Source of the DNA: Escherichia coli
GTDB lineage: Bacteria; Pseudomonadota; Gammaproteobacteria; Enterobacterales; Enterobacteriaceae
NCBI RefSeq assembly: GCF_013122565.1
Contig: NZ_CP053258.1
Strand: one strand, 5' to 3'
Length of the DNA: 64,000 nucleotides
Part shown: positions 1-64,000 of the stretch, one piece after another
How positions within the stretch are numbered: position 1 is the stretch's first letter
Layout: every line of letters starts with the position of its first letter
Program-made: the position numbers and the translations under genes
Notes under the pieces: model-generated
What the model was told of the DNA's origin: nothing
The model's input: the letters and a program-made list of their open reading frames with translations, nothing else
Database searches by the model: none

Positions 1-3000
1 CTTTGCCGTATCTTCTGCCACGGCGGTAATGGTCACCGTCACTGGCTTCATTTCGTACCCGCCATAGGTCAGGGCGTTAAATGTGAACGTATAGACACCA
101 GGCTTGCTGGTACTAAATGTACGCGTGATTTTTCCGCTCACGAAATGGTCATTTTTCGACGGCAGGAACTGATAATCCTTCTCCGTCACCCCTTCCGGCG
201 TCTGAATGTCGACCCACATATTCCCCCCAACGGGGTTGTTTGCCGACATCAGTGTCACCTCCAGCTTCGCAGTCGATTTCCCATCCGCCACCAGAGATTG
301 CACATCAGATGATGCGGTGAGTACCGCATTTTTATCATCCGCGACGAATTTAGATTCGGCAGTTTTCGTCGATACCTGACCGTTGTTCTGACTCACTTGC
401 GCCGTGAGTGTATATGTCGCCGCAACAGTAGTGGTAGCGGTGAAAATAGCCTGCCCTTGCTCATTCGTTGTCGCAGTGCCATTCGGTTCCAGGTTTAACG
501 AAGCCGGGCTGGCAGTCAGCGTCACTTCGCTATCTTTCAACAGGTTGTTATTGGCATCAGTCACCGTAACTTTATACGTTTGTTTGGCTTTGCCGTCCGC
601 CAGCGCATAGTTGCCAATCACCTCAATACCGGAGACGGTTGCGGTAGCCTTATCGGCTACAAACGTTATAGTCTGCGTATTCGAAGGCTGGCTATTCCCT
701 GCCGATGCCGTGATCTCATACGTTCCGGCAGTCACTGAAACCACCTGCAACTCTGCTTTCCCCTCATCGTTGGCTTTCACCCAGACATTATCGCCTGTAA
801 GCGGCTTGACACCCCGGGGCAGATTAAAGGTCACCAGGCTCCCTGGAACAGGGTTACCATTTTTATCCTCAACGGTCGCCGTCAGCGTAAAGGCATCTTT
901 GCCGTTTGCCACTTTTTGAACGGCGGTGTCTACCTGCAGGTTTGCCTGACCGGTGCTGGCATCCGCGTTGAATTTCACCGTGACCGTCTTCTGAGCACCA
1001 TTCACCGAAGCGGAAATATTGTGTTCTCCCGCAACCGTTGACATAAGCTCAATGTCCACTTTCCCTGCCGCATTGGTTGTTACTGTATTCCCCGTCTTGC
1101 TGGTCACACCCTGCGGTAAAGTCAGCGTAACTTCTTGCCCCTGCAACGGGTTACCATAGCTGTCCACGACGGTCAGGGTTATCTGGTTAGCAGACTGTCC
1201 ATTAGCCAGTTGGTTATTAACCTTCACTGTCATATCACGAATATCAGCCTGAGAAGCGTCCCCTGCAACGTTCAGCACCAGTGGCTGAGCAACAGCATTT
1301 TGGCCGTTCACTCGCGGCATCACAGACAACTGACCCGCAGCCGATCCCAGCGTTAAGGTCGCCACGTAGACCCCATTACCTTTCTCTGTCCAGTTTCCTG
1401 CTGAAGGACGCTCACTCCCCGTGCTGGCGGCACCGCTAAACACTGGTGCATCTGGCTTCAGCCCGGTGACCGGGTTCCCGTACGCATCCTTCACGGTGAA
1501 GGTGAGTTCCGTCGTCGTTTTGACGGTCGGAGCCTTATTGTCCGCAACAAGCGTAGAGTTCGCTGATGACATCTCTCCGGCGATGACCGTCAACTGCGCG
1601 GCTTCGGTGGCTGCTGGCTGGCCGTTGAAGAGCGGCATGACACGAAGCTCGCCCGTCTTTCCGCCTGTAGTCAACGTAGCAACATAGGAACCGTCACCTT
1701 TTTCGGTCCAACTGGAAACGGTCGCCCCTTCAGAGGCGGTCCCCGTCAAACTTGCCGACAACGCAAGACCACTGATAGCGTTGCCATGCGCATCTTTCGC
1801 CACCAGCATCACGGTTGTGCTTTCGCCGGCTTTTACGTGATCTTCTGCGACAGAGACTTTCGACTGGTTTGAAGATAACGCATCAGCCACCACGGTTACT
1901 TTTGCCGCATTTGCTGCCGCATCCTGTCCATTTAGCTTCGGCATAACTTCTAATTCACCCGCCGTAGAGCCGAGAGTAATCTGCGCAGTCCACGTCCCAT
2001 CACCATTATTTGTCCAGCCCGATGCCGTAGAACCTACAGCAGCGGCACCCGCTAATGACGGCGCTTCCGGCGTGAGGCTGGTCACAGGGTTGTCATAGGC
2101 ATCTTTTACCGTCCAGATTGCCGTAACTGTACCCCCAACCACCGGTTTATCAGGATTCAGGGTGATGGACGAATGTGCTGCATCAAGCGGCCCGGCAACA
2201 AACTTCAGCGTTTGTTGTAATGTGCCCAGCTGATACTGCTCGCTGAAGGCACGCACAACAACATTTCCTGCGCGAGTCGAAGAAACCGTAGCGCTGTAAA
2301 CCCCTGGTTTTATTTCCGAAATGGCACCAACGGTAACACCATTAATGTCTTGCGGAACAAGTCGCAGGCGGCTGGCTTCTCCCGTCACCGGATTACCCTC
2401 GGAGTCCACCGCAGTCAACGTCAACGTATAGGCTTGCTGACCATCAGCAACCACGTCACCTGACGGCTCGTTAGCGCTCAGGGTGGAGTTTGCCACATCC
2501 ATCATCGTGGCCCGCAGTTCTGCAGTGACGGTTTTGCTCATGCCATCAACGCTAACAGTAATCGTTGCCTCACCTGACTGCGTTCCGGTAGTAAAGACAG
2601 ACTGATACACCCCTGCTTCAGTTTCGGTGAACTCACCCAGTGTTGGCTTTGCCTGTGATTTAGTGGACTTCAGGGAACGAGTCACAATATTTCCAGCCGG
2701 TTTGAAGGCTAGTTCAGTCTTGATCTGATCTTTCATGCCCGTGACTGGCTGGCCCTCGGCGTCGCGCAGAGACAGCACCAGCGGTCTTTGCTCATTACCG
2801 TTAGCAAGCATTTGAATACGGCTCTGACCGTCAAGCGTTAACGCCGTGCGATCGGCACTCATACCTGCTCCGGTAATGACCACCTCTGTCTGCACGCGTT
2901 TTGAGGCATTGCCTTTGTTATCGTAGGCAACCGCAGAAATCGCATAATAATTGTCTTTGCCTGCCTGGTAAGCCGGGAGCGTCACTTGCCACTGATTACC

Positions 3001-4233
3001 CTGCCCCGTAATTTTTCCGCCTGCGGCCAGCAAAGACGGCGCTTCCCATTGAACATTTTTCAGACCGTGAGTTGCTTTACTCACCACAAGCCCCAGGGAA
3101 ACCGTCTGCCCGCCCTTGCCTTCAATACGTTCAGGCAGAGCAATACGGATCACTTCAGATTTGCGGTACTCAAGAACGATGTTGTTATTACGCTCAACCA
3201 GGTCATAGCGGCTGCCTGCCAGCATTCGACGCTCGCGAATGCTGTCTGTATCGAGTTGTTTTTGCAGAGGTTCGCCAATCCGATAATTAACTTCCAGGCC
3301 AAAGCGAGTGTCATTCTCACCACTCTTGCCCTGCTTATGCCCGGCACTCAGGGTCAGAAGAGGCACTGGCGTATAGGTCACCTCGGCAGAAATAGCATGC
3401 GGGTCTTTCTGGCGTTTATCTTTACCAAACAGCCCGACTTCATCGCCATAATACTGTTCATACATCAGGCTTGCGCCAAGCTGCGGCCAGGCGGGTAAAT
3501 AGCCCTCAGCACGAATATCCCAGCCATTCGCCGGGCGTTCCTGATAATCCTCAACATCCGGCGATTTTTTCCAGCCAGAAGCCCGGATATAACCATTGGC
3601 GCTCAGTTTCAAATAATCACGCCAGTATTCCGCACCAACACCAATGCGGGTATGACTACGGGATAAATCATGGTCGATAAAGGTGTTCACCCCCGCCATC
3701 CAGTCATTTCCTGAAAAATGACGCCAGCCAAAACCAATATTTGACTGAGTGCGATCATCTGTACGATGTATTGCCCCCTGAGTGAACAACATATTTGTCG
3801 GCGTATCATAAATAGGATAAAGCATTTCCAGAGAAGAATCCTTCAGCGAGAAATCTTTATCGACATTGAGTTTGACGCGCGCAGTACCGTATTTCCCGAG
3901 CCACTCCTGTATTTCCTGGTTAGCTTTAGCGGTGGCCATTCCGGTAATAAAGTTACGTGTCGCATCGCTATCTGGCTGACTGCTTAAAAAATTCCCAGCA
4001 TTTGCGGCAAACGACGCGACATTTTTCTCCACATTATTATCAGCAGCTACTGTGGTATTTTCCATGCTCAACCGTGGCTGAACCGCATGCTGCGCGCGTG
4101 CCGCCATTACTGGGGTAAAGGTGACCGCGAGTGGAAAAAGAACCTGAACAGAGATATTTGCCCACGCCACACAGCGGGCCAGAACTGAATAACGAAATCG
4201 TGGTTGTTTATGACCTGTTTTATAACGCGACAT
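1..4233 (-). CDS. eaeH: Intimin/invasin-like inverse-autotransporter adhesin with tandem bacterial Ig-like (Big) domains (EaeH/FdeC-like); start ATG at 4233-4231, 3' end runs off the window (>=1411 codons in window)
   Basis: Hand translation of minus strand from ATG at 4233 (AGGAAA RBS ~10 nt upstream) gives MSRYKTGHKQPRFRYSVLARCVAWANISVQVLFPLAVTF... then a beta-barrel-like region (GFGWRHFSGNDWMAGVNTFIDHD...) and many ~100-aa repeats of the type ...TLTVVDSYGNPLQGQEVTLTLPQG.... The ORF track omits it because it has no stop in the window. Frame continuity to position 1 was not checked codon by codon. Confidence 0.8.
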   Translation of the reverse strand, partial: MSRYKTGHKQPRFRYSVLARCVAWANISVQVLFPLAVTFTPVMAARAQHAVQPRLSMENTTVAADNNVEKNVASFAANAGNFLSSQPDSDATRNFITGMATAKANQEIQEWLGKYGTARVKLNVDKDFSLKDSSLEMLYPIYDTPTNMLFTQGAIHRTDDRTQSNIGFGWRHFSGNDWMAGVNTFIDHDLSRSHTRIGVGAEYWRDYLKLSANGYIRASGWKKSPDVEDYQERPANGWDIRAEGYLPAWPQLGASLMYEQYYGDEVGLFGKDKRQKDPHAISAEVTYTPVPLLTLSAGHKQGKSGENDTRFGLEVNYRIGEPLQKQLDTDSIRERRMLAGSRYDLVERNNNIVLEYRKSEVIRIALPERIEGKGGQTVSLGLVVSKATHGLKNVQWEAPSLLAAGGKITGQGNQWQVTLPAYQAGKDNYYAISAVAYDNKGNASKRVQTEVVITGAGMSADRTALTLDGQSRIQMLANGNEQRPLVLSLRDAEGQPVTGMKDQIKTELAFKPAGNIVTRSLKSTKSQAKPTLGEFTETEAGVYQSVFTTGTQSGEATITVSVDGMSKTVTAELRATMMDVANSTLSANEPSGDVVADGQQAYTLTLTAVDSEGNPVTGEASRLRLVPQDINGVTVGAISEIKPGVYSATVSSTRAGNVVVRAFSEQYQLGTLQQTLKFVAGPLDAAHSSITLNPDKPVVGGTVTAIWTVKDAYDNPVTSLTPEAPSLAGAAAVGSTASGWTNNGDGTWTAQITLGSTAGELEVMPKLNGQDAAANAAKVTVVADALSSNQSKVSVAEDHVKAGESTTVMLVAKDAHGNAISGLALSASLTGTASEGATVSSWTEKGDGSYVATLTTGGKTGELRVMPLFNGQPAATEAAQLTVIAGEMSSANSTLVADNKAPTVKTTTELTFTVKDAYGNPVTGLKPDAPVFSGAASTGSERPSAGNWTEKGNGVYVATLTLGSAAGQLSVMPRVNGQNAVAQPLVLNVAGDASQADIRDMTVKVNNQLANGQSANQITLTVVDSYGNPLQGQEVTLTLPQGVTSKTGNTVTTNAAGKVDIELMSTVAGEHNISASVNGAQKTVTVKFNADASTGQANLQVDTAVQKVANGKDAFTLTATVEDKNGNPVPGSLVTFNLPRGVKPLTGDNVWVKANDEGKAELQVVSVTAGTYEITASAGNSQPSNTQTITFVADKATATVSGIEVIGNYALADGKAKQTYKVTVTDANNNLLKDSEVTLTASPASLNLEPNGTATTNEQGQAIFTATTTVAATYTLTAQVSQNNGQVSTKTAESKFVADDKNAVLTASSDVQSLVADGKSTAKLEVTLMSANNPVGGNMWVDIQTPEGVTEKDYQFLPSKNDHFVSGKITRTFSTSKPGVYTFTFNALTYGGYEMKPVTVTITAVAEDTAK

Positions 4234-5128
4234 TGAGATAATTTCCTGATGAACGAATTAACGAACATATGCAGACACAAATAATGGCGTCTGCTTGTCA
4301 GAAAAACCGGGAATTTCCCGGTTTCCTTTTCCGCAGAAAAGGAAATACCTTTATGTAAGAAAGTGCACCGCCACCTAATATATTCAGTGTCTGTAGCCAC
4401 TCATCAGGTGGTTGGGCGCGGGATTATATTTTTATTTATGGGTGAAAATTTAGCTTTTTGTGCAAGTCATTAAAGTATGATTGTCACACTATATTCTCCG
4501 TTTAAATACAGTGAATATATTTTTATTTAAAGTGAATAATGATGTTCTGCTTTTAGTGACCACGATTAGAATTACGCCTAAAGAGGTATATGTTCATAAT
4601 AAGCCAATATTTTTTAAGGGTATTTATTTTCTTTCATCGGGCTATAAAATCCCGAAATATCGGATTTGCACAGCACCGATCAACAGTGCTTAAGCAGGCG
4701 GGTGCTGTTTACGACCAGGATAGTTAAGATAATATCCGGGAAAAGTTGGACATCAGCCCTGTAGAACCTGAATAAGTTCGCCTGACTTTACATAATCATG
4801 AACCGCGTTTTCGGAGCCACAGGCGGTACCAAAGTAAAAGGCTGGTGATGGGTACCTTTAGCCGAATCAGGTAGAAGTCATGAAATTCCCCCCTTAATCC
4901 ACAGCGTGTTCCTGAACTAACCATTCCGGATAGACTATTGGATCAAATTCAGGCATCGAAAGGAACAGGCTGTTTCCCGTTAAGGGATTAATTATCTATT
5001 TTCCTTAATAGATAACTGATGTAATACCTCTATTCAAATTTGTGATACATGTCAAAAAATTGGTTGACCAAACTCGTTATTTATATAAGGACACTTACGA
5101 AGTGCATTTTTAAAGCGAGGAAGTACCA

Positions 5129-5230
5129 ATGAAAGAGAATAAAGTACAGCAAATCAGTCATAAACTGATCAATATCGTTGTTTTTGTTGCAATAGTAGAA
5201 TACGCCTATTTATTTCTCCATTTCTATTAA
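5129..5230 (+). CDS. Small hydrophobic 33-aa protein (MKENKVQQISHKLINIVVFVAIVEYAYLFLHFY), predicted single-TM small membrane protein
   Basis: ATG preceded by GAGGAAG 8 nt upstream; polar N-terminus followed by one hydrophobic helix; inside an AT-rich intergenic region. Resembles the class of small membrane proteins annotated in the E. coli ykg region (possibly ykgR-like, from memory only). Confidence 0.4.
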   Translation: MKENKVQQISHKLINIVVFVAIVEYAYLFLHFY

Positions 5231-5290
5231 TAACGGCAATAAACTGTTCACTTTAGTGATATTTAAAATATGCATCCTTTTTCTGCTTTT

Positions 5291-5320
5291 CAAGCTGTTC
5301 AAGCTGTTCAAGCTGTTCAG
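5291..5320. repeat. Tandem repeat, 3.3 copies of the 9-bp unit CAAGCTGTT
   Basis: caagctgtt caagctgtt caagctgtt cag read directly in the AT-rich spacer. Confidence 0.9.
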
Positions 5321-5657
5321 CGGCGTAAGAGAAAGTATTGAGTATGAATTCGACGATTTAACCATATCTGTTTGATTGGTAATCATCCGTGATTAATGCT
5401 GGTCTATTGATTACGCCAGCATTAACCGCTTAGGGATGTATTCTTCCTGTTCATATACAGCCCTCGAAAAAGAGAGCAAATAAAACTGTGTCCAATATTA
5501 CTCTACCACTCCAGACCGAAGTATCGGTAGAATTAGCAGAACGGCTGGTACAGTAGATTGGGATAGCGTCATTTGTCAGGCATTCCATTGCCATAATAAT
5601 AATTATGAATCAATAGACGTGCTTCTTGATCATGTCTTAAAAATTATACCACGAGCC

Positions 5658-5888
5658 TTATGAAGCATCATTTTTACTGACTGGTGTTAACTTTGCTATC
5701 ATATAAACTCTGTTCTTAAAAAACGCGCCCAGAATTTTATATGATTTTCCTTGTTTTTCTGCCTGTAAAGAAATTTCTTTTTCAGTGCTGTCAATGGTTG
5801 AACCGACGGCAGTAATCGTTTTGGCGACGCTACTGAAAGATAATAAAGACAGTGTCATCACAACAATTAAAGAACAGATAGTATTCAT
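5658..5888 (-). CDS. Small secreted protein, DUF1471/YhcN-like (signal peptide + ~55-aa mature domain)
   Basis: ORF track 5658..5930; internal Met gives MNTICSLIVVMTLSLLSFSSVA (signal-peptide-like) then ...AEKQGKSYKILGAFFKNRVYMIAKL, matching the pattern of YahO/YjfY-type small periplasmic stress proteins. Start chosen at the internal Met; the printed sequence and ORF track appear to disagree by 1 nt here. Confidence 0.4.
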   Translation of the reverse strand: MNTICSLIVVMTLSLLSFSSVAKTITAVGSTIDSTEKEISLQAEKQGKSYKILGAFFKNRVYMIAKLTPVSKNDAS

Positions 5889-6103
5889 GCTAATTCTCCT
5901 GACAATTGAGAGGATGAGTTTTATATACATAGATATTAAACATGAGTCATATTTACTCCAAGAGAAAATACCCCTTCTGTAATTAAACCTTCATCTCCTT
6001 CGGAATGAGTAATGCATAATATAATGCATCTTGCTATGCAAAACAGTGGATATAAATTTTCCTCCCGACCTATTTAATAAAACGTGAATGTAAAAGTTAT
6101 TCT

Positions 6104-6841
6104 TCAGTTTGCAGATGCAGTGGGTCTGATGGTAATTTCGGTTGTATCAACGCTTTCGGGCGATTCAATAATATGCCTTACAGCACGGGCAATATCCGCA
6201 GGTTGAAGTGCAACAGAACGGTAGACATCCATTGCCTTCATGGTTTCCACATGGGTAATGGTTGAAGCCAGTTCACTTTCGACAACGCCAGGATTTACGC
6301 ATGTCACACGGATTTTCGAGCTTTCCTGCCGTAAGCCATCAGAAATAGCCCTTACTGCAAATTTTGATGCGCAATAGACTGCGCCTGTGGGCACAACAGA
6401 AAGGGCACCAATAGAACCAAGATTGATTATCTGACCGGAACCCTGTGCTTCCATCACCGGAAGTACAGCGCCAATTCCCCAAAGTACACCTTTGATATTC
6501 ACGTCTATAGTGAGCTCCCATTCATCCTGTTTTCCTGCTGCAAGCGGTGAAAGCGGCATAACGCCCGCATTATTGATAAGAACATCAACTCGCCCCCAGC
6601 TATCCAGCGCTGCTTGCACGAAATCGGCCATGGACTGTCGGTTTGTGACATCCAACTCCCGCGCTTTAGCAATTCCTCCTGCGCGGCAGATTTCGGTTGC
6701 AATGGCTTCGATACGCTCAACTCTGCGTGCGCCCAGTAAAACCTTTGCACCTGTCGTTCCCAGCGCTCTGGCAATACCTTCCCCAATACCACTTGATGCG
6801 CCGGTAATTAATATGACCTTATCCATTACGTTCTCCTTCAA
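6104..6841 (-). CDS. Short-chain dehydrogenase/reductase (classical SDR)
   Basis: ITGASSGIG Rossmann motif near N-terminus, NNAG, YCASK catalytic motif; 245 aa (alternative start at MDKVILITG). Confidence 0.85.
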   Translation of the reverse strand: MKENVMDKVILITGASSGIGEGIARALGTTGAKVLLGARRVERIEAIATEICRAGGIAKARELDVTNRQSMADFVQAALDSWGRVDVLINNAGVMPLSPLAAGKQDEWELTIDVNIKGVLWGIGAVLPVMEAQGSGQIINLGSIGALSVVPTGAVYCASKFAVRAISDGLRQESSKIRVTCVNPGVVESELASTITHVETMKAMDVYRSVALQPADIARAVRHIIESPESVDTTEITIRPTASAN

Positions 6842-6924
6842 ATGTGTTCGGAGAGAGAATAGAACTTTATGATTGGTTCCAGTATCCTGCTTTCAATGTA
6901 CTCAGTGGTTAGCGGCATTAAACA

Positions 6925-7824
6925 ATGAAAATCGATCTTAATCTTTTACCCATTTTTATCGCGGTAGCAGAAGAGAGTAATTTTAGTAAAGCCGCCGCAC
7001 GACTGGGCGTTACCCGTTCAGCGGTCAGTCAGGGAATAAGACGCCTTGAAGATGCATTCGGGACAATGCTTGTAATGCGGACCACGCGCTCAGTTAATTT
7101 GACGGAAGCGGGAGAACGGCTGCATAAATCGTTGTCATTACCTTTATCCGGTATTGAGGCAACGTTCGAAGAGATGGTTTCTGACCATGTGCCACGCGGA
7201 CTTCTCAGAATCGCGGTGACGTCGATAGCAGAAGAATTTCTTTCAGGTCCGCTAATCGCTTCGTTTGCAGCTGCCAATCCAGCCGTTACGCTTGATATTG
7301 TTGTAACGGATGAGGAATTCGATATCGTGGCCGCAGGTTACGATGCTGGCGTAAGGCTCGGAGAGGTCATTGAAAAAGACATGATTGCTGTGCCCATTAC
7401 CGGCAGGCAGCGTGAAATGGTCGTTGCCTCTCCCTCCTATCTCGCAGCCAACAGCACTCCTGTTCATCCGCGTGAACTTGTGAATCATAAGTGTATCGGC
7501 TGGCGTCAGTCCCCGGAGGTTGCGCCTTATCGCTGGCCATTTGAAGAAAACGGGAGAGCTTTCGACCTTGCGATTGAACCGCAGATTACGACTAATGATC
7601 TGCGTCTGATGTTGCGGCTGGCTCTTGCCGGTGGAGGAATAACAATTGCCACTCAGGAAACTTTCAGGCCGTATATTGAAAGCGGTAAGCTTGTATCGCT
7701 GCTTGATGACTTTCTTCCACAATTTCCGGGCTTCTATCTGTATTTCCCACAGCGTCGCAATATTGCACCAAAGCTCCGCGCCCTGATTGACCACGTCAAA
7801 GAATGGCGGCAGCAATTGACTTAA
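6925..7824 (+). CDS. LysR-family transcriptional regulator, divergent from the SDR gene
   Basis: N-terminal HTH (LNLLPIFIAVAEESNFSKAAARLGVTRSAVSQGIRRLE), 299 aa, LysR substrate-binding-like C-terminus; divergent 83-bp intergenic region with the SDR gene. Confidence 0.9.
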   Translation: MKIDLNLLPIFIAVAEESNFSKAAARLGVTRSAVSQGIRRLEDAFGTMLVMRTTRSVNLTEAGERLHKSLSLPLSGIEATFEEMVSDHVPRGLLRIAVTSIAEEFLSGPLIASFAAANPAVTLDIVVTDEEFDIVAAGYDAGVRLGEVIEKDMIAVPITGRQREMVVASPSYLAANSTPVHPRELVNHKCIGWRQSPEVAPYRWPFEENGRAFDLAIEPQITTNDLRLMLRLALAGGGITIATQETFRPYIESGKLVSLLDDFLPQFPGFYLYFPQRRNIAPKLRALIDHVKEWRQQLT

Positions 7825-8389
7825 ATGTCTGCACCTGCACGGCCTGATGTCAGAACAATATTTTGATGAATTGCCTACACCAGCTAGCCGCAGCACATTC
7901 TTGCATACGACATGTCTGCGGTTTACTTTTCACGCTCAAACCTTATGGTAAAGCACAATAATGATCCCCAGGGCTATATAAATGTTTTGTAATTAGCTCT
8001 TAAGACGAACTTTTCAGACTAACTTCTTTATTCATCCATAATGAAGACTGTATTAGGAAGTTCTCTAAAAACATGAATAACCACTGTCTTACAATGAATT
8101 TAGTTTACAGAACATTCTTATTGAGAAAAAACAACACTGTACACACCCAATAATATAGAAATGTAAATTTAAGTTTATTAATCTTTTGAATTATAATCAT
8201 AACTTTCTGTTAACCATTAGAATATCAATAGATTATAATCACTGAACACACATTTTTATAATTGCTATTCCCACACTCAAAATGCGCATCCCAATATCTT
8301 ATTTGACACTTTGTTGTTTGCTACTAGAGTTAATTGGGTGCTGACAAGGCACATGTTATTTACAAATTGGAAATCAGAGGAGAAATGAT

Positions 8390-8572
8390 ATGACCGAACA
8401 TCGTGGCGGTGCAGGTAATTTCGCTGAAGATCGACAAAAAGCTTCTGACGCAGGTCGTAAAGGTGGCCAACAAAGTGGTGGTAATTTTAAAAACGATCCA
8501 CAAAGAGCATCAGAAGCAGGGAAAAAAGGTGGTCAGAATAGCCATGGCGGCGGTCGTAAATCTGACTCTTAA
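8390..8572 (+). CDS. yciG: YciG/YmdF-like KGG-repeat general stress protein
   Basis: 60 aa, repeated GG..K...A.EAG.KGGQ motifs (RKGGQQSGGNF, KKGGQNSHGGGRK); preceded by 560 bp of AT-rich non-coding DNA; RBS GGAGAA. Confidence 0.8.
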   Translation: MTEHRGGAGNFAEDRQKASDAGRKGGQQSGGNFKNDPQRASEAGKKGGQNSHGGGRKSDS

Positions 8573-8645
8573 TTTTTCATCTCCCTAAATTCGTGAATAA
8601 CTGCAGCTAACTGCGAGCCTACGGGCTCGCAGGGACAACTCTGGA

Positions 8646-9152
8646 GTGATTATGCAAATTAAATCTGTTGAAGATATCTTCATCCATTTATTATCTGACA
8701 CATATAGTGCTGAGAAACAACTAACCAAGGCACTATCTAAACTTACTCGCTCCGCATATAGTGATAAATTAACCGCTGCTTTTCAGTCACATCTTGATGA
8801 GACACATGGTCAAATTGAACGCATCGACCAGGTTGTTGATTCTGAAGATGGTATTAAACTAAAAAGAATTAAGTGCGCCGCAATGGAAGGCCTTATTGAA
8901 GAGGCGAATGAGGTAATTGAAAGCACTGACAAAAATGAAATACGTGATGCTGCGTTGATTGCAGCAGCACAAAAAGTAGAACACTATGAAATTGCCAGTT
9001 ATGGCACCCTGGTAACACTTGCTGAGCAATTAGGATTTAAAAAAGCGGCTCAACTCCTGAAAGAAACTCTGGAAGAGGAAAAAGCTACTGATGTCAAATT
9101 AACAGACCTGGCATTTAATAATGTTAATAAAAAAGCTCAGGATAACTCCTGA
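8646..9152 (+). CDS. yciF: YciF-like DUF892 ferritin-like stress protein
   Basis: 168 aa; paralogous to the next gene; operon order yciG-yciF-yciE as in the known yciGFE(-katN) stress operon. Confidence 0.8.
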   Translation: MIMQIKSVEDIFIHLLSDTYSAEKQLTKALSKLTRSAYSDKLTAAFQSHLDETHGQIERIDQVVDSEDGIKLKRIKCAAMEGLIEEANEVIESTDKNEIRDAALIAAAQKVEHYEIASYGTLVTLAEQLGFKKAAQLLKETLEEEKATDVKLTDLAFNNVNKKAQDNS

Positions 9153-9186
9153 ACTATAGACTTCACTTTTTTAGGAGAAATATATT

Positions 9187-9693
9187 ATGAATAGCATTGA
9201 ACATTATCATGACTGGCTTCGTGACGCACACGCAATGGAGAAACAAGCGGAATCAATGTTGGAGTCTATGGCCAGCAGGATAGAAAACTATCCTGAGTTA
9301 CGTTCCAGAATTGAGCAGCACATTAGCGAAACAAAGAACCAGCTTTCACAGCTTGAAAGCATACTTGATCGTAATAATATTTCTCGCTCTGTCATTAAAG
9401 ACTCTATGAGTAAAATGGCCGCGTTTGGGCAATCTATTGGTGGAATTTTTCCATCTGATGAAATTGTCAAAGGTTCGATCAGTGGCTATGTTTTTGAACA
9501 ATTTGAAATTGCGTGCTACACATCTCTTCTCGCAGCAGCCAAAAATGCGGGTGATACAGCTTCAGTACCAATTATTGAAGCAATTCTTAATGAAGAAAAA
9601 CAAATGGCTGAATGGCTTCTTAACCATATTCCAGACACCACTGAGCAGTTTATGGTCAGATCTGAAATTGATGGCGCTGAAGCAAAAAAATAA
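9187..9693 (+). CDS. yciE: YciE-like DUF892 ferritin-like stress protein
   Basis: 168 aa, MNSIEHYHDWLRDAHAMEKQAESMLESMASRIENYPEL...; tight spacing to flanking genes. Confidence 0.8.
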   Translation: MNSIEHYHDWLRDAHAMEKQAESMLESMASRIENYPELRSRIEQHISETKNQLSQLESILDRNNISRSVIKDSMSKMAAFGQSIGGIFPSDEIVKGSISGYVFEQFEIACYTSLLAAAKNAGDTASVPIIEAILNEEKQMAEWLLNHIPDTTEQFMVRSEIDGAEAKK

Positions 9694-9711
9694 TTCTTTA
9701 GAGGAGGAATT

Positions 9712-10602
9712 ATGTTTAGACACGTGAAAAAACTTCAATATACAGTACGTGTAAGTGAACCAAACCCAGGCTTAGCTAATCTACTTTTAGAACAATTCGG
9801 CGGCCCACAGGGTGAGCTTGCAGCTGCATGCCGATACTTCACTCAAGGTTTAAGTGATGAAGATGCAGGTCGAAGGGATATGCTGATGGACATAGCAACA
9901 GAAGAACTAAGCCATCTCGAAATTATTGGTTCTCTTGTTGGTATGCTCAACAAAGGTGCAAAAGGAGCACTCGCTGAAGGAACTGAGAATGAAGCGGAGC
10001 TTTACCGTTCCTTAACTCAAAATGGCAATGACAGCCATATAACTTCTCTTCTCTACGGAGGAGGCCCAGCATTAACTAATTCAGCTGGAGTACCCTGGAC
10101 TGCAGCTTATGTTGATACTATTGGCGAAGTCACAGCCGATCTTCGTTCAAATATTGCAGCTGAAGCTCGTGCAAAGATCATTTACGAGCGTCTCATTAAT
10201 GTTACTGATGATCCTGGAGTGAAAGACACTCTGGCATTTTTAATGACCAGGGAAGCAGCACATATGCTTTCTTTTGAAAAAGCATTACATTCAATTCGTA
10301 ACACTTTTCCACCAGGAAAATTACCACCGATTGAGAAGTACAAAAACGTATATTACAACATGTCAGAAGGTGAAGATGTCAGAGGTAGTTGGAACAGTGA
10401 TGAAAACTTTGATTATGTTTCCGATCCAGTTCCAGCTGTTGACGGTGGGGATGGGAAGGCCTCGATAATTCTTTCGACCAAGCAAGAAGCTATGATAAAA
10501 GCTATGGCAACAAGGTTGAAATCCCATGAAGATATCAATCCTGTCACTGGCGCTGAGCTTGCTGAAGGAGAGCCACAAACAAAGGTAAATAGTAAAAACT
10601 AA
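9712..10602 (+). CDS. Manganese (non-haem) catalase, KatN-like
   Basis: 296 aa, ferritin-like di-metal fold with EELSHLEIIG and REAAH motifs typical of Mn catalases; fourth gene of a yciGFE-katN-type arrangement (known from Salmonella). Confidence 0.8.
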   Translation: MFRHVKKLQYTVRVSEPNPGLANLLLEQFGGPQGELAAACRYFTQGLSDEDAGRRDMLMDIATEELSHLEIIGSLVGMLNKGAKGALAEGTENEAELYRSLTQNGNDSHITSLLYGGGPALTNSAGVPWTAAYVDTIGEVTADLRSNIAAEARAKIIYERLINVTDDPGVKDTLAFLMTREAAHMLSFEKALHSIRNTFPPGKLPPIEKYKNVYYNMSEGEDVRGSWNSDENFDYVSDPVPAVDGGDGKASIILSTKQEAMIKAMATRLKSHEDINPVTGAELAEGEPQTKVNSKN

Positions 10603-10692
10603 TTATCTTCTGGTATTTAGCTATCTCTCATAAATTTTAATGGCCGCAGAGATATCCTAAGCTCTAGCCACTGAAAATACATTTATATTTCG

Positions 10693-10727
10693 AAGCCCGC
10701 GATATTATAAGCGGGCTTTTATTTTAA
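10693..10727 (+). terminator. Rho-independent terminator after the Mn-catalase gene
   Basis: AAGCCCGC-gatattataa-GCGGGCTT followed by TTATTTT. Confidence 0.6.
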
Positions 10728-11050
10728 CCTTCTGGTATTACAGGCCACTCAATATCCGGTGCTACTGATGGCTCAACACGATTCAACAACATCCGATATG
10801 TCTTCCATGCGGCCATTCAACATTTCGCAGAAATGCAACTAAGAGACATTACTGAATCAAAAATTTATTCAGCAATGCAGAAAATGACGAACCGGCGTCA
10901 TGAGGAAAACTGGAAACTCAGGGCAGAAGCATGCAGAAAAAAGGGAAACCTGTTCCAGAATACACGCCAAACCCAGCGTCTGTTGCAACGAAGGCTACGC
11001 ATCTTTCATTTATAAAAGCCCTGCTAAGAGCCGCAGAGCGTGAATAGAAA

Positions 11051-11718
11051 ATGCTGGATAAGGCACCAATTATTAAAGTGCCTCAACCGAAGAATAAACG
11101 GATCCGCTGGCTGGAACCTCATGAAGCACAAAGGCTGATTGATGAATGTCCGGATCCATTAAAGTCTGTTGTTGAATTTGCACTGGCAACAGGTTTAAGA
11201 CGCTCGAACATCATCAACCTTGAATGGCAACAAATAGACATGCAGCGCCGGGTGGCCTGGATAAACCCGGAAGAGAGTAAATCAAACTGCGCGATTTGCG
11301 TTGCGCTGAATGATACTGCATGTCGAGTATTGAAAAAACAAATCGGGAATCACACCGTTGGGTATTTGTGTAAAAGGAAAGCTGTACAAAACCAGACGGA
11401 ACGAAAGCGCCAACAGTCAGGAAGATGCAGTATGACGCAAACACAGCCAGGAAAACGGCGCTGAGACGAGCTGGTATTGATGATTTCAGATTTCACGACT
11501 TGAGACACACCTGGGCAAGTTGGCTGGTTCAAGCCGGAGTCCCGTTGTCAGTGTTACAGGAAATGGGAGGCTGGGAGTCTATCGAAATGGTTCGACAATA
11601 TGCTCACCTCGCACCTAATCACCTTACCGAACACGCACGGCAAATAGACTCGATCCTAAACCCATCGGTCCCAAATTTGTCCCAGTCAAAAAATAAGGAA
11701 GGTACTAACGATGTGTAA
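11051..11718 (+). pseudogene. Tyrosine-recombinase (phage integrase) remnant: catalytic C-terminal half only, with a frameshift near 11425-11464
   Basis: Two overlapping frames (11051..11464 and 11425..11718) together give an integrase catalytic domain ([19 protein letters not shown]...; [39 protein letters not shown]); N-terminal ~200 aa absent; ends 15 bp from the tRNA 3' end in convergent orientation. Confidence 0.7.
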
Positions 11719-11732
11719 CTTATTGATTTAAA

Positions 11733-11808
11733 TGGTGCCGATAAGAGGAGTCGAACCTCCGACCTTCGCATTACGAATGCGCTGCTCTACCAACTGAGCT
11801 ATATCGGC
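11733..11808 (-). tRNA. thrW: tRNA-Thr (anticodon CGU)
   Basis: Minus-strand sequence GCCGATATAGCTCAGTTGGTAGAGCAGCGCATTCGTAATGCGAAGGTCGGAGGTTCGACTCCTCTTATCGGCACCA folds as a canonical cloverleaf with CGT anticodon and CCA end. Confidence 0.95.
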
Positions 11809-11922
11809 CCTGAAAGGACATGTTCACGAACGTGAATCACGGTGGACAAGGTTAAAACTAACCGGGCGATGCGTCAATGGCCTTGTGAATCAAATGGCTA
11901 CTTTTGCATCACCCGGTTTTAT

Positions 11923-13176
11923 TTACGCACGAATGGTGTAATCACCAATGCCGATCCACTTGTAAGTGGTCAGTGCTTCCAGCCCCATTGGGCCACGCGC
12001 GTGGAGTTTTTGTGTGCTTACCGCCACTTCCGCACCCAGACCAAACTGGCCGCCGTCGGTAAAACGCGTAGAGGCGTTAACGTAAACAGCGGACGAATCC
12101 ACTTCGTTAACAAAACGCTGGGCGTTGCGCATATCGCGGGTCAGGATCGCATCGGAGTGTTGTGTGCCGTGTTCACGAATATGGGCGATGGCATCGTCAA
12201 GATCGCTGACGATTTTGACGTTCAAATCTAATGACAGAAACTCATCGTCATACTCTTCGGCTTTAACCGCCACCACCTTCGCGGGGCCTGTCTGCAACTG
12301 CGCCAGCGCAGCAGCATCTGCGTGTAACGTCACGCCGCTTTCCGCCATTTGCTTGCTTAATGCGGGCAGGAAGCTATCGGCGATGTTTTTATTTACCAGC
12401 AACGTTTCTACCGTATTACATGTGCTCGGACGCTGAGTTTTCGCGTTGACGATCACTTTTAATGCTTCAGCGATCTCTGCACTTTCATCAACGTAAATAT
12501 GGCATACGCCTATACCACCAGTGATCACCGGGATTGTCGACTGTTCGCGGCACAGTTTATGCAAACCAGCGCCACCACGCGGGATCAGCATGTCGATGTA
12601 TTTATCCATACGCAGCATTTCACTGACCAGCGCACGGTCAGGATTATCAATCGCCTGCACGGCACCCGCCGGTAAGCCACAGGATTTCAGGGCGTCCTGA
12701 ATCACCGCCACCGTTGCCGCGTTAGTGCGACAGGTTTCTTTGCCACCACGCAGGATCACCGCATTACCGGTTTTCAGGCACAGCGAAGCGACATCAACCG
12801 TCACGTTCGGGCGCGCTTCATAAATCACGCCAATAACCCCCAGCGGTACGCGACGACGCTCAAGACGCAGGCCGCTGTCCAGTACGCCGCCATCGATTAC
12901 CTGCCCCACCGGATCGGCGAGATTGCACACCTGGCGCACATCGTCGGCAATGCCTTTCAGCCGTGCGGGCGTCAGTGCCAGACGGTCAAGCATCGCTTCG
13001 CTAAGGCCATTGGCACGCGCGTCAGCAACATCCTGGGCGTTAGCGTTGAGGATGATTTCGCTTTGTGCTTCCAGTTCATCGGCGATTTTTTCCAGCACGC
13101 GATTTTTTTCGCGGCTGGAGAGTTGCGCTAATTTATACGAGGCTTGCTTCGCGGCAATGCCCATTTGTTCCAGCAT
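11923..13176 (-). CDS. proA: Gamma-glutamyl phosphate reductase
   Basis: 417 aa full-length match to ProA by recollection ([38 protein letters not shown]...); 11-bp spacing from proB. Confidence 0.95.
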
Positions 13177-13187
13177 CAGCCTGCTCC

Positions 13188-14291
13188 TTAACGGGTAATC
13201 ATGTCATCACGGTGAACGGCAACCGGGCCGTATTCATATCCCAGTATTGCATCAATTTCTTGCGAGTGGTGTCCGGCAATACGGCGTAATGCATCGCTGT
13301 TGTAACGACTGACGCCGTGAGCGATATCGCGACCTTCGAGGTTGCAAATGCGGATGACTTCACCACGCGAGAAATTGCCAGTCACGCTTTTAATGCCTTT
13401 CGGCAACAGGGAGCTGCCGCGTTCAAGAATGGCGGCAGTTGCCCCTTCATCTACCGTGATTTCACCCGCCGGCGGCGCACCGAAAATCCAGCGTTTACGG
13501 TTTTCAAGCGGAGTCGCCTGGGCATGGAACAACGTACCGACGGAAATGCCTTCCATCACATCACCAATAACGCCCGGCTTGCTGCCCGCGGCAATAATGG
13601 TGTCGATACCCGCACGGCAAGCCACGTCTGCGGCCTGCAATTTGGTACTCATGCCGCCAGTTCCGAGGCCTGAAACGCTGTCACCGGCAATCGCGCGCAG
13701 TGCGTCATCAATGCCGTAAACATCTTTAATCAGTTCTGCCTGCGGATTGCTGCGCGGGTCAGCGGTATACAAACCTTTTTGATCGGTCAGCAGCAACAGT
13801 TTATCGGCACCCGCCAGAATCGCCGCCAGCGCAGAAAGGTTATCGTTATCGCCGACCTTAATCTCTGCCGTAGCGACAGCATCGTTCTCATTGATTACCG
13901 GAACGATATTGTTATCGAGCAACGCTCGCAGGGTGTCGCGGGCGTTCAGGAAGCGTTCACGGTCTTCCATATCAGCACGGGTCAGCAGCATCTGCCCGAC
14001 GTGAATGCCATAAATCGAAAACAGCTGTTCCCACAGTTGAATCAGTCGACTCTGCCCTACCGCCGCCAGCAGTTGTTTCGAGGCGATAGTCGCTGGCAGT
14101 TCCGGGTAACCCAGGTGCTCACGTCCGGCGGCGATCGCGCCCGACGTCACAATAACAATCCGATGCCCGGCGGCATGTAACTGCGCGCACTGGCGAACAA
14201 GTTCAACGATATGGGCACGGTTCAGGCGGCGCGATCCGCCTGTTAGCACACTGGTGCCGAGTTTTACCACCAGCGTCTGGCTGTCACTCAT
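13188..14291 (-). CDS. proB: Glutamate 5-kinase
   Basis: 367 aa starting [19 protein letters not shown]; the ORF-track start (14378) is an upstream in-frame extension. Confidence 0.95.
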
Positions 14292-14479
14292 GATTCTCTG
14301 CCATTCAATTTTAGGAAAAATGATATCAAACGAACGTTTTAGCAGGACTGTCGTCGGTTGCCAACCATCTGCGAGCAAAGCATGGCGTTTTGTTGCGCGG
14401 GATCAGCAAGCGTAGCGGCAGTTGTTTACGCTTTTATTACAGATTTAATAAATTACCACATTTTCAGAATATTATTAAT

Positions 14480-14498
14480 CTGTAATATATCTTTAACA
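14480..14498 (+). promoter_or_regulatory. Pho box (PhoB binding site) upstream of phoE
   Basis: CTGTAATATATCTTTAACA matches the CTGTCATA-type direct-repeat Pho box about 80 bp upstream of the phoE start. Confidence 0.6.
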
Positions 14499-14578
14499 AT
14501 CTCAGGTTAAAAACTTTCCTGTTTTCAACGGGACTCTCCCGCTGAATATTCGCGCGTTAATTAAAATCAGGAATGAAA

Positions 14579-15634
14579 ATGAAAAAGAGCACTCTGGCAT
14601 TAGTGGTGATGGGCATTGTGGCATCTGCATCCATACAGGCCGCAGAAATATATAACAAAGATGGTAATAAACTGGATGTCTATGGCAAAGTTAAAGCCAT
14701 GCATTATATGAGTGATAATGACAGTAAAGATGGCGACCAGAGTTATATCCGTTTTGGTTTTAAAGGTGAAACACAAATTAACGATCAACTGACTGGTTAT
14801 GGTAGGTGGGAAGCAGAGTTTGCCGGTAATAAAGCGGAGAGTGATACTGCACAGCAAAAAACACGTCTCGCTTTTGCCGGATTGAAATATAAAGATTTGG
14901 GTTCTTTCGATTATGGTCGTAACCTGGGCGCGTTGTATGACGTGGAAGCCTGGACCGATATGTTCCCGGAATTTGGTGGCGACTCCTCCGCACAGACCGA
15001 CAACTTTATGACCAAACGCGCCAGCGGTCTGGCGACGTATCGGAACACCGACTTCTTCGGCGTTATCGATGGCCTGAACTTAACCCTGCAATATCAAGGG
15101 AAAAACGAAAACCGCGACGTTAAAAAGCAAAACGGCGATGGCTTCGGCACGTCATTGACATATGACTTTGGCGGCAGCGATTTCGCCATTAGTGGGGCCT
15201 ATACCAACTCAGATCGCACCAACGAGCAGAACCTGCAAAGCCGTGGCACAGGCAAGCGTGCAGAAGCATGGGCAACAGGTCTGAAATACGATGCCAATAA
15301 TATTTATCTGGCAACTTTCTATTCTGAAACACGCAAAATGACGCCAATAACTGGCGGCTTTGCCAATAAGACACAGAACTTTGAAGCGGTCGCTCAATAC
15401 CAGTTTGACTTTGGTCTGCGTCCATCGCTGGGTTATGTCTTATCGAAAGGGAAAGATATTGAAGGTATCGGTGATGAAGATCTGGTCAATTATATCGATG
15501 TTGGTGCTACGTATTATTTCAACAAAAATATGTCAGCCTTTGTTGATTATAAAATCAACCAACTGGATAGCGATAACAAATTGAATATTAATAATGATGA
15601 TATTGTCGCGGTTGGCATGACCTATCAGTTTTAA
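14579..15634 (+). CDS. phoE: Phosphate-starvation-inducible outer membrane porin PhoE
   Basis: 351 aa with signal peptide [21 protein letters not shown] and porin C-terminal ...VGMTYQF. Confidence 0.95.
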
Positions 15635-15642
15635 TGGATATT

Positions 15643-15663
15643 GCCGGATGTGATGCATCCGGC
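15643..15663. terminator. Hairpin between convergent phoE and crl (likely bidirectional terminator)
   Basis: GCCGGATG-tgatg-CATCCGGC inverted repeat immediately after the phoE stop. Confidence 0.45.
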
Positions 15664-15672
15664 ACATTTCAC

Positions 15673-16131
<459 letters not shown>

Positions 16132-17376
16132 TTAACACAAACGTTTTTCGATCCAGTCGGTGATTTCCTGAAGACCTTTGTCAAAATTCCGATACACCGG
16201 GTTAAATGGGATCTCTAATAATTTACCGTCAGCAGATGATGAGGTGATTAAGCGTGAGTCCTCTTCCGGGCTGAACGGATCGTTCTTCCAGTAGCCTGAT
16301 AACATTGGCGTTGGGCAGCGACGTCCCAGCAATCCTTGCACTTTTAATGAATAGCGATTCAGCTCCACGCGCAACGCTTCGTCGGAAGCATCATGCATCC
16401 CCAAACGACTCGCCAGAACGTCAAGATACATTTCCGGCACCTGTTGCTGGCACTTAAAATCACTCAACAGGGTATGAACTACCGGACCAAGACAGGCAAC
16501 CGCTTTCAGACGCGGCGATTCAAGGTATGCCAGACGCACTGCAACGTTAGCGCCGAAACGGAAACCAAAGGCCGCGACGCGAGTGTGATCCACCCACGGT
16601 ACGTTAGGCAGCGCCTTTAAGACGTGCTGATGCAACAGGCTGGAGTCCTGGGTGAGCTTCCATTTTGAAGAAAAGCCCACCGACGGCATATCAATAGTCA
16701 GCATCGCAATGCCGCGCGGCGCAAAATAACGTTCATACAGGCTGTAATAGTCCGTCTGCATCGCATCCAGACCACCACACATTAATACTGTCGGGAACGG
16801 GCCATCGCCTTTCGGCATATGCAAAAAGCCGGTGATGGGCGCACCGCCGGGTACGGTAAACTCCATCTGCCGCATCGTGCCCGGCAGACGCTGAGCGGCC
16901 TCTTCATAGGCGCGGTTTGACAAAGCCTGCGCTTGCTCAGCCAGGTCATCTCCTTTCAGATGAGGATAGGCGGCAATGTTGTACAACGTAGCCGCATGAA
17001 GCCAGTGTCGACCACTGAGTTGCGGATCTTCTTCCGCACAGGCTTTTTGTTGCCACACCATCGCCTGGGTGGCCCACTCATAAATCCAGTTGCCGCCGCG
17101 GTAGCCAATCACCGTATCGTATAAATCATCGTCGGTACGTTCGGCATCGCTCATCACAATACGGGCCTGGACGTCGAGGATTTCACGTGGGTCAATGCCG
17201 CGCCAGATCCACATCAGACGGTTAATCATGCGATACCAGTGAGGGATGGTTTTACCATCAAGGGCCGACTGCACAGGCGGTTGTGCGCCGTGATTAAAGC
17301 GGCGGACTAGCGTCGAGGTTTCAGGATGTTTAAAGCGGGGTTTGAACAGGGTTTCGCTCAGGTTTGCCTGTGTCAT
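16132..17376 (-). CDS. frsA: Esterase FrsA (alpha/beta hydrolase)
   Basis: 414 aa, [30 protein letters not shown].... Confidence 0.95.
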
Positions 17377-17467
17377 GGATGCAGCCTCCAGAATACTTAC
17401 TGGAAACTATTGTAACCTGCCTGAAGTTAAAAAGAACAACGCCCGGCAGTGCCAGGCGTTGAAAAGA

Positions 17468-17926
17468 TTAGCGACCGGAGATTGGCGGGACGAATACGAC
17501 GCCCATATCCCACGGCTGTTCGATCCAGGTATCTTGTGGGATATCAACAACATAATCATCAACCAGCGGACGACCAGCCGGTTTTGCGAAGATGGTGACA
17601 AAGTGCGCTTTTGGATACATTTCGCGGATTGCCACTGCAGTACCACCGGTATCCACCAGGTCATCAATTACGATGAAGCCTTCGCCATCGCCTTCTGCGC
17701 GTTTCAGCACTTTAAGCTCGCGCTGGTTGTCGTGATCGTAGCTGGAAATACAAACGGTATCGACATGACGAATACCCAGTTCACGCGCCAGTAACGCACC
17801 CGGTACCAGACCGCCACGGCTTACGGCAATAATGCCTTTCCATTGTTCAGAAGGCATCAGTCGGCTTGCGAGTTTACGTGCATGGATCTGCAACATGTCC
17901 CAGGTGACGATGTATTTTTCGCTCAT
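17468..17926 (-). CDS. gpt: Xanthine-guanine phosphoribosyltransferase
   Basis: 152 aa, [39 protein letters not shown].... Confidence 0.95.
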
Positions 17927-18186
17927 GTGAAGTGTCCCAGCCTGTTTATCTACGGCTTAAAAAGTGTTCGAGGGGAAAATAGGTTGCGCGAGATTATAGA
18001 GATCTGGCGCACTAAAAACCAGTATTTCACATGAGTCCGCGTCTTTTTACGCACTGCCTCTCCCTGACGCGGGATAAAGTGGTATTCTCAAACATATCTC
18101 GCAAGCCTGTCTTGTGTTGACAACATTTTCTGCTAACCCTGTGACCTGCAATACTGTTTTGCGGGTGATCGACAAGGAGACTTAAC

Positions 18187-19644
18187 GTGTCTGAACTGTC
18201 TCAATTATCTCCACAGCCGCTGTGGGATATTTTTGCCAAAATCTGTTCTATTCCTCACCCGTCCTATCATGAAGAGCAACTCGCTGAATACATTGTTGGT
18301 TGGGCAAAAGAGAAAGGTTTCCATGTCGAACGCGATCAGGTAGGTAATATCCTGATTCGTAAACCTGCTACCGCAGGTATGGAAAATCGTAAACCGGTCG
18401 TCTTACAGGCCCACCTCGATATGGTGCCGCAGAAAAATAACGACACCGTGCATGACTTCACGAAAGATCCTATCCAGCCTTATATTGATGGCGAATGGGT
18501 TAAAGCGCGCGGCACCACGCTGGGTGCAGATAACGGCATTGGTATGGCGTCTGCGCTGGCGGTTCTGGCTGACGAAAACGTGGTTCACGGCCCGCTGGAA
18601 GTGCTGCTGACCATGACCGAAGAAGCCGGTATGGACGGTGCGTTCGGCTTACAGAGCAACTGGTTGCAGGCTGATATTCTGATTAACACCGACTCCGAAG
18701 AAGAAGGTGAAATCTACATGGGTTGTGCGGGGGGTATCGACTTCACCTCCAACCTGCATTTAGATCGTGAAGCGGTTCCAGCTGGTTTTGAAACCTTCAA
18801 GTTAACCTTAAAAGGTCTGAAAGGCGGTCACTCCGGCGGTGAAATCCACGTTGGCCTGGGTAATGCCAACAAACTGCTGGTGCGCTTCCTGGCGGGTCAT
18901 GCAGAAGAACTGGACCTGCGTCTTATTGATTTCAACGGCGGCACACTGCGTAACGCCATCCCGCGTGAAGCCTTTGCGACCATTGCTGTCGCAGCTGATA
19001 AAGTCGACGCCCTGAAATCTCTGGTGAATACTTATCAGGAGATCCTGAAAAACGAGCTGGCAGAGAAAGAGAAAAATCTGGCCTTGTTGCTGGACTCTGT
19101 AGCGAACGATAAAGCTGCCCTGATTGCGAAATCTCGCGATACCTTTATTCGTCTGCTGAACGCCACCCCGAACGGTGTGATCCGCAATTCCGACGTGGCA
19201 AAAGGTGTGGTCGAAACCTCCCTGAACGTCGGTGTTGTAACCATGACCGACAACAACGTAGAAATTCACTGTCTGATCCGTTCTCTGATCGACAGCGGTA
19301 AAGACTACGTGGTGAGCATGCTTGATTCGCTGGGTAAACTGGCTGGCGCGAAAACCGAAGCGAAAGGCGCATATCCTGGCTGGCAGCCGGACGCTAATTC
19401 TCCGGTGATGCATCTGGTACGTGAAACCTATCAGCGCCTGTTCAACAAGACGCCGAACATCCAGATTATCCACGCGGGCCTGGAATGTGGTCTGTTCAAA
19501 AAACCGTATCCGGAAATGGACATGGTTTCTATCGGGCCAACAATCACCGGTCCACACTCTCCGGATGAGCAAGTTCACATCGAAAGCGTAGGTCACTACT
19601 GGACACTGCTGACTGAACTGCTGAAAGAAATTCCGGCGAAGTAA
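18187..19644 (+). CDS. pepD: Cytosol non-specific dipeptidase (aminoacyl-histidine dipeptidase), GTG start
   Basis: 485 aa, MSELSQLSPQPLWDIFAKICSIPHPSYHEEQLAEY...; M20 peptidase motifs. Confidence 0.95.
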   Translation: MSELSQLSPQPLWDIFAKICSIPHPSYHEEQLAEYIVGWAKEKGFHVERDQVGNILIRKPATAGMENRKPVVLQAHLDMVPQKNNDTVHDFTKDPIQPYIDGEWVKARGTTLGADNGIGMASALAVLADENVVHGPLEVLLTMTEEAGMDGAFGLQSNWLQADILINTDSEEEGEIYMGCAGGIDFTSNLHLDREAVPAGFETFKLTLKGLKGGHSGGEIHVGLGNANKLLVRFLAGHAEELDLRLIDFNGGTLRNAIPREAFATIAVAADKVDALKSLVNTYQEILKNELAEKEKNLALLLDSVANDKAALIAKSRDTFIRLLNATPNGVIRNSDVAKGVVETSLNVGVVTMTDNNVEIHCLIRSLIDSGKDYVVSMLDSLGKLAGAKTEAKGAYPGWQPDANSPVMHLVRETYQRLFNKTPNIQIIHAGLECGLFKKPYPEMDMVSIGPTITGPHSPDEQVHIESVGHYWTLLTELLKEIPAK

Positions 19645-19700
19645 TTATTTGATTTGCTGCCGGATGGCGTTCAATCACCTTCCGGCAGTTTCATCCTTCA

Positions 19701-20315
19701 TTATCCTTCGATAAAAGCCATCCCTGTAAATGTCCGTCGCGGGTTGCCACGTTCAATCTGGTGATGGAACATTCGCCGCTGCGATTTCAGCACCGCGCTA
19801 TTCTCCTGTTGCTGTTGTTCCAGCTTCCAGGCAATCAGCAATCGCGCCAGCCGTTTGTTAGCATGCTGGCTGCGCTCTGACTGAACCTTCACGCTAATAC
19901 CGGATGCCAGATGCGTGGCACGTACCGCCGAGTCGGTTTTATTGACATGTTGACCGCCCGGCCCCGACGAACGCAGCGTCTCATACCGGATCGCATCGGA
20001 TTGCCCCTGCTCATCAGCGGTAAAACGCCCAATGCCCAGAAACCAGTTTTTACGCCCGTGATGTGGGCGATACGGGCTCGGGCAAATCCACTGAATAGTG
20101 CCACACCAGCTTTCGCTTAACGCCCATGCGTTGTCGCCATCCAGAGAAATCAGCGCCGAACGCAGCGTGTCAGAGTAGCGGCCTGTTTCTGTTTCCAGCA
20201 CCGTTACCGCGACGTCTTGTCGGGCAGTTTCTTTAATTAGCCTGTCCAGCGCCTTTTTCACTGCGAGACAACATTCTTCCGGCCCCTGCGCTGAGGAGAG
20301 TTGTAGCAAGATCAT
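19701..20315 (-). CDS. prfH: Peptide chain release factor homologue PrfH (apparently full length, ~204 aa)
   Basis: Starts [19 protein letters not shown]...; contains GGQ motif ([17 protein letters not shown]); ATG overlaps the stop of the upstream RtcB-like gene (ATGA). ORF-track start at 20399 is an upstream extension. Confidence 0.85.
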
Positions 20316-21463
20316 CCTTTTTTCCCTCCACTGTTTTTGAGCGTTAGCACCGGACGCAGTCGCGCGACAGGAATAATTAACCCAGCCTGCACCAGACATT
20401 GCACCACGCTTTCAGCCGATTTATAAGCTTGTGGCGCTTCTTCAAAGATGAGTTGTTTATCGCGACAAATTACCCGGCTGCCAAGTTCAGTACGCGAGAG
20501 TTGCGTCACCGTGTATTTCGCTGCCAGACGCCCTTTACAATCGGTGCGCCCCCATTTACGCCCAGCCCCATGCGCCAGCGAATGCAATGTTTCCTCACTC
20601 CTGACGGGCTGAACCAGCCAGGAGTAATCACCGCGTGAACCGGGAATAACCACCAGACCACAGTCATCAGGCGTGGCACCTTTACGATGTAAGACCCCTT
20701 GTTGATCACCGATTCGACACGCGCTAACAAAGTTATGCGCCACATCCAGAACCGGACTTCCGGTGGCCTTAACCTGTTGCATTATGCGCAAAGCGATCAG
20801 CTGGCGATTAATACGCGCAAACGCCAGCGCATCGTCATGTTCCGCAATATAACGTAGCGCGTCGTCACTGCCTTCAGGCAAACCATGATGCGAAAACGAG
20901 GCAATATGCCGCTGTAAAATAGACTGCCCTAAACCACGCGAGCCGCTATGAACCAACAGTTGCAGATGCTGCGCATCCAGACCTGCCAGTGCAAACAGTT
21001 CAGCGTTGATGATTTGATCAACTTGTTGCAGTTCAGCGAAATGATTGCCGCCACCGATAGAGCCAAGCGAGCTGCGCCACGGATGCTGTGCAAATGCTGA
21101 CGGCAGGTTTTCCTCCAGCCAGCTTTCTTCAGCAACGTCATCCAAAGCTGATAATCGCTTTTCAAACTTATCGGCGTTGTATTTGCGAGCGAGAATATCT
21201 GTTTGCCATAGCGCCATGCCGCAGCCGATATCATTGCCGACCAGTGCCGGGTAAAAACGACCAACTGAGAAGAACGCTGCGCCAATCGGGTAGCCGCGTC
21301 CGGGATGTAAATCTGGCATCCCCACTACGCGCTGCATGTTGGGTAAATTTGCCGTGGTGTGTAATTGTTGGATCGCTAAACTCTCGATCCACAGGTCATC
21401 AGATGCGATGGTAAATACCGCATCGGATAAGGGACGAATATATTTGCCCATGTACCATTCCAT
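20312..21463 (-). CDS. RtcB-family RNA ligase paralogue (RtcB2-like), partner of PrfH
   Basis: 383 aa with RtcB hallmarks ([36 protein letters not shown]...HRKGA); translationally coupled to prfH. Confidence 0.85.
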
Positions 21464-21768
21464 TTATACTCGTCATACTTCAAGTTGCATGTACTGCGAC
21501 TGCGTTCGTTCACCCCAGTCACTTACTTTAGTAAGCTCCTGGCGATTCACTCGCTTGTCACCTTCCTGCAACTCGAATTATTTAGAGTATATAAATATTA
21601 AAAATCAGGAAATGGCAGACGAATCCAGGGCAAGAAAAAAGAATTAATCCTGGAAAGGTCTGCAAAGAGTCATTGATAAAGGATTTGTCATGATTTACCT
21701 CCTTGCAGTTTGTGGAATCAGAAAACGCGCACATACTAGGCGGGCGTTATTTTCATTGCAAGCTGGAT

Positions 21769-22221
21769 TTAATGTTGCGGTTTATATCGCATATAAAAAT
21801 TAGTAAACCACGCACCCCGGCATTCAACGCGCTGCTGCTTAACTGTCTGAAAACCATAACGTTCAAAAAAGGGTTTTGCGGTTATGCTGGCGTCCACCGT
21901 AAGTTCGGATTCAGACTTAATCCAAGGTTTTAACAAAGCACTGGCAACCCCACGGCGGGTGTATTCAGGGTCAACAAATAACATATCGATATAATGTTCA
22001 ATGCGGGAAATAAAACCAACCGGTTGTGCATTAATGACTGCAACCCGCACTTGTGATTTCGCGAGTTTCTCCTTCCAGCGAGATTCGTCAATCTGCGCCC
22101 AGACTGCAATTTGTTGTGGTGAATAATGCTCACTGGCTGTCATCGTAACCGCTCTAATGAAAATAGCGCATAGTTGCTGAAAATCGCCAGGCTGATAGTT
22201 TCTTATTTGTATGTTATTCAT
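21769..22221 (-). CDS. yafP: GNAT-family acetyltransferase YafP
   Basis: 150 aa, [25 protein letters not shown]...; start overlaps dinB stop by 4 nt. Confidence 0.9.
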
Positions 22222-23273
22222 AATCCCAGCACCAGTTGTCTTTCCATTTGAGGGTCAAGCAACGTCACATGCAGCCCCACCAGTCGCACACCGCGCCCGC
22301 CGCGGCGTTCATCCCAGGTTTTACGCGCGGTGGCGATTAGATCAGCTTTATTCAGCCGCGGCCAGACGTGCTCCTGGGTGGTTTGCTGAAAATCGTCGAA
22401 CTTTAATTTCACCCCCTGGCGAGCAATCAGTAAATCAGGTTTTACCTTTGCCAGACGGCGTTCAAGTTCCGGATACAGCCGCTCGATAATCGCTTCACAT
22501 TCAGACCAGTGATGAATATCTTCCGCCATCGTGCGTTCCACGCCGACGGATTTTCGCAACCGTTCGCTGTTAACATCGCGTTCGTCAATCCCCTGACTAC
22601 GCTCCCACAAAATGCGGCCAAATTTGCCAAAACGTTTAAGCAACGTCACCAGATCACACTTTTGTACATCACCGCAGGTCCGCAGCCCCATCGCTTCCAG
22701 TTTTGCCGCCGAGACTTTGCCGACGCCGGGGATTTTTGCCAGTGGTAAGGTTTGTAAAAATGCCGGAACTTCTGCCGGCGTAATCACAAACTGGCCGTTG
22801 GGTTTATTCATGTCGGAGGCGATTTTGGCGAGAAACTTTACTGGTGCCACGCCCGCAGACGCCGTCAGTTGCAGCTCGCTGAAAATCGTCTGGCGGATTT
22901 CCTGGGCGATGAGGGTCGCAGAACCGTGGCAATGGACGCTATCGGTGACATCGAGATAAGCCTCATCCAGTGACAACGGTTCAATACGCGAGGTGTAACG
23001 CGAGAAGATTTCACGGATATGATTTGAGGCTTCTTTGTAGGCGTCAAAGCGCCCCGGAAGCAAGGTGAGATGTGGGCATAATTTGAGCGCCATCCCAGTA
23101 GGCATAGCGCTACGTACGCCAAATTTACGCGCGGGATAATTGGCGGTGCTGATCACCCCCCGACGTTCGCGGCTGCCGCCAATAGCAATAGGGATATCGC
23201 GCAGGGCGGGATTGTCGCGCATCTCCACTGCGGCGAAAAAGCAGTCCATATCCACATGAATGATTTTACGCAT
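22218..23273 (-). CDS. dinB: DNA polymerase IV (Y-family translesion polymerase)
   Basis: 351 aa, [34 protein letters not shown].... Confidence 0.95.
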
Positions 23274-23289
23274 TGCTCACCTCTCAATA

Positions 23290-23305
23290 CTGGTAAAGTA
23301 TACAG
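23290..23305. promoter_or_regulatory. LexA (SOS) box in the dinB promoter
   Basis: CTGGTAAAGTATACAG (CTG-N10-CAG) about 17 bp upstream of the dinB start. Confidence 0.75.
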
Positions 23306-23343
23306 TGATTTCAGGGTTTGAGAAATGCGTAAAGATTCAGCAT

Positions 23344-23979
23344 TTAACGCGTTCGCTGCGAAAGCACCTGCTGCTTATCCAGCTTTTGCACCAGTGGCTG
23401 CACCACTTTATCCCCATGCTGACCAAAGTATTGATACAGCGTATCGGACGCACTTTTGGTCAGCACCATAATCTCAATACGCCGATTGCCCGCACTTTGC
23501 GGATTTTTCGCGTCCAGCAGCATCTGGTCCGCCATTGCGCTTACCTGCATCACTTTATCTTCCGGCATTCCTGCCTCTTCCAACACCCGACGAGCCGAAA
23601 GCGCGCGGTCACCCGAAAGGTTCCAGTTGTTGTAGATATTGTTTTTGTAAGCCATCGCATCGGTATGCCCGGTAATAATAATTTTGTTATCGAGCGAGTC
23701 GAACACTGGCGCGAGCTCCACCAGCAAAGTTTTAAAGAACGGCATAATCTGCGCGCTGCCGCGTTCGAACATATTGCGGTTCTGGTCGTCTTTAATCAGC
23801 ACGCGTAATCCCTGCGGGACAATCTCCATCTCCAGATTCGCTTCCATATGCGCATCACGGGCAATGGTGTTGATACTGGTTGCCAGCTCGCCAAGCTCGG
23901 TGGCGGATTTCTTCTTCAGCAGCGCCGTATTCTCGTTGACGTCGCGCGCTTTTTTCTCCGTCTCTTCCGGCACCGCCAC
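23344..23979 (-). pseudogene. lafU: lafU' remnant: MotB-like flagellar motor protein with OmpA-like C-terminal domain, 5'-truncated (Flag-2 deletion scar); upstream boundary approximate
   Basis: C-terminal OmpA/MotB peptidoglycan-binding domain (ITGHTDAMAYKNNIYNNWNLSGDRALSARRVLEEAGM...NRRIEIMVL); N-terminal part of the 296-aa ORF lacks a MotB-like TM segment. Confidence 0.65.
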
Positions 23980-24073
23980 GGTGGCAGGTTTTGGCGGATG
24001 AGACGGGCTGATTTTATTTAACGGCGACAACCCGCCACCATTGAAAATCGACTGCCCGTGCAGCGCGGCGATA

Positions 24074-25813
24074 ATGCTTTCACGCTCGGATTTACTGACG
24101 CTGTTGACAATCAACTTTATTGTCGTCACCAAAGGGGCCGAGCGTATTTCCGAGGTTTCCGCCCGCTTTACCCTGGACGCGATGCCCGGCAAACAGATGG
24201 CGATTGACGCCGACCTTAACGCCGGGTTGATCAACCAGGCGCAGGCGCAAACCCGGCGTAAAGATGTTGCCAGCGAGGCCGATTTCTACGGCGCGATGGA
24301 CGGGGCATCGAAGTTTGTGCGCGGGGACGCCATCGCCGGGATGATGATTCTGGCGATCAACCTGATCGGCGGCGTCTGTATCGGCATCTTCAAATACAAC
24401 CTGAGCGCCGACGCTGCCTTCCAGCAGTATGTGCTGATGACCATCGGCGACGGCCTGGTGGCGCAGATCCCTTCCCTGCTGCTCTCCACCGCGGCCGCGA
24501 TTATCGTCACCCGCGTCAGCGATAACGGCGATATCGCCCATGACGTGCGCCACCAGCTGCTGGCAAGCCCGTCGGTGCTCTACACCGCCACCGGGATCAT
24601 GTTCGTGCTGGCGGTGGTGCCGGGGATGCCGCATCTGCCGTTTTTGCTGTTCAGCGCCCTGCTTGGCTTTACCAGCTGGCGGATGAGCAAACGCCCGCAG
24701 GCGGCGGAGGCGGAAGAGAAAAGCCTCGAAACGCTGACCCGCACTATCACCGAAACCAGCGAGCAACAGGTCAGTTGGGAAACCATTCCACTGATCGAGC
24801 CCATCAGCTTAAGCCTTGGCTACAAGCTGGTGGCGCTGGTGGACAAAGCACAGGGTAACCCGCTCACCCAACGTATTCGCGGCGTGCGGCAGGTGATTTC
24901 TGACGGCAACGGCGTGCTGCTGCCGGAGATCCGCATTCGGGAAAACTTCCGCCTTAAGCCGAGCCAGTACGCCATTTTCATCAACGGCATTAAGGCTGAT
25001 GAAGCAGATATTCCGGCGGATAAACTGATGGCCCTGCCCTCCAGCGAAACCTACGGCGAGATTGACGGCGTGCTGGGGAACGACCCGGCGTACGGGATGC
25101 CGGTGACCTGGATCCAGCCCGCGCAGAAAGCGAAGGCGCTGAATATGGGGTATCAGGTAATCGACAGCGCCAGCGTGATTGCCACCCATGTGAACAAGAT
25201 TGTGCGCAGCTATATTCCTGATTTATTTAATTATGATGACATCACGCAGTTGCATAACCGTTTGTCGTCGATGGCACCGCGCCTGGCGGAGGATTTAAGC
25301 GCGGCGCTCAATTACAGCCAGTTGCTGAAAGTGTACCGGGCGCTGCTGACCGAAGGCGTTTCCCTGCGCGATATTGTCACCATCGCCACCGTGCTGGTCG
25401 CCAGTAGCACAGTGACCAAAGATCATATTCTGCTGGCGGCCGATGTGCGCCTGGCGCTGCGGCGCAGCATTACCCATTCGTTCGTTCGCAAGCAGGAGCT
25501 GGCGGTGTATACGCTGAATAATGAGCTGGAAAATCTGCTGACCAACGTGGTGAATCAGGCGCAACAGGGCGGCAAAGTGATGCTCGACAGCGTGCCGGTG
25601 GACCCGAATATGCTCAACCAGTTCCAGAGTACGATGCCGCAGGTAAAAGAGCAGATGAAAGCGGCGGGGAAAGACCCGGTGCTGCTGGTGCCGCCGCAGT
25701 TGCGCCCTTTGCTGGCGCGCTACGCAAGGTTGTTTGCGCCGGGGCTGCATGTGCTGTCGTATAACGAAGTGCCGGATGAGCTTGAGTTGAAGATTATGGG
25801 GGCGTTGAGTTGA
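24074..25813 (+). pseudogene. lfhA: lfhA' remnant: FlhA-like flagellar export protein lacking about 120 N-terminal residues (Flag-2 deletion scar)
   Basis: Homology to FlhA begins mid-protein (IVVTKGAERISEVSARFTLDAMPGKQMAIDADLNAGLI...); divergently oriented and overlapping the lafU' ORF. Confidence 0.7.
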
Positions 25814-25849
25814 TGGCTTTTAAGAAACGCAATACGATGACATCAATTT

Positions 25850-26248
25850 ATGACGTCAGGGATTGATAAGATGATGAAAACGCGTTCATTAATATCTCAA
25901 GCATCGAACATTATCACAATTAAAGGTCAACCAGCCGCAGTGACATTTGAAGCCGATATCAACGCATTTCGCGGCAAGTTCCTCAATGTAAACGGTTATT
26001 GTGACTTTGTAGCCACAAGTATTGAGGCATTATATCGTGAAGGCGAAAGCGCGCTGGATGAGTGGATGGCGGATTGTGAAGAGGACGGTATTGCCCCTTT
26101 TCGTGAAGAAGAAGAGCAAAAACGCCTGACGCTTCGTGTTCCTCATCACATTGATTCGCGGCTGACCATCGTCGCCAGACAACATTCCATTTCAAAAAAC
26201 CAGCTCATTATTGATGTCTTAGAACGTGAGTTTTCAGCCCAGATGTAA
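25850..26248 (+). CDS. HicB-like antitoxin-type protein with C-terminal ribbon-helix-helix DNA-binding domain (orphan; no hicA seen)
   Basis: 132 aa; N-terminal HicB-like segment (AAVTFEADINAFRGKFLNVNGYCDFVATSIEALYREGESALDEWMADCEEDGIAPF), C-terminal RHH-like KRLTLRVPHHIDSRLTIVARQHSISKNQLIIDVLEREF. Confidence 0.45.
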   Translation: MTSGIDKMMKTRSLISQASNIITIKGQPAAVTFEADINAFRGKFLNVNGYCDFVATSIEALYREGESALDEWMADCEEDGIAPFREEEEQKRLTLRVPHHIDSRLTIVARQHSISKNQLIIDVLEREFSAQM

Positions 26249-26250
26249 AC

Positions 26251-26282
26251 AGGTCGGATGCCGCGTGGCATCCGACCTTTTG
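26251..26282. terminator. Rho-independent terminator / REP-like hairpin between the HicB-like gene and yafL
   Basis: AGGTCGGATGCC-gcgt-GGCATCCGACCT followed by TTTT. Confidence 0.6.
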
Positions 26283-26304
26283 CCAGTTCGTCAATATTAC
26301 CCAT

Positions 26305-27054
26305 TTACAAAATCGTCTCTTCCGTCAAAATCCGCCGCGCGCCTAAAAAATGATCCTGCCAGAAAGGTTCAGCTAATCGGCTTATCCGAATGGTTTCGCC
26401 GGTACGTGGTGACTCGATAAACTGACCGTCTCCCAGATACACCCCCATATGATCGGCTATCTCGCGGCTGTGAATATGGAAAAACAGCAAATCTCCCCGG
26501 CGCAGGTCGTTATTCGCCACAATCGTTGCCCGACGGTAGTGATACATCTCATTAGCCGTGCGCGGGAGTTTCGCCTCGAGGATCTTGTTGTAGGCATAAA
26601 AAACCAACCCGCTACAGTCGAAGCCTTGATCGGGCCGTGTGCCGCCCCAGACGTAAGGCTTGCCAAGCTGCTGCTCCAGGCGGTGGATCGCCACTTCGGT
26701 GATGTTATGCAGGTGATCGCTGCTTAAAAAGTGGTTGTTTTCCGCCAGCGCCTGCCAGCGTCTGTCACTCGCCTTGAGCGGTGCAGGAAACCATTCTGGA
26801 TGCTGTTTTATCTGCTCCCGGTTGTGCTGGCGCAGCGCCCTTCTGCTTTCGGCATTGCCTTCCACAATATAGCTGGCCTGTTTTTTCAGATGGGTTTGGT
26901 ACTGTTTTAATAACCGCGCACGGTTTTGCATCCGCTGGCGGGCGGCGTAGCTGAAAGAGATGTGTGATGTGGTGGCGCTGGCAAATGAAGAAAACGGCAA
27001 GCAAAGCAACAGTAATCCCGACAACACAAAGGATGGAATCGACGGCAAGGACAT
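26305..27054 (-). CDS. yafL: NlpC/P60-family peptidoglycan endopeptidase lipoprotein YafL
   Basis: 249 aa from MSLPSIPSFVLSGLLLLCLPF...; NlpC/P60 motifs (GFDCSGLVFYAY, H...GVYLGDGQFIESP). Confidence 0.9.
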   Translation of the reverse strand: MSLPSIPSFVLSGLLLLCLPFSSFASATTSHISFSYAARQRMQNRARLLKQYQTHLKKQASYIVEGNAESRRALRQHNREQIKQHPEWFPAPLKASDRRWQALAENNHFLSSDHLHNITEVAIHRLEQQLGKPYVWGGTRPDQGFDCSGLVFYAYNKILEAKLPRTANEMYHYRRATIVANNDLRRGDLLFFHIHSREIADHMGVYLGDGQFIESPRTGETIRISRLAEPFWQDHFLGARRILTEETIL

Positions 27055-27231
27055 ACTCAATAATGGCTGGTCATGCTTTAATGTTGCAGTGTATCCCGGA
27101 TCGTTTCTGAACAAACTTAATAAACCATTATTATAAAATTAACAGATATATTTCAGTGGATTATGTAAATACATCAGTTTATTAAATTGCTCATGAATTG
27201 CCGCTGTTGCTCAATTGAGCTACAATTCAAG

Positions 27232-27247
27232 CTGAATATATATACAG
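27232..27247. promoter_or_regulatory. LexA (SOS) box upstream of dinJ-yafQ
   Basis: CTGAATATATATACAG, a near-consensus CTG-N10-CAG box about 17 bp upstream of the dinJ ATG. Confidence 0.8.
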
Positions 27248-27263
27248 CACAGGAGATACCCCA

Positions 27264-27524
27264 ATGGCTGCTAACGCATTTGTTCGCGCCCGAATCGATG
27301 AGGATTTGAAGAATCAGGCGGCGGACGTACTGGCCGGGATGGGGCTGACCATCTCTGACCTGGTTCGCATAACCCTCACAAAGGTCGCGCGTGAAAAGGC
27401 ATTGCCGTTTGATTTACGCGAGCCTAATCAATTAACTATTCAATCAATCAAAAACAGCGAAGCTGGCGTTGGTGTTCATAAGGCCAAAGACGCCGATGAT
27501 TTATTTGATAAATTAGGAATTTAA
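27264..27524 (+). CDS. dinJ: Antitoxin DinJ (RHH family)
   Basis: 86 aa, MAANAFVRARIDEDLKNQAADVLAGMGLTISDLVRITL.... Confidence 0.95.
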   Translation: MAANAFVRARIDEDLKNQAADVLAGMGLTISDLVRITLTKVAREKALPFDLREPNQLTIQSIKNSEAGVGVHKAKDADDLFDKLGI

Positions 27525-27526
27525 AT

Positions 27527-27805
27527 ATGATTCAAAGGGATATTGAATACTCGGGACAATTTTCAAAGGATGTAAAACTTGCACAAAAGCGTCATAAGGA
27601 TATGAATAAATTGAAATATCTTATGACGCTTCTTATCAATAATACTTTACCGCTTCCAGCTGTTTATAAAGACCACCCGCTGCAAGGTTCATGGAAAGGT
27701 TATCGCGATGCTCATGTCGAACCGGACTGGATCCTGATTTACAAACTTACCGATAAACTTTTACGATTTGAGAGAACTGGAACTCACGCGGCGCTCTTTG
27801 GGTAA
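27527..27805 (+). CDS. yafQ: Toxin YafQ (RelE-family ribosome-dependent mRNA interferase)
   Basis: 92 aa, MIQRDIEYSGQFSKDVKLAQKRHKDMNKLKYLM...; 2-nt spacing after dinJ. Confidence 0.95.
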   Translation: MIQRDIEYSGQFSKDVKLAQKRHKDMNKLKYLMTLLINNTLPLPAVYKDHPLQGSWKGYRDAHVEPDWILIYKLTDKLLRFERTGTHAALFG

Positions 27806-27960
27806 AGCCCGCTTCCGATGAAATTTGTAAACCCTGCGCCGACAGGCTTGCGTAAAACTCTTTTGGTGATAATGTGAGCCTTCCAAATCCAGACTATTCC
27901 GATTTGGGATCTATTTTGCCGTCCTGGCGTGTGTAACCGTTTTATCAAGGAATAAGCAGT

Positions 27961-28701
27961 ATGCGTAAAATCGCATTAATTCTTGCGATGTTGTTGATCC
28001 CGTGCGTTTCGTTTGCCGGTTTGCTGGGCAGCAGTAGCTCGACCACGCCAGTGAGCAAAGAGTATAAGCAGCAGTTGATGGGATCCCCTGTCTACATCCA
28101 GATCTTCAAGGAAGAACGTACGCTCGATCTCTACGTCAAAATGGGCGAGCAATATCAACTGCTCGACAGCTATAAAATCTGTAAATATTCCGGCGGCTTA
28201 GGGCCAAAACAGCGTCAGGGCGATTTCAAAAGCCCGGAAGGGTTTTATAGCGTCCAGCGTAATCAGTTAAAACCAGACAGCCGTTACTACAAAGCGATTA
28301 ATATTGGTTTCCCCAATGCCTATGACCGTGCGCATGGTTATGAAGGGAAATACCTGATGATCCACGGCGATTGTGTTTCCATCGGCTGCTACGCGATGAC
28401 CAATCAGGGTATTGATGAGATCTTCCAGTTCGTTACTGGTGCGCTGGTGTTTGGTCAGTCAAGTGTGCAGGTGAGTATTTACCCGTTCCGCATGACCGAC
28501 GCCAACATGCAGCGCCATAAATATTCCAACTTTAAGGACTTCTGGGAGCAACTGAAGCCGGGTTATGACTACTTTGAGCAAACCCGTAAGCCACCGACCG
28601 TTTCTGTGGTCAATGGTCGTTACGTGGTCAGCAAGCCGTTAAGCCACGAAGTTGTGCAGCCACAACTGGCATCAAACTACACGCTCCCCGAGGCAAAATA
28701 A
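27961..28701 (+). CDS. yafK: L,D-transpeptidase-like periplasmic protein YafK
   Basis: 246 aa with signal peptide; YkuD-like domain ([21 protein letters not shown]). Confidence 0.9.
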
Positions 28702-29439
28702 GCGCCATTCGCCTGGCATAATCTTTTGCCAGGTTTCATTGCCCGTCAGCGGCTGTGTCGCAATCACCGTGACCACATCATTCGGTGTGGTCTGCGAGCT
28801 GAAGTCGATTTCCACATCCTGATCCAGCAACGTTGCCACGCCAAACGGTGCGCGGCGGGTGATCCAGTGCAGATTGGTCGAGCAATACGCCATTACATAG
28901 CGCCCATCCGAAAGCAGCATGTTGAAAACGCCCTTCTGCCGCAGTTCGTCCGCCAGTGAAGCGATATATTTAAACACTGCTGCCATGTTGCCCGGCGTGC
29001 GCGGGTAACGCTGCGTTAATTTATGCAGCAGCCAGCAGAAGGCTTTTTCGCTGTCGGTTTCACCGACCGGGCGGAAGTTGCCGGTTTCCAGTGATTTGTA
29101 GCCCGTCAGTTGTCCGTTATGGGCATAAGTCCAGTTACGCCCCCATAACTCGCGGGTAAATGGGTGAGTATTTTCCAGCGCCACCTCGCCCCGATTAGCC
29201 TGGCGAATATGAGCCACCACCGAACAGGATTTTATCGGGTAGTCCTGGACAAGTTTGGCGATGGGGGAATTAAAGCTGGGTTGTGGATCTTTAAATGTGC
29301 GACAGCCTTTACCTTCGTAAAAGGTAATGCCCCAGCCATCTTTATGTGGCCCGGTTCCACCACCACGCTGTACAAGTCCGGTGAAACTAAAGCAGATATC
29401 GGTAGGGACGTTGGCGCTCATCCCGAGCAATTCGCACAT
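28672..29439 (-). CDS. yafJ: Class II glutamine amidotransferase-like protein YafJ
   Basis: 255 aa starting [19 protein letters not shown] (N-terminal Cys nucleophile); 3' ends of yafK and yafJ overlap convergently by 30 nt. Confidence 0.9.
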
Positions 29440-29501
29440 GGGTAACCTCCACAACAGCGGGAGCGCATGGCCCCCGGCGAAGATTGATTTAAGAATTTTC
29501 A

Positions 29502-29637
29502 GGTCGGATGCGGCGTGAACGCATTATTCGGCCTTCGGTTCGCGTACAGATTTGTAGGCATGATAAGACGCGTCAGCGTCGCATCAGGCATCAGCGCACA
29601 AATGCTGGATGCGGCGTAAACGCCTTATCCGGCCTAC
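29502..29637. repeat. REP/BIME cluster (repetitive extragenic palindromes) between yafJ and gmhA
   Basis: Three REP-like units: GGTCGGATGCGGCGTGAACGC..., inverted CGTCAGCGTCGCATCAGGCA, and GCTGGATGCGGCGTAAACGCCTTATCCGGCCTAC. Confidence 0.8.
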
Positions 29638-29644
29638 GCCAGAC

Positions 29645-30223
29645 TTACTTAACCATCTCTTTTTCAATTAACTGGATCAGGATATGGATCACTTTAATGT
29701 GGATCTCCTGAATGCGGTCGGCATAACCAAAGTGCGGAACGCGAATTTCGATATCCGCCGTGCCAGCCATTTTGCCGCCGTCTTTACCGGTCAGGGTGAT
29801 CACTTTCATCCCCTTCTCACGCGCCGCTGCGATCGCTTTGATCACGTTTGCAGAGTTACCGGAAGTGGAGATCCCCAGCAGTACATCGCCTTCGCGACCT
29901 ACCGCTTCAACGTAACGGGAGAAAATATCATTGAAACCGAAATCATTACCGACGCAGGAAATATGACTAACGTCAGAAATAGCAATCGCCGGGTAGCCCG
30001 GACGGTTTTCACGGTAGCGACCGGTCAACTCTTCGGCAAAGTGCATGGCGTCGCAATGGGAGCCGCCGTTGCCGCAGGAAAGCACTTTACCACCGGCTTT
30101 AAAGCTGTCTGCTAACAGGACCGCCGCGCGCTGAATGGCGTGAATATTGGCGTCATCTTTTAAAAAGTTAGCCAGCGTTTCCGCCGCTTCGTTCAGTTCG
30201 TTACGAATAAGATCCTGGTACAT
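29645..30223 (-). CDS. gmhA: Phosphoheptose (sedoheptulose-7-phosphate) isomerase
   Basis: 192 aa from [21 protein letters not shown]...; SIS domain. ORF-track start is an upstream extension. Confidence 0.95.
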
Positions 30224-30462
30224 GAGGATATCCTTCAGCATAAATGTAATAGACAAAATGCAGTGTACCGGATACCGCCAAAAGCGAGAAGTACGGGCAG
30301 GTGCTATGACCAGGACTTTTTGACCTGAAGTGCGGATAAAAACAGCAACAATGTGAGCTTTGTTGTAATTATATTGTAAACACATTGCTAAATGTTTTTA
30401 CATCCACTACAACCATATCATCACAAGTGGTCAGACCTCCTACAAGTAAGGGGCTTTTCGTT

Positions 30463-32907
30463 ATGATGATTTTGAGTATTCTCGCTACGGTTGTCCTGCT
30501 CGGCGCGTTGTTCTATCACCGCGTGAGCTTATTTATCAGCAGTCTGATTTTGCTCGCCTGGACAGCCGCCCTCGGCGTTGCTGGTCTGTGGTCGGCGTGG
30601 GTACTGGTGCCTCTGGCCATTATCCTCGTGCCATTTAACTTTGCGCCTATGCGTAAGTCGATGATTTCCGCGCCGGTATTTCGCGGTTTCCGTAAGGTGA
30701 TGCCGCCGATGTCGCGCACTGAGAAAGAAGCGATTGATGCGGGCACCACCTGGTGGGAGGGCGACTTGTTCCAGGGCAAGCCGGACTGGAAAAAGCTGCA
30801 TAACTATCCGCAGCCGCGCCTGACGGCTGAAGAGCAAGCGTTTCTCGACGGCCCGGTAGAAGAAGCCTGCCGGATGGCGAATGATTTCCAGATCACCCAT
30901 GAACTGGCGGATCTGCCGCCAGAGTTGTGGGCGTACCTTAAAGAGCATCGCTTCTTCGCGATGATCATCAAAAAAGAGTACGGCGGACTGGAGTTCTCGG
31001 CTTATGCCCAGTCTCGTGTGCTGCAAAAACTCTCCGGCGTGAGCGGGATCCTGGCGATTACCGTCGGCGTGCCGAACTCATTAGGCCCGGGCGAGCTACT
31101 GCAACATTACGGCACTGATGAGCAGAAAAATCACTATCTGCCGCGTCTGGCGCGTGGTCAGGAGATCCCTTGCTTTGCACTGACCAGCCCGGAAGCGGGT
31201 TCCGATGCGGGCGCGATTCCGGACAACGGGATTGTCTGCATGGGTGAATGGCAGGGCCAGCAGGTGCTGGGGATGCGTCTGACCTGGAACAAACGCTACA
31301 TTACGCTGGCACCGATTGCGACTGTGCTTGGGCTGGCGTTTAAACTCTCCGACCCGGAAAAATTGCTGGGTGGTGCAGAAGATTTAGGTATTACCTGTGC
31401 GCTGATCCCGACCACCACGCCGGGCGTGGAAATTGGTCGTCGCCACTTCCCGCTGAATGTGCCGTTCCAGAACGGACCGACGCGCGGTAAAGATGTCTTC
31501 GTACCGATCGACTACATTATCGGCGGGCCGAAAATGGCCGGGCAAGGCTGGCGGATGCTGGTGGAGTGCCTCTCGGTGGGCCGCGGCATCACCCTGCCTT
31601 CCAACTCAACCGGCGGCGTGAAATCGGTAGCGCTGGCAACCGGCGCGTATGCGCACATTCGCCGTCAGTTCAAAATCTCTATTGGTAAGATGGAAGGGAT
31701 TGAAGAACCGCTGGCGCGTATTGCCGGTAATGCCTATGTGATGGATGCTGCGGCGTCGCTGATTACCTACGGCATTATGCTCGGCGAAAAACCTGCCGTG
31801 CTGTCGGCTATCGTTAAGTATCACTGTACCCACCGCGGGCAGCAGTCGATTATTGATGCGATGGATATCACTGGTGGTAAAGGCATTATGCTCGGGCAAA
31901 GCAACTTCCTGGCCCGTGCTTACCAGGGCGCACCGATTGCCATCACCGTTGAAGGGGCTAACATTCTGACCCGCAGCATGATGATCTTCGGCCAGGGGGC
32001 GATTCGTTGCCATCCGTACGTGCTGGAAGAGATGGAAGCGGCGAAGAACAATGACGTCAACGCGTTCGATAAACTGTTGTTCAAACATATCGGTCACGTC
32101 GGTAGCAACAAAGTTCGCAGCTTCTGGCTGGGCCTGACGCGCGGTTTAACCAGCAGCACGCCAACCGGCGATGCCACTAAACGCTACTATCAGCACCTGA
32201 ACCGCCTGAGCGCCAACCTCGCCCTGCTTTCTGATGTCTCGATGGCAGTGCTGGGCGGCAGCCTGAAACGTCGTGAGCGTATCTCGGCACGTCTGGGTGA
32301 TATTTTAAGCCAGCTTTACCTCGCCTCTGCCGTTCTGAAGCGTTATGACGACGAAGGCCGTAATGAAGCCGATCTGCCGCTGGTGCACTGGGGCGTACAG
32401 GATGCGCTGTATCAGGCAGAACAGGCGATGGACGATTTACTGCAAAACTTCCCGAACCGCGTGGTTGCCGGGCTGCTGAATGTGGTGATCTTCCCGACCG
32501 GACGTCATTATCTGGCACCGTCTGACAAGCTGGATCATAAAGTGGCGAAGATTTTACAAGTGCCGAATGCCACCCGTTCACGTATTGGTCGCGGTCAGTA
32601 CCTGACGCCAAGCGAGCATAACCCGGTTGGTTTACTGGAAGAGGCGCTGGTGGATGTAATTGCCGCCGACCCAATTCATCAGCGGATCTGTAAAGAGCTG
32701 GGTAAAAACCTGCCGTTTACCCGTCTGGATGAACTGGCGCACAACGCGCTGGCGAAGGGGCTGATTGATAAAGATGAAGCCGCTATTCTGGTGAAAGCTG
32801 AAGAAAGCCGTCTGCGCAGTATTAACGTTGATGACTTTGATCCGGAAGAGCTGGCGACGAAGCCGGTAAAGTTGCCGGAGAAAGTGCGGAAAGTTGAAGC
32901 CGCGTAA
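30463..32907 (+). CDS. fadE: Acyl-CoA dehydrogenase FadE
   Basis: 814 aa from [24 protein letters not shown]...; N-terminal membrane segment and ACAD domains. Confidence 0.95.
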
Positions 32908-32913
32908 TTGAAT

Positions 32914-32940
32914 AACGGAGCCGAAAGGCTCCGTTTCTTT
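32914..32940. terminator. Bidirectional Rho-independent terminator between fadE and ivy
   Basis: AACGGAGCC-gaaa-GGCTCCGTT followed by TCTTT. Confidence 0.65.
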
Positions 32941-32949
32941 ATCGGCTAA

Positions 32950-33423
32950 TTATTTAAAATTAAAGCCATCCGGATGGTTTTCCAGGCTGCCGGTCAACGC
33001 CGCGAACAGCACCGTTTTACCATCAATCGAAAGCGCATCGTTCACATTCAACCAGGTGAGTTTCTCTTGCGACGTTTTCTCATCAATAGTCGAGAACAGC
33101 CCCGTCATCTGATTAGATTTCTCGGACCACATCACAGCGATACGTTGCGAGCCACAGTCATGCGGTTTGCACGCGCTCATCACCTGATACGTCTCATCTC
33201 CCAACGTTACGGTTTGTGCGGGAGTATAAGTACCGCCTTTCATCACCCAGGCAGGCAGCTTATGCCCTTGCACCATCTGATTAAACGCAGCTTTGGTGGT
33301 TTCGCCCTTTGCAAGGCTGCTAATGGTTAAATCATCCTGCGCCATTGCACTGGTGGCGATGACCAGAGCGGCGACTGTCGTTATTGCCTTAAACATCATT
33401 CCTCCCGGGCTTATCCTGCCCAT
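32950..33423 (-). CDS. ivy: Periplasmic inhibitor of vertebrate C-type lysozyme
   Basis: 157 aa with signal peptide; SACKPHDCGSQRIAV... Ivy loop motif region. Confidence 0.9.
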   Translation of the reverse strand: MGRISPGGMMFKAITTVAALVIATSAMAQDDLTISSLAKGETTKAAFNQMVQGHKLPAWVMKGGTYTPAQTVTLGDETYQVMSACKPHDCGSQRIAVMWSEKSNQMTGLFSTIDEKTSQEKLTWLNVNDALSIDGKTVLFAALTGSLENHPDGFNFK

Positions 33424-33576
33424 GTTATTAACCTCCTAAAGCCTGGCGATAACACGATAATTTGCAAATCAGATATTTCCAATATCAGCATTTGTTATCA
33501 ATTTATTCTGCGCTAAGGCAACTGCCTGATAAGGTGTTAAAGTTATAAAACCCTTCGCATAAAGGAGTTGTACACC

Positions 33577-34347
33577 GTGCCTGGTTTGAAGATTACGCTT
33601 TTGCAGCAACCACTGGTGTGGATGGATGGTCCTGCCAACCTGCGCCATTTTGATCGTCAACTGGAAGGTATTACCGGGCGCGATGTGATCGTTCTACCGG
33701 AGATGTTTACCAGCGGCTTTGCCATGGAAGCGGCAGCTTCGTCGCTAGCACAAGATGACGTAGTGAACTGGATGACAGCTAAGGCGCAGCAGTGCAATGC
33801 GCTGATTGCAGGCAGTGTTGCATTACAAACGGAGTCTGGTTCGGTTAACCGCTTTTTGCTGGTTGAGCCGGGCGGCACGGTACATTTTTATGATAAGCGT
33901 CATCTGTTCCGCATGGCAGATGAGCATCTACATTATAAAGCGGGCAATGCGCGAGTGATTGTGGAATGGCGCGGCTGGCGTATTTTGCCGTTGGTGTGCT
34001 ACGACTTACGTTTTCCGGTGTGGTCGCGCAATCTCAACGATTATGACCTCGCCATCTACGTTGCCAACTGGCCTGCTCCGCGCTCTCTGCACTGGCAGGC
34101 CTTGCTGACAGCCCGCGCGATTGAGAATCAGGCGTATGTGGCGGGATGCAATCGCGTCGGCAGCGATGGCAACGGCTGCCATTATCGCGGTGACAGCCGG
34201 GTGATTAACCCGCAGGGCGAGATTATCGCTACTGCCGACGCGCATCAGGCAACACGCATTGATGCGGAGCTGTCGATGGTGGCATTGCGGGAATATAGAG
34301 AAAAGTTTCCGGCATGGCGGGATGCGGATGAGTTTAGGTTGTGGTGA
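33577..34347 (+). CDS. yafV: Carbon-nitrogen hydrolase (omega-amidase, nitrilase superfamily) YafV, GTG start
   Basis: 256 aa; E-K-C catalytic triad context (LPEMF..., HYDKRHLF, VCYDLRFP); AAGGAG RBS 9 nt upstream of GTG. Confidence 0.9.
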   Translation: MPGLKITLLQQPLVWMDGPANLRHFDRQLEGITGRDVIVLPEMFTSGFAMEAAASSLAQDDVVNWMTAKAQQCNALIAGSVALQTESGSVNRFLLVEPGGTVHFYDKRHLFRMADEHLHYKAGNARVIVEWRGWRILPLVCYDLRFPVWSRNLNDYDLAIYVANWPAPRSLHWQALLTARAIENQAYVAGCNRVGSDGNGCHYRGDSRVINPQGEIIATADAHQATRIDAELSMVALREYREKFPAWRDADEFRLW

Positions 34348-34449
34348 GTGGGTGTTGTGTTTAAGGCCGGGGAAGACTACGAAAGCCCCTAACTTAAACA
34401 CAATATTACGCCAGAAGTCACCATTTCCAAAACACAGCGCCGCTGTACC

Positions 34450-34683
34450 GTGGGTTATCTGCCCAACCGCAGCGACACGCCGGTGATCAAAATCAGCGCC
34501 AAATGGCTGAGAGAAGCGGGATTTGCGATCGGCACGGGCGTTACCGTGAGGATCTCGGAAGGCTGCCTGATCCTGCTTGCGGATAACAACGAAGTACAGG
34601 AACTGCGCAGGGAACTTTATCAGGTTAAACAGTCAGTTAAGGGGATGCGTGACGGGATGTTTAGTGTGCTGAACGAGAGTTAA
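34450..34683 (+). CDS. SymE-like (AbrB/SpoVT-fold) toxin-family protein, short form (77 aa, GTG start); possibly an N-terminally shortened remnant
   Basis: PVIKISAKWLREAGFAIGTGVTVRISEGCLILLADN resembles the core of K-12 SymE ([34 protein letters not shown], from memory); followed by an imperfect hairpin at 34690-34725. Confidence 0.5.
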   Translation: MGYLPNRSDTPVIKISAKWLREAGFAIGTGVTVRISEGCLILLADNNEVQELRRELYQVKQSVKGMRDGMFSVLNES

Positions 34684-34729
34684 ATAATAAAAAGCCGGGA
34701 AGATTTTATTTCCTACCCGGCTTTTAACA

Positions 34730-35179
34730 TTAATGCTTCAAGGGGAATGACTTCATCAGTAATTCTTCTAAAGAAGAATATAAAAATTCCATTTCATAAG
34801 AGTCATGCAGAAAAACAAATATCTTACCATCTGTATTCATAAGAATAGGGTTTCCGCAGCCATCATCTGAAATAGCATAAAATGAATTCAATATATTTTT
34901 ATCAAGATCTTTATATATTTCCCTAAACTTCAGAGTAAGATCAACTACAGAAGCCTTTCCTACTAAGGAACCATTTTTAAAGGCATGTATAGCTATGCCA
35001 CCAAAGGCCCCACCAAATTTCTTAATAAACTCAATATATTGTATATTGAATTTAATATTTAATATTTTTTCAGCCTGAATGATCTCCTCATCAGAAGCTG
35101 GTATACCATATAGGACCATATCTTGGTCAGATGTTATCTCATCTCTGACTCTTGCTAGCAATTCTTCATTCATACGCAA
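34730..35179 (-). CDS. Predicted immunity protein for orphan toxin 4 (SMI1/KNR4, SUKH-like)
   Basis: 149 aa, AT-rich, directly downstream of an rhs C-terminal toxin module; IQYIEFIKKFGGAFGG motif typical of SUKH immunity proteins. Confidence 0.6.
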   Translation of the reverse strand: MRMNEELLARVRDEITSDQDMVLYGIPASDEEIIQAEKILNIKFNIQYIEFIKKFGGAFGGIAIHAFKNGSLVGKASVVDLTLKFREIYKDLDKNILNSFYAISDDGCGNPILMNTDGKIFVFLHDSYEMEFLYSSLEELLMKSFPLKH

Positions 35180-36297
35180 CCGCCCCCTCTATTGCTTAAA
35201 ACTTTTTCAGCTTGTGATTTCCAGAATTCTTTTTTCCACAGGTTAAATTCTTGACGATTATTTATACCTGAACCTTTTTTATTTCCATTTGGGTGCTGAC
35301 CAGCGTTATTTGTACTTGAACCATGATGTTTATCTGGCATAGCAGTAATTGGCCCTTGTGATTGCTGCCTGTCATGGTGCAATACTATTACATTCCCTTG
35401 CCTATCGCTCGGAGATAAACCAAATGGATGAGGAGCATCATCACTGTTCATAAAAATAATTCTATTAAGCTCGGAATCACTTAAGTGACTTAAATCCGTG
35501 TAACCTGATACATCTAAAGTTAATCCTCTGCTATCAGTAAAAGTAACAGTTAAACCCAGAGGATCGATCCAACTTATTGGATTAGGCGCATATTGGTATA
35601 AGTTTATCCCACCCGCCAGCCCTATCGGGTCCTGACTGATAAACCTCCCGCACTCCGGCGCATAATACCTGAACAGATTGTAATGCAGTCCCGTCTCTTC
35701 ATCATAATACTGCCCCGGCAGCCGCAGCGGTTGCTCAAAGTACGCCCCGCTGTTGCTGATGTCGCCCCGGTTTTCACCAAATCCCGCCTGATAGCCCGCC
35801 CACACCAGCGTCCCGTCCGCCGCGGTCACCTCCTGTACCGTGCCCGTCAGGTCCGTGTGGTAATACCAGATTTTTTGACTCTCTCCGCGCCCGGTGATGG
35901 CGGCCACCGGCGTGTACGGCTGTTCCGCGTCGTACAGGTATGTCCGCTTTCCCTGCCACGTTGTCTCCTGCAACAGCCGGAACCCTTCCCACACAAACGT
36001 TGTCCGGCTTCGTTCTCCCCGGTCGGTATGGAGATTGCTGGTCGCCTTGCTGATGCGCCTGCCCAGCGCATCATACTGATACCGCGTCTCGCTGTTGCTG
36101 CTGATGACCCGCGTTAACTGACCCTGCGCGTTCCACTCCAGCTGTTGGTCCCTGCGCTCTGTCAGTTCGCCCCATTCGTTATAGCGGTAACGGTCACGCC
36201 CGTAGCCCGGCAGGCGGTTATCCGGCACCGCTCCCTGATGCTCATCCGTCAGCAGGTTGCCCGCTTTGTCGTAATAATAATGGTCATGGTCGTACAT
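35170..36297 (-). CDS. Orphan rhs C-terminal toxin module 4: 5'-truncated Rhs core (to DPLGL) plus LHH/HNH-like nuclease-type tip
   Basis: Rhs core homology from about 36345 down to the DPxGL motif, then a divergent ~125-aa tip containing VIVLHHDRQ...KHHG...N...H (HNH/LHH-like). Confidence 0.65.
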   Translation of the reverse strand: MYDHDHYYYDKAGNLLTDEHQGAVPDNRLPGYGRDRYRYNEWGELTERRDQQLEWNAQGQLTRVISSNSETRYQYDALGRRISKATSNLHTDRGERSRTTFVWEGFRLLQETTWQGKRTYLYDAEQPYTPVAAITGRGESQKIWYYHTDLTGTVQEVTAADGTLVWAGYQAGFGENRGDISNSGAYFEQPLRLPGQYYDEETGLHYNLFRYYAPECGRFISQDPIGLAGGINLYQYAPNPISWIDPLGLTVTFTDSRGLTLDVSGYTDLSHLSDSELNRIIFMNSDDAPHPFGLSPSDRQGNVIVLHHDRQQSQGPITAMPDKHHGSSTNNAGQHPNGNKKGSGINNRQEFNLWKKEFWKSQAEKVLSNRGGGCV

Positions 36298-36376
36298 CTG
36301 CCCCGTGCGACTGGTCAGCCAGCCGCTGCGATCATACGCAAAATGCCCCCATCCGCATGCAAGCAGTATTTATCCT

Positions 36377-36682
36377 TTAGGAAAAGAGATTTATAGCTTT
36401 CTCTTGAAGTTCTATACCTATATCCTCAAGTTTGATCAGCTCGTCCTTACTGTACATTCCCTCCCGAAAAGAAAACATTCCATATACATCCATTAGTGCC
36501 AATCCTAAAACTTTTGGAACCATAATTTCATCAGCATATATTTCCGCCAAAAAATCCAGCGCCTTATATAATTCTTCAATTTCATTATCAAAAAAATCTT
36601 TCTTGAGTCTTAATCTAACAGGTATTGAATCATCTCCTAATAATTTATCGACCACTATTTTCAATGCAATCTCTTTATCCAT
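36377..36682 (-). CDS. Predicted immunity protein for orphan toxin 3
   Basis: 101 aa, AT-rich, immediately downstream of orphan module 3. Confidence 0.55.
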   Translation of the reverse strand: MDKEIALKIVVDKLLGDDSIPVRLRLKKDFFDNEIEELYKALDFLAEIYADEIMVPKVLGLALMDVYGMFSFREGMYSKDELIKLEDIGIELQEKAINLFS

Positions 36683-36698
36683 ATATCATTTCCTGTCT

Positions 36699-38315
36699 TT
36701 AACAAGATCTAATAGCATTTGATGGGACATGGCCTTCCACAAGTACTTCTCCAGAACTAACTGCATAGTTACGGGCTGGTCCTTTTAATCCAGCATCCGT
36801 TGCTTTCTCTACCGTGGATAAGTCAATAATATTCCGATTACCTTTAACATCAGGAATAACATCGTCAGTATCAAATGTAACTGTAGTTTGGCCTGGTTCA
36901 CGGTATCGTACTGCTACATATTCATTTACGGTAGTTGAAATGAATTGTGAGCCTTTAAACGAATCATTACTACCATTTCTAACATGACCAGCAGCGCTCA
37001 TTCCTCGCCCCGGGTTCTTTGCAGATAGCCCCTCACTAATAGATTCATCCGCACGAATATTTCGAAATACCTTGATTAAGCCAAGAGGATCAATCCAGCT
37101 AATCGGATTCGGCGCATACCTGTAAAGATTCAGACCGCCACGGATCGAAATCGGATCCTGACTGATAAACCTCCCGCACTCCGGCGCATAATACCTGAAC
37201 AGATTGTAATGCAGCCCCGTCTCTTCATCATAATACTGCCCCGGCAGCCGCAGTGGTTGCTCAAAGTACGCCCCGCTGTTGCTGATGTCGCCCCGGTTTT
37301 CGCCAAATCCCGCCTGGTAGCCCGCCCACACCAGCGTCCCGTCCGGCGCGGTCACCTCCTGTACCGTGCCCGTCAGGTCCGTGTGGTAATACCAGATTTT
37401 TTGACTCTCTCCGCGCCCCGTGATGGCTGCCACCGGCGTGTACGGCTGTTCCGCGTCGTACAGGTATGTCCGCTTCCCCTGCCACGTTGTCTCCTGTAAC
37501 AGCCGGAACCCTTCCCACACAAACGTCGTCTGCCGCTGTTCCCTCTGGTCCGTATGGCGGCCATATGTCGCCTTGCTGATGCGCCTGCCCAGCGCATCAT
37601 ACTGATACCGCGTCTCGCTGTTGCTGCTGATGACCCGCGTTAACTGGCCCTGCGCGTTCCACTCCAGTTGCTGGTCCCTGCGCTCTGTCAGTTCGCCCCA
37701 TTCGTTATAGCGGTAGCGGTCACGCCCGTAGCCCGGCAGGCGGTTATCCGGCACCGCTCCCTGATGCTCATCCGTCAGCAGATTGCCCGCTTTGTCGTAA
37801 TAATAATGGTCATGGTCGTACATCTGACCCGTGCGACTGGTCAGCCAGCCGCTGCGGTCATAGCTGAACACCAGGCAACCGCGCAGTTTGTCATTGATGC
37901 CGCCGACTTCACCGTCTGCGTTCCAGATATAATCCCGCGCTGTCACGCTGTCTTTCTGCGCCGGGGGGTTACCGGCCTGCTGCGGATTCTGGCTGCCGCC
38001 TGGCAGGCTGCGCTGCCAGCTTAACCGGTTATCGGCGTTGTAGCCGCTGAACGTCGCCAGTTTCCCCTGGGTGCGCATCACCTGACGGTGCAGGCTGTCA
38101 CGCTCATATTCACTGACCGTGATACCGTCCAGTGCCGTCTGGAGCAGATGCCCGCTGCCGTAGTAAAGATGGCTGAGATGCTGCCCGTCCGGCAGGGTAA
38201 TGCCGGTGGGATTGCCCAGCGCGTCACGCTGATATTTTATGCTGCCGTGCACGCTGTGCTCTGCCGTCAGCCAGCCGCTGCGGTCATACGCAAAACGCAC
38301 CGTGTCCGCCTGCAA
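36699..38315 (-). CDS. Orphan rhs C-terminal toxin module 3: 5'-truncated Rhs core plus unique ~125-aa tip (possible ADP-ribosyltransferase-like R/STT motifs)
   Basis: Starts inside the rhs core ([17 protein letters not shown]...), ends DPLGL + IKVFRNIRADESISEGL...GSQFISTTVNEY.... Confidence 0.65.
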   Translation of the reverse strand: MQADTVRFAYDRSGWLTAEHSVHGSIKYQRDALGNPTGITLPDGQHLSHLYYGSGHLLQTALDGITVSEYERDSLHRQVMRTQGKLATFSGYNADNRLSWQRSLPGGSQNPQQAGNPPAQKDSVTARDYIWNADGEVGGINDKLRGCLVFSYDRSGWLTSRTGQMYDHDHYYYDKAGNLLTDEHQGAVPDNRLPGYGRDRYRYNEWGELTERRDQQLEWNAQGQLTRVISSNSETRYQYDALGRRISKATYGRHTDQREQRQTTFVWEGFRLLQETTWQGKRTYLYDAEQPYTPVAAITGRGESQKIWYYHTDLTGTVQEVTAPDGTLVWAGYQAGFGENRGDISNSGAYFEQPLRLPGQYYDEETGLHYNLFRYYAPECGRFISQDPISIRGGLNLYRYAPNPISWIDPLGLIKVFRNIRADESISEGLSAKNPGRGMSAAGHVRNGSNDSFKGSQFISTTVNEYVAVRYREPGQTTVTFDTDDVIPDVKGNRNIIDLSTVEKATDAGLKGPARNYAVSSGEVLVEGHVPSNAIRSC

Positions 38316-38488
38316 CTAGCTGTTCAGATGGTGAATTTAACTACACCTTCTGGTTATCACCGTATTCAAGTGCCGCGATGCAACTACTGGGAAACTACAC
38401 TCATTCTCTTATTATTTTTAGAAATTTTCATCTATTAAATAATACACATGACCGATATTATTTAACCCTGCTGGGTATAACTGAAAAA

Positions 38489-39340
38489 TTATTTATTTTT
38501 AATTAAATTCATTAAATCCCAAACATTGCTATCATAATGATTGAAACCTTGAATCACAAGATAAGACAATGCTTTCATATCCAACAAAAATCTGATTTTC
38601 CCGTCTATAATTTTTGTATTTTCCGTTATAAACAATCGTTCCAATTTAACAAGATTACTTATTTTAGCTACGCTTGGAATATCACCCATTTTTGAAAAAG
38701 ATATTTTTTTAATTGAAGGTAATTTACTTACATCTTCAATGATTGACACTGCCATTTTTTTGCATAAAGATAAAGACACTTCTTCTATATTTTTCAAACC
38801 ATCTAAAAAAGTCGTGTCCGAAGCCTTAGATAATCCAGATAACTTGATGCTCCTTAAAGTCTTGATAGATGATAAATTAGGGATTGTTTGAATATTGCTA
38901 TTTTTTATCTCTAATGATTGCAAGAATGATCTCCCCGCAACATGCTCTTTTTTTTCTTTAAAATCTATCAATGTTATTTTTTCCAGAGTTCTGTGATTAA
39001 ACAAATTATCAATTCCATTTCGACCTATTAATACAGCCTCTTTTAAAAATGGGAAATATGATAAATCAAGTCTCATTTTATCATCATTCAAAAGATGGAT
39101 GAGTTGTATTTTTTTCAACGAATACAGTTGTGATATATCCTTTATTTTATTGCCTGTGATATATATTTCATTAATGAAATTAATTTCATCAAGAAATGAT
39201 AAATCAGTTATAAGCGGTGACAAAACCAACCCGTTAACTTTCTTTTCCTTCATCGTGTCAACAATATGACTTGTATCGTCATGCTTTTCATACACAAGGA
39301 CACGACTTCCCCGTACACCATAATTTTCCACTAGTCTCAT
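38489..39340 (-). CDS. Leucine-rich-repeat protein (283 aa), positioned as the immunity gene of orphan toxin 2
   Basis: AT-rich; repeated L..L..L.L..N.I LRR-like units (LSFLDEINFINEIYITGNKIKDISQLYSLKKIQLIHLLND..., IQTIPNLSSIKTLRSIKLSGL); 20 bp downstream of orphan module 2. Confidence 0.55.
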   Translation of the reverse strand: MRLVENYGVRGSRVLVYEKHDDTSHIVDTMKEKKVNGLVLSPLITDLSFLDEINFINEIYITGNKIKDISQLYSLKKIQLIHLLNDDKMRLDLSYFPFLKEAVLIGRNGIDNLFNHRTLEKITLIDFKEKKEHVAGRSFLQSLEIKNSNIQTIPNLSSIKTLRSIKLSGLSKASDTTFLDGLKNIEEVSLSLCKKMAVSIIEDVSKLPSIKKISFSKMGDIPSVAKISNLVKLERLFITENTKIIDGKIRFLLDMKALSYLVIQGFNHYDSNVWDLMNLIKNK

Positions 39341-39359
39341 ATATTTCCCCTTAAATAAA

Positions 39360-40820
39360 TCAACACTCCCCCTTCACTCTAAAATCTTGATCTGAAACAT
39401 TTCCTGTATTTGGTGGTCGTTTTTCATTACTGGTTACTCCTCTTCCTCCATTTTTAGCTATTTTCATTGCCTCTAAATTATTTAGCCATTGTTTACTAAT
39501 TCCAGCATATTTATCAAAATTCAACGAATCCAACATTGCCTGAGTTAACTTTCCACTTCGGGCATGTTGCAACATTCTCTGATATAGATTTTTTGTTTGA
39601 CCTGCATACATTTTACCCGCACCTTCATCAAAAAACTCATAAATTGCTTGCCCTTTATATTTTGCAGTAACATCTCTTATTTGTTCTAAAAAATCACTAG
39701 CGAGTCTTACTAATCCCCAAGGATCAATCCACCTCAGCGGATTCGGCGCATACCTGTAAAGATTCAGCCCACCCCGGATCGAAATCGGGTCCTGGCTTAT
39801 GAACCTTCCGCACTCCGGCGCATAATACCTGAACAGATTGTAATGCAGCCCCGTCTCTTCATCATAATACTGCCCCGGCAGCCGCAGCGGTTGCTCAAAG
39901 TACGCCCCGCTGTTGCTGATGTCGCCCCGATTTTCTCCAAATCCCGCCTGGTAGCCCGCCCACACCAGCCTCCCGTCCGGCGCGGTCACCTCCTGTACCG
40001 TGCCCGTCAGGTCCGTGTGGTAATACCAGATTTTTTGACTCTCTCCGCGCCCGGTGATGGCCGCCACTGGCGTGTACGGCTGTTCCGCGTCGTACAGGTA
40101 TGTCCGCTTTCCCTGCCACGTTGTCTCCTGCAACAGCCGGAACCCTTCCCACACAAACGTCGTCCGCCGCTGTTCCCTCTGGACCGTATGGCGGCCATAT
40201 GTCGCCTTGCTGATGCGCCTGCCCAGCGCATCATACTGATACCGCGTCTCGCTGTTGCTGCTGATGACCCGCGTTAACTGGCCCTGCGCGTTCCACTCCA
40301 GTTGCTGGTCCCTGCGCTCTGTCAGTTCGCCCCATTCGTTATAGCGGTAACGGTCACGCCCGTAGCCCGGCAGGCGGTTATCCATCACCGCGCTCTGATA
40401 CTCGTCCGTCAGCAGATTGCCCGCTTTGTCGTAATAATAATGGTCATGGTCGTACATCTGCCCCGTGCGGCTGGTCAGCCAGCCGCTGCGGTCATACGCA
40501 AAGCGCACCGTGTCCGCCTGCATGTGGTGCAGCCGTTCCCCTTCTTTCGTCGGGGTGAGCGTCACTTCCGTTATCTGGTCAAGACGGTTGTAGCTGAAGG
40601 TCCGTGTACTGTGCTGCGTGTCACTGCGCAACAGGCGGCCCAGCGCATCACGCTCCTGCCGCTCATTACGCCCCCCGCCTTCTGTACCCTGCGTCTGGAT
40701 GATGACCGGATACCCGCCCGCATTCAGCGCCAAATGGCTGAGAGAAGCGGGATTTGAGATCGGCACGGGCGTTACCGTGAAGATCTCGGAGGGATGTCTG
40801 ATCCTGCTTGCGGATAACAA
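39360..40820 (-). CDS. Orphan rhs C-terminal toxin module 2: 5'-truncated Rhs core with an internal deletion, plus GIY-YIG nuclease-like tip
   Basis: Core homology starts at ...[14 protein letters not shown] (40727); lacks ~130 codons between the two YDRSGWLT repeats; after DPWGL the tip reads AIYEFFDEGAGKMYAGQTKNLYQRMLQH (GIY...YIG...R...H pattern). Confidence 0.65.
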   Translation of the reverse strand: MLSASRIRHPSEIFTVTPVPISNPASLSHLALNAGGYPVIIQTQGTEGGGRNERQERDALGRLLRSDTQHSTRTFSYNRLDQITEVTLTPTKEGERLHHMQADTVRFAYDRSGWLTSRTGQMYDHDHYYYDKAGNLLTDEYQSAVMDNRLPGYGRDRYRYNEWGELTERRDQQLEWNAQGQLTRVISSNSETRYQYDALGRRISKATYGRHTVQREQRRTTFVWEGFRLLQETTWQGKRTYLYDAEQPYTPVAAITGRGESQKIWYYHTDLTGTVQEVTAPDGRLVWAGYQAGFGENRGDISNSGAYFEQPLRLPGQYYDEETGLHYNLFRYYAPECGRFISQDPISIRGGLNLYRYAPNPLRWIDPWGLVRLASDFLEQIRDVTAKYKGQAIYEFFDEGAGKMYAGQTKNLYQRMLQHARSGKLTQAMLDSLNFDKYAGISKQWLNNLEAMKIAKNGGRGVTSNEKRPPNTGNVSDQDFRVKGEC

Positions 40821-40914
40821 CGAAGTACAGGAACTGCGCAGGGAGCTTTATCAGGTTAAACAGGCAGTTAAGGGGATGCGGGACGGGATGTTTAGTGTGC
40901 TGAACGAAAGTTAA
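40728..40914 (+). pseudogene. SymE-like gene, 5'-truncated copy (3' ~190 bp plus hairpin duplicated from 34497-34725)
   Basis: ...SAKWLREAGFEIGTGVTVKISEGCLILLADNNEVQELRRELYQVKQAVKGMRDGMFSVLNES nearly identical to the 34450 copy; upstream part of the track ORF is antisense rhs sequence; perfect hairpin at 40923-40955. Confidence 0.55.
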
Positions 40915-40975
40915 ATAATAAAAAAGCCGGGAAGGTAAATAAGCTTCCCGGCTTTCCACAACAATTTTAACTTAA

Positions 40976-41464
40976 TTAATCATAAGCATCGCCGTAATTT
41001 TCATATTTCCAATAAATATATTTACCACCTGAGCTATATAATTTATGCAATAATTCTGTAAAAGTCATTGCAATAATTGGACAACTACCTACAACGCCAT
41101 GTATCTCATAATTGCTATCATAACAGCGTCCATTTCTTTCTGTAGAAAAATCAATGGATAAATAATCATTATTATCGGTCCTGCAAATTAAGTACCATGA
41201 AGATGATATATCATCCTCACATGGCTCACCAACTATAAATTTATTTGCCTGTAATATTTCATTATTTTTCAAAATAGTGAAGGAGATTTCCTGCTCTTCA
41301 GAGCAAAACAATTTTATTCCATTACATATTTTGTAAAAACGAACAACATCATCAGGATATTTTAAATAATCAGATGGTAATAAAGGCAAATTACCATCTG
41401 GTGGAATAACTTCACATCTGTTATCATTTTTTATCAAGTCAAGTAATTCATCAATGCCATTCAT
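40976..41464 (-). CDS. Predicted immunity protein for orphan toxin 1
   Basis: 162 aa, AT-rich, immediately downstream of orphan module 1. Confidence 0.55.
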   Translation of the reverse strand: MNGIDELLDLIKNDNRCEVIPPDGNLPLLPSDYLKYPDDVVRFYKICNGIKLFCSEEQEISFTILKNNEILQANKFIVGEPCEDDISSSWYLICRTDNNDYLSIDFSTERNGRCYDSNYEIHGVVGSCPIIAMTFTELLHKLYSSGGKYIYWKYENYGDAYD

Positions 41465-41473
41465 ATTACCACC

Positions 41474-43312
41474 TTAAAAAATAACAGTATCAAACTTCCC
41501 AGAGTATATAAACTGGTTCAATGCCCGGTAATATGCTTCCCTACTGGCAACAGGAACATTTGCGGCATCAAACATTCGTTCAGTAAGATCTTTCATTTCT
41601 CTGCTACTTACTGTTGTCCAATCCACTTTCCCACCAACTCTTCTTCCGGTTTTCTGCTCTAACCAATCTCTATATACTTTTTTTGTTGCAGCATGATTAG
41701 CCTCGGATAATGCAATTGTTGGTGACTTTGAAGGATATTTCCCTCCATAAGATGGCACATTCTTAGACATCCAAATATCAAGCACACCATGATGGTTTTC
41801 TAAAGAGGAATTAATTGGTCGATAAGGAACAACATCAAACTCTTTAACTTCACCGCACTTAAGTCCAAGGGGATCTATCCACCCCAGCGGATTCGGCGCA
41901 TAAGCATACTGGTTCAGCCCACCCGCCAGCCCTATCGGGTCCTGGCTTACGAACCGCCCGCACTCCGGCGCATAATACCTGAACAGATTATAGTGCAGCC
42001 CCGTCTCTTCATCATAATACTGCCCCGGCAGCCGCAGCGGCTGTTCAAAGTACGCCCCGCTGTTGCTGATATCGCCCCGGTTTTCGCCAAATCCCGCCTG
42101 GTAGCCCGCCCACACCAGCGTCCCGTCCGCCGCGGTCACCTCCTGTACCGTGCCCGTCAGGTCCGTGTGGTAATACCAGATTTTTTGACTCTCTCCGCGC
42201 CCCGTGATGGCGGCCACCGGCGTGTACGGCTGTTCCGCGTCGTACAGGTATGTCCGCTTTCCCTGCCACGTTGTCTCCTGCAACAGCCGGAACCCTTCCC
42301 ACACAAACGTTGTCCGGCTTCGTTCTCCCCGGTCCGTATGGCGGCCATATGTCGCCTTGCTGATGCGCCTGCCCAGCGCATCATACTGATACCGCGTCTC
42401 GCTGTTGCTGCTGATGACCCGCGTTAACTGGCCCTGCGCGTTCCACTCCAGCTGCTGGTCCCTGCGCTCTGTCAGTTCGCCCCATTCGTTATAGCGGTAG
42501 CGGTCACGCCCGTAGCCCGGCAGGCGGTTATCCATCACCGCTCCCTGATATTCATCCGTCAGCAGGTTGCCCGCTTTATCGTAATAATAATGGTCATGGT
42601 CATACATCTGCCCCGTGCGGCTGGTCAGCCAGCCGCTGCGGTCATAGCTGAACACCAGGCAACCGCGCAGTTTGTCATTGATGCCGCCGACTTCACCGTC
42701 TGCGTTCCAGATATAGTCCCGCGCTGTCACGCTGTCGCTGTGTGACGGGGGTGTGGCTGTCTGCTGTGGGTTCTGGCTGCCGCCTGGCAGGCTGCGCTGC
42801 CAGCTTAACCGGTTGTCGGCGTTGTAGCCGCTGAACGTCGCCAGTTTCCCCTGGGTGCGCATCACCTGACGGTGCAGACTGTCACGCTCATATTCACTGA
42901 CCGTGATACCGTCCAGTGCCGTCTGGAGCAGATGTCCGCTGCCGTAGTAAAGATGGCTGAGGTGCTGCCCGTTCGGTAACGTGATGTCGGTGGGATTGCC
43001 CAGCGCGTCACGCTGATATTTTATGCTGCCGTGCACGCTGTGCTCTGCCGTCAGCCACCCGCTGCGGTCATACGCAAAGCGCACCGTGTCCGCCTGCATG
43101 TGGTGCAGCCGTTCCCCTTCTTTCGTCGGGGTGAGCGTCACTTCCGTTATCTGGTCAAGACGGTTGTAGCTGAAGGTCCGTGTACTGTGCTGCGTGTCAC
43201 TGCGCAACAGGCGGCCCAGCGCATCACGCTCCTGTCGCTCATTACGCACCCCGCCTTCTGTACCCTGCGTCTGGATGATGACCGGATACCCGCCCGCATT
43301 CAGCACAAACAT
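41474..43312 (-). CDS. Orphan rhs C-terminal toxin module 1: 5'-truncated Rhs core (~1.6 kb retained, homology up to ~43468) plus unique ~130-aa tip
   Basis: Core identical in register to the main rhs from ...[12 protein letters not shown] to DPLGL; tip KCGEVKEFDVVPYRPINSSLENHHGVLDIWMSK... (possible xHH nuclease-like motif, weak). Confidence 0.65.
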   Translation of the reverse strand: MFVLNAGGYPVIIQTQGTEGGVRNERQERDALGRLLRSDTQHSTRTFSYNRLDQITEVTLTPTKEGERLHHMQADTVRFAYDRSGWLTAEHSVHGSIKYQRDALGNPTDITLPNGQHLSHLYYGSGHLLQTALDGITVSEYERDSLHRQVMRTQGKLATFSGYNADNRLSWQRSLPGGSQNPQQTATPPSHSDSVTARDYIWNADGEVGGINDKLRGCLVFSYDRSGWLTSRTGQMYDHDHYYYDKAGNLLTDEYQGAVMDNRLPGYGRDRYRYNEWGELTERRDQQLEWNAQGQLTRVISSNSETRYQYDALGRRISKATYGRHTDRGERSRTTFVWEGFRLLQETTWQGKRTYLYDAEQPYTPVAAITGRGESQKIWYYHTDLTGTVQEVTAADGTLVWAGYQAGFGENRGDISNSGAYFEQPLRLPGQYYDEETGLHYNLFRYYAPECGRFVSQDPIGLAGGLNQYAYAPNPLGWIDPLGLKCGEVKEFDVVPYRPINSSLENHHGVLDIWMSKNVPSYGGKYPSKSPTIALSEANHAATKKVYRDWLEQKTGRRVGGKVDWTTVSSREMKDLTERMFDAANVPVASREAYYRALNQFIYSGKFDTVIF

Positions 43313-43517
43313 CCGTATCAGACCGTCCGGGCGCTGTTCTCCCGTCAGCCGTCCGTCCGCATCGTGACTGAACCGGTAAAGCGCTCCGTTGCCGTTGCTC
43401 AGACTGGCAATCCATCCCTCCGCGGTATAATGCCAGCGCGTCTCCCGTTTCTCTTCATCCGTGTGGCACGCCAGTTAACATACGTCTACTGACAAAACCA
43501 TTAGTCCAAACAAAATC

Positions 43518-48474
<4,957 letters not shown>

Positions 48475-48497
48475 AGAAAAATTCCTTTTATATTTTT

Positions 48498-50711
48498 TTA
48501 TTCAGAAACGTCCGGGGTAGGTAACGGGGCAATATCATCCGCAGTCATGGCTGTGCCGCCATCCGGATTCATATCAATGCCACTGCCAATGAGTTGCATA
48601 ACATCGCTGGTGTGCAGTAAAAGTTGTTTTCCGCAAAACTCAATCGAGCCATCCTTGTGTAATACAAGCGCTGCATTGCCGCAACGAAGGGTAAATTGAT
48701 CGCCAACATCCAGACGATATGTCGTTCCGACATTGATGGTTTGAGCCAGTTTGACGGAAAGACCATCATTTTTTGTGATGGTGGCATTACGGTCTTCTCC
48801 CACGCTGATGGTTTCATTTTTGACAATGGTTTTTATGCGATCGACCATGACCGTGTGGGTTTCATTGTTTTTTACCGTGGTATTGAGGTCTTTTTCCGCA
48901 TGGAACTTCACCTCTTCTGCCCCCGTTTTATCGTCAAAGCGCAGCATGTTTCCGTTGGTCGGCCCGCCATACAGCGAGTGGCTGAATATCCCGCTCTGCG
49001 AGGCCATACCCGGCAGTCCCCACGGCGGCATGGTGTCCTGGTTATAGGTGCGCCCTACAATGATCGGTAAATCCGGGTCGCCGTTTTTGAAATCCACCAG
49101 CACTTCCTGACCGATGCGCGGGATCTGGATCATGCCGAATCCTTTCCCTGCCCACGGATAGCTGACGCGGATCCAGCAGGAGCTGTTTTCGTCATTATTA
49201 CCGTAACGATCCCAGCCAAACTGCACCTTCACCCGTCCATATTTGTCCGTCCAGATTTCCTGCCCCGCCGGGCCGGTGACGATGGCGCTCTGCGGGCCTT
49301 TGGTGTGGGGTTTGCTCAGGGTTCGCTGTGGGCGGTAAACTTCGCTGGTTGGGTGCAGTTCAAACGTGGTGACATAGGTAAAATGCTGATCCTGGCCGCT
49401 GTGCTGCGCATTGTCCCGTAAAAACAGCGTGGTCTGTACCAGCAGGTATTCCTGATTAATTTCTGCCGTCGGGTGATTCATCAATGTAAAGGTGTACCCG
49501 GTCATGAGGGTACGGATATGACCGGCCCCATGTGCCCGGCTGCCTGGGCTACGCTGCGCTTCCATACGAATACGCGTCAACATCTCGCCTTCGCCCGTAG
49601 TGAAGTAATCACCAGGCCATTCGTAATGCTCGTATTCAGCATGACCGGTATCACGCGGACTGGCCACGGTACTTTTAAGCAGCGAACGAGGCTTCATAAA
49701 ATCAAAATCGTCCATCACCCACTTTCCAGTACGCAGCCTCTCACTGGCCGTAATGGTGTGAATAAATTCCTTATCCAGTTTCAGCCCTTCCTGGTGCCAC
49801 TCCACCAGTGGCGAGTCAGGGCACGCTTTATGACCATTGATGGCATCCGCCAGCACCAGCGTGTGGCTGTTCTCGCTGTGCTCAAACCACCAGTAAATTC
49901 CCCACTCCTGCATCAGGCGCTGGATGAAATCAAAATCCGTTTCACCGTACTGTACCTGCCAGGCACGAGGTGGATAATTTTCCACCAGCCGTTTTTCCAC
50001 CGGAAAGGAATATTCATCCAGTACTTCATCGAGAATATCCACCACGGTTTTATTCTGGAACGCTTTGTAGTCGCTGGTGTGGGTCAGCAGTTTCAGCCAC
50101 GGTTCAATGCGTAATTCATACGTTACCGAGCGGCCCTCATGGCCCACCACCCGCGCCGCTGTCACCAGCCCGCTGATATGCCGTTTGCCGCCGCCGTCCA
50201 GTTCGATATTGACGCACAGATCTTTGCCCACCATGGGCTGAAGCGGCAGGTTAGCAGCGGGGGAAACGTACCCCAGGTTCAGGGCGTCCGGCGTTTTAAG
50301 CTGTACTGTGTAGGAAAACAGATTCCCAAGCCCTTCCGAACCATTCATGCCTGCAAACAAAAGCATCTGCGGCGGCACCGCACTACCACTTACTGTGACG
50401 TTATGCGCCCCCGGACCACCTGCAGCAAGCGACGCCGCCGCATCCTGAACTGCACCAGCCATATCCGATATCCCTGCTGCGGCGGCTGCGGCTTGCGCAG
50501 CAGCTACTGCGGCTTTAACCAGACCTGACGGTTCCGGCAACGCACCAAACAGGTCCGCCGCTGCCTGTTCTACCATCTGCTCGGCTGCATCAGCTACATC
50601 GGTTGCGGCTGAACCAGGGCTTATACCACCACTTTCGCCAGCTATTGGTGGTGTGGTGATGACGGGTCCACCGTTTCCAACTGGTTTATTACCCGTAGAT
50701 ACAAAACTCAT
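48498..50711 (-). CDS. vgrG: T6SS spike protein VgrG (737 aa as the longest ORF, includes a ~100-aa Ala/Gly-rich N-terminal extension; true start uncertain)
   Basis: gp27/gp5-like VgrG body ([25 protein letters not shown]..., C-terminal ...[19 protein letters not shown]...); N-terminal [22 protein letters not shown]...[10 protein letters not shown] segment precedes the conserved start of the VgrG fold. Confidence 0.85.
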
Positions 50712-50735
50712 GATATTTGCTCCTTTAATACCGGA

Positions 50736-51122
50736 TTAAAATCTAGCCCCTGGTGGCCAAAAAATATAAGTAATAACTCTCCATTGCCCGTCTTTATAAT
50801 GAAACCAACATGTCAGATTCAAATCCCCCTGCAAATTCCAGAACATTTCCTTAATAGGAACATCTTGAAATTCAGGATCTGTTATGCGATAAGTTTGATT
50901 CAAGCCGATATAATACTCACCAACAAATTTATATCGTGGCCTCACGAACTCATGAGCAGGCGGCCCATATTTTTTCATAAAAAAGATGTCATTACTTCCA
51001 TCATGTATATCATTTTCTTCATAATATTTGGTGGATTGAGCAACTGCAGAAGGCTTGAAAACATTCACTGTAGTTATGTAAGTTATTGAAAGAAAAATCA
51101 CTATAATGCAGAAAAATTTCAT
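50736..51122 (-). CDS. Predicted periplasmic immunity protein 1 (signal peptide; paralogue of 52819..53181)
   Basis: 128 aa, MKFFCIIVIFLSITYITTVNVF... signal peptide; shares ...EFQDVPIKEMFWN..DLNLTCW.HYK.GQW.VI...WPPG..F with the paralogue; 4-nt overlap with upstream effector gene. Confidence 0.6.
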   Translation of the reverse strand: MKFFCIIVIFLSITYITTVNVFKPSAVAQSTKYYEENDIHDGSNDIFFMKKYGPPAHEFVRPRYKFVGEYYIGLNQTYRITDPEFQDVPIKEMFWNLQGDLNLTCWFHYKDGQWRVITYIFWPPGARF

Positions 51123-51820
51123 TTGGTTACATTCAATAAAGTAAATTTAGTTTCAGGCATTATGACATTCAACGTTATAGTTGCGTTTTTAAGGTATCGT
51201 TCCCGAAGCTCCATTCCCACATTCATCAACCCACTAATATCTCCAACATACGGAGACGAAGAATCATAATCATCATCTAAGTAACCAAGTACATGTCCGG
51301 CTTCATGAGGTATATTTACTTGCAACGTATTGTTACAGTTAATACATTTCGCTACTTTTTCCAGGTCCGCTGAATCAACATGAACCGTACTGTTTTTAAA
51401 ATCAACATATGTTCTTAAATCAGCACCAGGCAAAACCTTTGTTGCAATAACCAACCAGTCTTCATTCTGAGATGCAGAAATTATTCTTACATCAAAAGGC
51501 AAAGCTTTACCCTGAAATTTTTTAGCGAACTCAGATTCACCGGAAACAGAATAAGTTATTTTCCCATTCCATGCCTGCTGAACAGATAAATATATCGCTC
51601 GCATAAAAATAGCTTTTTCCCATATAGTCCAGTCATCTGTAACGGTATTATCCTTATACCACTCATACTTCCATCTTATCACAGCCGTAATCGAACCAGT
51701 ATTTTGATTTAATAAATACGTCCTCCTACCATCCTTATGTATAATGATATCGCCATCAATATTTGTTTTTTCATAGTATTCGGCCAGCAAACTATTCTCA
51801 TCATATTTAAGCTTGGTCAT
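51119..51820 (-). CDS. Candidate T6SS effector 1: HExxH zinc-metallopeptidase-like protein (233 aa)
   Basis: HEAGHVLGY motif plus conserved block LMNVGMELRERYL shared with the 268-aa paralogue; AT-rich; no signal peptide; followed by a signal-peptide protein. Confidence 0.6.
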   Translation of the reverse strand: MTKLKYDENSLLAEYYEKTNIDGDIIIHKDGRRTYLLNQNTGSITAVIRWKYEWYKDNTVTDDWTIWEKAIFMRAIYLSVQQAWNGKITYSVSGESEFAKKFQGKALPFDVRIISASQNEDWLVIATKVLPGADLRTYVDFKNSTVHVDSADLEKVAKCINCNNTLQVNIPHEAGHVLGYLDDDYDSSSPYVGDISGLMNVGMELRERYLKNATITLNVIMPETKFTLLNVTK

Positions 51821-52032
51821 TTTACTCTCATTAAATAATAATTATTTGTATCGAAAATATTATTTTATATATTACGAGTATTGCCCCTTCAGCCGCAGCG
51901 CATCCACATACCGTCCTTCACTGCAGGGCAAGATTACGAAAGCCCGCCCCCCGCAAGGACTGACGCGAGGTAGTTTCTGTCCATGGCTGCTTTTCTCATC
52001 TTACGTCTTAACCCTGCCTTGGTTTCGCCGTA

Positions 52033-52794
52033 CTACACCTGCCAGGCGCGGGGGGGATAATTTTCCACCAGCCGTTTTTCCACCGGAAAGGAATATTCAT
52101 CCAGTACTTCATCGAGAATATCCACCACGGTTTTATTCTGGAATGCTTTGTAGTCGCTGGTATGGGTCAGCAGCTTCAGCCATGGCTCAATGCGTAATTC
52201 ATACGTTACCGAACGGCCCTCATGGCCGACCACCCTCGCCGCCGTCACCAGCCCGCTGATATACCGTTTTCCGCCACCGTCCAGTTCAATGTTGACGCAC
52301 AGGTCTTTGCCCACCATGGGCTGAAGCGGCAGGTTAGCAGCGGGGGAAACGTACCCCAGGTTCAGGGCGTCCGGCGTTTTAAGCTGTACTGTGTAGGAAA
52401 ACAGATTCCCAAGCCCTTCCGAACCATTCATGCCTGCAAACAAAAGCAGCTGCGGCGGCACCGCACTACCACTTACTGTGACGTTATGCGCCCCCGGTCC
52501 ACCGGCAGCAATCGACGCCGCCGCATCCTGAACTGCACCAGCCATATCCGATATCCCTGCTGCGGCGGCTGCGGCTTGCGCAGCAGCTACTGCGGCTTTA
52601 ACCAGACCTGACGGTTCCGGCAACGCACCAAACAGGTCCGCCGCTGCCTGTTCTACCATCTGCTCGGCTGCATCAGCGACATCGGTTGCGGCTGAACCAG
52701 GGCTTATACCACCACTTTCGCCAGCTATTGGTGGTGTGGTGATGACGGGTCCACCGTTTCCAACTGGTTTATTACCCGTAGATACAAAACTCAT
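52033..52794 (-). pseudogene. vgrG: vgrG 5' fragment (N-terminal ~255 codons duplicated; body replaced)
   Basis: Near-identical to the first ~780 bp of vgrG at 49935-50711, including the Ala-rich N-terminal segment; homology breaks near 52017-52036. Confidence 0.75.
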
Positions 52795-52818
52795 GATATT
52801 TGCTCCTTTAATACCGGA

Positions 52819-53181
52819 TTAAAATTTGGATCCTGGCGGCCAATAAACTCGGGATATAACTATCCATTTACCATTTTTATAATGAAGCCAACATGTTAAA
52901 TTTAGATCTTTATTAACATTCCAAAACATCTCCTTAATAGGAACATCTTTAAATTCAGGATTATTTGAAGGGTAAGTCCGTTCTATGCCACCATAATAAA
53001 TACCTACAAAATCATGCCTTGGGTTTATAAAATAATGTTCAGGAGAACCATATTTTCTCACTAGTGAATCTTCATCATCCCCCCACTGAACATCTTTGTT
53101 ATGCATCTCACTGGCAAAAATATCTAGAGTTACAAGCAATATCAATAACGTAAAAAATAGAGCGATTTTCTTCTGGATCAT
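52819..53181 (-). CDS. Predicted periplasmic immunity protein 2 (signal peptide; paralogue of 50736..51122)
   Basis: 120 aa, MIQKKIALFFTLLILLVTLDIFA signal peptide; conserved C-terminal block with paralogue. Confidence 0.6.
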   Translation of the reverse strand: MIQKKIALFFTLLILLVTLDIFASEMHNKDVQWGDDEDSLVRKYGSPEHYFINPRHDFVGIYYGGIERTYPSNNPEFKDVPIKEMFWNVNKDLNLTCWLHYKNGKWIVISRVYWPPGSKF

Positions 53182-53984
53182 TTTATTACACTCGCAACAG
53201 AAAACGTAGTTAAGGGATATACTAAATTCAAGTCAATACAGACACCTTCCAGGTAGCGTTCCCGAAGTTCCATCCCAACATTCATTAACGCGGCAGTATC
53301 TATTTTATATTTAGACACAGGCTTACCAAACTTATCAAGTTCATATTCATCCTCCAGATAACGAATCATATGTCCAATTTCATGAACTATATTTACCTGA
53401 TAAAAACCACATATTGACTGATTCTCTGGAGCACATTTTTCTGATAACGAAGTATCTTTAAAATAAAAATGAGCAAACCGATTTTTCCAGTTAACATAAG
53501 GCCTGCCATCATCATTACCAGGAACGGTTCTTAATACGTCTACATTCCAGTGTTCTTTTTGATGGACCGGAATCATATTTATGCTGAAAGGCAATCTTTT
53601 ACTCTTGAATTTCTCAGCAAAATCAGAGTCCCCTGAGACAGATAAAAATATCTTATCATTCCATCCATAACAGATTGCAGAAAATGATTCATATATAAAA
53701 CTAACTTCATCCAGGTATGTCCAGTTATCTCCTACATTGTTCTGATTCACCCAGTTAAATTTCCATCTCATTAATAATGCAATGTCGCCTGTATCACTAT
53801 TCAGGATATATTCGCCATGTTCTGTATTCATCCTGAGACACTTCCCATCTTCTACGGTGTCAGGGCAAAACTTATGCATGAGTTTAATAAAGAATTCATG
53901 CGATAGATTTATTTTACTCTCTCCAACAACACCATCTACATGTGTTGTGAGCGAACCAGATTTATTCCCTGAAGAAGAACTCAT
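53178..53984 (-). CDS. Candidate T6SS effector 2: HExxH zinc-metallopeptidase-like protein (268 aa)
   Basis: HEIGHMIRY motif and LMNVGMELRERYL block; first ~10 codons and the 25 bp upstream resemble the vgrG 5' end (MSSSSGNKSGS vs [11 protein letters not shown]). Confidence 0.6.
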   Translation of the reverse strand: MSSSSGNKSGSLTTHVDGVVGESKINLSHEFFIKLMHKFCPDTVEDGKCLRMNTEHGEYILNSDTGDIALLMRWKFNWVNQNNVGDNWTYLDEVSFIYESFSAICYGWNDKIFLSVSGDSDFAEKFKSKRLPFSINMIPVHQKEHWNVDVLRTVPGNDDGRPYVNWKNRFAHFYFKDTSLSEKCAPENQSICGFYQVNIVHEIGHMIRYLEDEYELDKFGKPVSKYKIDTAALMNVGMELRERYLEGVCIDLNLVYPLTTFSVASVIK

Positions 53985-54311
53985 GCTATTGACTCCTTTA
54001 ATACTGGGGTAGAGATTTAGCCCACGACAGTCGTATTCCTGTTTTTTACATCCAATAAAATAGAATATTAATAAATTAGGATAATATTTTTACTTTACTC
54101 ACTCTACTTTCAATCTGAGTTCTCCGTACAATCGGGTTCTGACATTGAACCTTCCGACTGAAATACACCACTCCCCCCTCTATCCAGTCGCAACGCATCC
54201 ACATACCGCCCCCTTGCTGTTCTGCTGCCAGAACCATCCATGCCCCTGCTGCGCCTGCGTTAACATTTTTGCTAGCCAGCACGGTCACGGCAGGCAATTC
54301 CATGACATGTA

Positions 54312-54773
54312 CTACTCATCCGTACAACCCAGCCCCCGGCGCTGAACCACTTCACTGGCAAACGTTGCTCCGGTTTTTTTCATTATTCCCTGCTGGATTT
54401 TTTGTAACTCCGGGTATACAACCCGCTCACATTCATTTATTTCCCATATGTCACCCGTCTTAGGACTAACCGAAAACAACCCTAAATAGTCTGTTGCTCC
54501 AGCAGTCGGCGTATCATAGCCAAGACTAAAATCATAATATCCGGGATGAGGCGCATTGCCCTGACCATCCTGTAAATCTCCATCAATAAAAATCCCTTCC
54601 AGCGATAAATTATACTTTTGGTGCCTGAGTACAATAATAAGCAGTTTTTCCGCCTGTGCTTTCGTCATCCCTTCGCGGTTTATATCTGATAAATTAAATT
54701 CAGACGTATTCCCCTGAACGTAGCAAACCGCAGAGGCAAGAAGAAAAAAAACAAATATTATTTTACGGGGCAC
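54312..54773 (-). CDS. Predicted periplasmic immunity protein for the glucosaminidase-like effector (signal peptide)
   Basis: 153 aa, MPRKIIFVFFLLASAVCYVQG signal peptide; overlaps the upstream effector stop. Confidence 0.55.
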   Translation of the reverse strand: MPRKIIFVFFLLASAVCYVQGNTSEFNLSDINREGMTKAQAEKLLIIVLRHQKYNLSLEGIFIDGDLQDGQGNAPHPGYYDFSLGYDTPTAGATDYLGLFSVSPKTGDIWEINECERVVYPELQKIQQGIMKKTGATFASEVVQRRGLGCTDE

Positions 54774-55228
54774 GCCATTCTCCTTCCGACCATAATAATA
54801 ATGTCAGCAGTTTTTTTGGCATAATTATCTGTTCCGCCTGTGCTACTATCTCCAGAATTAAATCCGGCCTTTACCAGAGCATCACAGAAAGCCAAAGCAT
54901 CCTTTATGTCTCTGGCTGCATTACCATATTTTATTGCAAAAGATCGTGCACAGATTGAAAAAGACGGAAAAGTAGCCACCCGGGTTTTCTTGTTACCGTG
55001 CGGACGGATTTCGCCTGACTGAAATGATGCAGGGGCATGCAGGGAGAAATAGTTGTTATATTCCCTGGCAATACGGCCTGTACCATACTGGCTCTCCGCC
55101 GCGGCAAGCCCCAGAATATTTTCCACAGGAACATTAAGTTGTTTAGCGATTAATTCACATTCTTTCAGATGCTGCTGAACAAACCTTACTGCATTAACAT
55201 CATTACAGGCTTTGTCATAAGACCCCAT
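54758..55228 (-). CDS. Candidate T6SS glycoside-hydrolase effector (GH73 / FlgJ-type glucosaminidase-like, Tge-like)
   Basis: 156 aa; ILGLAAAESQYGTGRIAREYNNYFSLHA matches the GH73 catalytic-Glu region pattern (A..ES.wG.......NN.FG); no signal peptide; followed by a signal-peptide protein. Confidence 0.55.
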   Translation of the reverse strand: MGSYDKACNDVNAVRFVQQHLKECELIAKQLNVPVENILGLAAAESQYGTGRIAREYNNYFSLHAPASFQSGEIRPHGNKKTRVATFPSFSICARSFAIKYGNAARDIKDALAFCDALVKAGFNSGDSSTGGTDNYAKKTADIIIMVGRRMACPVK

Positions 55229-55255
55229 GATCCACTACTCCTTATCTGATTATTT

Positions 55256-56029
55256 TTAATGCTGCCGGATATCCAGCCGCAACGCATCCACATACCGCCC
55301 CTCGCTGTTCTGCTGCCAGAACCAGCCCTGCCCCTGCTGCGCCTGCGTCAGCATTTTGTCCGGCCAGCCCGGCCACGGCAGGTGGCGCACACCGGGCAGT
55401 TCCACTACCGGCACGTCCGGCAGGCCGGTGAGTTCCCGGCTACGCTGCGGTACACGTCGTAAGCCGCGTAGCCACTGCGCCCAGCGCGGCCCCGGTCGCC
55501 ACATCGCCCAGAGCTGGTCTGTCTGCTCCGCCAGTCGACCGCAGCGTTCTGTCTGTGGTGAGACATGAGCTGCCGTCAACTGCGCCAGCCAGTACAGCCA
55601 GCCCTTTGTGTCATCCAGGCTCTCTTCCAGCCATTCCCGCCCGGCACGCTGGTAAATCACCAGTGGCCACGACCTGCCCGTACTGTCACGTGAGGCGGTC
55701 AGCACCCCGGTCAGCCACTCATCGCGCCCGCCAATGGGGAGAAATCCCGGCGATAATACAAAGCTCCACGGTAGCGGATGGTGTTCCGGCACCTCCGTTT
55801 TCTCGCGCGGTGACAGGTGCATCCAACCGTCATTTACTCCGGTTTTCGCAGCATCCGTTCCTTCCGGCAGAACAATATGCCGCCCCTGTCCCAGCCACGT
55901 CTGCTGGTTCAGCCACGCCTGCCACACCTGCCCATCGTTCGCGCTCACCCGCCAGCGCACGTAGTCCCGCTGATCCGGCAGTCTGCCGAACATCGCCGGA
56001 ACCGATACCACCGCAGCCCGGCGCATCAC
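55256..56029 (-). CDS. tagF: T6SS-associated protein TagF-like (DUF2094)
   Basis: 257 aa directly downstream of and overlapping tssM; 3'-end sequence recurs as ~30-100 bp remnants at 54196-54300 and 51888-51912. Confidence 0.6.
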   Translation of the reverse strand: MMRRAAVVSVPAMFGRLPDQRDYVRWRVSANDGQVWQAWLNQQTWLGQGRHIVLPEGTDAAKTGVNDGWMHLSPREKTEVPEHHPLPWSFVLSPGFLPIGGRDEWLTGVLTASRDSTGRSWPLVIYQRAGREWLEESLDDTKGWLYWLAQLTAAHVSPQTERCGRLAEQTDQLWAMWRPGPRWAQWLRGLRRVPQRSRELTGLPDVPVVELPGVRHLPWPGWPDKMLTQAQQGQGWFWQQNSEGRYVDALRLDIRQH

Positions 56030-59000
56030 AGCGCTCGCTCCGGGCAGGCGAAGCGTTGCAGTAGCCCACGGTTCACCGGGTCAAAATCCCGTCCTGCGGT
56101 GATTTCCAGCACCACCCGCCGCCCGTCAAAGCTATATTCAACCTGCTGTGTTCCCCGTACCGCCGTCTCCTGCGCGTTACCCGCATCCAGCAGGTGAAAC
56201 AGCGCCCACGGTCCGTTAGTCAGCAGCGTCGAGGTGTCCTGGCGGATGCGCGGGCTGGCGGTGATTTCCGCCATTGAGCCGTTGCGCGGCCCCGGCCAGT
56301 TCACTTTCAGCGGTCTGACCGGGCCGTGAGCGTAACGCAGCACCTGACCGTCGATATCAATCACCAGTTCAGTGATTGCAGGGTCCATATCCACGACGCG
56401 GACCTGCATCGCCCAGGAAAACTTTTTCCCGCCTTCACCGTTAAAAAAAACGCTGCGGATCTGTTTCGCCTCCTGAAACGGCGTCAGGTCCGGCCCCTGT
56501 AAGGTCATGTTGCCTTCGGTCGGTTTGTAGCGCCACGGGTTGCTGGCGGTGTCCGCCAGCGGGGCCAGTTGCTTCGTCCAGAACGCATCCAGCACACCGC
56601 CGCTGGCAAAGATATGGTTAAAATCGTCCGCGCTGACCTCCTGCGGGCTGTCGGTAAAGGGGTAGCGCCCGTCAATAGCATCACGGCACTCATCGCCAAT
56701 CACCGCTTCCATCTGCGCGTTCAGCACTTCACCGGTGCCGGCGTTGATTTTGCGCGTTCCCTGCTGCGTGAGATCCAGCAAAATATTTTTCAGCGGTGCG
56801 GGCAGTTTTGCCGCCTCCAGTTGCAGTTTATCCGCCGCCGAAATACGGCCAGGTAATGTGCTCGCTGCCAGCGCGCTGTCGGCGATGGTGAGCTGGGTGT
56901 AATATTCATTGAGCATTGTCAGCAGCGAATTTAACTGCGGCGCGCCACCAGTCTGCCCGCTGTCTGTCCGCCCGGAAACCACTTCCCGCAAGGCGGCGAA
57001 ACGGTCATCCACCAGTGATTTCTCCAGCCGCTCTTCCGGGTGGATGTCCTGTAACAGCTTTGCCGTCTGCCCCGCTTTTCCCACATTGCCGGAGAGCCGG
57101 TCCTGCGCACGCTGGGCCATCTGCTTTTGTCTGGCCTGCGCATCCAGCGGCGGCACCAGCGTGGTCTGCTCCACCACCGCTTTACTCAGGCGCATCAGCG
57201 GGGAATCCGGCGAGGCCAGGGTACGCAGCACCTGAAGGTCATACGCCAGCCCGGGACTGCCGTCTTCCCCGGCACTGTTGATGCTGTGAATACTTGCCAG
57301 AAAATCCTGCCAGCGGCGGGCATATTCAGCCAGGTACAGGCGGCGTACCTCACGGGTAACCGGGAGTTCCTGCCCCGGCAACTGGCTCATCACAATATCC
57401 GTTGTTTTTTTTTGCGCGTTTTCCCGGCCCATCACCCAGGCATCGTCCGCTGATGCGGCTGCGACAAACTCCGACAGCCGTTTGTCGAACAGTTCCCGGT
57501 AGCCTTCGCGAGTGAAGATGCCGGGCACGCCCCTATCCAGCGGCGCGCCATCCGTGCGGACAAAAACCGTTCCCGCATCCGCGCCCACAGCGCGAACCAG
57601 CGAAAACTCCTGCGGTGCTTCGCTCTCCATGGAAGCCAGGGCTCGAGTGTAGATACGCTCGGTGCTGGTATGGCCGTCAAGGAAGGCTCGCGCCTGGCGG
57701 ATCAGCCCCTCATCTTTTTCCCAGGGCGAATGCACCACGCGGCTGCCGTCAAACAGGGCATCGATATGCTCCAGCACGGCGGCGCGACCGCCGAACTCCG
57801 CCACGCTGTCGCGGTTGTCCAGGTCGTTCAGCACCCAGGCGTGGATCTCCGCCGCGTTGTATTTATCCTCGTGGTCCTTATCGAGGTTCAGCAACAGATA
57901 AACATGCAGGGCGTCATAGGCGGCTTTGCTGTCCTGACGCGCAATCGCATCCGAAAGCACGTATTCCATGCGTTTCACCAGCGGTGGCAGCAGTAACTGG
58001 TCCAGCAGGCGGTCATACAGGGATGCGACGCTCTCCATCACCGGCGGAACGCTGTAAAGACCATAACGCCAGGCCAGCGGCGGCGAGTCCGGGTCCAGTC
58101 CCGGCCAGGCAGAGAGCGCCCGTGCCTGGTTCAGCAGGGCCGGAACAGGCTGCATAGCAGGTTTTCCGGTATAGGCTTTGACATCACCATCCAGTTGGGT
58201 CGTCCGGCTGGCGATTTCATTCAGATAACCGCTGTTACCCTGCTGGCTGCCCTGCATTCCCTGCCACAACCAGAAAGCCAGCGCCAGTACCAGCAGATGC
58301 CCGCCAGTGCGCAGCAGGCGGTAACGCCAGGCCCACTGAAGGTTCGGCTCCACCAGGTGCGCTTCGCGGAAGATAAACTGCGTCAGTAGATCGTGCAGGA
58401 AATAGCTGCGGTTGCCGTCCGGCAGGGTATGGGATGGGGAATCAGCCTTCCCTTTGATAGCACGGACAAAACGCTGCCAGATGCCCGTCTTGTCAGCCAC
58501 GGCGTCTGCCTGCGCCTGCGCGGCGCTGGTAAAAAATACGCCGCGCAGGGTGTTGTTAAGCTGGGTGGCGTCAAATTTTGAATCGAGGAAAATCTGCTCA
58601 ATGGCTTCCAGCAGCGGCGCACCCAGCGCGGCAAATTCACGCGGGAAGCGATAGAGCCGCTGGCGGCTTTTAAGGTCGTACTCTTCCTGCAACCGGGTAT
58701 CCAGCCCCTGATCCAGCCGCAGGGTCAGGTTTGCCAGTTCCTGGCTACAGAGCGCATGCAGCGACTGCGGATCGCTGGCGTGACGCCTGCGGCTGTATGG
58801 CAGAGTAAAGCCCCAGACCTGGGCGCGCAGGTGGCTGGTCAGCCCGTGGAAATACTCCGTAAAGCCCGGCAGCAGATCCATCTTGGTGACAACCAGATAG
58901 ACCGGAAAACGAATACCCAGCGTCTCCCGCAGTTCCGCCAGCCGCGCACGCAGGGCCGCACAGGCAGCCAGCCGTTCCGCCGGGGACTGCGCAGTCAGAT

Positions 59001-59892
59001 CCGCCACGTTCAGCGTCAGGATCACGCCGTTGAGCGGTGCGCCGGGGCGGTGTTTACGCAGCAGTCCCAGAAACCCGTGCCACTCCCCGGCGTTGCGCTG
59101 GGTCGCGCTGATTTCGCCACCGTCATCGTGACGGGCATAGCGCCCGGCGGTGTCAATAAGCACTGCTTCGTTGGTAAACCACCAGTCGCAATGCAGCGTT
59201 CCGCCGCCCGGCACGGTGAGGATATGCGCGGTTTGCTCCATCTGCTCCGCCAGCGGAAACTGCAATCCGGTGTTGAGCAGTGCTGTGGTTTTACCGTCGC
59301 CGGGGCTACCGATAACCATGAACCAAGGCAGTTCGTACAGAAAACGTTTTCCTTCCAGTACGTTACGCCAGCCCGGCAGGTCTACGCGCAGCTGTTTCAG
59401 TTGCCGAATAGCGCGAGTGACAATATGGCTGACGGTGCGTAAGTCGGCTTTAATTTCCCCGGCCACCGGTACGTCTTCCCCGCGCGGATGCAGGAAACGG
59501 CGCAGCAGTTGTTCGTCCAGACGCAGCGCCCGCCACAGCCGGTACAGGCCATACAGCGCATAAGACAGAAGGATCAGGCCGATAAGCGTCAGACGCAGCC
59601 ACAGCGGCGCAAATGGATGAACATCACCGAAAGCCAGCAACGGTGAGACAAAGCCGATAACCAGGCACAGAACCGTAACGCCAATGATGCTCATAGACCA
59701 GTTAACCAGCCACAGTGCGAGGAACATCAGTAACAGAACGATGGTGACTAACCGACTTCCCACGGACGCGAGTGGATGCAGGGTGTCAAACGCGACCAGC
59801 GGCCCAATAAACCAGACCAGCAACGCCAGCATTACCAGGCCAACAATGGCCAGCGCGCGGCGGGAAAACAGCATACTGAGAAATTTTTGCAT
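56026..59892 (-). CDS. tssM: T6SS membrane core protein TssM (IcmF-like)
   Basis: 1288 aa; N-terminal TM helices, Walker A GSPGDGKTT, large periplasmic C-terminal region; GC-rich. Confidence 0.9.
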   Translation of the reverse strand: MQKFLSMLFSRRALAIVGLVMLALLVWFIGPLVAFDTLHPLASVGSRLVTIVLLLMFLALWLVNWSMSIIGVTVLCLVIGFVSPLLAFGDVHPFAPLWLRLTLIGLILLSYALYGLYRLWRALRLDEQLLRRFLHPRGEDVPVAGEIKADLRTVSHIVTRAIRQLKQLRVDLPGWRNVLEGKRFLYELPWFMVIGSPGDGKTTALLNTGLQFPLAEQMEQTAHILTVPGGGTLHCDWWFTNEAVLIDTAGRYARHDDGGEISATQRNAGEWHGFLGLLRKHRPGAPLNGVILTLNVADLTAQSPAERLAACAALRARLAELRETLGIRFPVYLVVTKMDLLPGFTEYFHGLTSHLRAQVWGFTLPYSRRRHASDPQSLHALCSQELANLTLRLDQGLDTRLQEEYDLKSRQRLYRFPREFAALGAPLLEAIEQIFLDSKFDATQLNNTLRGVFFTSAAQAQADAVADKTGIWQRFVRAIKGKADSPSHTLPDGNRSYFLHDLLTQFIFREAHLVEPNLQWAWRYRLLRTGGHLLVLALAFWLWQGMQGSQQGNSGYLNEIASRTTQLDGDVKAYTGKPAMQPVPALLNQARALSAWPGLDPDSPPLAWRYGLYSVPPVMESVASLYDRLLDQLLLPPLVKRMEYVLSDAIARQDSKAAYDALHVYLLLNLDKDHEDKYNAAEIHAWVLNDLDNRDSVAEFGGRAAVLEHIDALFDGSRVVHSPWEKDEGLIRQARAFLDGHTSTERIYTRALASMESEAPQEFSLVRAVGADAGTVFVRTDGAPLDRGVPGIFTREGYRELFDKRLSEFVAAASADDAWVMGRENAQKKTTDIVMSQLPGQELPVTREVRRLYLAEYARRWQDFLASIHSINSAGEDGSPGLAYDLQVLRTLASPDSPLMRLSKAVVEQTTLVPPLDAQARQKQMAQRAQDRLSGNVGKAGQTAKLLQDIHPEERLEKSLVDDRFAALREVVSGRTDSGQTGGAPQLNSLLTMLNEYYTQLTIADSALAASTLPGRISAADKLQLEAAKLPAPLKNILLDLTQQGTRKINAGTGEVLNAQMEAVIGDECRDAIDGRYPFTDSPQEVSADDFNHIFASGGVLDAFWTKQLAPLADTASNPWRYKPTEGNMTLQGPDLTPFQEAKQIRSVFFNGEGGKKFSWAMQVRVVDMDPAITELVIDIDGQVLRYAHGPVRPLKVNWPGPRNGSMAEITASPRIRQDTSTLLTNGPWALFHLLDAGNAQETAVRGTQQVEYSFDGRRVVLEITAGRDFDPVNRGLLQRFACPERAL

Positions 59893-60179
59893 TATTGTTC
59901 AGAACTCCATGCGATAATCAGTAATAGCAAAATGCCGCAAGCTGAAAAAATCCTTCCAGTACGGGCTACTGAAAGAAAATAAAGAGCAATCTGAACAATT
60001 ATCAAAATAAAATAAATCAACATTTTGATTATTTCTCTGTTCCCATTTCCCTGAGGCAACGTTGTCATTGAAGGATCCATATCCTGCATCCATTGATACT
60101 CATTCCCGGAAAAAAGCATGATGATGATCAGACCCATAATGAATAACAACCATCCTGATATCTGAATTATTCTTCTCAC
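59892..60179 (-). CDS. Small polytopic membrane protein (95 aa), candidate immunity/accessory protein
   Basis: Two to three hydrophobic helices (WLLFIMGLIIIMLF, IYFILIIVQIALYFL, ACGILLLLIIAW); AT-rich; stop overlaps the tssM start. Confidence 0.5.
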   Translation of the reverse strand: MRRIIQISGWLLFIMGLIIIMLFSGNEYQWMQDMDPSMTTLPQGNGNREIIKMLIYFILIIVQIALYFLSVARTGRIFSACGILLLLIIAWSSEQ

Positions 60180-60187
60180 GAAGACTC

Positions 60188-60871
60188 CTAATGGGCGATG
60201 AGTAAATTAGAGAAATGCAACCAGTTGTTGACAATAAAATTGCCATAGCTGGTATCTTCCTTTATTTTCTCCAGAGTAAGCGACATACCCCGGTTATAAC
60301 GGGCACCAATAATTCTTATCTGCTCTTTCGTCAGGTGTGGTAAGGAGGACTGAAATTCATCTCTTTCAGCTAATTTATAAATATGTCTGGCCACAAGTTG
60401 AATATTAAAAATATCATGCTGGAGGCAATTTGCCAGTTCACGCAATTGAGAGGTATCCATTTTTGACTCATCAAGCCCAAGCGTTCTGGCTGCGGTTCGC
60501 AATTGCATACTCACTGCACCAAAAGATGTTTTTTCTGGTCTCGAAGTTATTGTGATATGTTCATCAATCCACTCAGGCCCACTCCAGTCAATAGTCCGAG
60601 CATCAAATGCCAGCATATCTACAATACTGGGATCCCCCCCGACTTCTATCCAACACACACCTGCCAGTAAAGGTGCTGGCAAATTATATGTATTGGCAGC
60701 CGACGTTATCAGAAGATGGTTATGTTTTACCCAGCCATCTTTGAAATAACGCCCAAACGGTACACCACCGCCCCATTTTTTTGGCGCTAATTTCCAGAAA
60801 AGAAATTCGGTCACGCCCCATACCGGTGAATGATTCGATGCATTGCAGTCCAGATTATTCATTTTTCTCAC
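60188..60871 (-). CDS. Unknown 227-aa protein inserted between tssL and tssM (candidate effector or peptidoglycan-remodelling accessory protein)
   Basis: AT-rich (~40% GC) in a GC-rich operon; contains LLAGVCWIEVGG and FGAVSMQLRTA, loosely reminiscent of lytic transglycosylase / Cys-hydrolase motifs; no confident family assignment. Confidence 0.5.
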   Translation of the reverse strand: MRKMNNLDCNASNHSPVWGVTEFLFWKLAPKKWGGGVPFGRYFKDGWVKHNHLLITSAANTYNLPAPLLAGVCWIEVGGDPSIVDMLAFDARTIDWSGPEWIDEHITITSRPEKTSFGAVSMQLRTAARTLGLDESKMDTSQLRELANCLQHDIFNIQLVARHIYKLAERDEFQSSLPHLTKEQIRIIGARYNRGMSLTLEKIKEDTSYGNFIVNNWLHFSNLLIAH

Positions 60872-62184
60872 TCCACCACCAGAATTTCCACCCGACGGTT
60901 CTGCGCCCGTCCGGTTTTAGTGCTGTTATCGGCCACCGGTACGGTATCTCCTTTCCCGACGACCCGAATCCGGCTGACCGGAACACCACCGGACGTCAGC
61001 AGTGAAGCCACTTCCGTCGCCCGTTTTTCCGACAACACCTGGTTGGAGGGGAATTCAGCGGAGTGGATCGGCTGACTGTCGGTGTGTCCGGTCACCGTCA
61101 CCGCGCCGCCCACACGCGCAATCTCTCGCGCGGCCTTATCAATCACCGGGCTTAGCGCATCATTCACGGTTTTCTGCCCTGGTATAAACATCGTATCGCC
61201 ACGAAAGATTACACGGCTGTGATGGTCATCTTCCTCCACCGTCAGCAGGCCACGGGCGATTTCGTTCGCCAGCAGGATTTTCAGCCGCAGTTTATGCACT
61301 GGAACGGGTGGCGGCGGTAGATTTTTACCAATGGCGTCGATACGCTGTTGTACGGTTTCGGTAGCGAGGTTCATCCGGTGGCTGTAAAGGCCAAACAGCG
61401 TCAGCATCACCAGCAGAGCGATTCCGGCGCTCAGCCAGACCGGCACCCGGCGCATCCGCCGCATTCGCCCACTGACGGCACCGGCAAAACCCGGCGAGAG
61501 CATCGGCGTGATTGGATCGCGACGCTGGACCAGTTGAGTCAGCAGTTGCTGACGGATATCGTCCAGTTGCTTACGCCCGTCAGGCCGTACACTGTAGCGG
61601 CCTTCAAAACCCAGCCCCAGAATGTGGTAGATGATCTCCAGTACATCGTTGTGCTCCTGGAAGCTTGCGGCCAGACGCCCAATTATCTGAAACAGCTTGA
61701 TGCCGCCTTCACTTTCGCCATGAAAAGTGACCAGCAGGCTTTTTCCAGCCCAGACACCGCGCCGTCCCCAGGTGGTGTTGTTGGCGGCTTCGTCCAGCGA
61801 AGTGCATAGGCAATAACGCACAGCCAGCACATGTTCGCGGCGAAGGTTTGCTTGATCGCATAACGTCTGATATCGACGAACTTCACGCTCCAGTAGGGCG
61901 CGATAATGTTCGACAAAACCAGGGGATAGTTCACGGGGCATTTGCGCCAGCGCGCATAACAGAGGGCTGGCCGCCGCCAGGAGAGGATTCACAGCACCAG
62001 TGATCTCAGCCAAACGGAGCTTCAAATCTGGCCCGTCTTCAACCACCACCTTTATATCTTCCCTGCGAAGGCTGTCCTGGATGAGCGTATCGTAACCTTC
62101 ATTATCAGGCGACCTTGTTCCCTTCATTGAAGTCTGTAATGGCAGAGTATTCACCGCAGGTTGCGTCAGAATATCGTCGGTCAT
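60868..62184 (-). CDS. tssL: T6SS membrane protein TssL (DotU-like) with C-terminal OmpA-like peptidoglycan-binding extension
   Basis: 438 aa; DotU-like N-terminal domain, TM helix (VWLSAGIALLVMLTLFGL), C-terminal OmpA-like domain (VTVTGHTDSQPIHSAEFPSNQVLSEKRATEVASLL...NRRVEILVVE). Confidence 0.85.
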   Translation of the reverse strand: MTDDILTQPAVNTLPLQTSMKGTRSPDNEGYDTLIQDSLRREDIKVVVEDGPDLKLRLAEITGAVNPLLAAASPLLCALAQMPRELSPGFVEHYRALLEREVRRYQTLCDQANLRREHVLAVRYCLCTSLDEAANNTTWGRRGVWAGKSLLVTFHGESEGGIKLFQIIGRLAASFQEHNDVLEIIYHILGLGFEGRYSVRPDGRKQLDDIRQQLLTQLVQRRDPITPMLSPGFAGAVSGRMRRMRRVPVWLSAGIALLVMLTLFGLYSHRMNLATETVQQRIDAIGKNLPPPPVPVHKLRLKILLANEIARGLLTVEEDDHHSRVIFRGDTMFIPGQKTVNDALSPVIDKAAREIARVGGAVTVTGHTDSQPIHSAEFPSNQVLSEKRATEVASLLTSGGVPVSRIRVVGKGDTVPVADNSTKTGRAQNRRVEILVVE

Positions 62185-63524
62185 TTATCGCGAACTCCCC
62201 ACAGCTCCAGCTCCAGGCCTGGAAACTCTCCGGCGGTATGCATTGCCATACCGCCATAGCGGGCGATATGTTCCCACAACACGCCGTCGCGGCGGATGTC
62301 GTAATAGATGTAACCGGACTGAAACGGGATCTGACGCGGTGGCACTGGCAGCACCTGTAGAACAAGACCAGGAAGGTGCGAGCGAATTAGTTCCGGCAGG
62401 CGTTCTGACGGCCCTATTTTGGTCTGAGCCGAAAAATGTTGTAGTAAGGTGTCGGCGGACATCTGTGCCTTCACCGCCAATACTAACGAGCTGAAATCTG
62501 ACAGTTCGGTAGGTTCAACCACCGCATTGAGAATACCGTAAATTCCCTCTTCCAGAGGGATTCGCTGCGCCCCACGTATTAGCACAGCATTCAGCAGATA
62601 CTGAACCTCGTCCACTACCGATTTCAGCCCGGCATAGGGCGTCAAATGCTTATATTCTTTATATTCTTCCGGACGGCGTGTTTGCGGGCGCACGTAGGTA
62701 GAGAGTTCTCCGGCAAGTGCGCAGAGGTTACGATACAGCACCTCAGGCGACAGCGGTGTTTTCGACATATGGATCAGTAAGGGGCCGAAACGATTAAGAA
62801 CTTGCAGAAGCAGGTAATCAGACACTTCCGCCGCTTCATGACCGTGTTTGTCGCTCCCCGTCAATCGTTCCGCCAGTGAATTTGCACGCATTTTTATCAG
62901 ATCGTTAATCCACGATAGCCAGGTACATATCAGCGTACTGGCCTGGTAGTTCGCCACTGGCGGGATCAACTCTTTGTCTATATCGACCCGACCATCGGGA
63001 TGCAGCGCCGTGATGCGTGTCAGCGGCAGGCCGATCCACGCGTCTGTCACCGCCTTTTCCGGTAATAGTCGCAAGCGTAGGTGGCTAAGTTGCAGCAGTT
63101 GCGCGCCGCGCCCTAGCGAATTGGCATCACGGATTTCATTTTCATGCACCGAAAAGCGTGCCAGTGATTCAGGGTTATTGTCGAAGCTTGTTTCTTCACT
63201 GTTCGGCGTACGTATTGGCACAGCCAGATAAATCAACTGGTTAAGATGTTCTGGAAGGATGGTCAGAGGCGGCGGGAGTGGTGTGTGACCCGGCGCATTA
63301 AAAGGAGTACCGTCAGCAAATACTCCGGAAGCCTTTGTAAGTACCAGTTTTCCGATGTTCAGCGCCTCACTACCAATTCCATACTCATTGAACCCCCAGA
63401 AAAAAGGTGAAAGAGGCAAACTGCGATAATGAATGACATGTTCCAGATAGCGTTCCTGCTGCTGAAACATCTGTGGCAGCAAAAATTGTCCTTCACTCCA
63501 GACCACCCGGTTATTCCAACTCAT
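62181..63524 (-). CDS. tssK: T6SS baseplate protein TssK
   Basis: 447 aa, MSWNNRVVWSEGQFLLPQMFQQQERY... typical TssK N-terminus. Confidence 0.9.
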   Translation of the reverse strand: MSWNNRVVWSEGQFLLPQMFQQQERYLEHVIHYRSLPLSPFFWGFNEYGIGSEALNIGKLVLTKASGVFADGTPFNAPGHTPLPPPLTILPEHLNQLIYLAVPIRTPNSEETSFDNNPESLARFSVHENEIRDANSLGRGAQLLQLSHLRLRLLPEKAVTDAWIGLPLTRITALHPDGRVDIDKELIPPVANYQASTLICTWLSWINDLIKMRANSLAERLTGSDKHGHEAAEVSDYLLLQVLNRFGPLLIHMSKTPLSPEVLYRNLCALAGELSTYVRPQTRRPEEYKEYKHLTPYAGLKSVVDEVQYLLNAVLIRGAQRIPLEEGIYGILNAVVEPTELSDFSSLVLAVKAQMSADTLLQHFSAQTKIGPSERLPELIRSHLPGLVLQVLPVPPRQIPFQSGYIYYDIRRDGVLWEHIARYGGMAMHTAGEFPGLELELWGVRDK

Positions 63525-63527
63525 AAT

Positions 63528-64000
63528 TTACTCATCCCGTTCTTTAATCACTATGGCGCTTTGCTCTATGCCAGCATCCAGTTCGACTTTTTTCTTCGGC
63601 ATAAAGCGGCTGTACCAACTTTTTTCCGGTGGCTCAGGAATTTTATATGTAGCCCGCCAGACCGATTTTCCCAGATTGCGGTATCCGGCGAGGATCCCCA
63701 GCGTGGTGGTTTCCTTATTGAGGGCGCGGCGCAATTTTTTCTCCTCGCCCGGACGCAGGATAAAGCTGTCGCGGTGGAGTAAATCATCAGCAAGAACAGC
63801 CTTGTCATTGTCCTGAAGGGACCACCAGTCCGCCGCCGTGAAAGCTGCATCATTTTTCAGTTCATAAACGCGTATCTCTATGGGCGCGGCTTTTTTCTGA
63901 TTGTCAGGATTCACCTTATCGGAAGCCTTAATCACCAGATCGAGTCTTTGTGACATCAGGTCCGGCACGTCGTCGCTGTCAATGCTGCACCCGGAAAGCA
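63528..64000 (-). CDS. tssJ: T6SS outer-membrane lipoprotein TssJ (5' end off-window)
   Basis: Minus-strand frame continues past the window end through a lipobox (...LSGCSIDSDDVPDLMSQ...); the track ORF start MPDLMSQ is internal. Confidence 0.75.
   Translation of the reverse strand, partial: LSGCSIDSDDVPDLMSQRLDLVIKASDKVNPDNQKKAAPIEIRVYELKNDAAFTAADWWSLQDNDKAVLADDLLHRDSFILRPGEEKKLRRALNKETTTLGILAGYRNLGKSVWRATYKIPEPPEKSWYSRFMPKKKVELDAGIEQSAIVIKERDE

Follow-up and report, generated by a model that had tools for sequence, protein, structure and literature searches.

The inverse autotransporter FdeC has a passenger that, in the strains studied so far, attaches to epithelial cells and to collagens of types I, III, V, and VI and favors aggregation and biofilm formation. 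Surface display of the protein and its binding to collagen and epithelial cells were shown for FdeC of strains IHE3034 and CFT073 (PMC3324786), and FdeC has been described as having approximately 10 Big domains and a TAM-assisted assembly (PMC4943183). Orthologs of FdeC share more than 91% amino acid identity over their full length, according to the range given by Nesta et al. (PMC3324786). The K-12 version of the gene, eaeH, is a pseudogene (PMC3324786), although published surveys agree that an intact fdeC is usual in E. coli (PMC3324786; PMC6714894).

Here we compare with these systems a gene at one end of the window, by which we mean the whole stretch of 64,000 nt of Escherichia coli DNA that was analyzed (contig NZ_CP053258.1 of assembly GCF_013122565.1). 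We conclude with high confidence that window positions 1–4233 on the minus strand represent the chromosomal fdeC (eaeH) of a somewhat divergent Escherichia lineage, apparently intact and missing only its last 21 nt, which fall outside the window, and that its product is an adhesin of type Ve (inverse autotransporter).

Reading frame, domain order, and identity of the gene

Translation of positions 4233 to 1 on the minus strand gave a single open frame of 1411 codons with zero stops, starting from an ATG at 4233–4231, in agreement with the sequence-only reading, which had described an adhesin frame of more than 1400 residues running uninterrupted from its ATG to the window edge. At 52.5% GC, a run of 1411 codons free of stops would arise by chance with a probability of ~1e-27. 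What ends the frame is the window edge rather than a stop codon, and solely for this reason it is missing from the program-made list of open reading frames. Its start codon agrees with the start annotated for FdeC in RefSeq (MSR/HYKTGHKQ...). When aligned, FdeC proteins of 1417 aa run six residues further (GEE[T/A]MK) and then reach a TAA, which would end the gene 21 nt past window position 1. The coding sequence at 1–4233 (minus strand) is taken as codons 1–1411 of an expected 1417, and since the final six codons with the stop fall outside the window, the completeness of fdeC rests on its homologs.

The protein begins with a predicted long Sec signal peptide (codons 1–47; 4093–4233, minus strand), suggested by a Kyte-Doolittle profile and residue counts: there are six K/R residues in aa 1–20, a hydrophobic core at approximately aa 13–44, and no acidic residue in aa 1–47, after which VMA/ARA marks the putative cleavage site. 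The inverse-autotransporter β-barrel, or translocator, follows at codons 76–350 (3184–4008, minus strand), where Pfam PF11924 (IAT_beta) matched aa 76–350 over profile positions 3–279 of 279 (E = 2.7e-109), and it also matches the invasin/intimin β-domains 4E1T (E = 7e-83) and 4E1S (E = 9e-71) in the PDB. The remainder, codons 358–1411 (1–3162, minus strand), is a surface passenger of tandem Ig-like domains in which Pfam recognized nine Invasin_D3 and four Big_1 stretches. Within it, codons 595–1008 (1210–2451, minus strand) are the equivalent of the crystallized FdeC fragment, PDB 4E9L (E = 2.3e-247), from which they differ at 19 of 414 aligned residues (~95% identity). An N-terminal IAT barrel ahead of an IgSF passenger is the arrangement that places a protein in the type Ve family. 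Intimin (EaeA) and the Yersinia invasin likewise have type Ve secretion, a homologous β-barrel, and Ig-like passenger domains; however, Pfam found no LysM, C-type-lectin, or Intimin_C match in the window protein, which differs from both in having no detected LysM or C-terminal lectin-like receptor-binding domain and in having a much longer passenger.

If export proceeds as is known for the family, the signal peptide would deliver FdeC to the periplasm, the N-terminal β-barrel (aa 76–350) would insert into the outer membrane aided by BAM and TAM, and the C-terminal passenger of about ten Ig-like domains would thread out through the barrel to project from the cell surface. This route, like the adhesion and the regulation considered below, is drawn from the literature on other strains.

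The identity of the gene is apparent from full-length comparisons. Alignments to the RefSeq proteins named "inverse autotransporter adhesin FdeC" were gap-free along 1417-aa references, at 98% identity for strain A30 and 95% for strain wlxctx60, and the best protein cluster (P0001; 3112 members) is itself named FdeC, its representative being 97.7% identical with no gaps; all three values clear the range of Nesta et al. The earlier description of an EaeH/FdeC-like Big-domain adhesin was therefore well founded. FdeC of the ExPEC strain IHE3034 (ECOK1_0290; source of 4E9L) and EaeH of the ETEC strain H10407 are the same gene with the same domain order (1417 vs. 1416 aa) and the same neighborhood on the visible side, the window copy being a distinct allele with five private substitutions. 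The exact window protein extended by either homolog tail (GEETMK or GEEAMK) had no match in a collection of 15 billion proteins, and the 40-mer of window positions 1–40 had none among 100,044 species-representative genomes. Among 5426 complete E. coli genomes, none exceeded 97.3–97.8% identity in the core flanking genes.

Several inverse autotransporter families occur in E. coli (PMC6714894), and there are mobile FdeC-like paralogs at ~81% identity that are flanked by PerC, MarR, and ParA genes (loci L006 and L014), so that the gene might have been intimin, IatC, SinH-like, YchO, or a plasmid- or island-borne paralog of FdeC instead of the fdeC ortholog. NCBIfam has no FdeC-specific model, and we scanned it only to exclude other families: the window protein scored far under the cut-offs for IatC (641/2400 bits), intimin_all (380/1400), SinH (304/999), and YchO/YchP (287/508), and was also far below that for Ilp. 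Its 98% identity to chromosomal FdeC contrasts with the 81% to the mobile paralogs; the synteny upstream, with ykgR, agrees with the chromosomal locus; and the full leader described below is present, including stem S1 and hairpins A and B, which the paralogs lack. Scores, identity, synteny, and leader together effectively refute any of these other identities.

The chromosomal locus of fdeC lies between the ykgR side and a ykgA-like AraC regulator, of which the window shows the upstream side. There, ykgR occupies 5129–5230, an order common to K-12 and strain wlxctx60. The ExPEC-type locus of strain A30 differs in having a reductase/hydrolase/LysR set upstream of fdeC; the window lacks that set and has ykgR upstream, as in K-12. 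The GC content upstream of fdeC is 32–40%, vs. 50–59% across most of the gene.

Constraint on the gene and the contrast with K-12

The overall dN/dS was 0.137, with 0.056 for the barrel and 0.196 for the passenger, and no indels were found against the 1417-aa proteins. When compared with 79 full-length FdeC proteins, only 5 of the 1411 residues were private to the window copy, four of them in the passenger and the fifth (N81) near the start of the barrel segment; none occupies a barrel-core position. By these measures the copy looks constrained and working, and purifying selection at dN/dS ~0.14 indicates that the protein would be made and matter somewhere in the life cycle. The suggestion that this strain may express a functional FdeC-type adhesin is, on the ratio and the lack of indels, a reasonable one.

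A gene that is open for 1411 codons may still be a pseudogene, if it is disrupted just past the window edge or carries a disabling substitution. The window does stop short of the expected stop codon, and disrupted copies exist elsewhere, namely that of K-12, a frameshifted copy (L015), and a truncated variant in 22 isolates (PMC11143625). In addition, at least 80% of fdeC was present in 4573 of 5426 complete E. coli genomes, leaving ~16% without that much of the gene. Yet the unseen remainder is only 21 nt, the dN/dS ratio is that of ongoing purifying selection, there are zero indels, and the five private residues spare the barrel core, all of which makes decay of this copy highly improbable.

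An intact fdeC is thus what the window most plausibly holds. K-12 eaeH (b0297) is an 888-nt pseudogene with an orthologous 5′ end, an identical leader, and ~97% identity over its first 292 codons. Alignment showed that homology stops at approximately nt 875, within the β-barrel, where IS3A begins, and the window copy is longer by 1119 codons. The statement in the sequence-only reading that K-12 eaeH is an IS-disrupted fragment was accurate. Since the neighboring ykgA is also truncated and homology ends at the IS3A junction, an IS-associated deletion in K-12 is indicated. However, most E. coli carry fdeC intact and K-12 is the exception, so the contrast carries little news: the gene encodes an already characterized, broadly conserved adhesin that is expected to be intact outside laboratory K-12 lineages.

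A candidate structured leader upstream of fdeC

Approximately 200 nt upstream of fdeC appear, from alignment and folding predictions, to make up a very conserved and structured leader, in which one hairpin resembles a terminator and one helix might occlude the ribosome-binding site. Conservation is higher in the leader than at the synonymous sites of fdeC, and two of the leader helices show compensatory changes. All of its elements lie on the minus strand. Nearest the gene, the Shine-Dalgarno sequence AGGA (4244–4247), read from the sequence 10 nt upstream of the ATG, is invariant in 12 chromosomal-locus sequences and is AAGA in two paralogs. Hairpin C (GCAGACGC...GUGUCUGC; 4271–4294) is the RNA helix best supported by pairing in the alignment, with 95.5% of cells paired and with changes from G-C to A-U in six sequences and from C-G to U-A in two. 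The adjacent UUUUCUGA (4298–4305) is predicted by the RNAalifold consensus to pair with UCAGGAAA (4249–4242), thereby covering the Shine-Dalgarno sequence, and it also provides the U-tail of hairpin B. This putative masking helix is 96.4% paired and nearly invariant, and no covariation was found within it.

Farther upstream are the tandem hairpins A (4345–4322) and B (4322–4306), together spanning 4306–4345, of which B followed by U5 resembles a terminator. The segment 4365–4280 folds at −27.7 kcal/mol (z = −4.4), and 0 of 200 shuffles were as stable. Hairpins A and B are conserved from E. coli to E. marmotae, and one-sided changes in hairpins A–C yield G·U rather than A·C on the sense strand (7 vs. 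1 pair types). We rejected the idea that hairpins A and B terminate transcription of a neighboring gene, because the genes upstream run divergently, whether the locus is of the A30 type or has ykgR upstream (wlxctx60, K-12, and the window). In the long stem S1 (4365–4419), E. coli-type and E. marmotae-type alleles differ by compensatory changes (C-G to U-A, U-A to C-G, and A-U to G-C). In the alignments an invariant TATAAT (4423–4428) may be a −10 element but lacks a convincing −35, and a second candidate promoter, TTCACT-16-TATAGT, lies at 4515–4488. The promoter scan returned two sites, fewer than the 3.3 that chance would give, and supports no promoter call.

The leader (4234–4428, minus strand), comprising S1 and hairpins A–C, could represent an undescribed cis-regulatory RNA in which the terminator-like U-run pairs alternatively with the Shine-Dalgarno region, a proposal that we regard as rather doubtful. 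Such a leader could be a temperature- or signal-sensing switch behind the reported restriction of FdeC to 39°C or above, or a distinct sRNA of ~115 nt could be made from its 5′ part. The likeness to FourU-type and other Shine-Dalgarno-masking RNA thermometers and to leader-terminator attenuators lies in the predicted pairing of a U-rich segment with the Shine-Dalgarno region and in FdeC reportedly turning on between 37 and 39–42°C (PMC11143625). The differences are that the masking helix of fdeC has no covariation; that its burial of the Shine-Dalgarno sequence, whose predicted probability of being unpaired is 0.04 at 37°C, is within the range of shuffled sequences (7.5% were equally low, which is not significant); that the predicted structure does not melt sharply from 37 to 42°C (opening rises from 0.04 to 0.05); and that there is no Rfam match. 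The Rfam search of 4100–6300 returned only a meaningless snoRNA match (E = 0.99), and we found neither an Rfam family nor, among the papers searched, a description of the fdeC leader. A scan of species representatives with leader 20-mers gave six loci, of which three were real matches, all in Escherichia. Two loci from MAGs (L007 and L011) were rejected as chance matches with no surrounding similarity, and a third (L012) had too little upstream sequence and was left out of the alignment. As the leader was not traced outside Escherichia, the power to detect covariation is low.

Expression of FdeC and what an intact gene would mean

FdeC is induced by host contact, and Nesta et al. did not detect the native protein in any in vitro condition without host cells (PMC3324786). 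Another report, which cites Easton 2014, places expression only at 39–42°C and under the control of H-NS; in EHEC, FdeC is seen only from 39°C upward, and in APEC at 42°C (PMC11143625). The same report found that deletion of fdeC raised adhesion in an avian strain (PMC11143625), so "adhesin" is incomplete as a label for the phenotype. Because FdeC is silent under ordinary laboratory conditions in the published work, an intact gene is not necessarily an expressed one. Judging from these other strains, expression is probably conditional rather than constitutive, with silencing by H-NS and activation by temperatures of at least 39°C, by alkaline pH, or by contact with host cells. Such tight control would fit both the AT richness upstream of the gene and the strong conservation of the structured 5′ leader.

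It is possible, although we consider it the less probable outcome, that the gene is intact but effectively cryptic, with H-NS and its own leader keeping it silent, so that under most conditions the strain would make no functional adhesin. The published lack of native FdeC in vitro and its restriction to high temperature point in this direction, as do the AT-rich upstream region and a leader that has a terminator-like hairpin and is predicted to bury both the Shine-Dalgarno sequence and the AUG (probabilities of being unpaired, 0.04–0.05). However, purifying selection implies that FdeC is made and useful somewhere in the life cycle, and conditional expression still counts as expression.

We therefore favor an intact fdeC that would be expressed conditionally. 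A conserved structured leader, if real, would be of modest importance, as a possible addition to H-NS in the switching of FdeC by temperature and host contact. FdeC is a vaccine candidate, and an intact copy as such matters little; the practical value of the finding is correct annotation of the gene as an fdeC ortholog that is partial at the window edge and not a pseudogene.

Identity and reading frame of the adhesin gene

The fdeC (eaeH) gene occupies window positions 4233 to 1 on the minus strand, with an AGGA Shine-Dalgarno (SD) sequence 10 nt 5' of its ATG. Translation gave 1411 codons with zero stops, as the sequence-only reading had proposed for an uninterrupted frame of more than 1400 residues from the ATG to the window edge (1-4233); the chance probability of such a stop-free run at 52.5% GC is ~1e-27. 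The frame is missing from the ORF listing because it runs past the window end. Beyond the equivalent of that edge, fdeC of E. coli strain A30 continues GGC GAG GAG ACG ATG AAA TAA and the FdeC of strain wlxctx60 ends in GEEAMK, and therefore the window gene is short of just six codons and a stop. We infer from these homologous tails that fdeC is complete at its 3' end, and a different outcome is very unlikely. Species-representative genomes contained no match to a 40-mer taken at the window edge, and the exact protein with either tail was not in a large protein collection.

The proposal that the product is an EaeH/FdeC-type Big-domain inverse autotransporter is upheld by agreement among its Pfam architecture, its closest solved structure and its alignment with FdeC. 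Pfam identified an inverse-autotransporter beta-barrel (aa 76-350, E 2.7e-109) followed C-terminally by nine Invasin_D3 and four Big_1 stretches, and reported no LysM or lectin-like domain. The top structure match, 4E9L, is a fragment of ExPEC FdeC (aa 595-1008, E 2.3e-247, 19 of 414 residues differing), with the barrel domains of invasin and intimin ranking next. Alignment with the 1417-aa FdeC proteins of A30 (98% identity) and wlxctx60 (95%) was gap-free. A search of 5426 complete E. coli genomes matched the DNA to a gene annotated "fdeC: inverse autotransporter adhesin FdeC", and an FdeC cluster of 3112 members (98% identity) was the top cluster in a search of 5.8 billion proteins. NCBIfam has no FdeC-specific model, and models for other relatives were used instead; IatC, Ilp, intimin, SinH and YchO were excluded as identities by scores far under the cut-offs. 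What the window carries is a gene known before, fdeC, intact as it usually is.

Prevalence, K-12 and integrity

A match to fdeC was found in 5085 of the 5426 genomes, with at least 80% of the query present in 4573 (84%). Published surveys give similar figures: the gene was present in ~99% of ExPEC and in 83-100% of the remaining groups of natural isolates (89.5% of EHEC, 82.6% of commensal/fecal strains), and K-12 strains carried pseudogenes (PMC3324786); it was complete in 67% of 126 complete genomes and in 83% of the ECOR collection (PMC6714894). Intact fdeC is thus the default state and K-12 the exception. The description of K-12 eaeH as an IS-disrupted fragment proved accurate: in MG1655 eaeH (b0297) is an 888-nt pseudogene immediately adjoining IS3A, and ykgA, which comes next, is a pseudogene too. 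Nucleotide homology with the window gene, which is open through 1411 codons, ends at ~nt 875 (aa 292), within the barrel domain, and so the K-12 product would be unable to form a translocator. The intact reading is confirmed, yet it brings little news, as fdeC is already characterised and an intact copy is usual.

Against A30, the window gene has dN 0.0107, dS 0.078 and dN/dS 0.137 (0.056 for the N-terminus and barrel, 0.196 for the passenger); against wlxctx60, dN/dS is 0.141. In a comparison with 79 full-length FdeC proteins, the window protein had just five private residues (N81, I630, M809, D997 and E1407) and, as the sole extra gap, one single-residue length polymorphism. The N-terminus, basic and then hydrophobic, has the pattern of a predicted long signal peptide. 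None of these features suggests decay, and the low dN/dS and few private residues support the earlier interpretation that the strain may express a functional FdeC-type adhesin.

Length variants of 1630 and 1148 aa occur at the same chromosomal locus in other genomes (L013:1501-6393 and L016:1501-4947), which suggests that Ig-like domains are gained and lost; a frameshifted copy at this locus (L015:977-5859) is split into ORFs of 178 and 1452 aa. FdeC-like paralogues of ~81% identity (L006:3001-7245, L014:1501-5751) are flanked by PerC, MarR and ParA genes, and so apparently lie on a plasmid or island.

Lineage and neighboring features

The core genes proA, proB, phoE, crl, frsA, gpt, pepD and dinB (window 4234-24000) have at most 97.3-97.8% identity to any of the 5426 genomes, placing the lineage outside well-sampled phylogroups; by sequence identity it is possibly a divergent, cryptic-clade-like Escherichia. 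The thrW-to-fdeC interval (4234-11808; tRNA-Thr at 11733-11808, adjoining proA) is compact, at ~7.5 kb. It contains ykgR, a small DUF1471-like ORF, an SDR oxidoreductase, a LysR regulator, an integrase remnant and a stress cluster (con-10-like, YciE/YciF, Mn catalase), an arrangement common to only 2 of the 5426 genomes. The ecp/mat pilus operon and ykgMO, just upstream of eaeH in K-12, are absent from it.

An FlhA-like ORF (24041-25813) has no counterpart to the first ~113 positions of the FlhA model and scores under its cut-off. This lfhA remnant adjoins lafU and dinB, and the three resemble what deletion of a lateral-flagella (Flag-2) cluster would leave behind, as in the wlxctx60 annotation. 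A type VI secretion cluster (36699-63524) encodes TssK (62181-63524), TssL (60868-62184), TssM (56026-59892), VgrG (48498-50711) and a full Rhs protein of 1379 aa (43871-48010), after which come three shorter Rhs C-terminal "orphan" ORFs (41474-43312, 39360-40820 and 36699-38315).

The fdeC leader and expression of the adhesin

The ~270 nt 5' of the fdeC ATG are almost invariant among four diverse alleles, tighter than fdeC synonymous sites (dS 0.08-0.17), and most of this leader is also kept in further Escherichia lineages, E. marmotae and E. whittamii among them. On the minus strand, an invariant TATAAT (4428-4423) precedes a predicted long stem, S1 (4419-4365), tandem hairpins A (4345-4322) and B (4322-4306), the latter terminator-like with its trailing U5, and a third hairpin, C (4294-4271). 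The folding energy of the 86-nt core is -27.7 kcal/mol (z = -4.4). Across 14 sequences, 90.5% of cells in the RNAalifold structure were paired versus 40-47% with partners slid, and pair changes on both sides numbered 11 versus 5-8 in the slid controls. Compensation was clearest in hairpin C (six sequences have A-U in place of G-C, and two have U-A in place of C-G); the island- or plasmid-borne paralogues (L006 and L014) retain only this hairpin and the SD-proximal part of the leader. In 12 chromosomal-locus sequences the non-Watson-Crick pair types within the predicted helices were 16 G·U versus four A·C, an excess favoring RNA read in the fdeC sense direction, albeit a count biased by prediction of the structure on that strand. 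A 97-codon GTG ORF (4107-4400, minus strand), with a conserved in-frame ATG at 4268, crosses the hairpins and extends in another frame over the start of fdeC. This ORF is probably spurious; the leader accounts better for the conservation.

In the predicted fold, the U-run UUUUCUGA (4305-4298) forms a helix with UCAGGAAA (4249-4242) that would bury the SD (P unpaired 0.04 at 37 °C). This helix is invariant and so offers zero covariation, the SD was buried equally well in 7.5% of shuffled leaders, and no sharp opening was predicted from 37 to 42 °C. The leader has no Rfam match, and the literature searched held neither an earlier description of a structured fdeC leader (4234-4428) nor a link of fdeC/eaeH to an RNA thermometer or sRNA. 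From its modeled structure, the leader is a plausible candidate for a regulatory RNA element.

Native FdeC was not seen in vitro unless host cells were contacted (PMC3324786). According to PMC11143625, which cites Easton 2014, EHEC FdeC is H-NS-regulated and detected only at or above 39 °C, and an fdeC reporter with its native promoter and leader in an avian strain was active at 42 °C but not at 37 °C. GC content is 32-40% in the 1.9 kb upstream of the window gene versus 50-59% in most of the gene, and such an AT-rich region is typical of H-NS-bound DNA. By analogy, H-NS, temperature and host contact may control expression in the source strain.

The largest inverse-autotransporter subgroup has FdeC as its prototype; TAM aids assembly of the barrel, and some ten Big domains are displayed on the surface (PMC4943183). 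The recombinant protein attaches to epithelial cells and to collagens I, III, V and VI, and FdeC promotes aggregation and has a part in colonization of the bladder and kidney (PMC3324786). If the window protein behaves as its characterised homologs do, the source strain would likewise assemble the barrel with the aid of TAM and display about ten Big domains, and its FdeC may bind cells and collagen, promote aggregation and have a role in colonization.

Follow-up and report, generated by a model that had tools for sequence, protein, structure and literature searches.

The window, a 64,000-nucleotide stretch of the Escherichia coli chromosome, contains a 1.9-kb spacer at positions 4234-6103. Its left edge is the start codon of fdeC (4233-4231, minus strand), whose 5' part, coding for the inverse autotransporter adhesin FdeC (also called EaeH), occupies positions 1-4233 and was assigned from its sequence and the PGAP annotation of the homologous locus in strain 6EVA. 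The right edge is the stop codon, at 6104, of a minus-strand gene for an SDR family oxidoreductase (6104-6841; Pfam adh_short, E = 8e-54; also annotated by PGAP in 6EVA). The GC content is 32-43% in the spacer versus 50-59% in the fdeC interior, and the spacer is thus as AT-rich and as long as a preliminary description, made from the sequence by itself, had stated. Every feature listed in that description is present, with small corrections of coordinates. As to the species, proBA shows 99% identity to E. coli. Over 11.9 kb the window is collinear with the E. coli strains 6EVA and wlxctx60 at 95.8-95.9% identity.

The 33-residue hydrophobic protein is YkgR

The well-positioned 33-codon hydrophobic ORF at 5129-5230 (plus strand), noticed previously, is ykgR, whose product is a small membrane protein that already has a name, has been studied by experiment and has one C-terminal hydrophobic helix. 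Its product is 100% identical to K-12 YkgR and matches the NCBIfam equivalog model NF041474 over its full length, residues 1-33 on model positions 1-33, with a score of 78.1 bits against a cut-off of 40. In related genomes PGAP places ykgR at the corresponding site. A GAGGAAG Shine-Dalgarno sequence lies at 5117-5123, 5 nt ahead of the ATG, and the promoter-proximal region that includes it (5060-5128, plus strand) is nearly invariant in an alignment of the window, 6EVA and K-12. The annotations of K-12, 6EVA and DEC5A show that the position of the gene beside ykgP and fdeC (eaeH) is conserved, and it has its own ribosome-binding site. The original papers on YkgR are those of Hemm et al. (2008 and 2010).

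YkgR would be translated from its own strong Shine-Dalgarno sequence and would be a single-helix protein of the inner membrane; that it is made and inserted in the window's strain is presumed by analogy with K-12. According to the passages on YkgR in two papers, the K-12 protein was detected by western blotting and cross-linked to SRP, which inserts it into the inner membrane post-translationally, and it is cut by the protease RseP (PMC7549839, PMC10470546).

Compared with K-12 ykgR (b4671), the protein, the Shine-Dalgarno and promoter-proximal sequence and the neighbours ykgP and fdeC/eaeH are the same. The surroundings differ in two respects. In K-12 the gene is followed by the ykgM-ykgO operon, of which the window keeps just the last ~12 codons of ykgO, and ahead of the ykgR promoter region 338 bp are missing from the window. 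A search of species-representative genomes with a degenerate DNA pattern of the YkgR C-terminus found a single Escherichia genome (E69, 88.8% identical). The same pattern also matched two tiny contigs of Bacillales assemblies, probably E. coli contamination.

Gene remnants on both sides of ykgR

Downstream of ykgR, the possible 23-codon ORF at 5270-5341 (plus strand) does exist and, as had been remarked, it has no Shine-Dalgarno sequence. It does not stand as a gene. Alignments place a deletion junction inside it, at about 5283-5290: codons 1-6 derive from sequence 3' of ykgR, and at 5288-5341 the 3' end of ykgO, the gene of L36B, follows in frame with the identical stop codon. The window's reading frame ends in FQAVQ..RRKRKY and that of YkgO in ..RFKAVQGRKKKR. 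The last 30 nt of ykgO and the sequence downstream of them (5312-5457) match DEC5A at 77.6% (blastn, E = 1.3e-26) and the K-12 ykgO-ykgL region at 74% (E = 8e-20). An intact 46-codon ykgO (rpmJ2) downstream of ykgM was not found; as only the last ~12 codons are homologous and ykgM is absent throughout the 64-kb window, the ykgO segment is a remnant and not a gene. From these alignments we conclude that the ORF is a chimera left by the deletion of ykgM and most of ykgO.

Within the ykgO remnant lies the 9-bp tandem repeat GCTGTTCAA (5285-5319; 3.9 copies; TRF period 9, 96% matches, score 63). It is the array that the preliminary description placed at 5291-5320 with 3.3 copies, the imperfect first unit having been omitted there; it sits in the leftover 3' end of ykgO and does not belong to a toxin or small-protein locus.

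Further along, tblastn with K-12 YkgL (E = 8e-4) recovers the last ~25 codons of ykgL, frameshifted, at 5379-5452 on the minus strand; the matching segments are EQEEYIPKRL and AVNAGVINRPALITDDY. A hairpin at 5393-5425 (fold energy of -12.6 kcal/mol, z = -4.6), also recovered in a palindrome scan, aligns with the intergenic hairpin of K-12 ykgO-ykgL and represents the former convergent ykgO/ykgL terminator with its T-run missing. Relative to K-12 ykgO/rpmJ2 (type B L36) and ykgL, the ykgO 3' end with its stop, the convergent hairpin and the ykgL 3' end are thus recognisable and collinear. The window, however, has these tails alone, the ykgO tail carrying an 18-bp expansion, the ykgL tail being frameshifted, and ykgM gone.

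Upstream of ykgR there are two more remnants. The C-terminal part of a LysR-type transcriptional regulator, interrupted by internal stops, lies at 4699-4806 on the minus strand. It matches positions 151-204 of the 209 in Pfam LysR_substrate below threshold (E = 0.0093), and a LysR protein of DEC5A in tblastn at 28% identity (E = 5e-4); PGAP annotates the same place in 6EVA as a transcriptional regulator with an internal stop, incomplete. At 4849-4991 (plus strand) are the last ~48 codons, frameshifted, of a gene for an NADH-dependent flavin oxidoreductase (OYE), which is annotated intact in many strains and corresponds to the K-12 pseudogene ykgP. The intact DEC5A protein matches here in tblastn with residues 333-345 and 347-381 (80-85% identity, E = 2.7e-15).

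Next to this remnant is the AT-rich palindrome reported at about 4991-5022. It is indeed there, with arms at 4987-5000 and 5007-5020 that are complementary at 12 of 14 positions. A palindrome of this quality arises in 7% of shuffles, its fold has a z of -1.7, and in 6EVA it is less perfect. About 338 bp separate the arms in K-12 and DEC5A, and the K-12 form, without the 338-bp deletion, is found in 5034 of 5426 genomes. On this alignment the palindrome is a scar, left by the loss of 338 bp that most E. coli retain.

A 76-residue, probably exported protein

Between the ykgL remnant and the SDR gene, the minus strand carries a 76-codon ORF (5658-5888) with a strong Shine-Dalgarno sequence, AGGAG, 7 nt ahead of its ATG. 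The preliminary description called it a DUF1471-like small secreted protein. The ORF and its signal-peptide-like N-terminal segment are real, but the resemblance to DUF1471 is below threshold. The protein shares with the DUF1471/YdgH-BhsA-McbA-like family (PF07338) a signal-peptide-like N-terminus, a mature part of ~55 residues and a weak match to profile positions 8-40; of the 13 members of its own family, 8 match weakly (best E = 0.0044). The scores of 14.0-14.5 bits, however, are well below the PF07338 gathering score of 27, and that of 21 bits against NCBIfam BhsA is well below the cut-off of 90. Also unlike PF07338, the protein is confined to Escherichia and has no sequence match among solved structures: a profile search of PDB sequences gave no match at E <= 10. 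Of its 89 related clusters, all named ones are from Escherichia or Shigella, and none carries a Pfam domain. The AlphaFold2 model, a single long helix with a mean pLDDT of 62, is unusable. The ORF probably encodes an Escherichia-specific exported protein. Its functionality is uncertain because alignment shows that it is often frameshifted in other strains.

Origin of the window layout

The arrangement of these remnants can be compared with that of E. coli O55:H7 strain DEC5A, which has a full ykgR at 4198830 and a partial one at 4218186, both on the plus strand. The genes lying between the two are annotated in that genome. Downstream, the DEC5A order (hypothetical protein-SDR-LysR...thrW-proA-proB-phoE-crl-frsA-gpt) is the ORF layout of the window. 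A second, 5'-truncated ykgR copy of this kind occurs in many E. coli, O157:H7 and DEC5A among them. The sequences that accompany it, namely the tails of ykgO and ykgL, the small ORF and the SDR gene, are shared with the window, and in the closest strains the identity over 5162-6199 is 92-93%. In this copy, however, ykgR is missing its first 11 codons and is separated from the full copy by 19.4 kb, whereas the ykgR joined to these sequences in the window is complete.

These comparisons suggest that the window layout arose by recombination and deletion between the two direct copies. The full ykgR would have recombined with the 5'-truncated copy 19.4 kb downstream, thus joining fdeC-ykgR to the small ORF and the SDR gene. 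The deletion, of about 19 kb, would have taken out ykgMO and ykgL, the operon of the ecp pilus, ykgJ, yagU, paoABCD and three more genes. We looked for a single clean crossover in the ~120 bp common to both copies and found instead that the diagnostic sites are mosaic in the window. It is for this reason that we only infer the deletion step, and that the reverse event, integration, is formally possible.

The reverse reading would make the window layout ancestral. The common E. coli layout would then have been created by integration of the ~19-kb ykgMO-ecp-pao segment through ykgR-ykgO, and the ykgO tail would not be a local scar. In formal terms, integration is the reverse of deletion between direct repeats, and the mosaic pattern of the ykgR sites counts in favour of this reading. 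We nevertheless consider this direction rather improbable, as the tails of ykgO and ykgL and the hairpin between them clearly come from an intact ykgO-ykgL unit, and just 2 complete E. coli genomes out of 5,426 have the window-type layout. Under the integration scenario the spacer would in any case have the same anatomy. If recombination between the ykgR copies did delete the segment, one event seems to have deprived this E. coli lineage of ykgMO, which are the zinc-independent paralogues of L31 and L36, together with the ecp operon for the common pilus and paoABCD.

A decayed chromosomal segment

Taken as a whole, the spacer is best explained, and we hold this with high confidence, as a decayed stretch of E. 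coli chromosome between fdeC and the SDR gene. The parts that are intact are the conserved fdeC upstream region with two adjacent hairpins and a U-run, ykgR, and probably the gene of the 76-residue exported protein. The remainder is debris, namely the tails of the LysR-type regulator, the OYE flavin oxidoreductase (ykgP), ykgO (L36B) and ykgL. The locus is ordinary, because ykgR is already known and the repeat, the 23-codon ORF and one of the palindromes are debris of deleted genes; neither ykgR nor the repeat nor the chimeric ORF offers anything novel. Its overall importance is small, and two side observations, the gene loss in one event and the fdeC leader hairpin, are of modest value. What the analysis does remove is a false lead: the repeat-bearing mini-ORF and the palindrome beside a small hydrophobic ORF are deletion scars and not toxin parts.

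The preliminary description had likened the locus to type I toxin or small-membrane-protein loci, and the second half of this comparison holds, as ykgR is a small-membrane-protein gene. The first half would require YkgR to be a toxin that depolarises the membrane, an antisense RNA encoded nearby to block its translation, and the repeat and the palindromes to be parts of that regulatory RNA. YkgR is indeed small and hydrophobic and, according to PMC10470546, belongs to the same class of RseP substrates as the Hok toxins. In common with the chromosomal type I loci of E. coli (hok/sok, ldr/rdl, tisB/istR, ibs/sib, shoB/ohsC, zor/orz), a small hydrophobic peptide is encoded in an AT-rich intergenic setting. 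Unlike in those loci, there is no match to a toxin family, no match to an antitoxin RNA, no conserved complementarity and, in the passages concerned, no report of toxicity. YkgR has no Pfam match at E <= 1, and its sole NCBIfam match is the YkgR model. An Rfam search of 3000-8000 at E <= 1 detected no antitoxin sRNA and no family within the spacer. Promoter-like sites numbered 8, against 8.5 expected from shuffles.

A candidate antisense segment was nevertheless encountered. Positions 4623-4640 (plus strand) are complementary to the ykgR start region at 16 of 18 positions, a level reached in 0 of 200 shuffles. The ykgR start region does not vary, yet this complementarity falls to 15 of 18 in 6EVA and to the chance level of 14 of 18 in K-12 and DEC5A. 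Statistically it stands out in the window, but it was rejected as functional because it is not conserved. The literature, as far as its passages on YkgR go, places the protein among small membrane proteins and apart from the Hok toxins and, where it was overproduced from pBAD or tagged and detected, makes no mention of toxicity (PMC7549839, PMC10470546). With the repeat and the palindrome already accounted for as deletion debris, a type I toxin-antitoxin system is highly improbable here. The same Rfam search returned one sub-threshold CssrB-like match at 7889-7929, outside the spacer.

The tandem repeat, finally, is an 18-bp, two-unit expansion of an older imperfect doublet, GCTTTTCAA and GCTGTTCAG, in the ykgO remnant. 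All six other alleles examined are without the extra 18 bp. The comparison of copy number across strains that had been proposed as a check therefore did reveal a difference (3.9 copies in the window versus 1.9 in the other alleles), but just one expanded allele was found. None of the 5,426 complete E. coli genomes matches a 130-nt repeat query at >90%, and of 104 matches in a scan of metagenome contigs for at least two repeat units, none is at the ykgR locus. The repeat is a strain-private, two-unit expansion by replication slippage, and no function is predicted for it. That it could be a contingency locus, varying in phase or length and modulating a real 23-residue peptide or the ykgR 3' UTR, draws on the unequal copy number and on the in-frame unit, which keeps the 23-codon ORF open; yet a 9-bp unit keeps the frame and is unable to switch it, a single expanded allele shows no variation by which an expressed gene would change its frame or its promoter spacing, the ORF is preceded by no Shine-Dalgarno sequence and takes its start from unrelated sequence (the same ATG opens a 7-codon ORF in K-12), and the RNA of the repeat region folds no better than shuffles (z = -0.17), all of which makes this reading scarcely credible. 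In AT-rich enterobacterial spacers, small-ORF and repeat "signals" can thus be gene remnants.

Hairpins upstream of fdeC

The left part of the spacer (4234-4671) is the upstream, regulatory region of fdeC and is common to almost all E. coli. Positions 4225-4474 are 95-99% identical in 5033 records, 4100-4671 are 87.7% identical to K-12, and 4536-4671 match the DEC5A sequence immediately ahead of an aldo/keto reductase gene. In other strains the fdeC upstream region is the divergent intergenic region between fdeC and that gene.

Two adjacent RNA hairpins can be formed here on the fdeC-sense (minus) strand. The first, at 4323-4344, has a 9-10 bp stem and a UGCG loop; a 61-nt piece containing it folds at -24.6 kcal/mol (z = -3.56), and its cells are 100% paired in 8 alleles. 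The second (4302-4322) consists of a GC-rich stem of 7-9 bp at 4306-4322, with 91-100% of its cells paired in the 8 alleles, followed by UUUUU. It precedes the fdeC start codon by 70-90 nt and is terminator-like or attenuator-like. It contains the palindrome that had been placed at 4304-4322, one base off its actual position of 4305-4323 (AACCGGGAATTTCCCGGTT). A perfect 10-bp stem at 4322-4345, the longest perfect stem in the spacer, adjoins this palindrome. In 300 dinucleotide shuffles a 10-bp stem appeared in only 2% and one of at least 9 bp in about 7%, so the two adjacent stems exceed chance.

In the 8 alleles, all stem substitutions except those in the loop-closing pair yield G.U on the fdeC-sense strand and would yield C.A on the opposite strand; these alleles are closely related, no pair is altered on both sides, and the shuffle control was uninformative. 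We also considered whether the hairpin at 4306-4322 could terminate an upstream co-directional gene and rejected this, because fdeC and the aldo/keto reductase gene are divergent in DEC5A. It is conceivable, though unlikely, that the element at 4302-4344, made up of both hairpins and the U-run and located 70-110 nt ahead of the fdeC start, acts as a conserved leader attenuator or regulatory RNA controlling FdeC. This reading draws on the conservation of the region at 95-99% in about 5,000 E. coli genomes and on the restriction of the stem changes to G.U on the fdeC-sense strand only. FdeC reportedly responds to temperature and to H-NS, the paper on FdeC and H-NS being that of Easton et al. (2014). 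The conserved terminator-like hairpin in the fdeC leader is thus a candidate regulatory element.

The spacer and ykgR

The AT-rich spacer named in the preliminary description is present at 4234-6103, between the start codon of fdeC, an inverse autotransporter adhesin gene on the minus strand (4233-4231), and the stop codon of an SDR oxidoreductase gene at 6104. Its GC content is 32-43%, as against 50-59% within fdeC, and the observation was confirmed. The proA-proB region of the window is 99% identical to E. coli, and the window is therefore E. coli. Of 5,426 complete genomes, only 6EVA and wlxctx60 are collinear with the first 11.9 kb of the window (95.8-95.9% identity). PGAP annotation of the homologous stretch of 6EVA runs from fdeC through two pseudogenes, one of a transcriptional regulator and one hypothetical and frameshifted, to ykgR, and then to genes for a hypothetical protein and an SDR oxidoreductase. 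Through ykgR, ykgP and fdeC this locus was known before, and the other spacer features are what is left of ykgO and ykgL and of genes for a LysR-type regulator and an oxidoreductase.

The 33-aa ORF (5129-5230, plus strand), which has a GAGGAAG Shine-Dalgarno sequence 5 nt upstream, is ykgR, the gene of a published small membrane protein whose discovery is reportedly due to Hemm et al. in 2008. Its product is 100% identical to K-12 YkgR and aligns from end to end with NF041474, an NCBI equivalog model (78.1 bits, cut-off 40), so that the proposal of a small-membrane-protein locus was right. The ~120 bp 5' of ykgR, including the Shine-Dalgarno sequence, are nearly invariant among the window, 6EVA and K-12. 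Two papers describe YkgR as seen by western blot upon induction and cross-linked to SRP post-translationally, with no spontaneous insertion into liposomes (PMC7549839, PMC12648545). E. coli ykgR DNA with ~95% identity to the window also occurs in two Bacillales assemblies, on contig122 of Sulfoacidibacillus thermotolerans (403 bp) and NODE_260 of Alkalicoccobacillus porphyridii (264 bp, coverage 0.79), where it is almost certainly contamination.

The other half of that proposal, a type I toxin with an associated repeat, found no support. Pfam and NCBIfam searches returned no toxin family, an Rfam search of 3000-8000 returned no antitoxin RNA family, and promoter-like matches were as frequent as expected from shuffles. 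The sequence at 4623-4640 (plus strand) is complementary to the ykgR start region (5126-5143) at 16/18 positions, a value reached in none of 200 shuffles; its reverse strand, ATGAAAGAAAATAAATAC, resembles the first ykgR codons. However, the complementarity falls to 15/18 in 6EVA and to the shuffle norm of 14/18 in K-12 and DEC5A (O55:H7), although the start region of ykgR itself does not vary. For want of conservation we reject a functional role and regard the match as lineage-specific chance.

The 23-aa ORF and the 9-bp repeat

Most E. coli, K-12 included, carry ykgM-ykgO (the L31B/L36B paralogues) after ykgR in the same orientation, with ykgL coming next and converging on them. In the window, homology to the K-12 ykgR side stops at 5278, and the stretch 5312-5457 shows homology to the final 30 nt of ykgO, to the hairpin between ykgO and ykgL, and to the ykgL 3' end (74% identity to K-12, E = 8e-20; 77.6% to DEC5A, E = 1.3e-26). 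The ykgL tail is frameshifted (5379-5452, minus strand, E = 8e-4).

The 23-aa ORF (5270-5341, plus strand) exists and, as previously described, has no Shine-Dalgarno sequence; it is a ykgO remnant. Its in-frame translation, F-QAV-QAV-QAV-Q-RRKRKY-stop, shares the stop codon of YkgO, which ends in ...RFKAVQGRKKKR-stop. The ORF is a chimera spanning a deletion junction at about 5283-5290, because its first six codons derive from sequence 3' of ykgR and the rest is the ykgO tail with the same stop. In K-12, the counterpart of its ATG opens only a 7-codon frame, as read from the alignment.

The tandem repeat is also present (5285-5319; TRF, 3.9 copies, score 63). The GCTTTTCAA/GCTGTTCAG doublet is single in all six other alleles compared, namely 6EVA, E69 and four copies of the second module, in which a 5'-truncated ykgR precedes the ykgO and ykgL tails, a small ORF and the SDR gene. 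The window alone carries the additional bases, exactly 18, or two units. A 130-nt query across the repeat had no match above 90% among complete E. coli genomes, none of 104 metagenome matches with two or more units lay at this locus, and the RNA fold of the region was no better than that of shuffles (z = -0.17). We read the repeat as a private slippage expansion within dead sequence.

Origin of the layout

DEC5A carries a full ykgR at 4,198,830 and a 5'-truncated one at 4,218,186, both on the plus strand. The full copy is followed by ykgM, ykgO, ykgL, ecpRABCDE, ykgJ, yagU, paoABCD, an MFS transporter, a hydrolase and a LysR gene, and the truncated copy by the same ykgO and ykgL tails, the small ORF, the SDR gene, LysR and, further on, thrW, proA, proB, phoE, crl, frsA and gpt. 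In the window, what lies to the left of copy 1 is joined to what lies to the right of copy 2, and the ORF layout further downstream agrees with the DEC5A gene order. Recombination between these direct copies would have deleted ~19.4 kb, and we infer that such a deletion accounts for the layout, which is common to only 2 of the 5,426 genomes. In the ~120 bp shared by the ykgR copies the diagnostic sites are mosaic, and therefore do not demonstrate a single clean crossover. The lineage lacks ykgM-ykgO, ykgL, the ecp common-pilus operon, ykgJ, yagU and paoABCD at the usual ykgR to thrW-proA position; ykgM is absent throughout the 64-kb window.

Other remnants and the 76-aa ORF

At 4849-4991 (plus strand; 80-85% amino acid identity to DEC5A, E = 2.7e-15) an NADH-dependent flavin oxidoreductase gene survives as its final ~48 codons, frameshifted. 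DEC5A is among the strains that have this gene intact, and the remnant is the K-12 pseudogene ykgP. A LysR-type C-terminal tail at 4699-4806 (minus strand) matches Pfam LysR_substrate below threshold (E = 0.009), and PGAP calls a pseudogene at this place in 6EVA.

The second of two palindromes described earlier begins at the oxidoreductase stop codon (arms 4987-5000 and 5007-5020, 12/14); its like arises in 7% of dinucleotide shuffles of the spacer. In K-12 and DEC5A the arms are ~338 bp apart, and the intervening segment, found in 5,034 of 5,426 genomes, is missing from the window and 6EVA. We treat the palindrome as a deletion scar and reject an operator, because it is less perfect in 6EVA. 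By eye, the K-12 segment is flanked by the same two inverted arms (14/17 complementary), and therefore the window retains both arms and has lost the interior alone.

The 76-aa ORF (5658-5888, minus strand) has a strong Shine-Dalgarno sequence and a signal-peptide-like N-terminus. It had been called DUF1471-like, and a weak resemblance stands, whereas membership does not: PF07338 scores a sub-threshold 14.5 bits against 27, with weak matches in 8 of 13 family members, and the NCBIfam BhsA model scores 21 bits against 90. The structure model was unusable (pLDDT 62). None of the 89 clusters of relatives has a Pfam domain, and all named ones are Escherichia or Shigella. Frameshifted alleles, with C-termini ending ...FLRTEFI, are many in public data, which suggests ongoing pseudogenisation of this predicted Escherichia-only exported protein in the species.

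Hairpins upstream of fdeC

A hairpin that is conserved and terminator-like lies in the presumed leader of fdeC. The first palindrome is present at 4305-4323, and the spacer has two adjacent perfect stems here (4306-4322 and 4323-4344); perfect stems of at least 9 bp occur in about 7% of its dinucleotide shuffles and stems of 10 bp in 2%. Identity across the surrounding 4225-4474 is 95-99% in 5,033 records from E. coli, far above the rest of the spacer. On the fdeC-sense strand the stems form two abutting hairpins, the second followed by UUUUU (4290-4344, minus strand), 70-110 nt upstream of the start codon, and a 61-nt piece folds at -24.6 kcal/mol (z = -3.6 against shuffles).

Across eight alleles 96.9% of stem cells are paired, a figure for which the shuffle control is uninformative, and none shows a pair changed on both sides. 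All stem substitutions except at the loop-closing pair give G.U on the fdeC-sense strand, where the opposite one would have C.A. We count some five such events and estimate p at roughly 0.03 if both outcomes were equally likely. A terminator of an upstream gene was rejected, since fdeC is divergent from its neighbour in the intact arrangement. The likeliest reading of the hairpin pair is a structured leader or an attenuator of fdeC, and the element at 4290-4344 could act as a leader attenuator. The reference list of PMC11143625 names a paper entitled "FdeC is regulated by H-NS and temperature".

Just past the LysR gene, 7889-7929 (minus strand) has a weak Rfam match to CssrB, a Shigella sRNA, in its 3' hairpin. 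The match is below threshold (20 bits, gathering score 76, E = 0.72), and the stretch is probably just a terminator hairpin.

Follow-up and report, generated by a model that had tools for sequence, protein, structure and literature searches.

Within the 64,000 nt of Escherichia coli DNA analysed here (the window), a group of stress genes ending in a catalase gene lies close to the tRNA gene thrW, which raises the question of whether positions 6104–10727 form one acquired island and by what route the stress genes arrived there. A preliminary description proposed a horizontally acquired or second-copy yciGFE-katN module, accompanied by an SDR/LysR gene pair, inside a thrW-proximal island between an adhesin region and an integrase remnant. 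ORF calls, ARAGORN and alignment to relatives place the features that it named where it had located them, including the adhesin region on the left flank, which was assigned as fdeC by alignment to the annotated relative H1.

The stress genes are four co-directional genes on the plus strand, separated by spacers of 79, 34 and 18 nt, and their order, direction and short spacers all match the yciGFE-katN arrangement, as had been recognized. The first gene (8390–8572) is a yciG paralogue that encodes a general stress protein of 60 amino acids with two KGG repeats (Pfam PF10685), which matches phrog_19000 along its full length. It is followed by paralogues of yciF (8652–9152, with an alternative start at 8646; 166 amino acids) and yciE (9187–9693; 168 amino acids), both encoding ferritin-like DUF892 proteins. 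The YciF-like protein matches the structure of YciF (PDB entry 2gs4, E = 5e-81), the YciE-like protein matches YciE (PDB entry 3ogh, E = 2e-96), and PF05974 is found on proteins identical to both. The last gene, katN (9712–10602), encodes a manganese (non-haem) catalase of 296 amino acids (Pfam PF05067), which aligns to the Mn catalases of PDB entries 6j42, 4r42 and 1jku and retains their metal-ligand motifs (GE at 34–35, EELSH at 64–68, AAEARA at 149 and REAAH at 180). KatN scores 167 bits against the NCBIfam Mn-catalase equivalog, the cut-off of which is 350, and is therefore a member of the Mn-catalase family outside that particular equivalog. All four proteins match PHROG families at full length. 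The GC content is 41% in the four genes and 32% in the region upstream of them, compared with 51% in the core flank.

The system itself is already known and has been studied in E. coli O157:H7; the context described here is rare and decayed, and the observation is real but ordinary. In EHEC O157:H7, the katN operon z1921–z1924, with katN as z1921, lies on the cryptic prophage CP-933X (Wan et al. 2017, PMC5363993), a characterization that the preliminary description had overlooked. The EHEC copy has the same gene order and encodes proteins of equal length, with an amino-acid identity of 97–99% (98% for YciG, 97% for YciF, 98% for YciE and 98.6% for KatN). It shares the left cassette boundary (7880–7888 in the window) and has tfa as its right-hand neighbour, and both the promoter-proximal region and the terminator are conserved. 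The EHEC copy differs in DNA sequence (identity of ∼92.5–93%, falling to 79–83% in the distal upstream region), with a pS of ∼0.17 between the thrW and prophage types that does not by itself settle the branching order. Furthermore, deletion of the carrier phage in the window has left stubs of tfa and of the integrase gene at thrW, and the accompanying type VI secretion system (T6SS) is of another type.

Comparison with the core yciGFE genes of K-12 (b1259–b1257) gave amino-acid identities of 82, 78 and 88% for YciG, YciF and YciE, respectively. The K-12 genes have a −35/−10 region at the conserved position, as in the window; however, they lie elsewhere, between trpA and ompW, and lack a catalase gene, as the preliminary description had stated, and they have no phage association. 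Core yciGFE is found at a coverage of at least 80% in 4573 of 5426 genomes, compared with 381 that carry the cassette. H1, the closest complete genome that shares the arrangement of the window, also has core yciGFE between trpA and ompW, so that the term 'second copy' holds in H1, and the proposal of a second copy is borne out there. The yciGFE-katN operon of Salmonella has the same four-gene arrangement, and its KatN is 84% identical, but it is a fixed chromosomal locus, whereas an extra, phage-delivered paralogue is found here. The Salmonella locus is reportedly RpoS-dependent and under H-NS/YncC control.

The left part of the segment has a different origin. The SDR-family oxidoreductase gene (6104–6841, minus strand; 6104–6826 in RefSeq relatives) is assigned to the generic family only, since all of its NCBIfam SDR matches fall below the curated cut-offs, and the LysR-family regulator gene (6925–7824, plus strand) is an intact version of yagP, which is a pseudogene in K-12. 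The genes are adjacent and the LysR gene is transcribed toward the cassette, as would be expected if the whole of 6104–10727 were one island in which the LysR and SDR proteins work with the stress operon. This arrangement is nevertheless very improbable in view of the independent distributions: 388 of 5426 genomes, including O157:H7, have both genes of the pair intact, ∼2900 further genomes, including K-12, retain the C-terminus of the LysR protein only, the cassette is present in 381, and the two are adjacent in only two. The pair or its LysR remnant, found in ∼3300 genomes, is not co-inherited with the island. In addition, flank similarity ends at position 7875 in K-12, O157 and ∼3300 genomes, and different, unrelated thrW elements follow in K-12 and O157; K-12 yagP, beside intF of CP4-6, matches positions 7486–7875 of the window only. 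Judged from these comparisons, the SDR/LysR pair is chromosomal flank, unrelated to the cassette, and its inclusion in the thrW island has to be withdrawn.

The right end retains fragments of a phage. The integration site is thrW (11733–11808, minus strand), a tRNA-Thr(CGT) gene called by ARAGORN and scoring 71 bits with the Rfam tRNA model. It is adjoined by a tyrosine integrase pseudogene (10815–11718, plus strand), the remnant noticed previously, which was mapped by tblastn using the intact 372-amino-acid integrase of the CX21 thrW prophage; the first 71 codons are missing, and two frameshifts and two in-frame stops are present. Intact homologues of ∼96.5% identity occur in 1267 genomes, and strain CX21 has a full temperate prophage at thrW that uses an intact enzyme of this kind. 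Fused directly to the truncated, frameshifted integrase are the last 30 codons of tfa, a phage tail-fibre-assembly gene (10724–10816, minus strand); this remnant matches tfa PHROGs, and its alignment to intact tfa runs to about 10815. The distal junction, where chromosomal flank gives way to phage-derived DNA, is placed at 7875–7880 by the limits of flank and cassette similarity, the similarity to the prophage copies starting at 7880–7888. A search for a direct repeat linking this junction with the thrW end found none, nor was any thrW-derived att repeat found, and the marks of the distal boundary in K-12 and O157 (a native 65 bp spacer and a thrW' copy) are absent here. With its interior deleted and no bounding att repeats, the element is a remnant and not a prophage.

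The distribution of the cassette points to the same type of carrier. Of 5426 complete E. coli genomes, 381 carry the 2.85 kb segment 7880–10727, always on the chromosome, and two have it in its thrW-remnant form. A tail-fibre-assembly gene is its right-hand neighbour in every context inspected, and in four of the five contexts the cassette closes a lambdoid block of tail genes, with a J-lom-tail fibre block past the tfa gene in H3, O157 PA20, Evo1 and Z0117EC0098. In H3 it lies next to prfC/DinI. In Evo1 it lies at the lambda attB site, with the lambda att core ∼340 bp beyond the left end of the cassette, and tfa is a partial pseudogene only. No isolated phage genome with the cassette was found in GenBank, the known carriers being prophages, some of which are clearly defective, and no intact thrW prophage with the cassette beside the LysR flank was found in the set of 5426 complete genomes. 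The preliminary description did not recognize the temperate-phage vehicle, that is, that the module is lambdoid-prophage cargo; its proposal of horizontal acquisition agrees with the low GC content, the occurrence in 7% of complete genomes and the constant tail-fibre-assembly neighbour.

Cargo genes located between the tail-fibre genes and attP are known from phage lambda as the b-region morons. The cassette resembles these in its position just past tfa and beside an att arm, in its own predicted promoter and terminator, in its orientation opposite to the late genes and in its lower GC content. It differs in that the phage context has been lost in the window, where the cargo genes now amount to a cluster of chromosomal genes. 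We conclude that the segment 7880–10727 is very probably a self-contained phage cargo cassette ('moron') that encodes a second, catalase-bearing yciGFE stress operon and that was brought in by a thrW-integrating temperate phage and left in place after deletions. The cassette would have lain immediately beyond tfa, at the far end of the genome of a temperate phage with a thrW-specific integrase, and this phage would have integrated at thrW. The rest of the phage may then have been lost by an internal deletion that joined codon 72 of the integrase gene to the 30 terminal codons of tfa, and a second event may have removed the distal att site. The remnant now measures 3.9 kb, and the four cargo genes are its only intact genes. 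Since the att duplication is not retained, this history of one prophage plus deletions is inferred rather than demonstrated.

Transfer in the opposite direction, with the cassette as ancestral chromosomal DNA at thrW from which phages captured it, was also considered. KatN homologues at 80–87% identity are widespread in the Enterobacteriaceae, and the Salmonella genome has been described as containing related yciGFE-katN operons (PMC5363993). However, only two of the 381 E. coli carriers have the cassette at thrW, where fragments of tfa and integrase are still attached to it, and its GC content is 10 points below that of the core flank, which makes such an origin extremely improbable.

The cassette has its own predicted signals for expression. 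A promoter is predicted at 8303–8330 (plus strand) by a consensus scan, with ten of 12 consensus matches (−35 TTGACA, a 16 nt spacer and −10 TAGAGT). Its position and the flanking ATTTGAC...CTA...TTAAT motif are common to the upstream region of K-12 core yciG, and the C at −13 and the TAA after the −10 element are features that we take to be σS-like. A predicted intrinsic terminator (10692–10726, plus strand), with a 9 bp GC-rich stem, a 10 nt loop and a U-rich tract, sits between the katN and tfa stop codons; it was not picked up by a simple scan but appeared on folding, in the MFE structure as well as in the centroid, and a single loop base varies across five aligned copies. Upstream of yciG, the AT-rich stretch that had been described is confirmed at 7880–8389 (plus strand, 32% GC). 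Its identity to the O157 and H3 copies is 79–83% overall, with 90–95% in the last 33 aligned columns beside yciG and 82–83% in the preceding 60 columns, and the region is likely to be a target of H-NS. For EHEC katN, RpoS is essential for transcription, OxyR promotes it and its level rises more than 450-fold when hns is deleted (PMC5363993). If the window copy behaves like that of O157:H7, a single promoter ∼60 bp upstream of yciG would transcribe all four genes, would require RpoS, would be promoted by OxyR and would be silenced by H-NS via the AT-rich upstream DNA, and transcription would stop at the hairpin 3' of katN. KatN, as a haem-independent dimanganese catalase with near-identical orthologues, would remove H2O2 in stationary phase or under stress; YciE and YciF, as ferritin-like four-helix-bundle proteins, would probably handle iron or oxidants, and YciG would be a small hydrophilic stress protein.

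Whether such an operon contributes to the cell at all may be questioned. It is located in a degraded prophage, the O157 copy is strongly silenced by H-NS in laboratory culture (PMC5363993) and core yciGFE, as found in the relative H1, could render three of the four superfluous, so that the cassette might be a silent relic heading for the same decay as the adjacent integrase. The substitution pattern argues otherwise. Among the thrW-remnant copies, which include those of both complete genomes and of two draft or read-assembled contigs, yciF, yciE and katN are intact in all of the five copies compared, which differ by up to 2%. The same holds for yciG in four of them, this gene being cut off in the L015 contig. 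The differences between sub-lineages amount to 8–15 synonymous versus 0–9 non-synonymous changes (pN/pS of 0–0.19 among the diverged thrW-remnant copies), and pN/pS is ∼0.05 in comparison with the prophage copies. The divergence of the cassette from H1 (1.8%) equals that of the core flank (1.9%). By contrast with the two frameshifts and two stops of the adjacent integrase, the open reading frames, the promoter-proximal stretch and the terminator have been conserved, and a silent relic is thus improbable.

A further possibility concerns the site of action of the catalase. KatN might be mainly a secreted T6SS effector that detoxifies host-derived reactive oxygen species, as claimed for EHEC, and not a cytoplasmic stress enzyme. 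The window protein is of the O157 type, secretion of EHEC KatN has been reported to be T6SS-dependent (PMC5363993), and a T6SS cluster (TssK, TssL, TssM, VgrG and Rhs) lies in the window at about 35–64 kb, ∼25 kb from katN. However, megablast shows no similarity between this cluster and the T6SS that Sakai has at the corresponding chromosomal locus, and the cluster is therefore of a different type, family searches recognized no T6SS targeting feature in KatN, and the secretion claim comes from one study, in which a katN mutant behaved like the wild type in mice (PMC5363993). A main role as an effector is accordingly rather unlikely. More speculatively, the cassette could be a domesticated phage gene set that has been under selection for as long as the ∼2% core divergence and whose catalase is exported by the neighbouring, non-EHEC-type T6SS; this is quite unlikely, and if it were true, the cooperation between KatN and T6SS would be general and not a peculiarity of EHEC.

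In practical terms, the value of these results lies in correct annotation: the label for the four genes should be prophage-type yciGFE-katN paralogues rather than core yciGFE, the island should be delimited at 7876–11732, and the SDR/LysR pair should be annotated as flank, with the LysR gene as intact yagP. For the biology of E. coli, the locus provides a clean, small case of phage cargo that has outlived its phage under purifying selection, and it shows that a catalase that has been taken to mark pathogenic E. coli is also carried by isolates of commensal type, obtained from wildlife and from human faeces; neither the survival of the cargo nor its occurrence in commensals alters present understanding.

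The interval 6104–10727 contains six intact open reading frames. An SDR oxidoreductase gene (6104–6841, minus strand) and a divergently transcribed gene for a LysR regulator (6925–7824) are followed, after a gap of 565 bp, by four co-directional genes: a yciG-like gene (8390–8572, 60 amino acids), a yciF-like gene (8652–9152, 166 amino acids), a yciE-like gene (9187–9693, 168 amino acids) and katN, encoding a manganese catalase (9712–10602, 296 amino acids). The YciG-like protein contains two KGG repeats (Pfam PF10685), and the YciF-like and YciE-like proteins match the solved structures of YciF (2gs4, E = 5e-81) and YciE (3ogh, E = 2e-96), respectively. KatN belongs to PF05067, aligns to 6j42 and 1jku, and retains the metal-ligand motifs of those enzymes (GE35, EELSH64-68, AAEARA149 and REAAH180). 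The GC content is 32% at 7880–8389, 41% in the four genes and 51% in the adjoining core genes. Beyond katN lies thrW (11733–11808, minus strand), followed by proA, proB, phoE and crl; thrW was the only structured RNA returned by an Rfam scan of 4000–12500 at a relaxed threshold. The open reading frames, the AT-rich upstream stretch and thrW listed in the preliminary description are thus all present.

A comparison with 5426 complete E. coli genomes divides the interval at 7875/7880. The SDR/LysR part (6104–7875) is intact in 388 genomes, including O157:H7, in which the pair adjoins a P4-like element, and a C-terminal LysR fragment alone is retained in approximately 2900 further genomes, including K-12, in which it is a pseudogene adjoining intF of CP4-6. 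Because intact or fragmentary copies occur elsewhere and the flank similarity ends at window position 7875 in all genomes with either form, the pair is chromosomal DNA flanking the hot spot for integration at thrW, outside any island. Its earlier placement inside a thrW island was therefore wrong, as the pair or its fragment borders other elements in K-12 and O157:H7.

Further to the left, between fdeC/ykgR and the SDR gene (∼4250–6100), the window and two complete genomes with the same thrW remnant (H1 and H2) lack genes that are present in the compared stretch of O157:H7, namely paoB, paoC, paoD and genes for an MFS transporter, an alpha/beta hydrolase and a LysR protein; K-12 carries ykgMO and the ecp operon there as well. 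A partial ykgR copy in O157 lies exactly where the similarity to the window resumes (window 5162, position 7084 of the O157 stretch L004), so that the genes may have been deleted when two ykgR copies recombined. A 90-amino-acid open reading frame next to the SDR gene (5658–5930, minus strand, 34–37% GC) is hydrophobic over an N-terminal stretch and weakly matches the multiple stress resistance protein BhsA, below the cut-off (E = 4e-4); it is labelled hypothetical in relatives.

The remainder of the interval (7880–10727) is a discrete 2.85 kb cassette found at 92–93% DNA identity in 381 of the 5426 genomes, in none of which it lies on a plasmid. Its left neighbour varies, being a DinI-like gene beside prfC, a methyltransferase gene in O157:H7, the attP arm of a prophage occupying the lambda attB site next to ybhB, or a recombinase gene. 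Its right neighbour is the phage tail-fibre-assembly gene tfa in every inspected context, and in four genomes lambdoid prophage genes (tail fibre, lom and J) come next. The possibility that the cassette is itself a transposable unit was rejected, since a search of its ends for inverted or direct repeats gave only short, imperfect pairs at chance level.

The window retains traces of a similar phage setting. Directly past the katN terminator, the minus strand carries the last 30 codons of tfa, which match tfa PHROGs, with alignment to intact tfa reaching ∼10815. At 10815–10817 this stub is joined to a tyrosine integrase pseudogene that lacks its first 71 codons, contains two frameshifts and two in-frame stops, and terminates at a distance of 14 bp from thrW. 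Intact integrases of the same type (∼96.5% identity) adjoin thrW in 1267 genomes, and in strain CX21 such an integrase serves a complete temperate prophage. The CX21 prophage was considered as a progenitor and rejected: its integrase is of the same type, but its tail module is e14/Mu-like and it lacks katN. The orientations in the window fit a lambda-like prophage map, with attL at thrW, int directed towards attL, the late genes, tfa, opposite-strand cargo and attR. One prophage at thrW would have lost its interior from int codon 72 to tfa codon ∼165.

A single thrW prophage with an internal deletion is the simplest history, inferred and not certain because no att site marks the distal junction, no intact progenitor at thrW occurs among the complete genomes and no isolated phage carries the cassette. 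No direct repeat derived from thrW was found on searching the distal end, nor did any repeat link the two ends, and alignment showed that the 65-bp native spacer and thrW' copy of K-12 and O157 are deleted here. The flank immediately before the 7875/7880 junction, TTTTGATGAATTGCC, loosely resembles the thrW-proximal sequence TTGATTTAAATGGTGCC (7860–7880 versus 11719–11745); a true copy of the thrW-proximal sequence, TTGATTT(T/A)AATGGTGC, lies 65 bp further on in K-12 and O157. No intact cassette-bearing prophage was found at thrW among the 5426 complete genomes, and 50 697 phage records, searched at both the DNA and the protein level, yielded no isolated phage as a carrier. The only strong protein matches among those records were to OR851627.1 and OR845539.1, unannotated entries of 1.6 and 2.2 kb, which may be chromosomal fragments and not phage genomes; their KatN is 84% identical to that of the window, as is KatN of Salmonella enterica.

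In K-12, yciG-yciF-yciE lies between trpA and ompW as three genes without a catalase gene, in agreement with the preliminary description. The window proteins are closer to the O157:H7 prophage copy than to this core copy (98% versus 82% for YciG, 97% versus 78% for YciF and 98% versus 88% for YciE), and KatN, absent from K-12, is 98.6% identical to its O157:H7 counterpart. Among complete genomes sharing this thrW remnant, the nearest, strain wlxctx60 from a bear (H1), also holds core yciGFE at trpA–ompW, which makes the cassette a second copy in that genome, and its description as a horizontally acquired second-copy stress module was right as far as it went. The trp region of the source strain lies beyond the 64-kb window; that strain probably has a core copy, although this is not certain, given that the core locus is found at ≥80% coverage in 4573 of the 5426 genomes. 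Since the remaining 853 genomes have no such match, and 697 of the 5426 give no megablast match at all, 'core' yciGFE is itself variably present.

The thrW-remnant form comprises at least three diverged sub-lineages, represented by the window, by L014 and L015 (draft or read-assembled contigs, with yciG cut off in L015) and by H1 and H2. Every sequenced open reading frame is intact in the five copies, and the sub-lineages differ by 8–15 synonymous and 0–9 non-synonymous changes. Comparison with the prophage copies gives 75–76 synonymous and 13–15 non-synonymous differences (pN/pS of ∼0.05), and the divergence from H1 is 1.8% in the cassette and 1.9% in the flanking core genes. The intact reading frames, low pN/pS and core-like divergence show that the cargo has descended together with the chromosome after the decay of the phage and that purifying selection continued to act on it as the adjoining integrase degenerated. 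Gene conversion from the core copy was rejected as an explanation of how yciF in the window differs from that of H1, as the nine differing positions are dispersed and show no correspondence with the core allele. The lineage of the source strain is poorly represented among finished genomes: none of the 5426 exceeds 98.7% identity to its core genes from proA to pepD (11809–20000), and the closest contigs, obtained by exact-protein look-up, are 98.8–99.2% identical. A Japanese black bear and, in Singapore, human faeces were the sources of relatives with the same thrW remnant.

A promoter-like site at 8303–8330 (TTGACA, 16 nt, TAGAGT), called only from consensus and conservation, is conserved in position with the region upstream of K-12 core yciG. 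A C stands before its −10 element and TAA after it; we take these to be sigma-S-type features. Relative to the prophage copies, conservation is 90–95% over the final 33 aligned columns upstream of yciG, the preceding 60 columns, containing the predicted promoter, are 82–83% identical, and the distal AT-rich DNA is 62–87% identical. The spacers between yciG, yciF, yciE and katN are 79, 34 and 18 nt long, and no convincing terminator was found within the four-gene set; the terminator predicted past katN is a 9-bp GC-rich hairpin, in which one loop base varies among five aligned copies, followed by a U-rich tract.

In EHEC, katN forms an operon with z1922–z1924 on the cryptic prophage CP-933X; its transcription requires RpoS, is promoted by OxyR and rises more than 450-fold when hns is deleted, and katN aids growth under H2O2 (PMC5363993). 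The EHEC type VI secretion system (T6SS) is also claimed to secrete KatN (PMC5363993). The window has a T6SS cluster on the minus strand (35170–63524) at the same fadE-proximal locus as that of O157 Sakai, with no megablast similarity between the two clusters. It includes genes for TssK (62181–63524), a long-form TssL with an OmpA domain (60868–62184), TssM (56026–59892), VgrG (48498–50711) and a full Rhs protein (43871–48010), and four orphan Rhs C-terminal fragments (41474–43312, 39360–40820, 36699–38315 and 35170–36297), all on the minus strand.

By analogy, we infer that the window operon follows the regulatory logic of the 98% identical EHEC copy, and it would accordingly be silenced by H-NS and dependent on sigma-S. 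The manganese catalase would clear peroxide without a requirement for haem, and YciE and YciF, both ferritin-like, and YciG, which is hydrophilic, are stress proteins whose chemistry is still uncertain. The preliminary reading of a horizontal second copy is right within its limits, having missed the phage origin and the prior characterization in EHEC. The system is already characterized there, and what is seen here is a known operon in a rare state of decay, the thrW-remnant form occurring in two of the 5426 complete genomes. Its context is mildly unusual: a 3.9-kb thrW prophage stub in which the cargo is the sole survivor.

Follow-up and report, generated by a model that had tools for sequence, protein, structure and literature searches.

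Within the 64-kb window, that is, the whole stretch of Escherichia coli DNA analysed here (64,000 nucleotides), four genes lie on the plus strand behind a putative promoter, TTGACA-16-TAGAGT (8303–8330, +), which a consensus scan found with 10 of 12 matches. Cistron 1 (8390–8572, +) encodes a 60-aa KGG-repeat/con-10 general stress protein (Pfam PF10685 KGG, E = 5e-16), a YciG paralog named z1924 in EDL933; it is 91% identical to K-12 YciG over 43 aa, and its label is also backed by the RefSeq annotation of a 98.7%-identical locus. Cistrons 2 (8652–9152, +; z1923) and 3 (9187–9693, +; z1922) encode DUF892 ferritin-like proteins (Pfam PF05974, E = 3e-54 and 4e-50) that are paralogs of YciF and YciE, respectively, with 78% identity between the cistron 2 product and K-12 YciF. 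Cistron 4 (9712–10602, +; z1921) encodes the manganese catalase KatN (Pfam PF05067, E = 4e-86), an identity also given in published work (PMC5363993). The operon closes with an intrinsic terminator at 10693–10726 (+), identified from sequence and fold as AAGCCCGC-10 nt loop-GCGGGCUU followed by UUAUUUUAA; it has an 8–9-bp GC stem and a UUAUUUU tail (fold −16 kcal/mol, z = −3.6), and our consensus scan missed it because its loop exceeds 8 nt.

With a KGG-repeat gene, two DUF892 genes and a Mn catalase gene on one strand, all recognised by Pfam, the locus belongs to the yciGFE(katN) family, and its gene order matches both Salmonella trpA-yciGFE-katN and EHEC z1924–z1921. On sequence grounds it is an AT-rich accessory paralog cassette corresponding to EHEC z1924–z1921 and not the K-12 yciGFE operon: the K-12 operon has no katN and stands beside trpA, while the cassette in the window forms an AT-rich island close to thrW and proA, with 38.5% G+C in a window of mostly about 50% G+C. 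The first-pass annotation had assigned the hairpin described below to the yciG–yciF spacer; this placement between the stop of the KGG-repeat gene and the Shine–Dalgarno sequence (SD) of the DUF892 gene is correct, but the genes themselves are the katN-linked paralogs. The cassette is 98.7% identical to a locus in E. coli wlxctx60, flanked there by a LysR regulator on one side and phage remnants by thrW/proA on the other, and 94% identical to the O157:H7 copy, which lies in a prophage remnant near ompT. Among 5,426 complete E. coli genomes, about 380 have the cassette (about 382 when matches of at least 80% identity are counted), and the others give only matches of 60–80% identity through the core yciGFE operon. 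In EHEC, the operon is controlled by RpoS, OxyR and H-NS (PMC5363993; PMC2907692), and its KatN, exported by the type VI secretion system, counters host reactive oxygen species (PMC5363993).

Several minor observations concern the surroundings of the cassette. The AT-rich segment (8001–10700) lies beside a tRNA-Thr(CGU) gene at 11733–11808 (−). In wlxctx60, a tail-fibre-assembly fragment comes after the cassette, together with a degraded integrase beside proA, and the prophage remnant near ompT that holds the O157:H7 copy carries IS1203; given these different sites in wlxctx60-type and O157:H7 genomes, the cassette has apparently moved as a unit. Past the cassette, a weak Rfam match to IS009 in the phage-remnant region (10764–10819, −; 24.8 bits, E = 0.005, against a gathering score of 117) is probably due to chance. 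Some yciGFE loci came from records labelled as plasmids (L084, CP101356.1; L087, CP125156.1; H81–H83). These are evidently chromosomal, being 'plasmids' of 4.8–5.4 Mb or, in one case, carrying trpBA-yciGFE-katN, and their labels are thus no evidence for plasmid-borne yciGFE.

The spacer between cistrons 1 and 2 contains a perfect hairpin at 8611–8632 (+), CTGCGAGCC-UACG-GGCTCGCAG, with nine base pairs, seven of them G-C. Its 5′ arm (CUGCGAGCC, 8611–8619, +) and 3′ arm (GGCUCGCAG, 8624–8632, +) are supported by sequence, fold and alignment, and they enclose a C-G-closed tetraloop of the UNCG type, C(UACG)G, at 8620–8623 (+), which is read from the sequence and varies among relatives. The gap between the KGG-repeat stop and the hairpin is 38 nt, and the GGAG SD (8643–8646, +) of the DUF892 ORF (ATG at 8652) follows 10 nt after it; by sequence and fold this SD lies outside the pairing. 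The fold energy is −20.0 kcal/mol, compared with −8.2 ± 2.1 for dinucleotide shuffles (z = −5.5), none of 200 of which equalled it. When 260–820 nt of mRNA context was folded, all nine pairs had probabilities of at least 0.97. The first-pass description of a stable hairpin with no U-tract after it was therefore exact: the tail reads GGGACAAC, with no U in 8 nt on a direct count and 0 to 1 U by the terminator criterion.

A terminator scan of the window left this site unflagged. The stem has the form expected of an intrinsic terminator (9 bp with 7 G-C and a 4-nt loop, for a definition of 5–14 GC-rich bp and a loop of 3–8 nt), but the window copy falls short of the U-tract of about five or more U in 8 nt. 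An internal yciF promoter in the spacer was ruled out, since a consensus scan of both the window and K-12 spacers found no promoter-like site. Perfect 9-bp inverted repeats are not rare: about 1.4 are expected by chance per 64 kb, or about 0.19 with at least 7 G+C, and 14% of shuffles contained a perfect 9-bp hairpin with at least 7 G+C. The case against chance therefore rests on the comparative and experimental data below. Just 5′ of and into the stem (8600–8618), ACTGCAG-CTA-ACTGCGAG resembles a partial direct duplication of the 5′ arm; ACTGCAG is unconserved (ACTGAAG in O157, ACTGCTG in wlxctx60), so the duplication is probably fortuitous.

Within E. coli, the hairpin is unchanged in O157:H7 and wlxctx60 despite differences in neighbouring spacer bases. 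A 36-nt probe recovered it in all 381 matching complete genomes, with a median of one and a maximum of two copies per genome and always on the chromosome; on the basis of these probe-matching genomes, a dispersed repeat of the REP/BIME kind was rejected. A search allowing up to three mismatches gave a single match in the 64-kb window, a covariance model found no further copy in 320 kb, and an Rfam scan of 7800–11200 at E ≤ 10 gave no match at the hairpin (8573–8651). Two perfect hairpins of REP-type appearance, with GCCGGATG-like or TCGGATGC-like arms, occur elsewhere in the window (15642–15664 and 26252–26277) and are unrelated in sequence to the one between cistrons 1 and 2.

To place the hairpin among relatives, spacers were collected by a scan anchored on proteins, which the hairpin itself cannot bias, using one genome per species, and more were added from records of a plasmid collection; a search for homologous proteins gave only near-identical E. 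coli proteins and added little diversity. Comparison with the K-12 yciG–yciF spacer, suggested in the first-pass annotation, revealed a homologous hairpin, CTGCGGGCC-GTAT-GGCTCGCAG (in RNA, CTGCGGGCC-GUAU-GGCUCGCAG). Eight of its nine stem pairs are the same as in the window and the ninth changes from A-U to G·U, and the distance to the SD is likewise 10 nt, while the loop (GUAU instead of UACG) and the tail (UGAUUUCA instead of GGGACAAC) differ. Homologous hairpins were found in 13 of 15 enterobacterial lineages with a yciG–yciF spacer shorter than 110 nt, namely K-12, Salmonella, K. pneumoniae, C. freundii, C. werkmanii, E. cloacae, E. hormaechei, an Enterobacter MAG, Enterobacter sp. Bisph1, Leclercia, Lelliottia, Pseudocitrobacter and the accessory E. 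coli cassette. In the two exceptions (L010 and L013), unrelated hairpins occupy that place, and the structured 3′ element after yciG seems, from these sequences, to have been replaced and not lost where the homologous hairpin is absent. Unrelated strong hairpins after yciG, some with a U tract, were seen in Enterobacter sp. R1, Phytobacter, Pseudescherichia, Superficieibacter and Mixta (L010 1420–1470, L013 1440–1470, L051 1410–1450, L025 1430–1470 and L059 1235–1275). With the covariance model, no Erwiniaceae and no non-enterobacterial yciF loci could be added to the family; there, yciG is absent or is 150–690 nt distant from yciF, and the hairpins or terminators present are unrelated. The idea that the hairpin is inherited with members of the yciG gene family was also rejected, since no homolog of it follows K-12 ymdF.

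We then examined how the stem varies in an alignment of 16 sequences comprising 144 stem cells. Paired cells made up 99.3% of the total, compared with 28–41% when the partner was slid, and none of 500 shuffles matched the observed pairing or covariation score. Three pairs are invariant and the other six change in a minority of lineages, with nearly all changes keeping standard pairing. Compensatory changes occur at three pairs (five cells): U-A to C-G, C-G to U-A, and U-A to G·U with both sides changed. RNAalifold independently gave the same helix and left the SD unpaired in the consensus. All 15 one-sided stem changes produce G·U or U·G pairs on the sense strand and C·A mismatches on the other. 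Within E. coli, the Ec-U11 lineage has C to U at pair 8, giving U·G. The covariance model likewise scored the sense strand above the antisense strand in both the window (35.6 versus 26.9 bits) and K-12 (32.5 versus 16.3 bits). Because the wobble cells pair on the sense strand only, the element acts at the level of the mRNA, and the pattern of covariation identifies it as a sense-mRNA structure under purifying selection. An antisense-strand terminator was rejected, since the minus strand has no U tract and the G·U changes are incompatible with pairing on that strand.

The loop and spacing are far more variable than the stem. Loops in the family include UACG, GUAU, GAAA, UGAC, CGCG, UUCG, GCAA, UUCU and CGUC and range from 3 to 7 nt; C(UACG)G recurs in the Enterobacter MAG, C(UUCG)G is found in Pseudocitrobacter and GNRA loops in Lelliottia and Bisph1, so that loop type is unconserved overall. 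The distance from stem to SD ranges from 10 to 21 nt among relatives.

The first-pass annotation proposed an RNA processing or stability element and named the lack of transcript ends or processing sites at this position as what would speak against it. The Term-seq data of Adams et al. 2021 for MG1655 (PMC7815308, Supplementary file 1) list a strong 3′ end at 1315788 (−), within ...ATCTGCGGGCCGTATGGCTCGCAGTG[A]TTTCACTGGA, in the M63-glucose sheet and in neither LB listing (OD 0.4 and 2.0); its distance of 68 nt from the yciG stop puts it in the class 'orphan'. On this strand of that sheet, the read count is 86,472 here, compared with 24,586 at the yciE/ompW operon end and 57,930 at trp t (PMC7815308). 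After the register of the table had been checked against the sgrS, trp t and tRNA-Asp rows, the end mapped onto the K-12 locus (L003 3789) 3 nt past the homologous stem. In this operon, which is 70% identical to the cassette, and in one of the three growth conditions, about 3.5 transcripts end at the hairpin for each one that reaches its end at the operon terminator. A transcript end thus does lie at the hairpin in the K-12 homolog, and together with the conserved sense-strand stem it supports, by homology, a role in RNA processing or stability in the window. The listing in M63 glucose only may reflect condition-dependent expression or processing of yciGFE.

A 3′ end of this kind is compatible alike with termination, endonuclease cleavage and exonuclease stalling, and RNA polymerase release, RNase E and exonuclease stalling are all candidates for its making; the cleavage preference of RNase E fits the K-12 end GUGA|UUU. 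An RNase III site, which calls for a near-continuous duplex of about 20 bp or more, was rejected, as the stem has 9–10 bp and the outer pairs of an 88-nt fold are weak and unconserved. We infer by homology with K-12 that a 3′ end of the same type also forms in the window paralog, with the predicted steady-state end of a yciG-only RNA at 8633–8636 (+). Array signals in wild-type EHEC (Z1924 11.1, Z1923 8.9 and Z1922 9.9; PMC2907692) agree with a higher level of the first cistron, which is weak evidence because probe sets differ and signals are not strictly comparable. In the literature searched, nothing specific linked yciG with Term-seq, ProQ or RNases, the gene is unmentioned in the TERMITe and PNPase half-life supplements, and the hairpin is not discussed, the K-12 end being merely tabulated as 'orphan'. 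The kind of element is known, and at the yciG–yciF locus it is undescribed.

The closest known counterparts are the stable stem-loops described by Dar and Sorek 2018 (PMC6061677), who found that many E. coli transcripts end precisely just past stem-loops that carry no U-tract and that guard the RNA from PNPase and RNase II. The hairpin in the window is such a GC-rich stem-loop without a U-rich tail and is stable enough for this class, its K-12 homolog has a precise 3′ end directly past the stem, and the role proposed here by analogy would be the same block to PNPase and RNase II. As the anatomy in the window is exactly that of these stems, we read the hairpin as an exonuclease barrier that would yield a stable yciG-only RNA. 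The difference is that the Dar and Sorek stems mostly lie at gene or operon ends after Rho-dependent termination, whereas the window hairpin is intercistronic and, standing 20 nt before a translated ORF, is unlikely to follow Rho loading. Intercistronic hairpins that stabilise upstream mRNA and set differential expression within an operon include the malE–malF REP of E. coli and the pufBA–pufLMX structure of Rhodobacter capsulatus. Like these, the window hairpin follows a promoter-proximal cistron whose product would be needed in excess, and the upstream mRNA is expected to outlive the downstream part. Unlike the malE–malF REP, it occupies a single locus per genome and differs in sequence from the GCCGGATG-type hairpins elsewhere in the window, and it is smaller than the puf structure.

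Taken with the mapped end and the covariation, this comparison makes it probable that the hairpin acts in cis within the sense mRNA, setting and protecting a 3′ end directly behind the first cistron of a four-gene stress-induced operon. Transcripts would lose their downstream part through an endonucleolytic cut, through decay from the 3′ side or through occasional termination at the hairpin, and 3′-to-5′ exonucleases would then shorten them as far as the foot of the 9-bp UNCG-capped stem, where they would stall. The resulting short yciG-only RNA would build up and outlast the full-length message, so that more of the small hydrophilin would be made than of the ferritin-like proteins and the catalase, whose synthesis would need full-length transcripts ending at 10693–10726. 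The hairpin would in this way raise the ratio of yciG to yciFE-katN expression.

The main competing account is a leaky intrinsic (Rho-independent) terminator or attenuator, at which polymerase would stop in a fraction of rounds and so lower transcription of yciF, yciE and katN. The family stem of 9–11 bp, the loop size and the energy are typical of canonical terminators, the K-12 end lies directly past the stem, and five to six orthologs, about half, have 5 to 7 U in the first 8 nt past the stem (Salmonella UAUUUUG, K. pneumoniae UUAUUUUC, Leclercia AAUUUUUA, C. werkmanii UUAUUUUU and C. freundii UAUUUCUC), the Salmonella copy clearing a terminator-like scan. With so many U-rich tails, the ancestral or main role could be termination and not protection, and the window hairpin is perhaps a residual leaky terminator. 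However, the 8 nt past the stem hold no U in the window copy and only two in the O157 copy, and the window, O157, K-12 and several Enterobacter and Lelliottia copies fail terminator criteria. In addition, the K-12 end is at +3 from the stem, whereas intrinsic termination typically falls at +7 to +9, and the operon's real terminator is the one at 10693–10726. The most stable stems are found exactly where the U tract is absent; the window lineage, which no longer has the tract, holds the most stable stem of the family (−20 to −21 kcal/mol). Seen as a whole, the family resembles a terminator or stabiliser between cistrons that can do without its termination component. For the window copy we regard the terminator account as unlikely, though worth keeping in view, and we infer from the missing U tract that its 3′ end would arise from exonuclease blocking rather than termination.

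The same stem might instead serve the downstream RNA, protecting the 5′ end of yciF-yciE-katN message from 5′-end-dependent RNase E or tuning access to the SD. Stem-loops at 5′ termini do stabilise mRNA, as in ompA, the gap between stem and SD is 10 nt in both the window and K-12, and AU-rich sequence 5′ of the stem is a possible RNase E target. The sole mapped end is nevertheless a 3′ end past the stem, with no 5′ end before it, and both the unconserved stem-to-SD distance and the unpaired SD of the consensus speak against a translational role, which leaves this account rather doubtful. The stem sequence, as aligned, is conserved far beyond what an exonuclease barrier needs, in both paralogous operons and in at least eight genera, and the window copy, its U tract lost, has gained the most stable loop. 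This leaves slight room for an element recognised specifically by an RNA-binding factor or RNase of the stress phase, or for a factor-assisted terminator independent of a U tract, adjusting stoichiometry to conditions. If true, that reading could explain why the K-12 end appears in M63 glucose and in neither LB condition, and the stoichiometry of the hydrophilin to the ferritin-like proteins and catalase would be actively tuned. At the DNA level, a perfect 9-bp inverted repeat with a 4-bp spacer could be a cruciform or the operator of a dimeric regulator, and the operon is regulated in relatives by H-NS, McbR/YncC and OxyR. We consider this very improbable, because each of the 15 one-sided substitutions destroys the symmetry of the DNA but leaves a G·U pair in the sense RNA, the loop varies freely in length and sequence, and the site lies within the transcription unit about 300 bp past the promoter region. 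A functionless chance repeat, for which the frequency of such hairpins in random and shuffled sequence is the only argument, is scarcely credible: the stem is kept across genera and in two paralogous operons while its flanks diverge, and the Term-seq end and covariation have already effectively refuted it.

A barrier that protects the yciG-only RNA would be an ordinary device, since stem-loop 3′ ends are a well-known bacterial route to more expression of the first gene in an operon. Here the operon encodes RpoS-dependent stress proteins, and uncoupling of the hydrophilin from the ferritin-like proteins and catalase would explain unequal expression within it. The hairpin would also give a function to an 'orphan' K-12 Term-seq 3′ end. 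Without introducing a new principle, it has value for the annotation of yciGFE(katN) operons and is a clean, small example of sense-strand-specific G·U evolution, the stem having been kept in 13 lineages by compensatory changes and by wobble pairs that form in the sense RNA only.

Follow-up and report, generated by a model that had tools for sequence, protein, structure and literature searches.

The 64,000-nucleotide stretch of Escherichia coli DNA analysed here (contig NZ_CP053258.1; the window in what follows) holds a single tRNA gene, found by ARAGORN as tRNA-Thr(CGT) at 11733-11808 on the minus strand, intact and matching Rfam RF00005 with 71 bits. As proA (11923-13176, minus strand) and, beyond it, proB lie to its right, this tRNA gene is thrW. 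To its left, and convergent with it, lies a tyrosine recombinase pseudogene (10816-11718, plus strand), identified by tblastn, PF00589 and nucleotide alignment, which corresponds to codons 87-387 of a 387-codon integrase gene (int). Its stop codon (11716-11718) is separated from the tRNA 3' end by a spacer of 14 nt (CTTATTGATTTAAA, 11719-11732, as read from the sequence), in keeping with an earlier note on this DNA that had placed a degenerate integrase against thrW in convergent orientation, 15 bp from the tRNA 3' end. The note had let the integrase begin at 10740; positions 10724-10815, however, belong to the opposite strand and hold the end of a tail fibre assembly gene (tfa), and further to the left follow an intergenic stretch and an operon of four genes that includes a manganese catalase gene. 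The whole architecture was found in 2 of 5,426 complete E. coli genomes, 6EVA and wlxctx60, with the same gene order and both junctions. PGAP lists int in these two as 'site-specific integrase; frameshifted; internal stop; incomplete' and tfa as 'tail fiber assembly protein; incomplete'.

With the intact 387-amino-acid integrase of E. coli O103 as query, tblastn of the whole window gave three collinear pieces in three reading frames, i.e., codons 87-130 (10815-10946), codons 127-266 (10934-11353) and codons 267-387 (11353-11715), with a joint E value of 2e-164 and about 96% amino acid identity, and no further integrase matches elsewhere in the 64 kb. Aligned base by base with the intact gene, the remnant has 29 substitutions in 903 aligned bases (96.8% nucleotide identity) and ten amino acid replacements. 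Homology starts at 10816, codons 1-86 being absent, so that the N-terminal arm-binding and core-binding domains are not complete; 78% of the gene is retained with 86 codons gone at the 5' end, which is more than the catalytic half that had been thought to remain. It had also been described as split by a frameshift, which is correct but understates the damage, as there are, besides the truncation, two 1-bp deletions and two in-frame stop codons (all given for the plus strand). The first deletion shortens an A7 run to A6 (10936-10937), and this change and the stop codon W164* (TGG to TAG, 11045-11047) are specific to the window, the A7 run being retained in wlxctx60, the one remnant genome with which lesions were compared base by base. 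The second deletion turns AATCATCACC into AATCACACC (11352-11353) and is, like the truncation and the stop codon Y273* (TAC to TAA in the ancestral frame, 11371-11373), common to the window and wlxctx60; frameshift 2 therefore predates the split of the two genomes.

Re-translation gave no intact integrase ORF, the longest being of 137 aa (11051-11464) and 97 aa (11425-11718). The family was assigned by HMM, as the earlier note had proposed: after repair of the frame the remnant matches PF00589 with E=7.2e-45 and 153 bits (cut-off 27.1) over profile positions 1-171 of 172, and it also matches PHROG integrase families. The catalytic codons R215 (11198), H314 (11494), R317 (11503), W340 (11572) and Y349 (11599) are all retained, and K242 (11279) is tentatively taken as the active-site lysine. 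R215 and K242 are, however, in one frame and H314, R317, W340 and Y349 in another with stops between them, so that no single frame holds the active site and a functional recombinase is impossible. A residual function of the 97-aa C-terminal ORF was considered and rejected, as this ORF is without the box I arginine, the lysine and all DNA-binding domains. With its frameshifts, stops and split active site the integrase is thus, judged from the sequence, dead, as the earlier note had held. Nor was any sign of a hidden RNA gene or of a regulatory role of the int stump found in Rfam, promoter and terminator scans of the region; thrW was the sole Rfam match, and the promoter and terminator scan gave one weak terminator-like and one promoter-like site, counts at or below those of shuffled sequence.

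About 1,180 of the 5,426 complete E. coli genomes have a near-full-length copy of this int adjoining thrW, and in E. coli O103 ML775 the 387-aa gene heads a prophage-containing element of about 40 kb and ends 14 nt from thrW, a spacing identical to that in the window. At the protein level the ML775 integrase is 100% identical to that of phage SfIV, 99.5% to that of SfII, 99.2% to that of SfI and 98.5% to that of SfV, and about 90% identical to those of P22-like Salmonella phages (ST64T, L, BTP1). The homology between the Sf and P22 phages and the window runs through the 3' end of int and the spacer and ends at 11778, 46 nt into thrW. The attL core thereby comprises the 46 nt (11733-11778) that begin at the tRNA 3' end and reach the anticodon loop; it is common to the attP of SfII, SfIV, SfV, SfI and P22, and the attL/attR repeat of the O103 prophage covers the same span. 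The attP of SfIV is indeed 46 bp long, and Sf-type phages use a 46-bp attP for integration at thrW and have their conversion genes next to int-attP (PMC3851460). With a related Int and the 46-bp att core downstream of int, the dead integrase by its sequence belongs to the SfIV/P22 thrW-specific family. In SfIV the order is xis-int-attP-cargo-IS-tfa, with gtrABC between attP and tfa, which is the same cargo slot as in the window. The Sf and P22 module also agrees with the window in the 3' end of int, in the spacer of 14 nt and in the 46-nt core in thrW. The window differs in that its int is short of 86 codons at the start and is interrupted by two frameshifts and two stops, in that neither xis nor attR nor the phage body is left, and in that the cargo is a manganese catalase operon instead of the O-antigen glucosylation genes of the Sf phages. 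The excisionase of O103, used as tblastn query against the window, gave only chance matches (E>2).

In the T-stem of thrW, the U50-A64 pair of four E. coli genomes used for comparison (O103, NCTC10444, 6EVA and wlxctx60) is replaced in the window by G50-C64 (window positions 11745 and 11759), a double change that is compensatory. The change sits within the 46-nt att core and could have arisen by exchange in a past integration and excision; evidence tying the variant to a phage was sought and none found. Import with the attP of the phage is not supported: the usual U-A pair is kept in 6EVA and wlxctx60, which have the same remnant, identity to the Sf and P22 phages is lower, and in Escherichia sp. 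E1V33 and several Enterobacteriaceae it is the native thrW that has this variant. The native gene with the variant lies beside proA in E1V33 and in Citrobacter, Kluyvera, Enterobacter, Kosakonia, Trabulsiella and Superficieibacter. In Enterobacteriaceae bacterium MGYG-HGUT-00110, a contig with a full thrW (L018) also carries, at L019 1659-1705, 47 nt from the 3' part of thrW as an isolated copy that does not differ from window positions 11732-11778. This copy has the look of an attR-type repeat that belongs to a different element integrated in thrW, one with the G-C variant.

The tfa remnant (10724-10815, minus strand) consists of the last 30 codons and the stop codon, as seen with PF02413, PHROG, the junction alignment and the PGAP annotation. 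It matches PF02413 with E=7.3e-10 over profile positions 104-131 of 131 as well as PHROG tail fibre assembly families, and is a fragment, i.e., the C-terminus only, and not a gene. It is fused to int without a spare base, tfa homology extending to 10815 and int homology starting at 10816, and a 25-mer across this junction had zero matches in the GTDB species representatives. The fragment has no significant match in the thrW prophage of O103, which has a different type of tfa; its own type is present in O157 and RM13752.

The four genes of the operon are all on the plus strand and code for a con-10/YciG-like general stress protein (8390-8572, 60 aa, omega 0.053), a YciE/YciF ferroxidase-family protein (8652-9152, 166 aa, omega 0.051), a ferritin-like protein of YciE/YciF type (9187-9693, 168 aa, omega 0.056) and a manganese catalase of KatN type (9712-10602, 296 aa, known from its ORF and PGAP name, omega 0.038). 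With omega computed against O157 and lying between 0.04 and 0.06, the four cargo genes are intact and under purifying selection. For int a value of about 0.40 was obtained between two remnants; the omega estimates are based on few substitutions, here 9 synonymous and 13 non-synonymous. Between the stop codons of the catalase gene and of tfa lies an intergenic stretch of 121 bp (10603-10723) with a GC hairpin (GCCCGC at 10695-10700 and GCGGGC at 10711-10716) followed by a T-run, which is likely to be the terminator of the catalase operon and which was missed by the terminator scan because its loop is 10 nt long.

The same four genes, with about 92% nucleotide identity, are found as the KatN-type operon of EHEC O157:H7 (ECs_1652 region), followed downstream by the intergenic stretch and the end of tfa as in the window. 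The intergenic stretch is contiguous with both its neighbours there, and the catalase end, intergenic stretch and tfa end taken together are 89.6% identical to O157:H7. On the other side, the region upstream of the operon (7881-8389) is homologous to the O157 prophage from 7881 on, and the whole of 7881-10815, upstream region and tfa end included, forms one uninterrupted block in O157:H7 and RM13752 at 89-92% identity. In these strains the prophages are lambda-like and have the block at their tail end, where J, lom, stf and tfa are followed by the operon in convergent orientation. The prophages are largely complete and at another locus, that of RM13752 being in the DLP12/ompT region and that of O157 in one that contains ompT and a fragment of icd, whereas the copy in the window lies beside thrW without a phage body. 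ECs_1652 is present in nearly all ST11 genomes, and KatN is cited as a catalase secreted by T6SS (PMC9205054). The catalase operon is presumably expressed and useful.

The left junction of the foreign DNA falls at 7876-7881, backbone homology of the 3' flank of a LysR-family regulator gene (6925-7824, plus strand) reaching to about 7876, some 52 bp past the LysR stop, and cargo homology beginning at 7881. The junction is short of about 75 bp of backbone and of the attR repeat when compared with the empty site of E. coli NCTC10444 and with attR of O103, which repeats 46-47 nt from the 3' part of thrW at 127 bp past a LysR remnant (L003:20211). In agreement with this, no second copy of the thrW 3' end was found in the window by a 25-nt pattern with up to 3 mismatches or by blastn-short with thrW and its flanks, nor in a direct-repeat scan of positions 1-12000. 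The junction alignments show that it is the deletion of attR, and not a position to the left of the window, where a search had been suggested, that makes the searches negative. The first 47 or so nucleotides of the cargo region (7878-7924) recur with 87% identity in the thrW element of O103 (L003 about 23525-23570), in an accessory region between a DinI fragment and a DUF262 gene, and this stretch may be a recurrent module boundary of lambdoid accessory regions.

Taken together, the approximately 3.9 kb from about 7877 to 11732, with truncated int, truncated tfa and cargo, are very probably the immobile stump of a lambdoid prophage that was integrated in thrW and had an integrase of SfIV/P22 type. 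In the orientation of the window, the ancestral map would have been LysR, attR, manganese catalase cargo, tfa and late genes (minus strand), early genes, xis, int (plus strand), attL/thrW. Following integration into thrW by means of the SfIV/P22-type integrase and the 46-bp thrW core, an internal deletion would have joined codon 87 of int to the last 30 codons of tfa (10815/10816) and taken nearly all of the phage with it, xis as well as the N-terminal part of Int that binds DNA, while a deletion at the far end would have removed attR and about 75 bp of chromosomal flank (junction at about 7876-7881). The int stump would then have decayed neutrally through two 1-bp deletions, two stop codons and amino acid replacements, the four cargo genes meanwhile having been kept intact by purifying selection. 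The derivation of int and the tfa-cargo piece from one prophage, as well as the order of the deletions, is what we infer from these data. On balance we also lean towards the KatN-type operon of manganese catalase, YciE/YciF and con-10 genes having arrived as lysogenic-conversion cargo of the thrW-integrating lambdoid phage and having been locked in by the deletions.

There is some small chance that one prophage supplied the int stump and another the tfa-catalase block, the two being later joined by deletion or recombination, for example from tandem lysogens at thrW or by recombination with a DLP12-like prophage. The tfa-catalase block has been seen only in lambda-like prophages with siphovirus tails at other loci; the intact int of O103 is on a prophage whose tail module is of another, Mu-like kind and whose tfa is unlike the fragment in the window; and no genome was found with an intact thrW prophage carrying both this int and the catalase cargo. 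RM13752 looked promising by coordinate as such a precursor and was rejected, its prophage being in the DLP12/ompT region. Against two sources it counts that Int/att modules shuffle freely among lambdoid phages, the same Int being present in Sf and P22-like phages, that int, tfa and cargo are oriented exactly as on a single lambda-type prophage map, and that one deletion is simpler than two integrations and a deletion. On either account, int and the tfa-catalase block are both phage debris.

The earlier note had read the locus as the eroded boundary of a larger island that comprised the catalase cluster, the LysR and SDR genes and an adhesin gene. The boundary itself stands, as the attL edge of foreign DNA, but the foreign DNA extends only over about 7877-11732, and it is very improbable that a large thrW island with this integrase as its recombinase ever held all these genes. 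They do all lie on the side of thrW away from proA, G+C is low (35-46%) over 4000-6500 and 7500-11500, and the interval from thrW to ykgR is occupied by other genes (pao, ecp, ykgMO) in genomes of K-12 type. The unoccupied site of NCTC10444, however, reads ykgR'-hyp-SDR-LysR-126 bp-thrW-proA with no integrase and no insertion, and as this empty site keeps SDR and LysR, the genes LysR, SDR, ykgR and fdeC are chromosomal backbone; LysR in the window is thus chromosomal flank outside the element. Furthermore, the C-terminal part of LysR occurs with 97-98% identity in several thousand E. coli genomes and is, in most E. coli, the only fragment of the gene that is kept, fdeC and ykgR occur also in O103, no direct repeat bounds such an island, and the integrase is the phage Int of SfIV/P22 fused to a tail fibre assembly fragment. 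Practically no weight can be given to an intact or nearly intact integrase with frameshifts due to sequencing or assembly errors, since, although the 1-bp loss in the A7 homopolymer is confined to the window and of a type typical of some platforms, the loss of 86 codons together with the fusion to tfa, the 1-bp deletion at 11352-11353 and Y273* recur in independently assembled complete sequence and W164* is a substitution and not a homopolymer error.

The backbone to the left of the element has features of its own. The interval from thrW to ykgR/fdeC (4300-7900) is without the paoABCD, yagU, ykgJ, ecpRABCDE and ykgL/O/M block of O103, as are 6EVA and wlxctx60, and has in its place the intact LysR gene, the SDR oxidoreductase gene and a small hypothetical gene. 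A stretch of low G+C (35-40%) between fdeC and SDR (4300-6100) is the most divergent from 6EVA and wlxctx60, with 92.4% identity and 34 gap positions, and a tandem repeat of three 9-bp units (GCTGTTCAA) is found at 5285-5319. The adhesin gene is fdeC (inverse autotransporter; window 1-4233, minus strand), which is cut by the left end of the window and which, at about 94.4% identity to 6EVA and wlxctx60 and 92.7% to O103, is more divergent than the surrounding core genes.

The identity between the window and 6EVA and wlxctx60 is 98.0-98.1% for the cargo operon, 97.3-97.5% for the int stump, 98.0% for SDR-LysR and 98.0-98.5% from thrW to pepD. The remnant would thus have been inherited vertically, as cargo and int are at the level of the backbone, which indicates descent of all three copies from a common ancestor. 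That the element is fixed, as the earlier note had supposed, is likewise supported: a functional int, xis and attR are all missing, which should make the remnant immobile, and both junctions are also present in 6EVA and wlxctx60.

Reduced prophages at this site are not without precedent. In E. coli K-12 the defective prophage CP4-6 uses the same tRNA target, thrW. It differs from the window in content and integrase and has no DNA in common with it beyond thrW, in line with the earlier note's remark on the different island content; K-12-lineage records match the query only at its positions 1124-1251, which are thrW and the flank on the proA side. In Shigella, the SHI-O islands are cryptic remnants of serotype-converting prophages at proAB/thrW in which int and gtr cargo are kept. 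Site, integrase type and outcome, a few kb of int and conversion cargo left after loss of the remaining prophage, are presumably the same as here, the two being likened by description. The SHI-O remnants would be the closest described analogues of the window's element, the differences being that SHI-O, at 4.6 kb and located at proAB/thrW, has GtrABV as cargo (PMC7545054), whereas the window has the catalase, YciE/YciF and con-10 genes, a truncated int and no IS element in the remnant.

The locus is thus a case of ordinary genome decay within known kinds of element, with a pseudogene already annotated in two public genomes, and its significance beyond annotation is slight. For annotation, the foreign DNA at thrW is bounded at about 3.9 kb and is not the whole region to the left of thrW, and island cargo should be taken not to include LysR, SDR and FdeC. 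The stranded KatN-type manganese catalase operon, which in EHEC is reported as an effector secreted by T6SS and is here under purifying selection, illustrates how phage morons turn into chromosomal genes. If the operon did arrive as cargo of the thrW phage, the locus would show cleanly, in nature, how a prophage is cut down to its cargo, and would do so in an E. coli lineage that is rare and has no pao-ecp-ykgMO block between thrW and ykgR.
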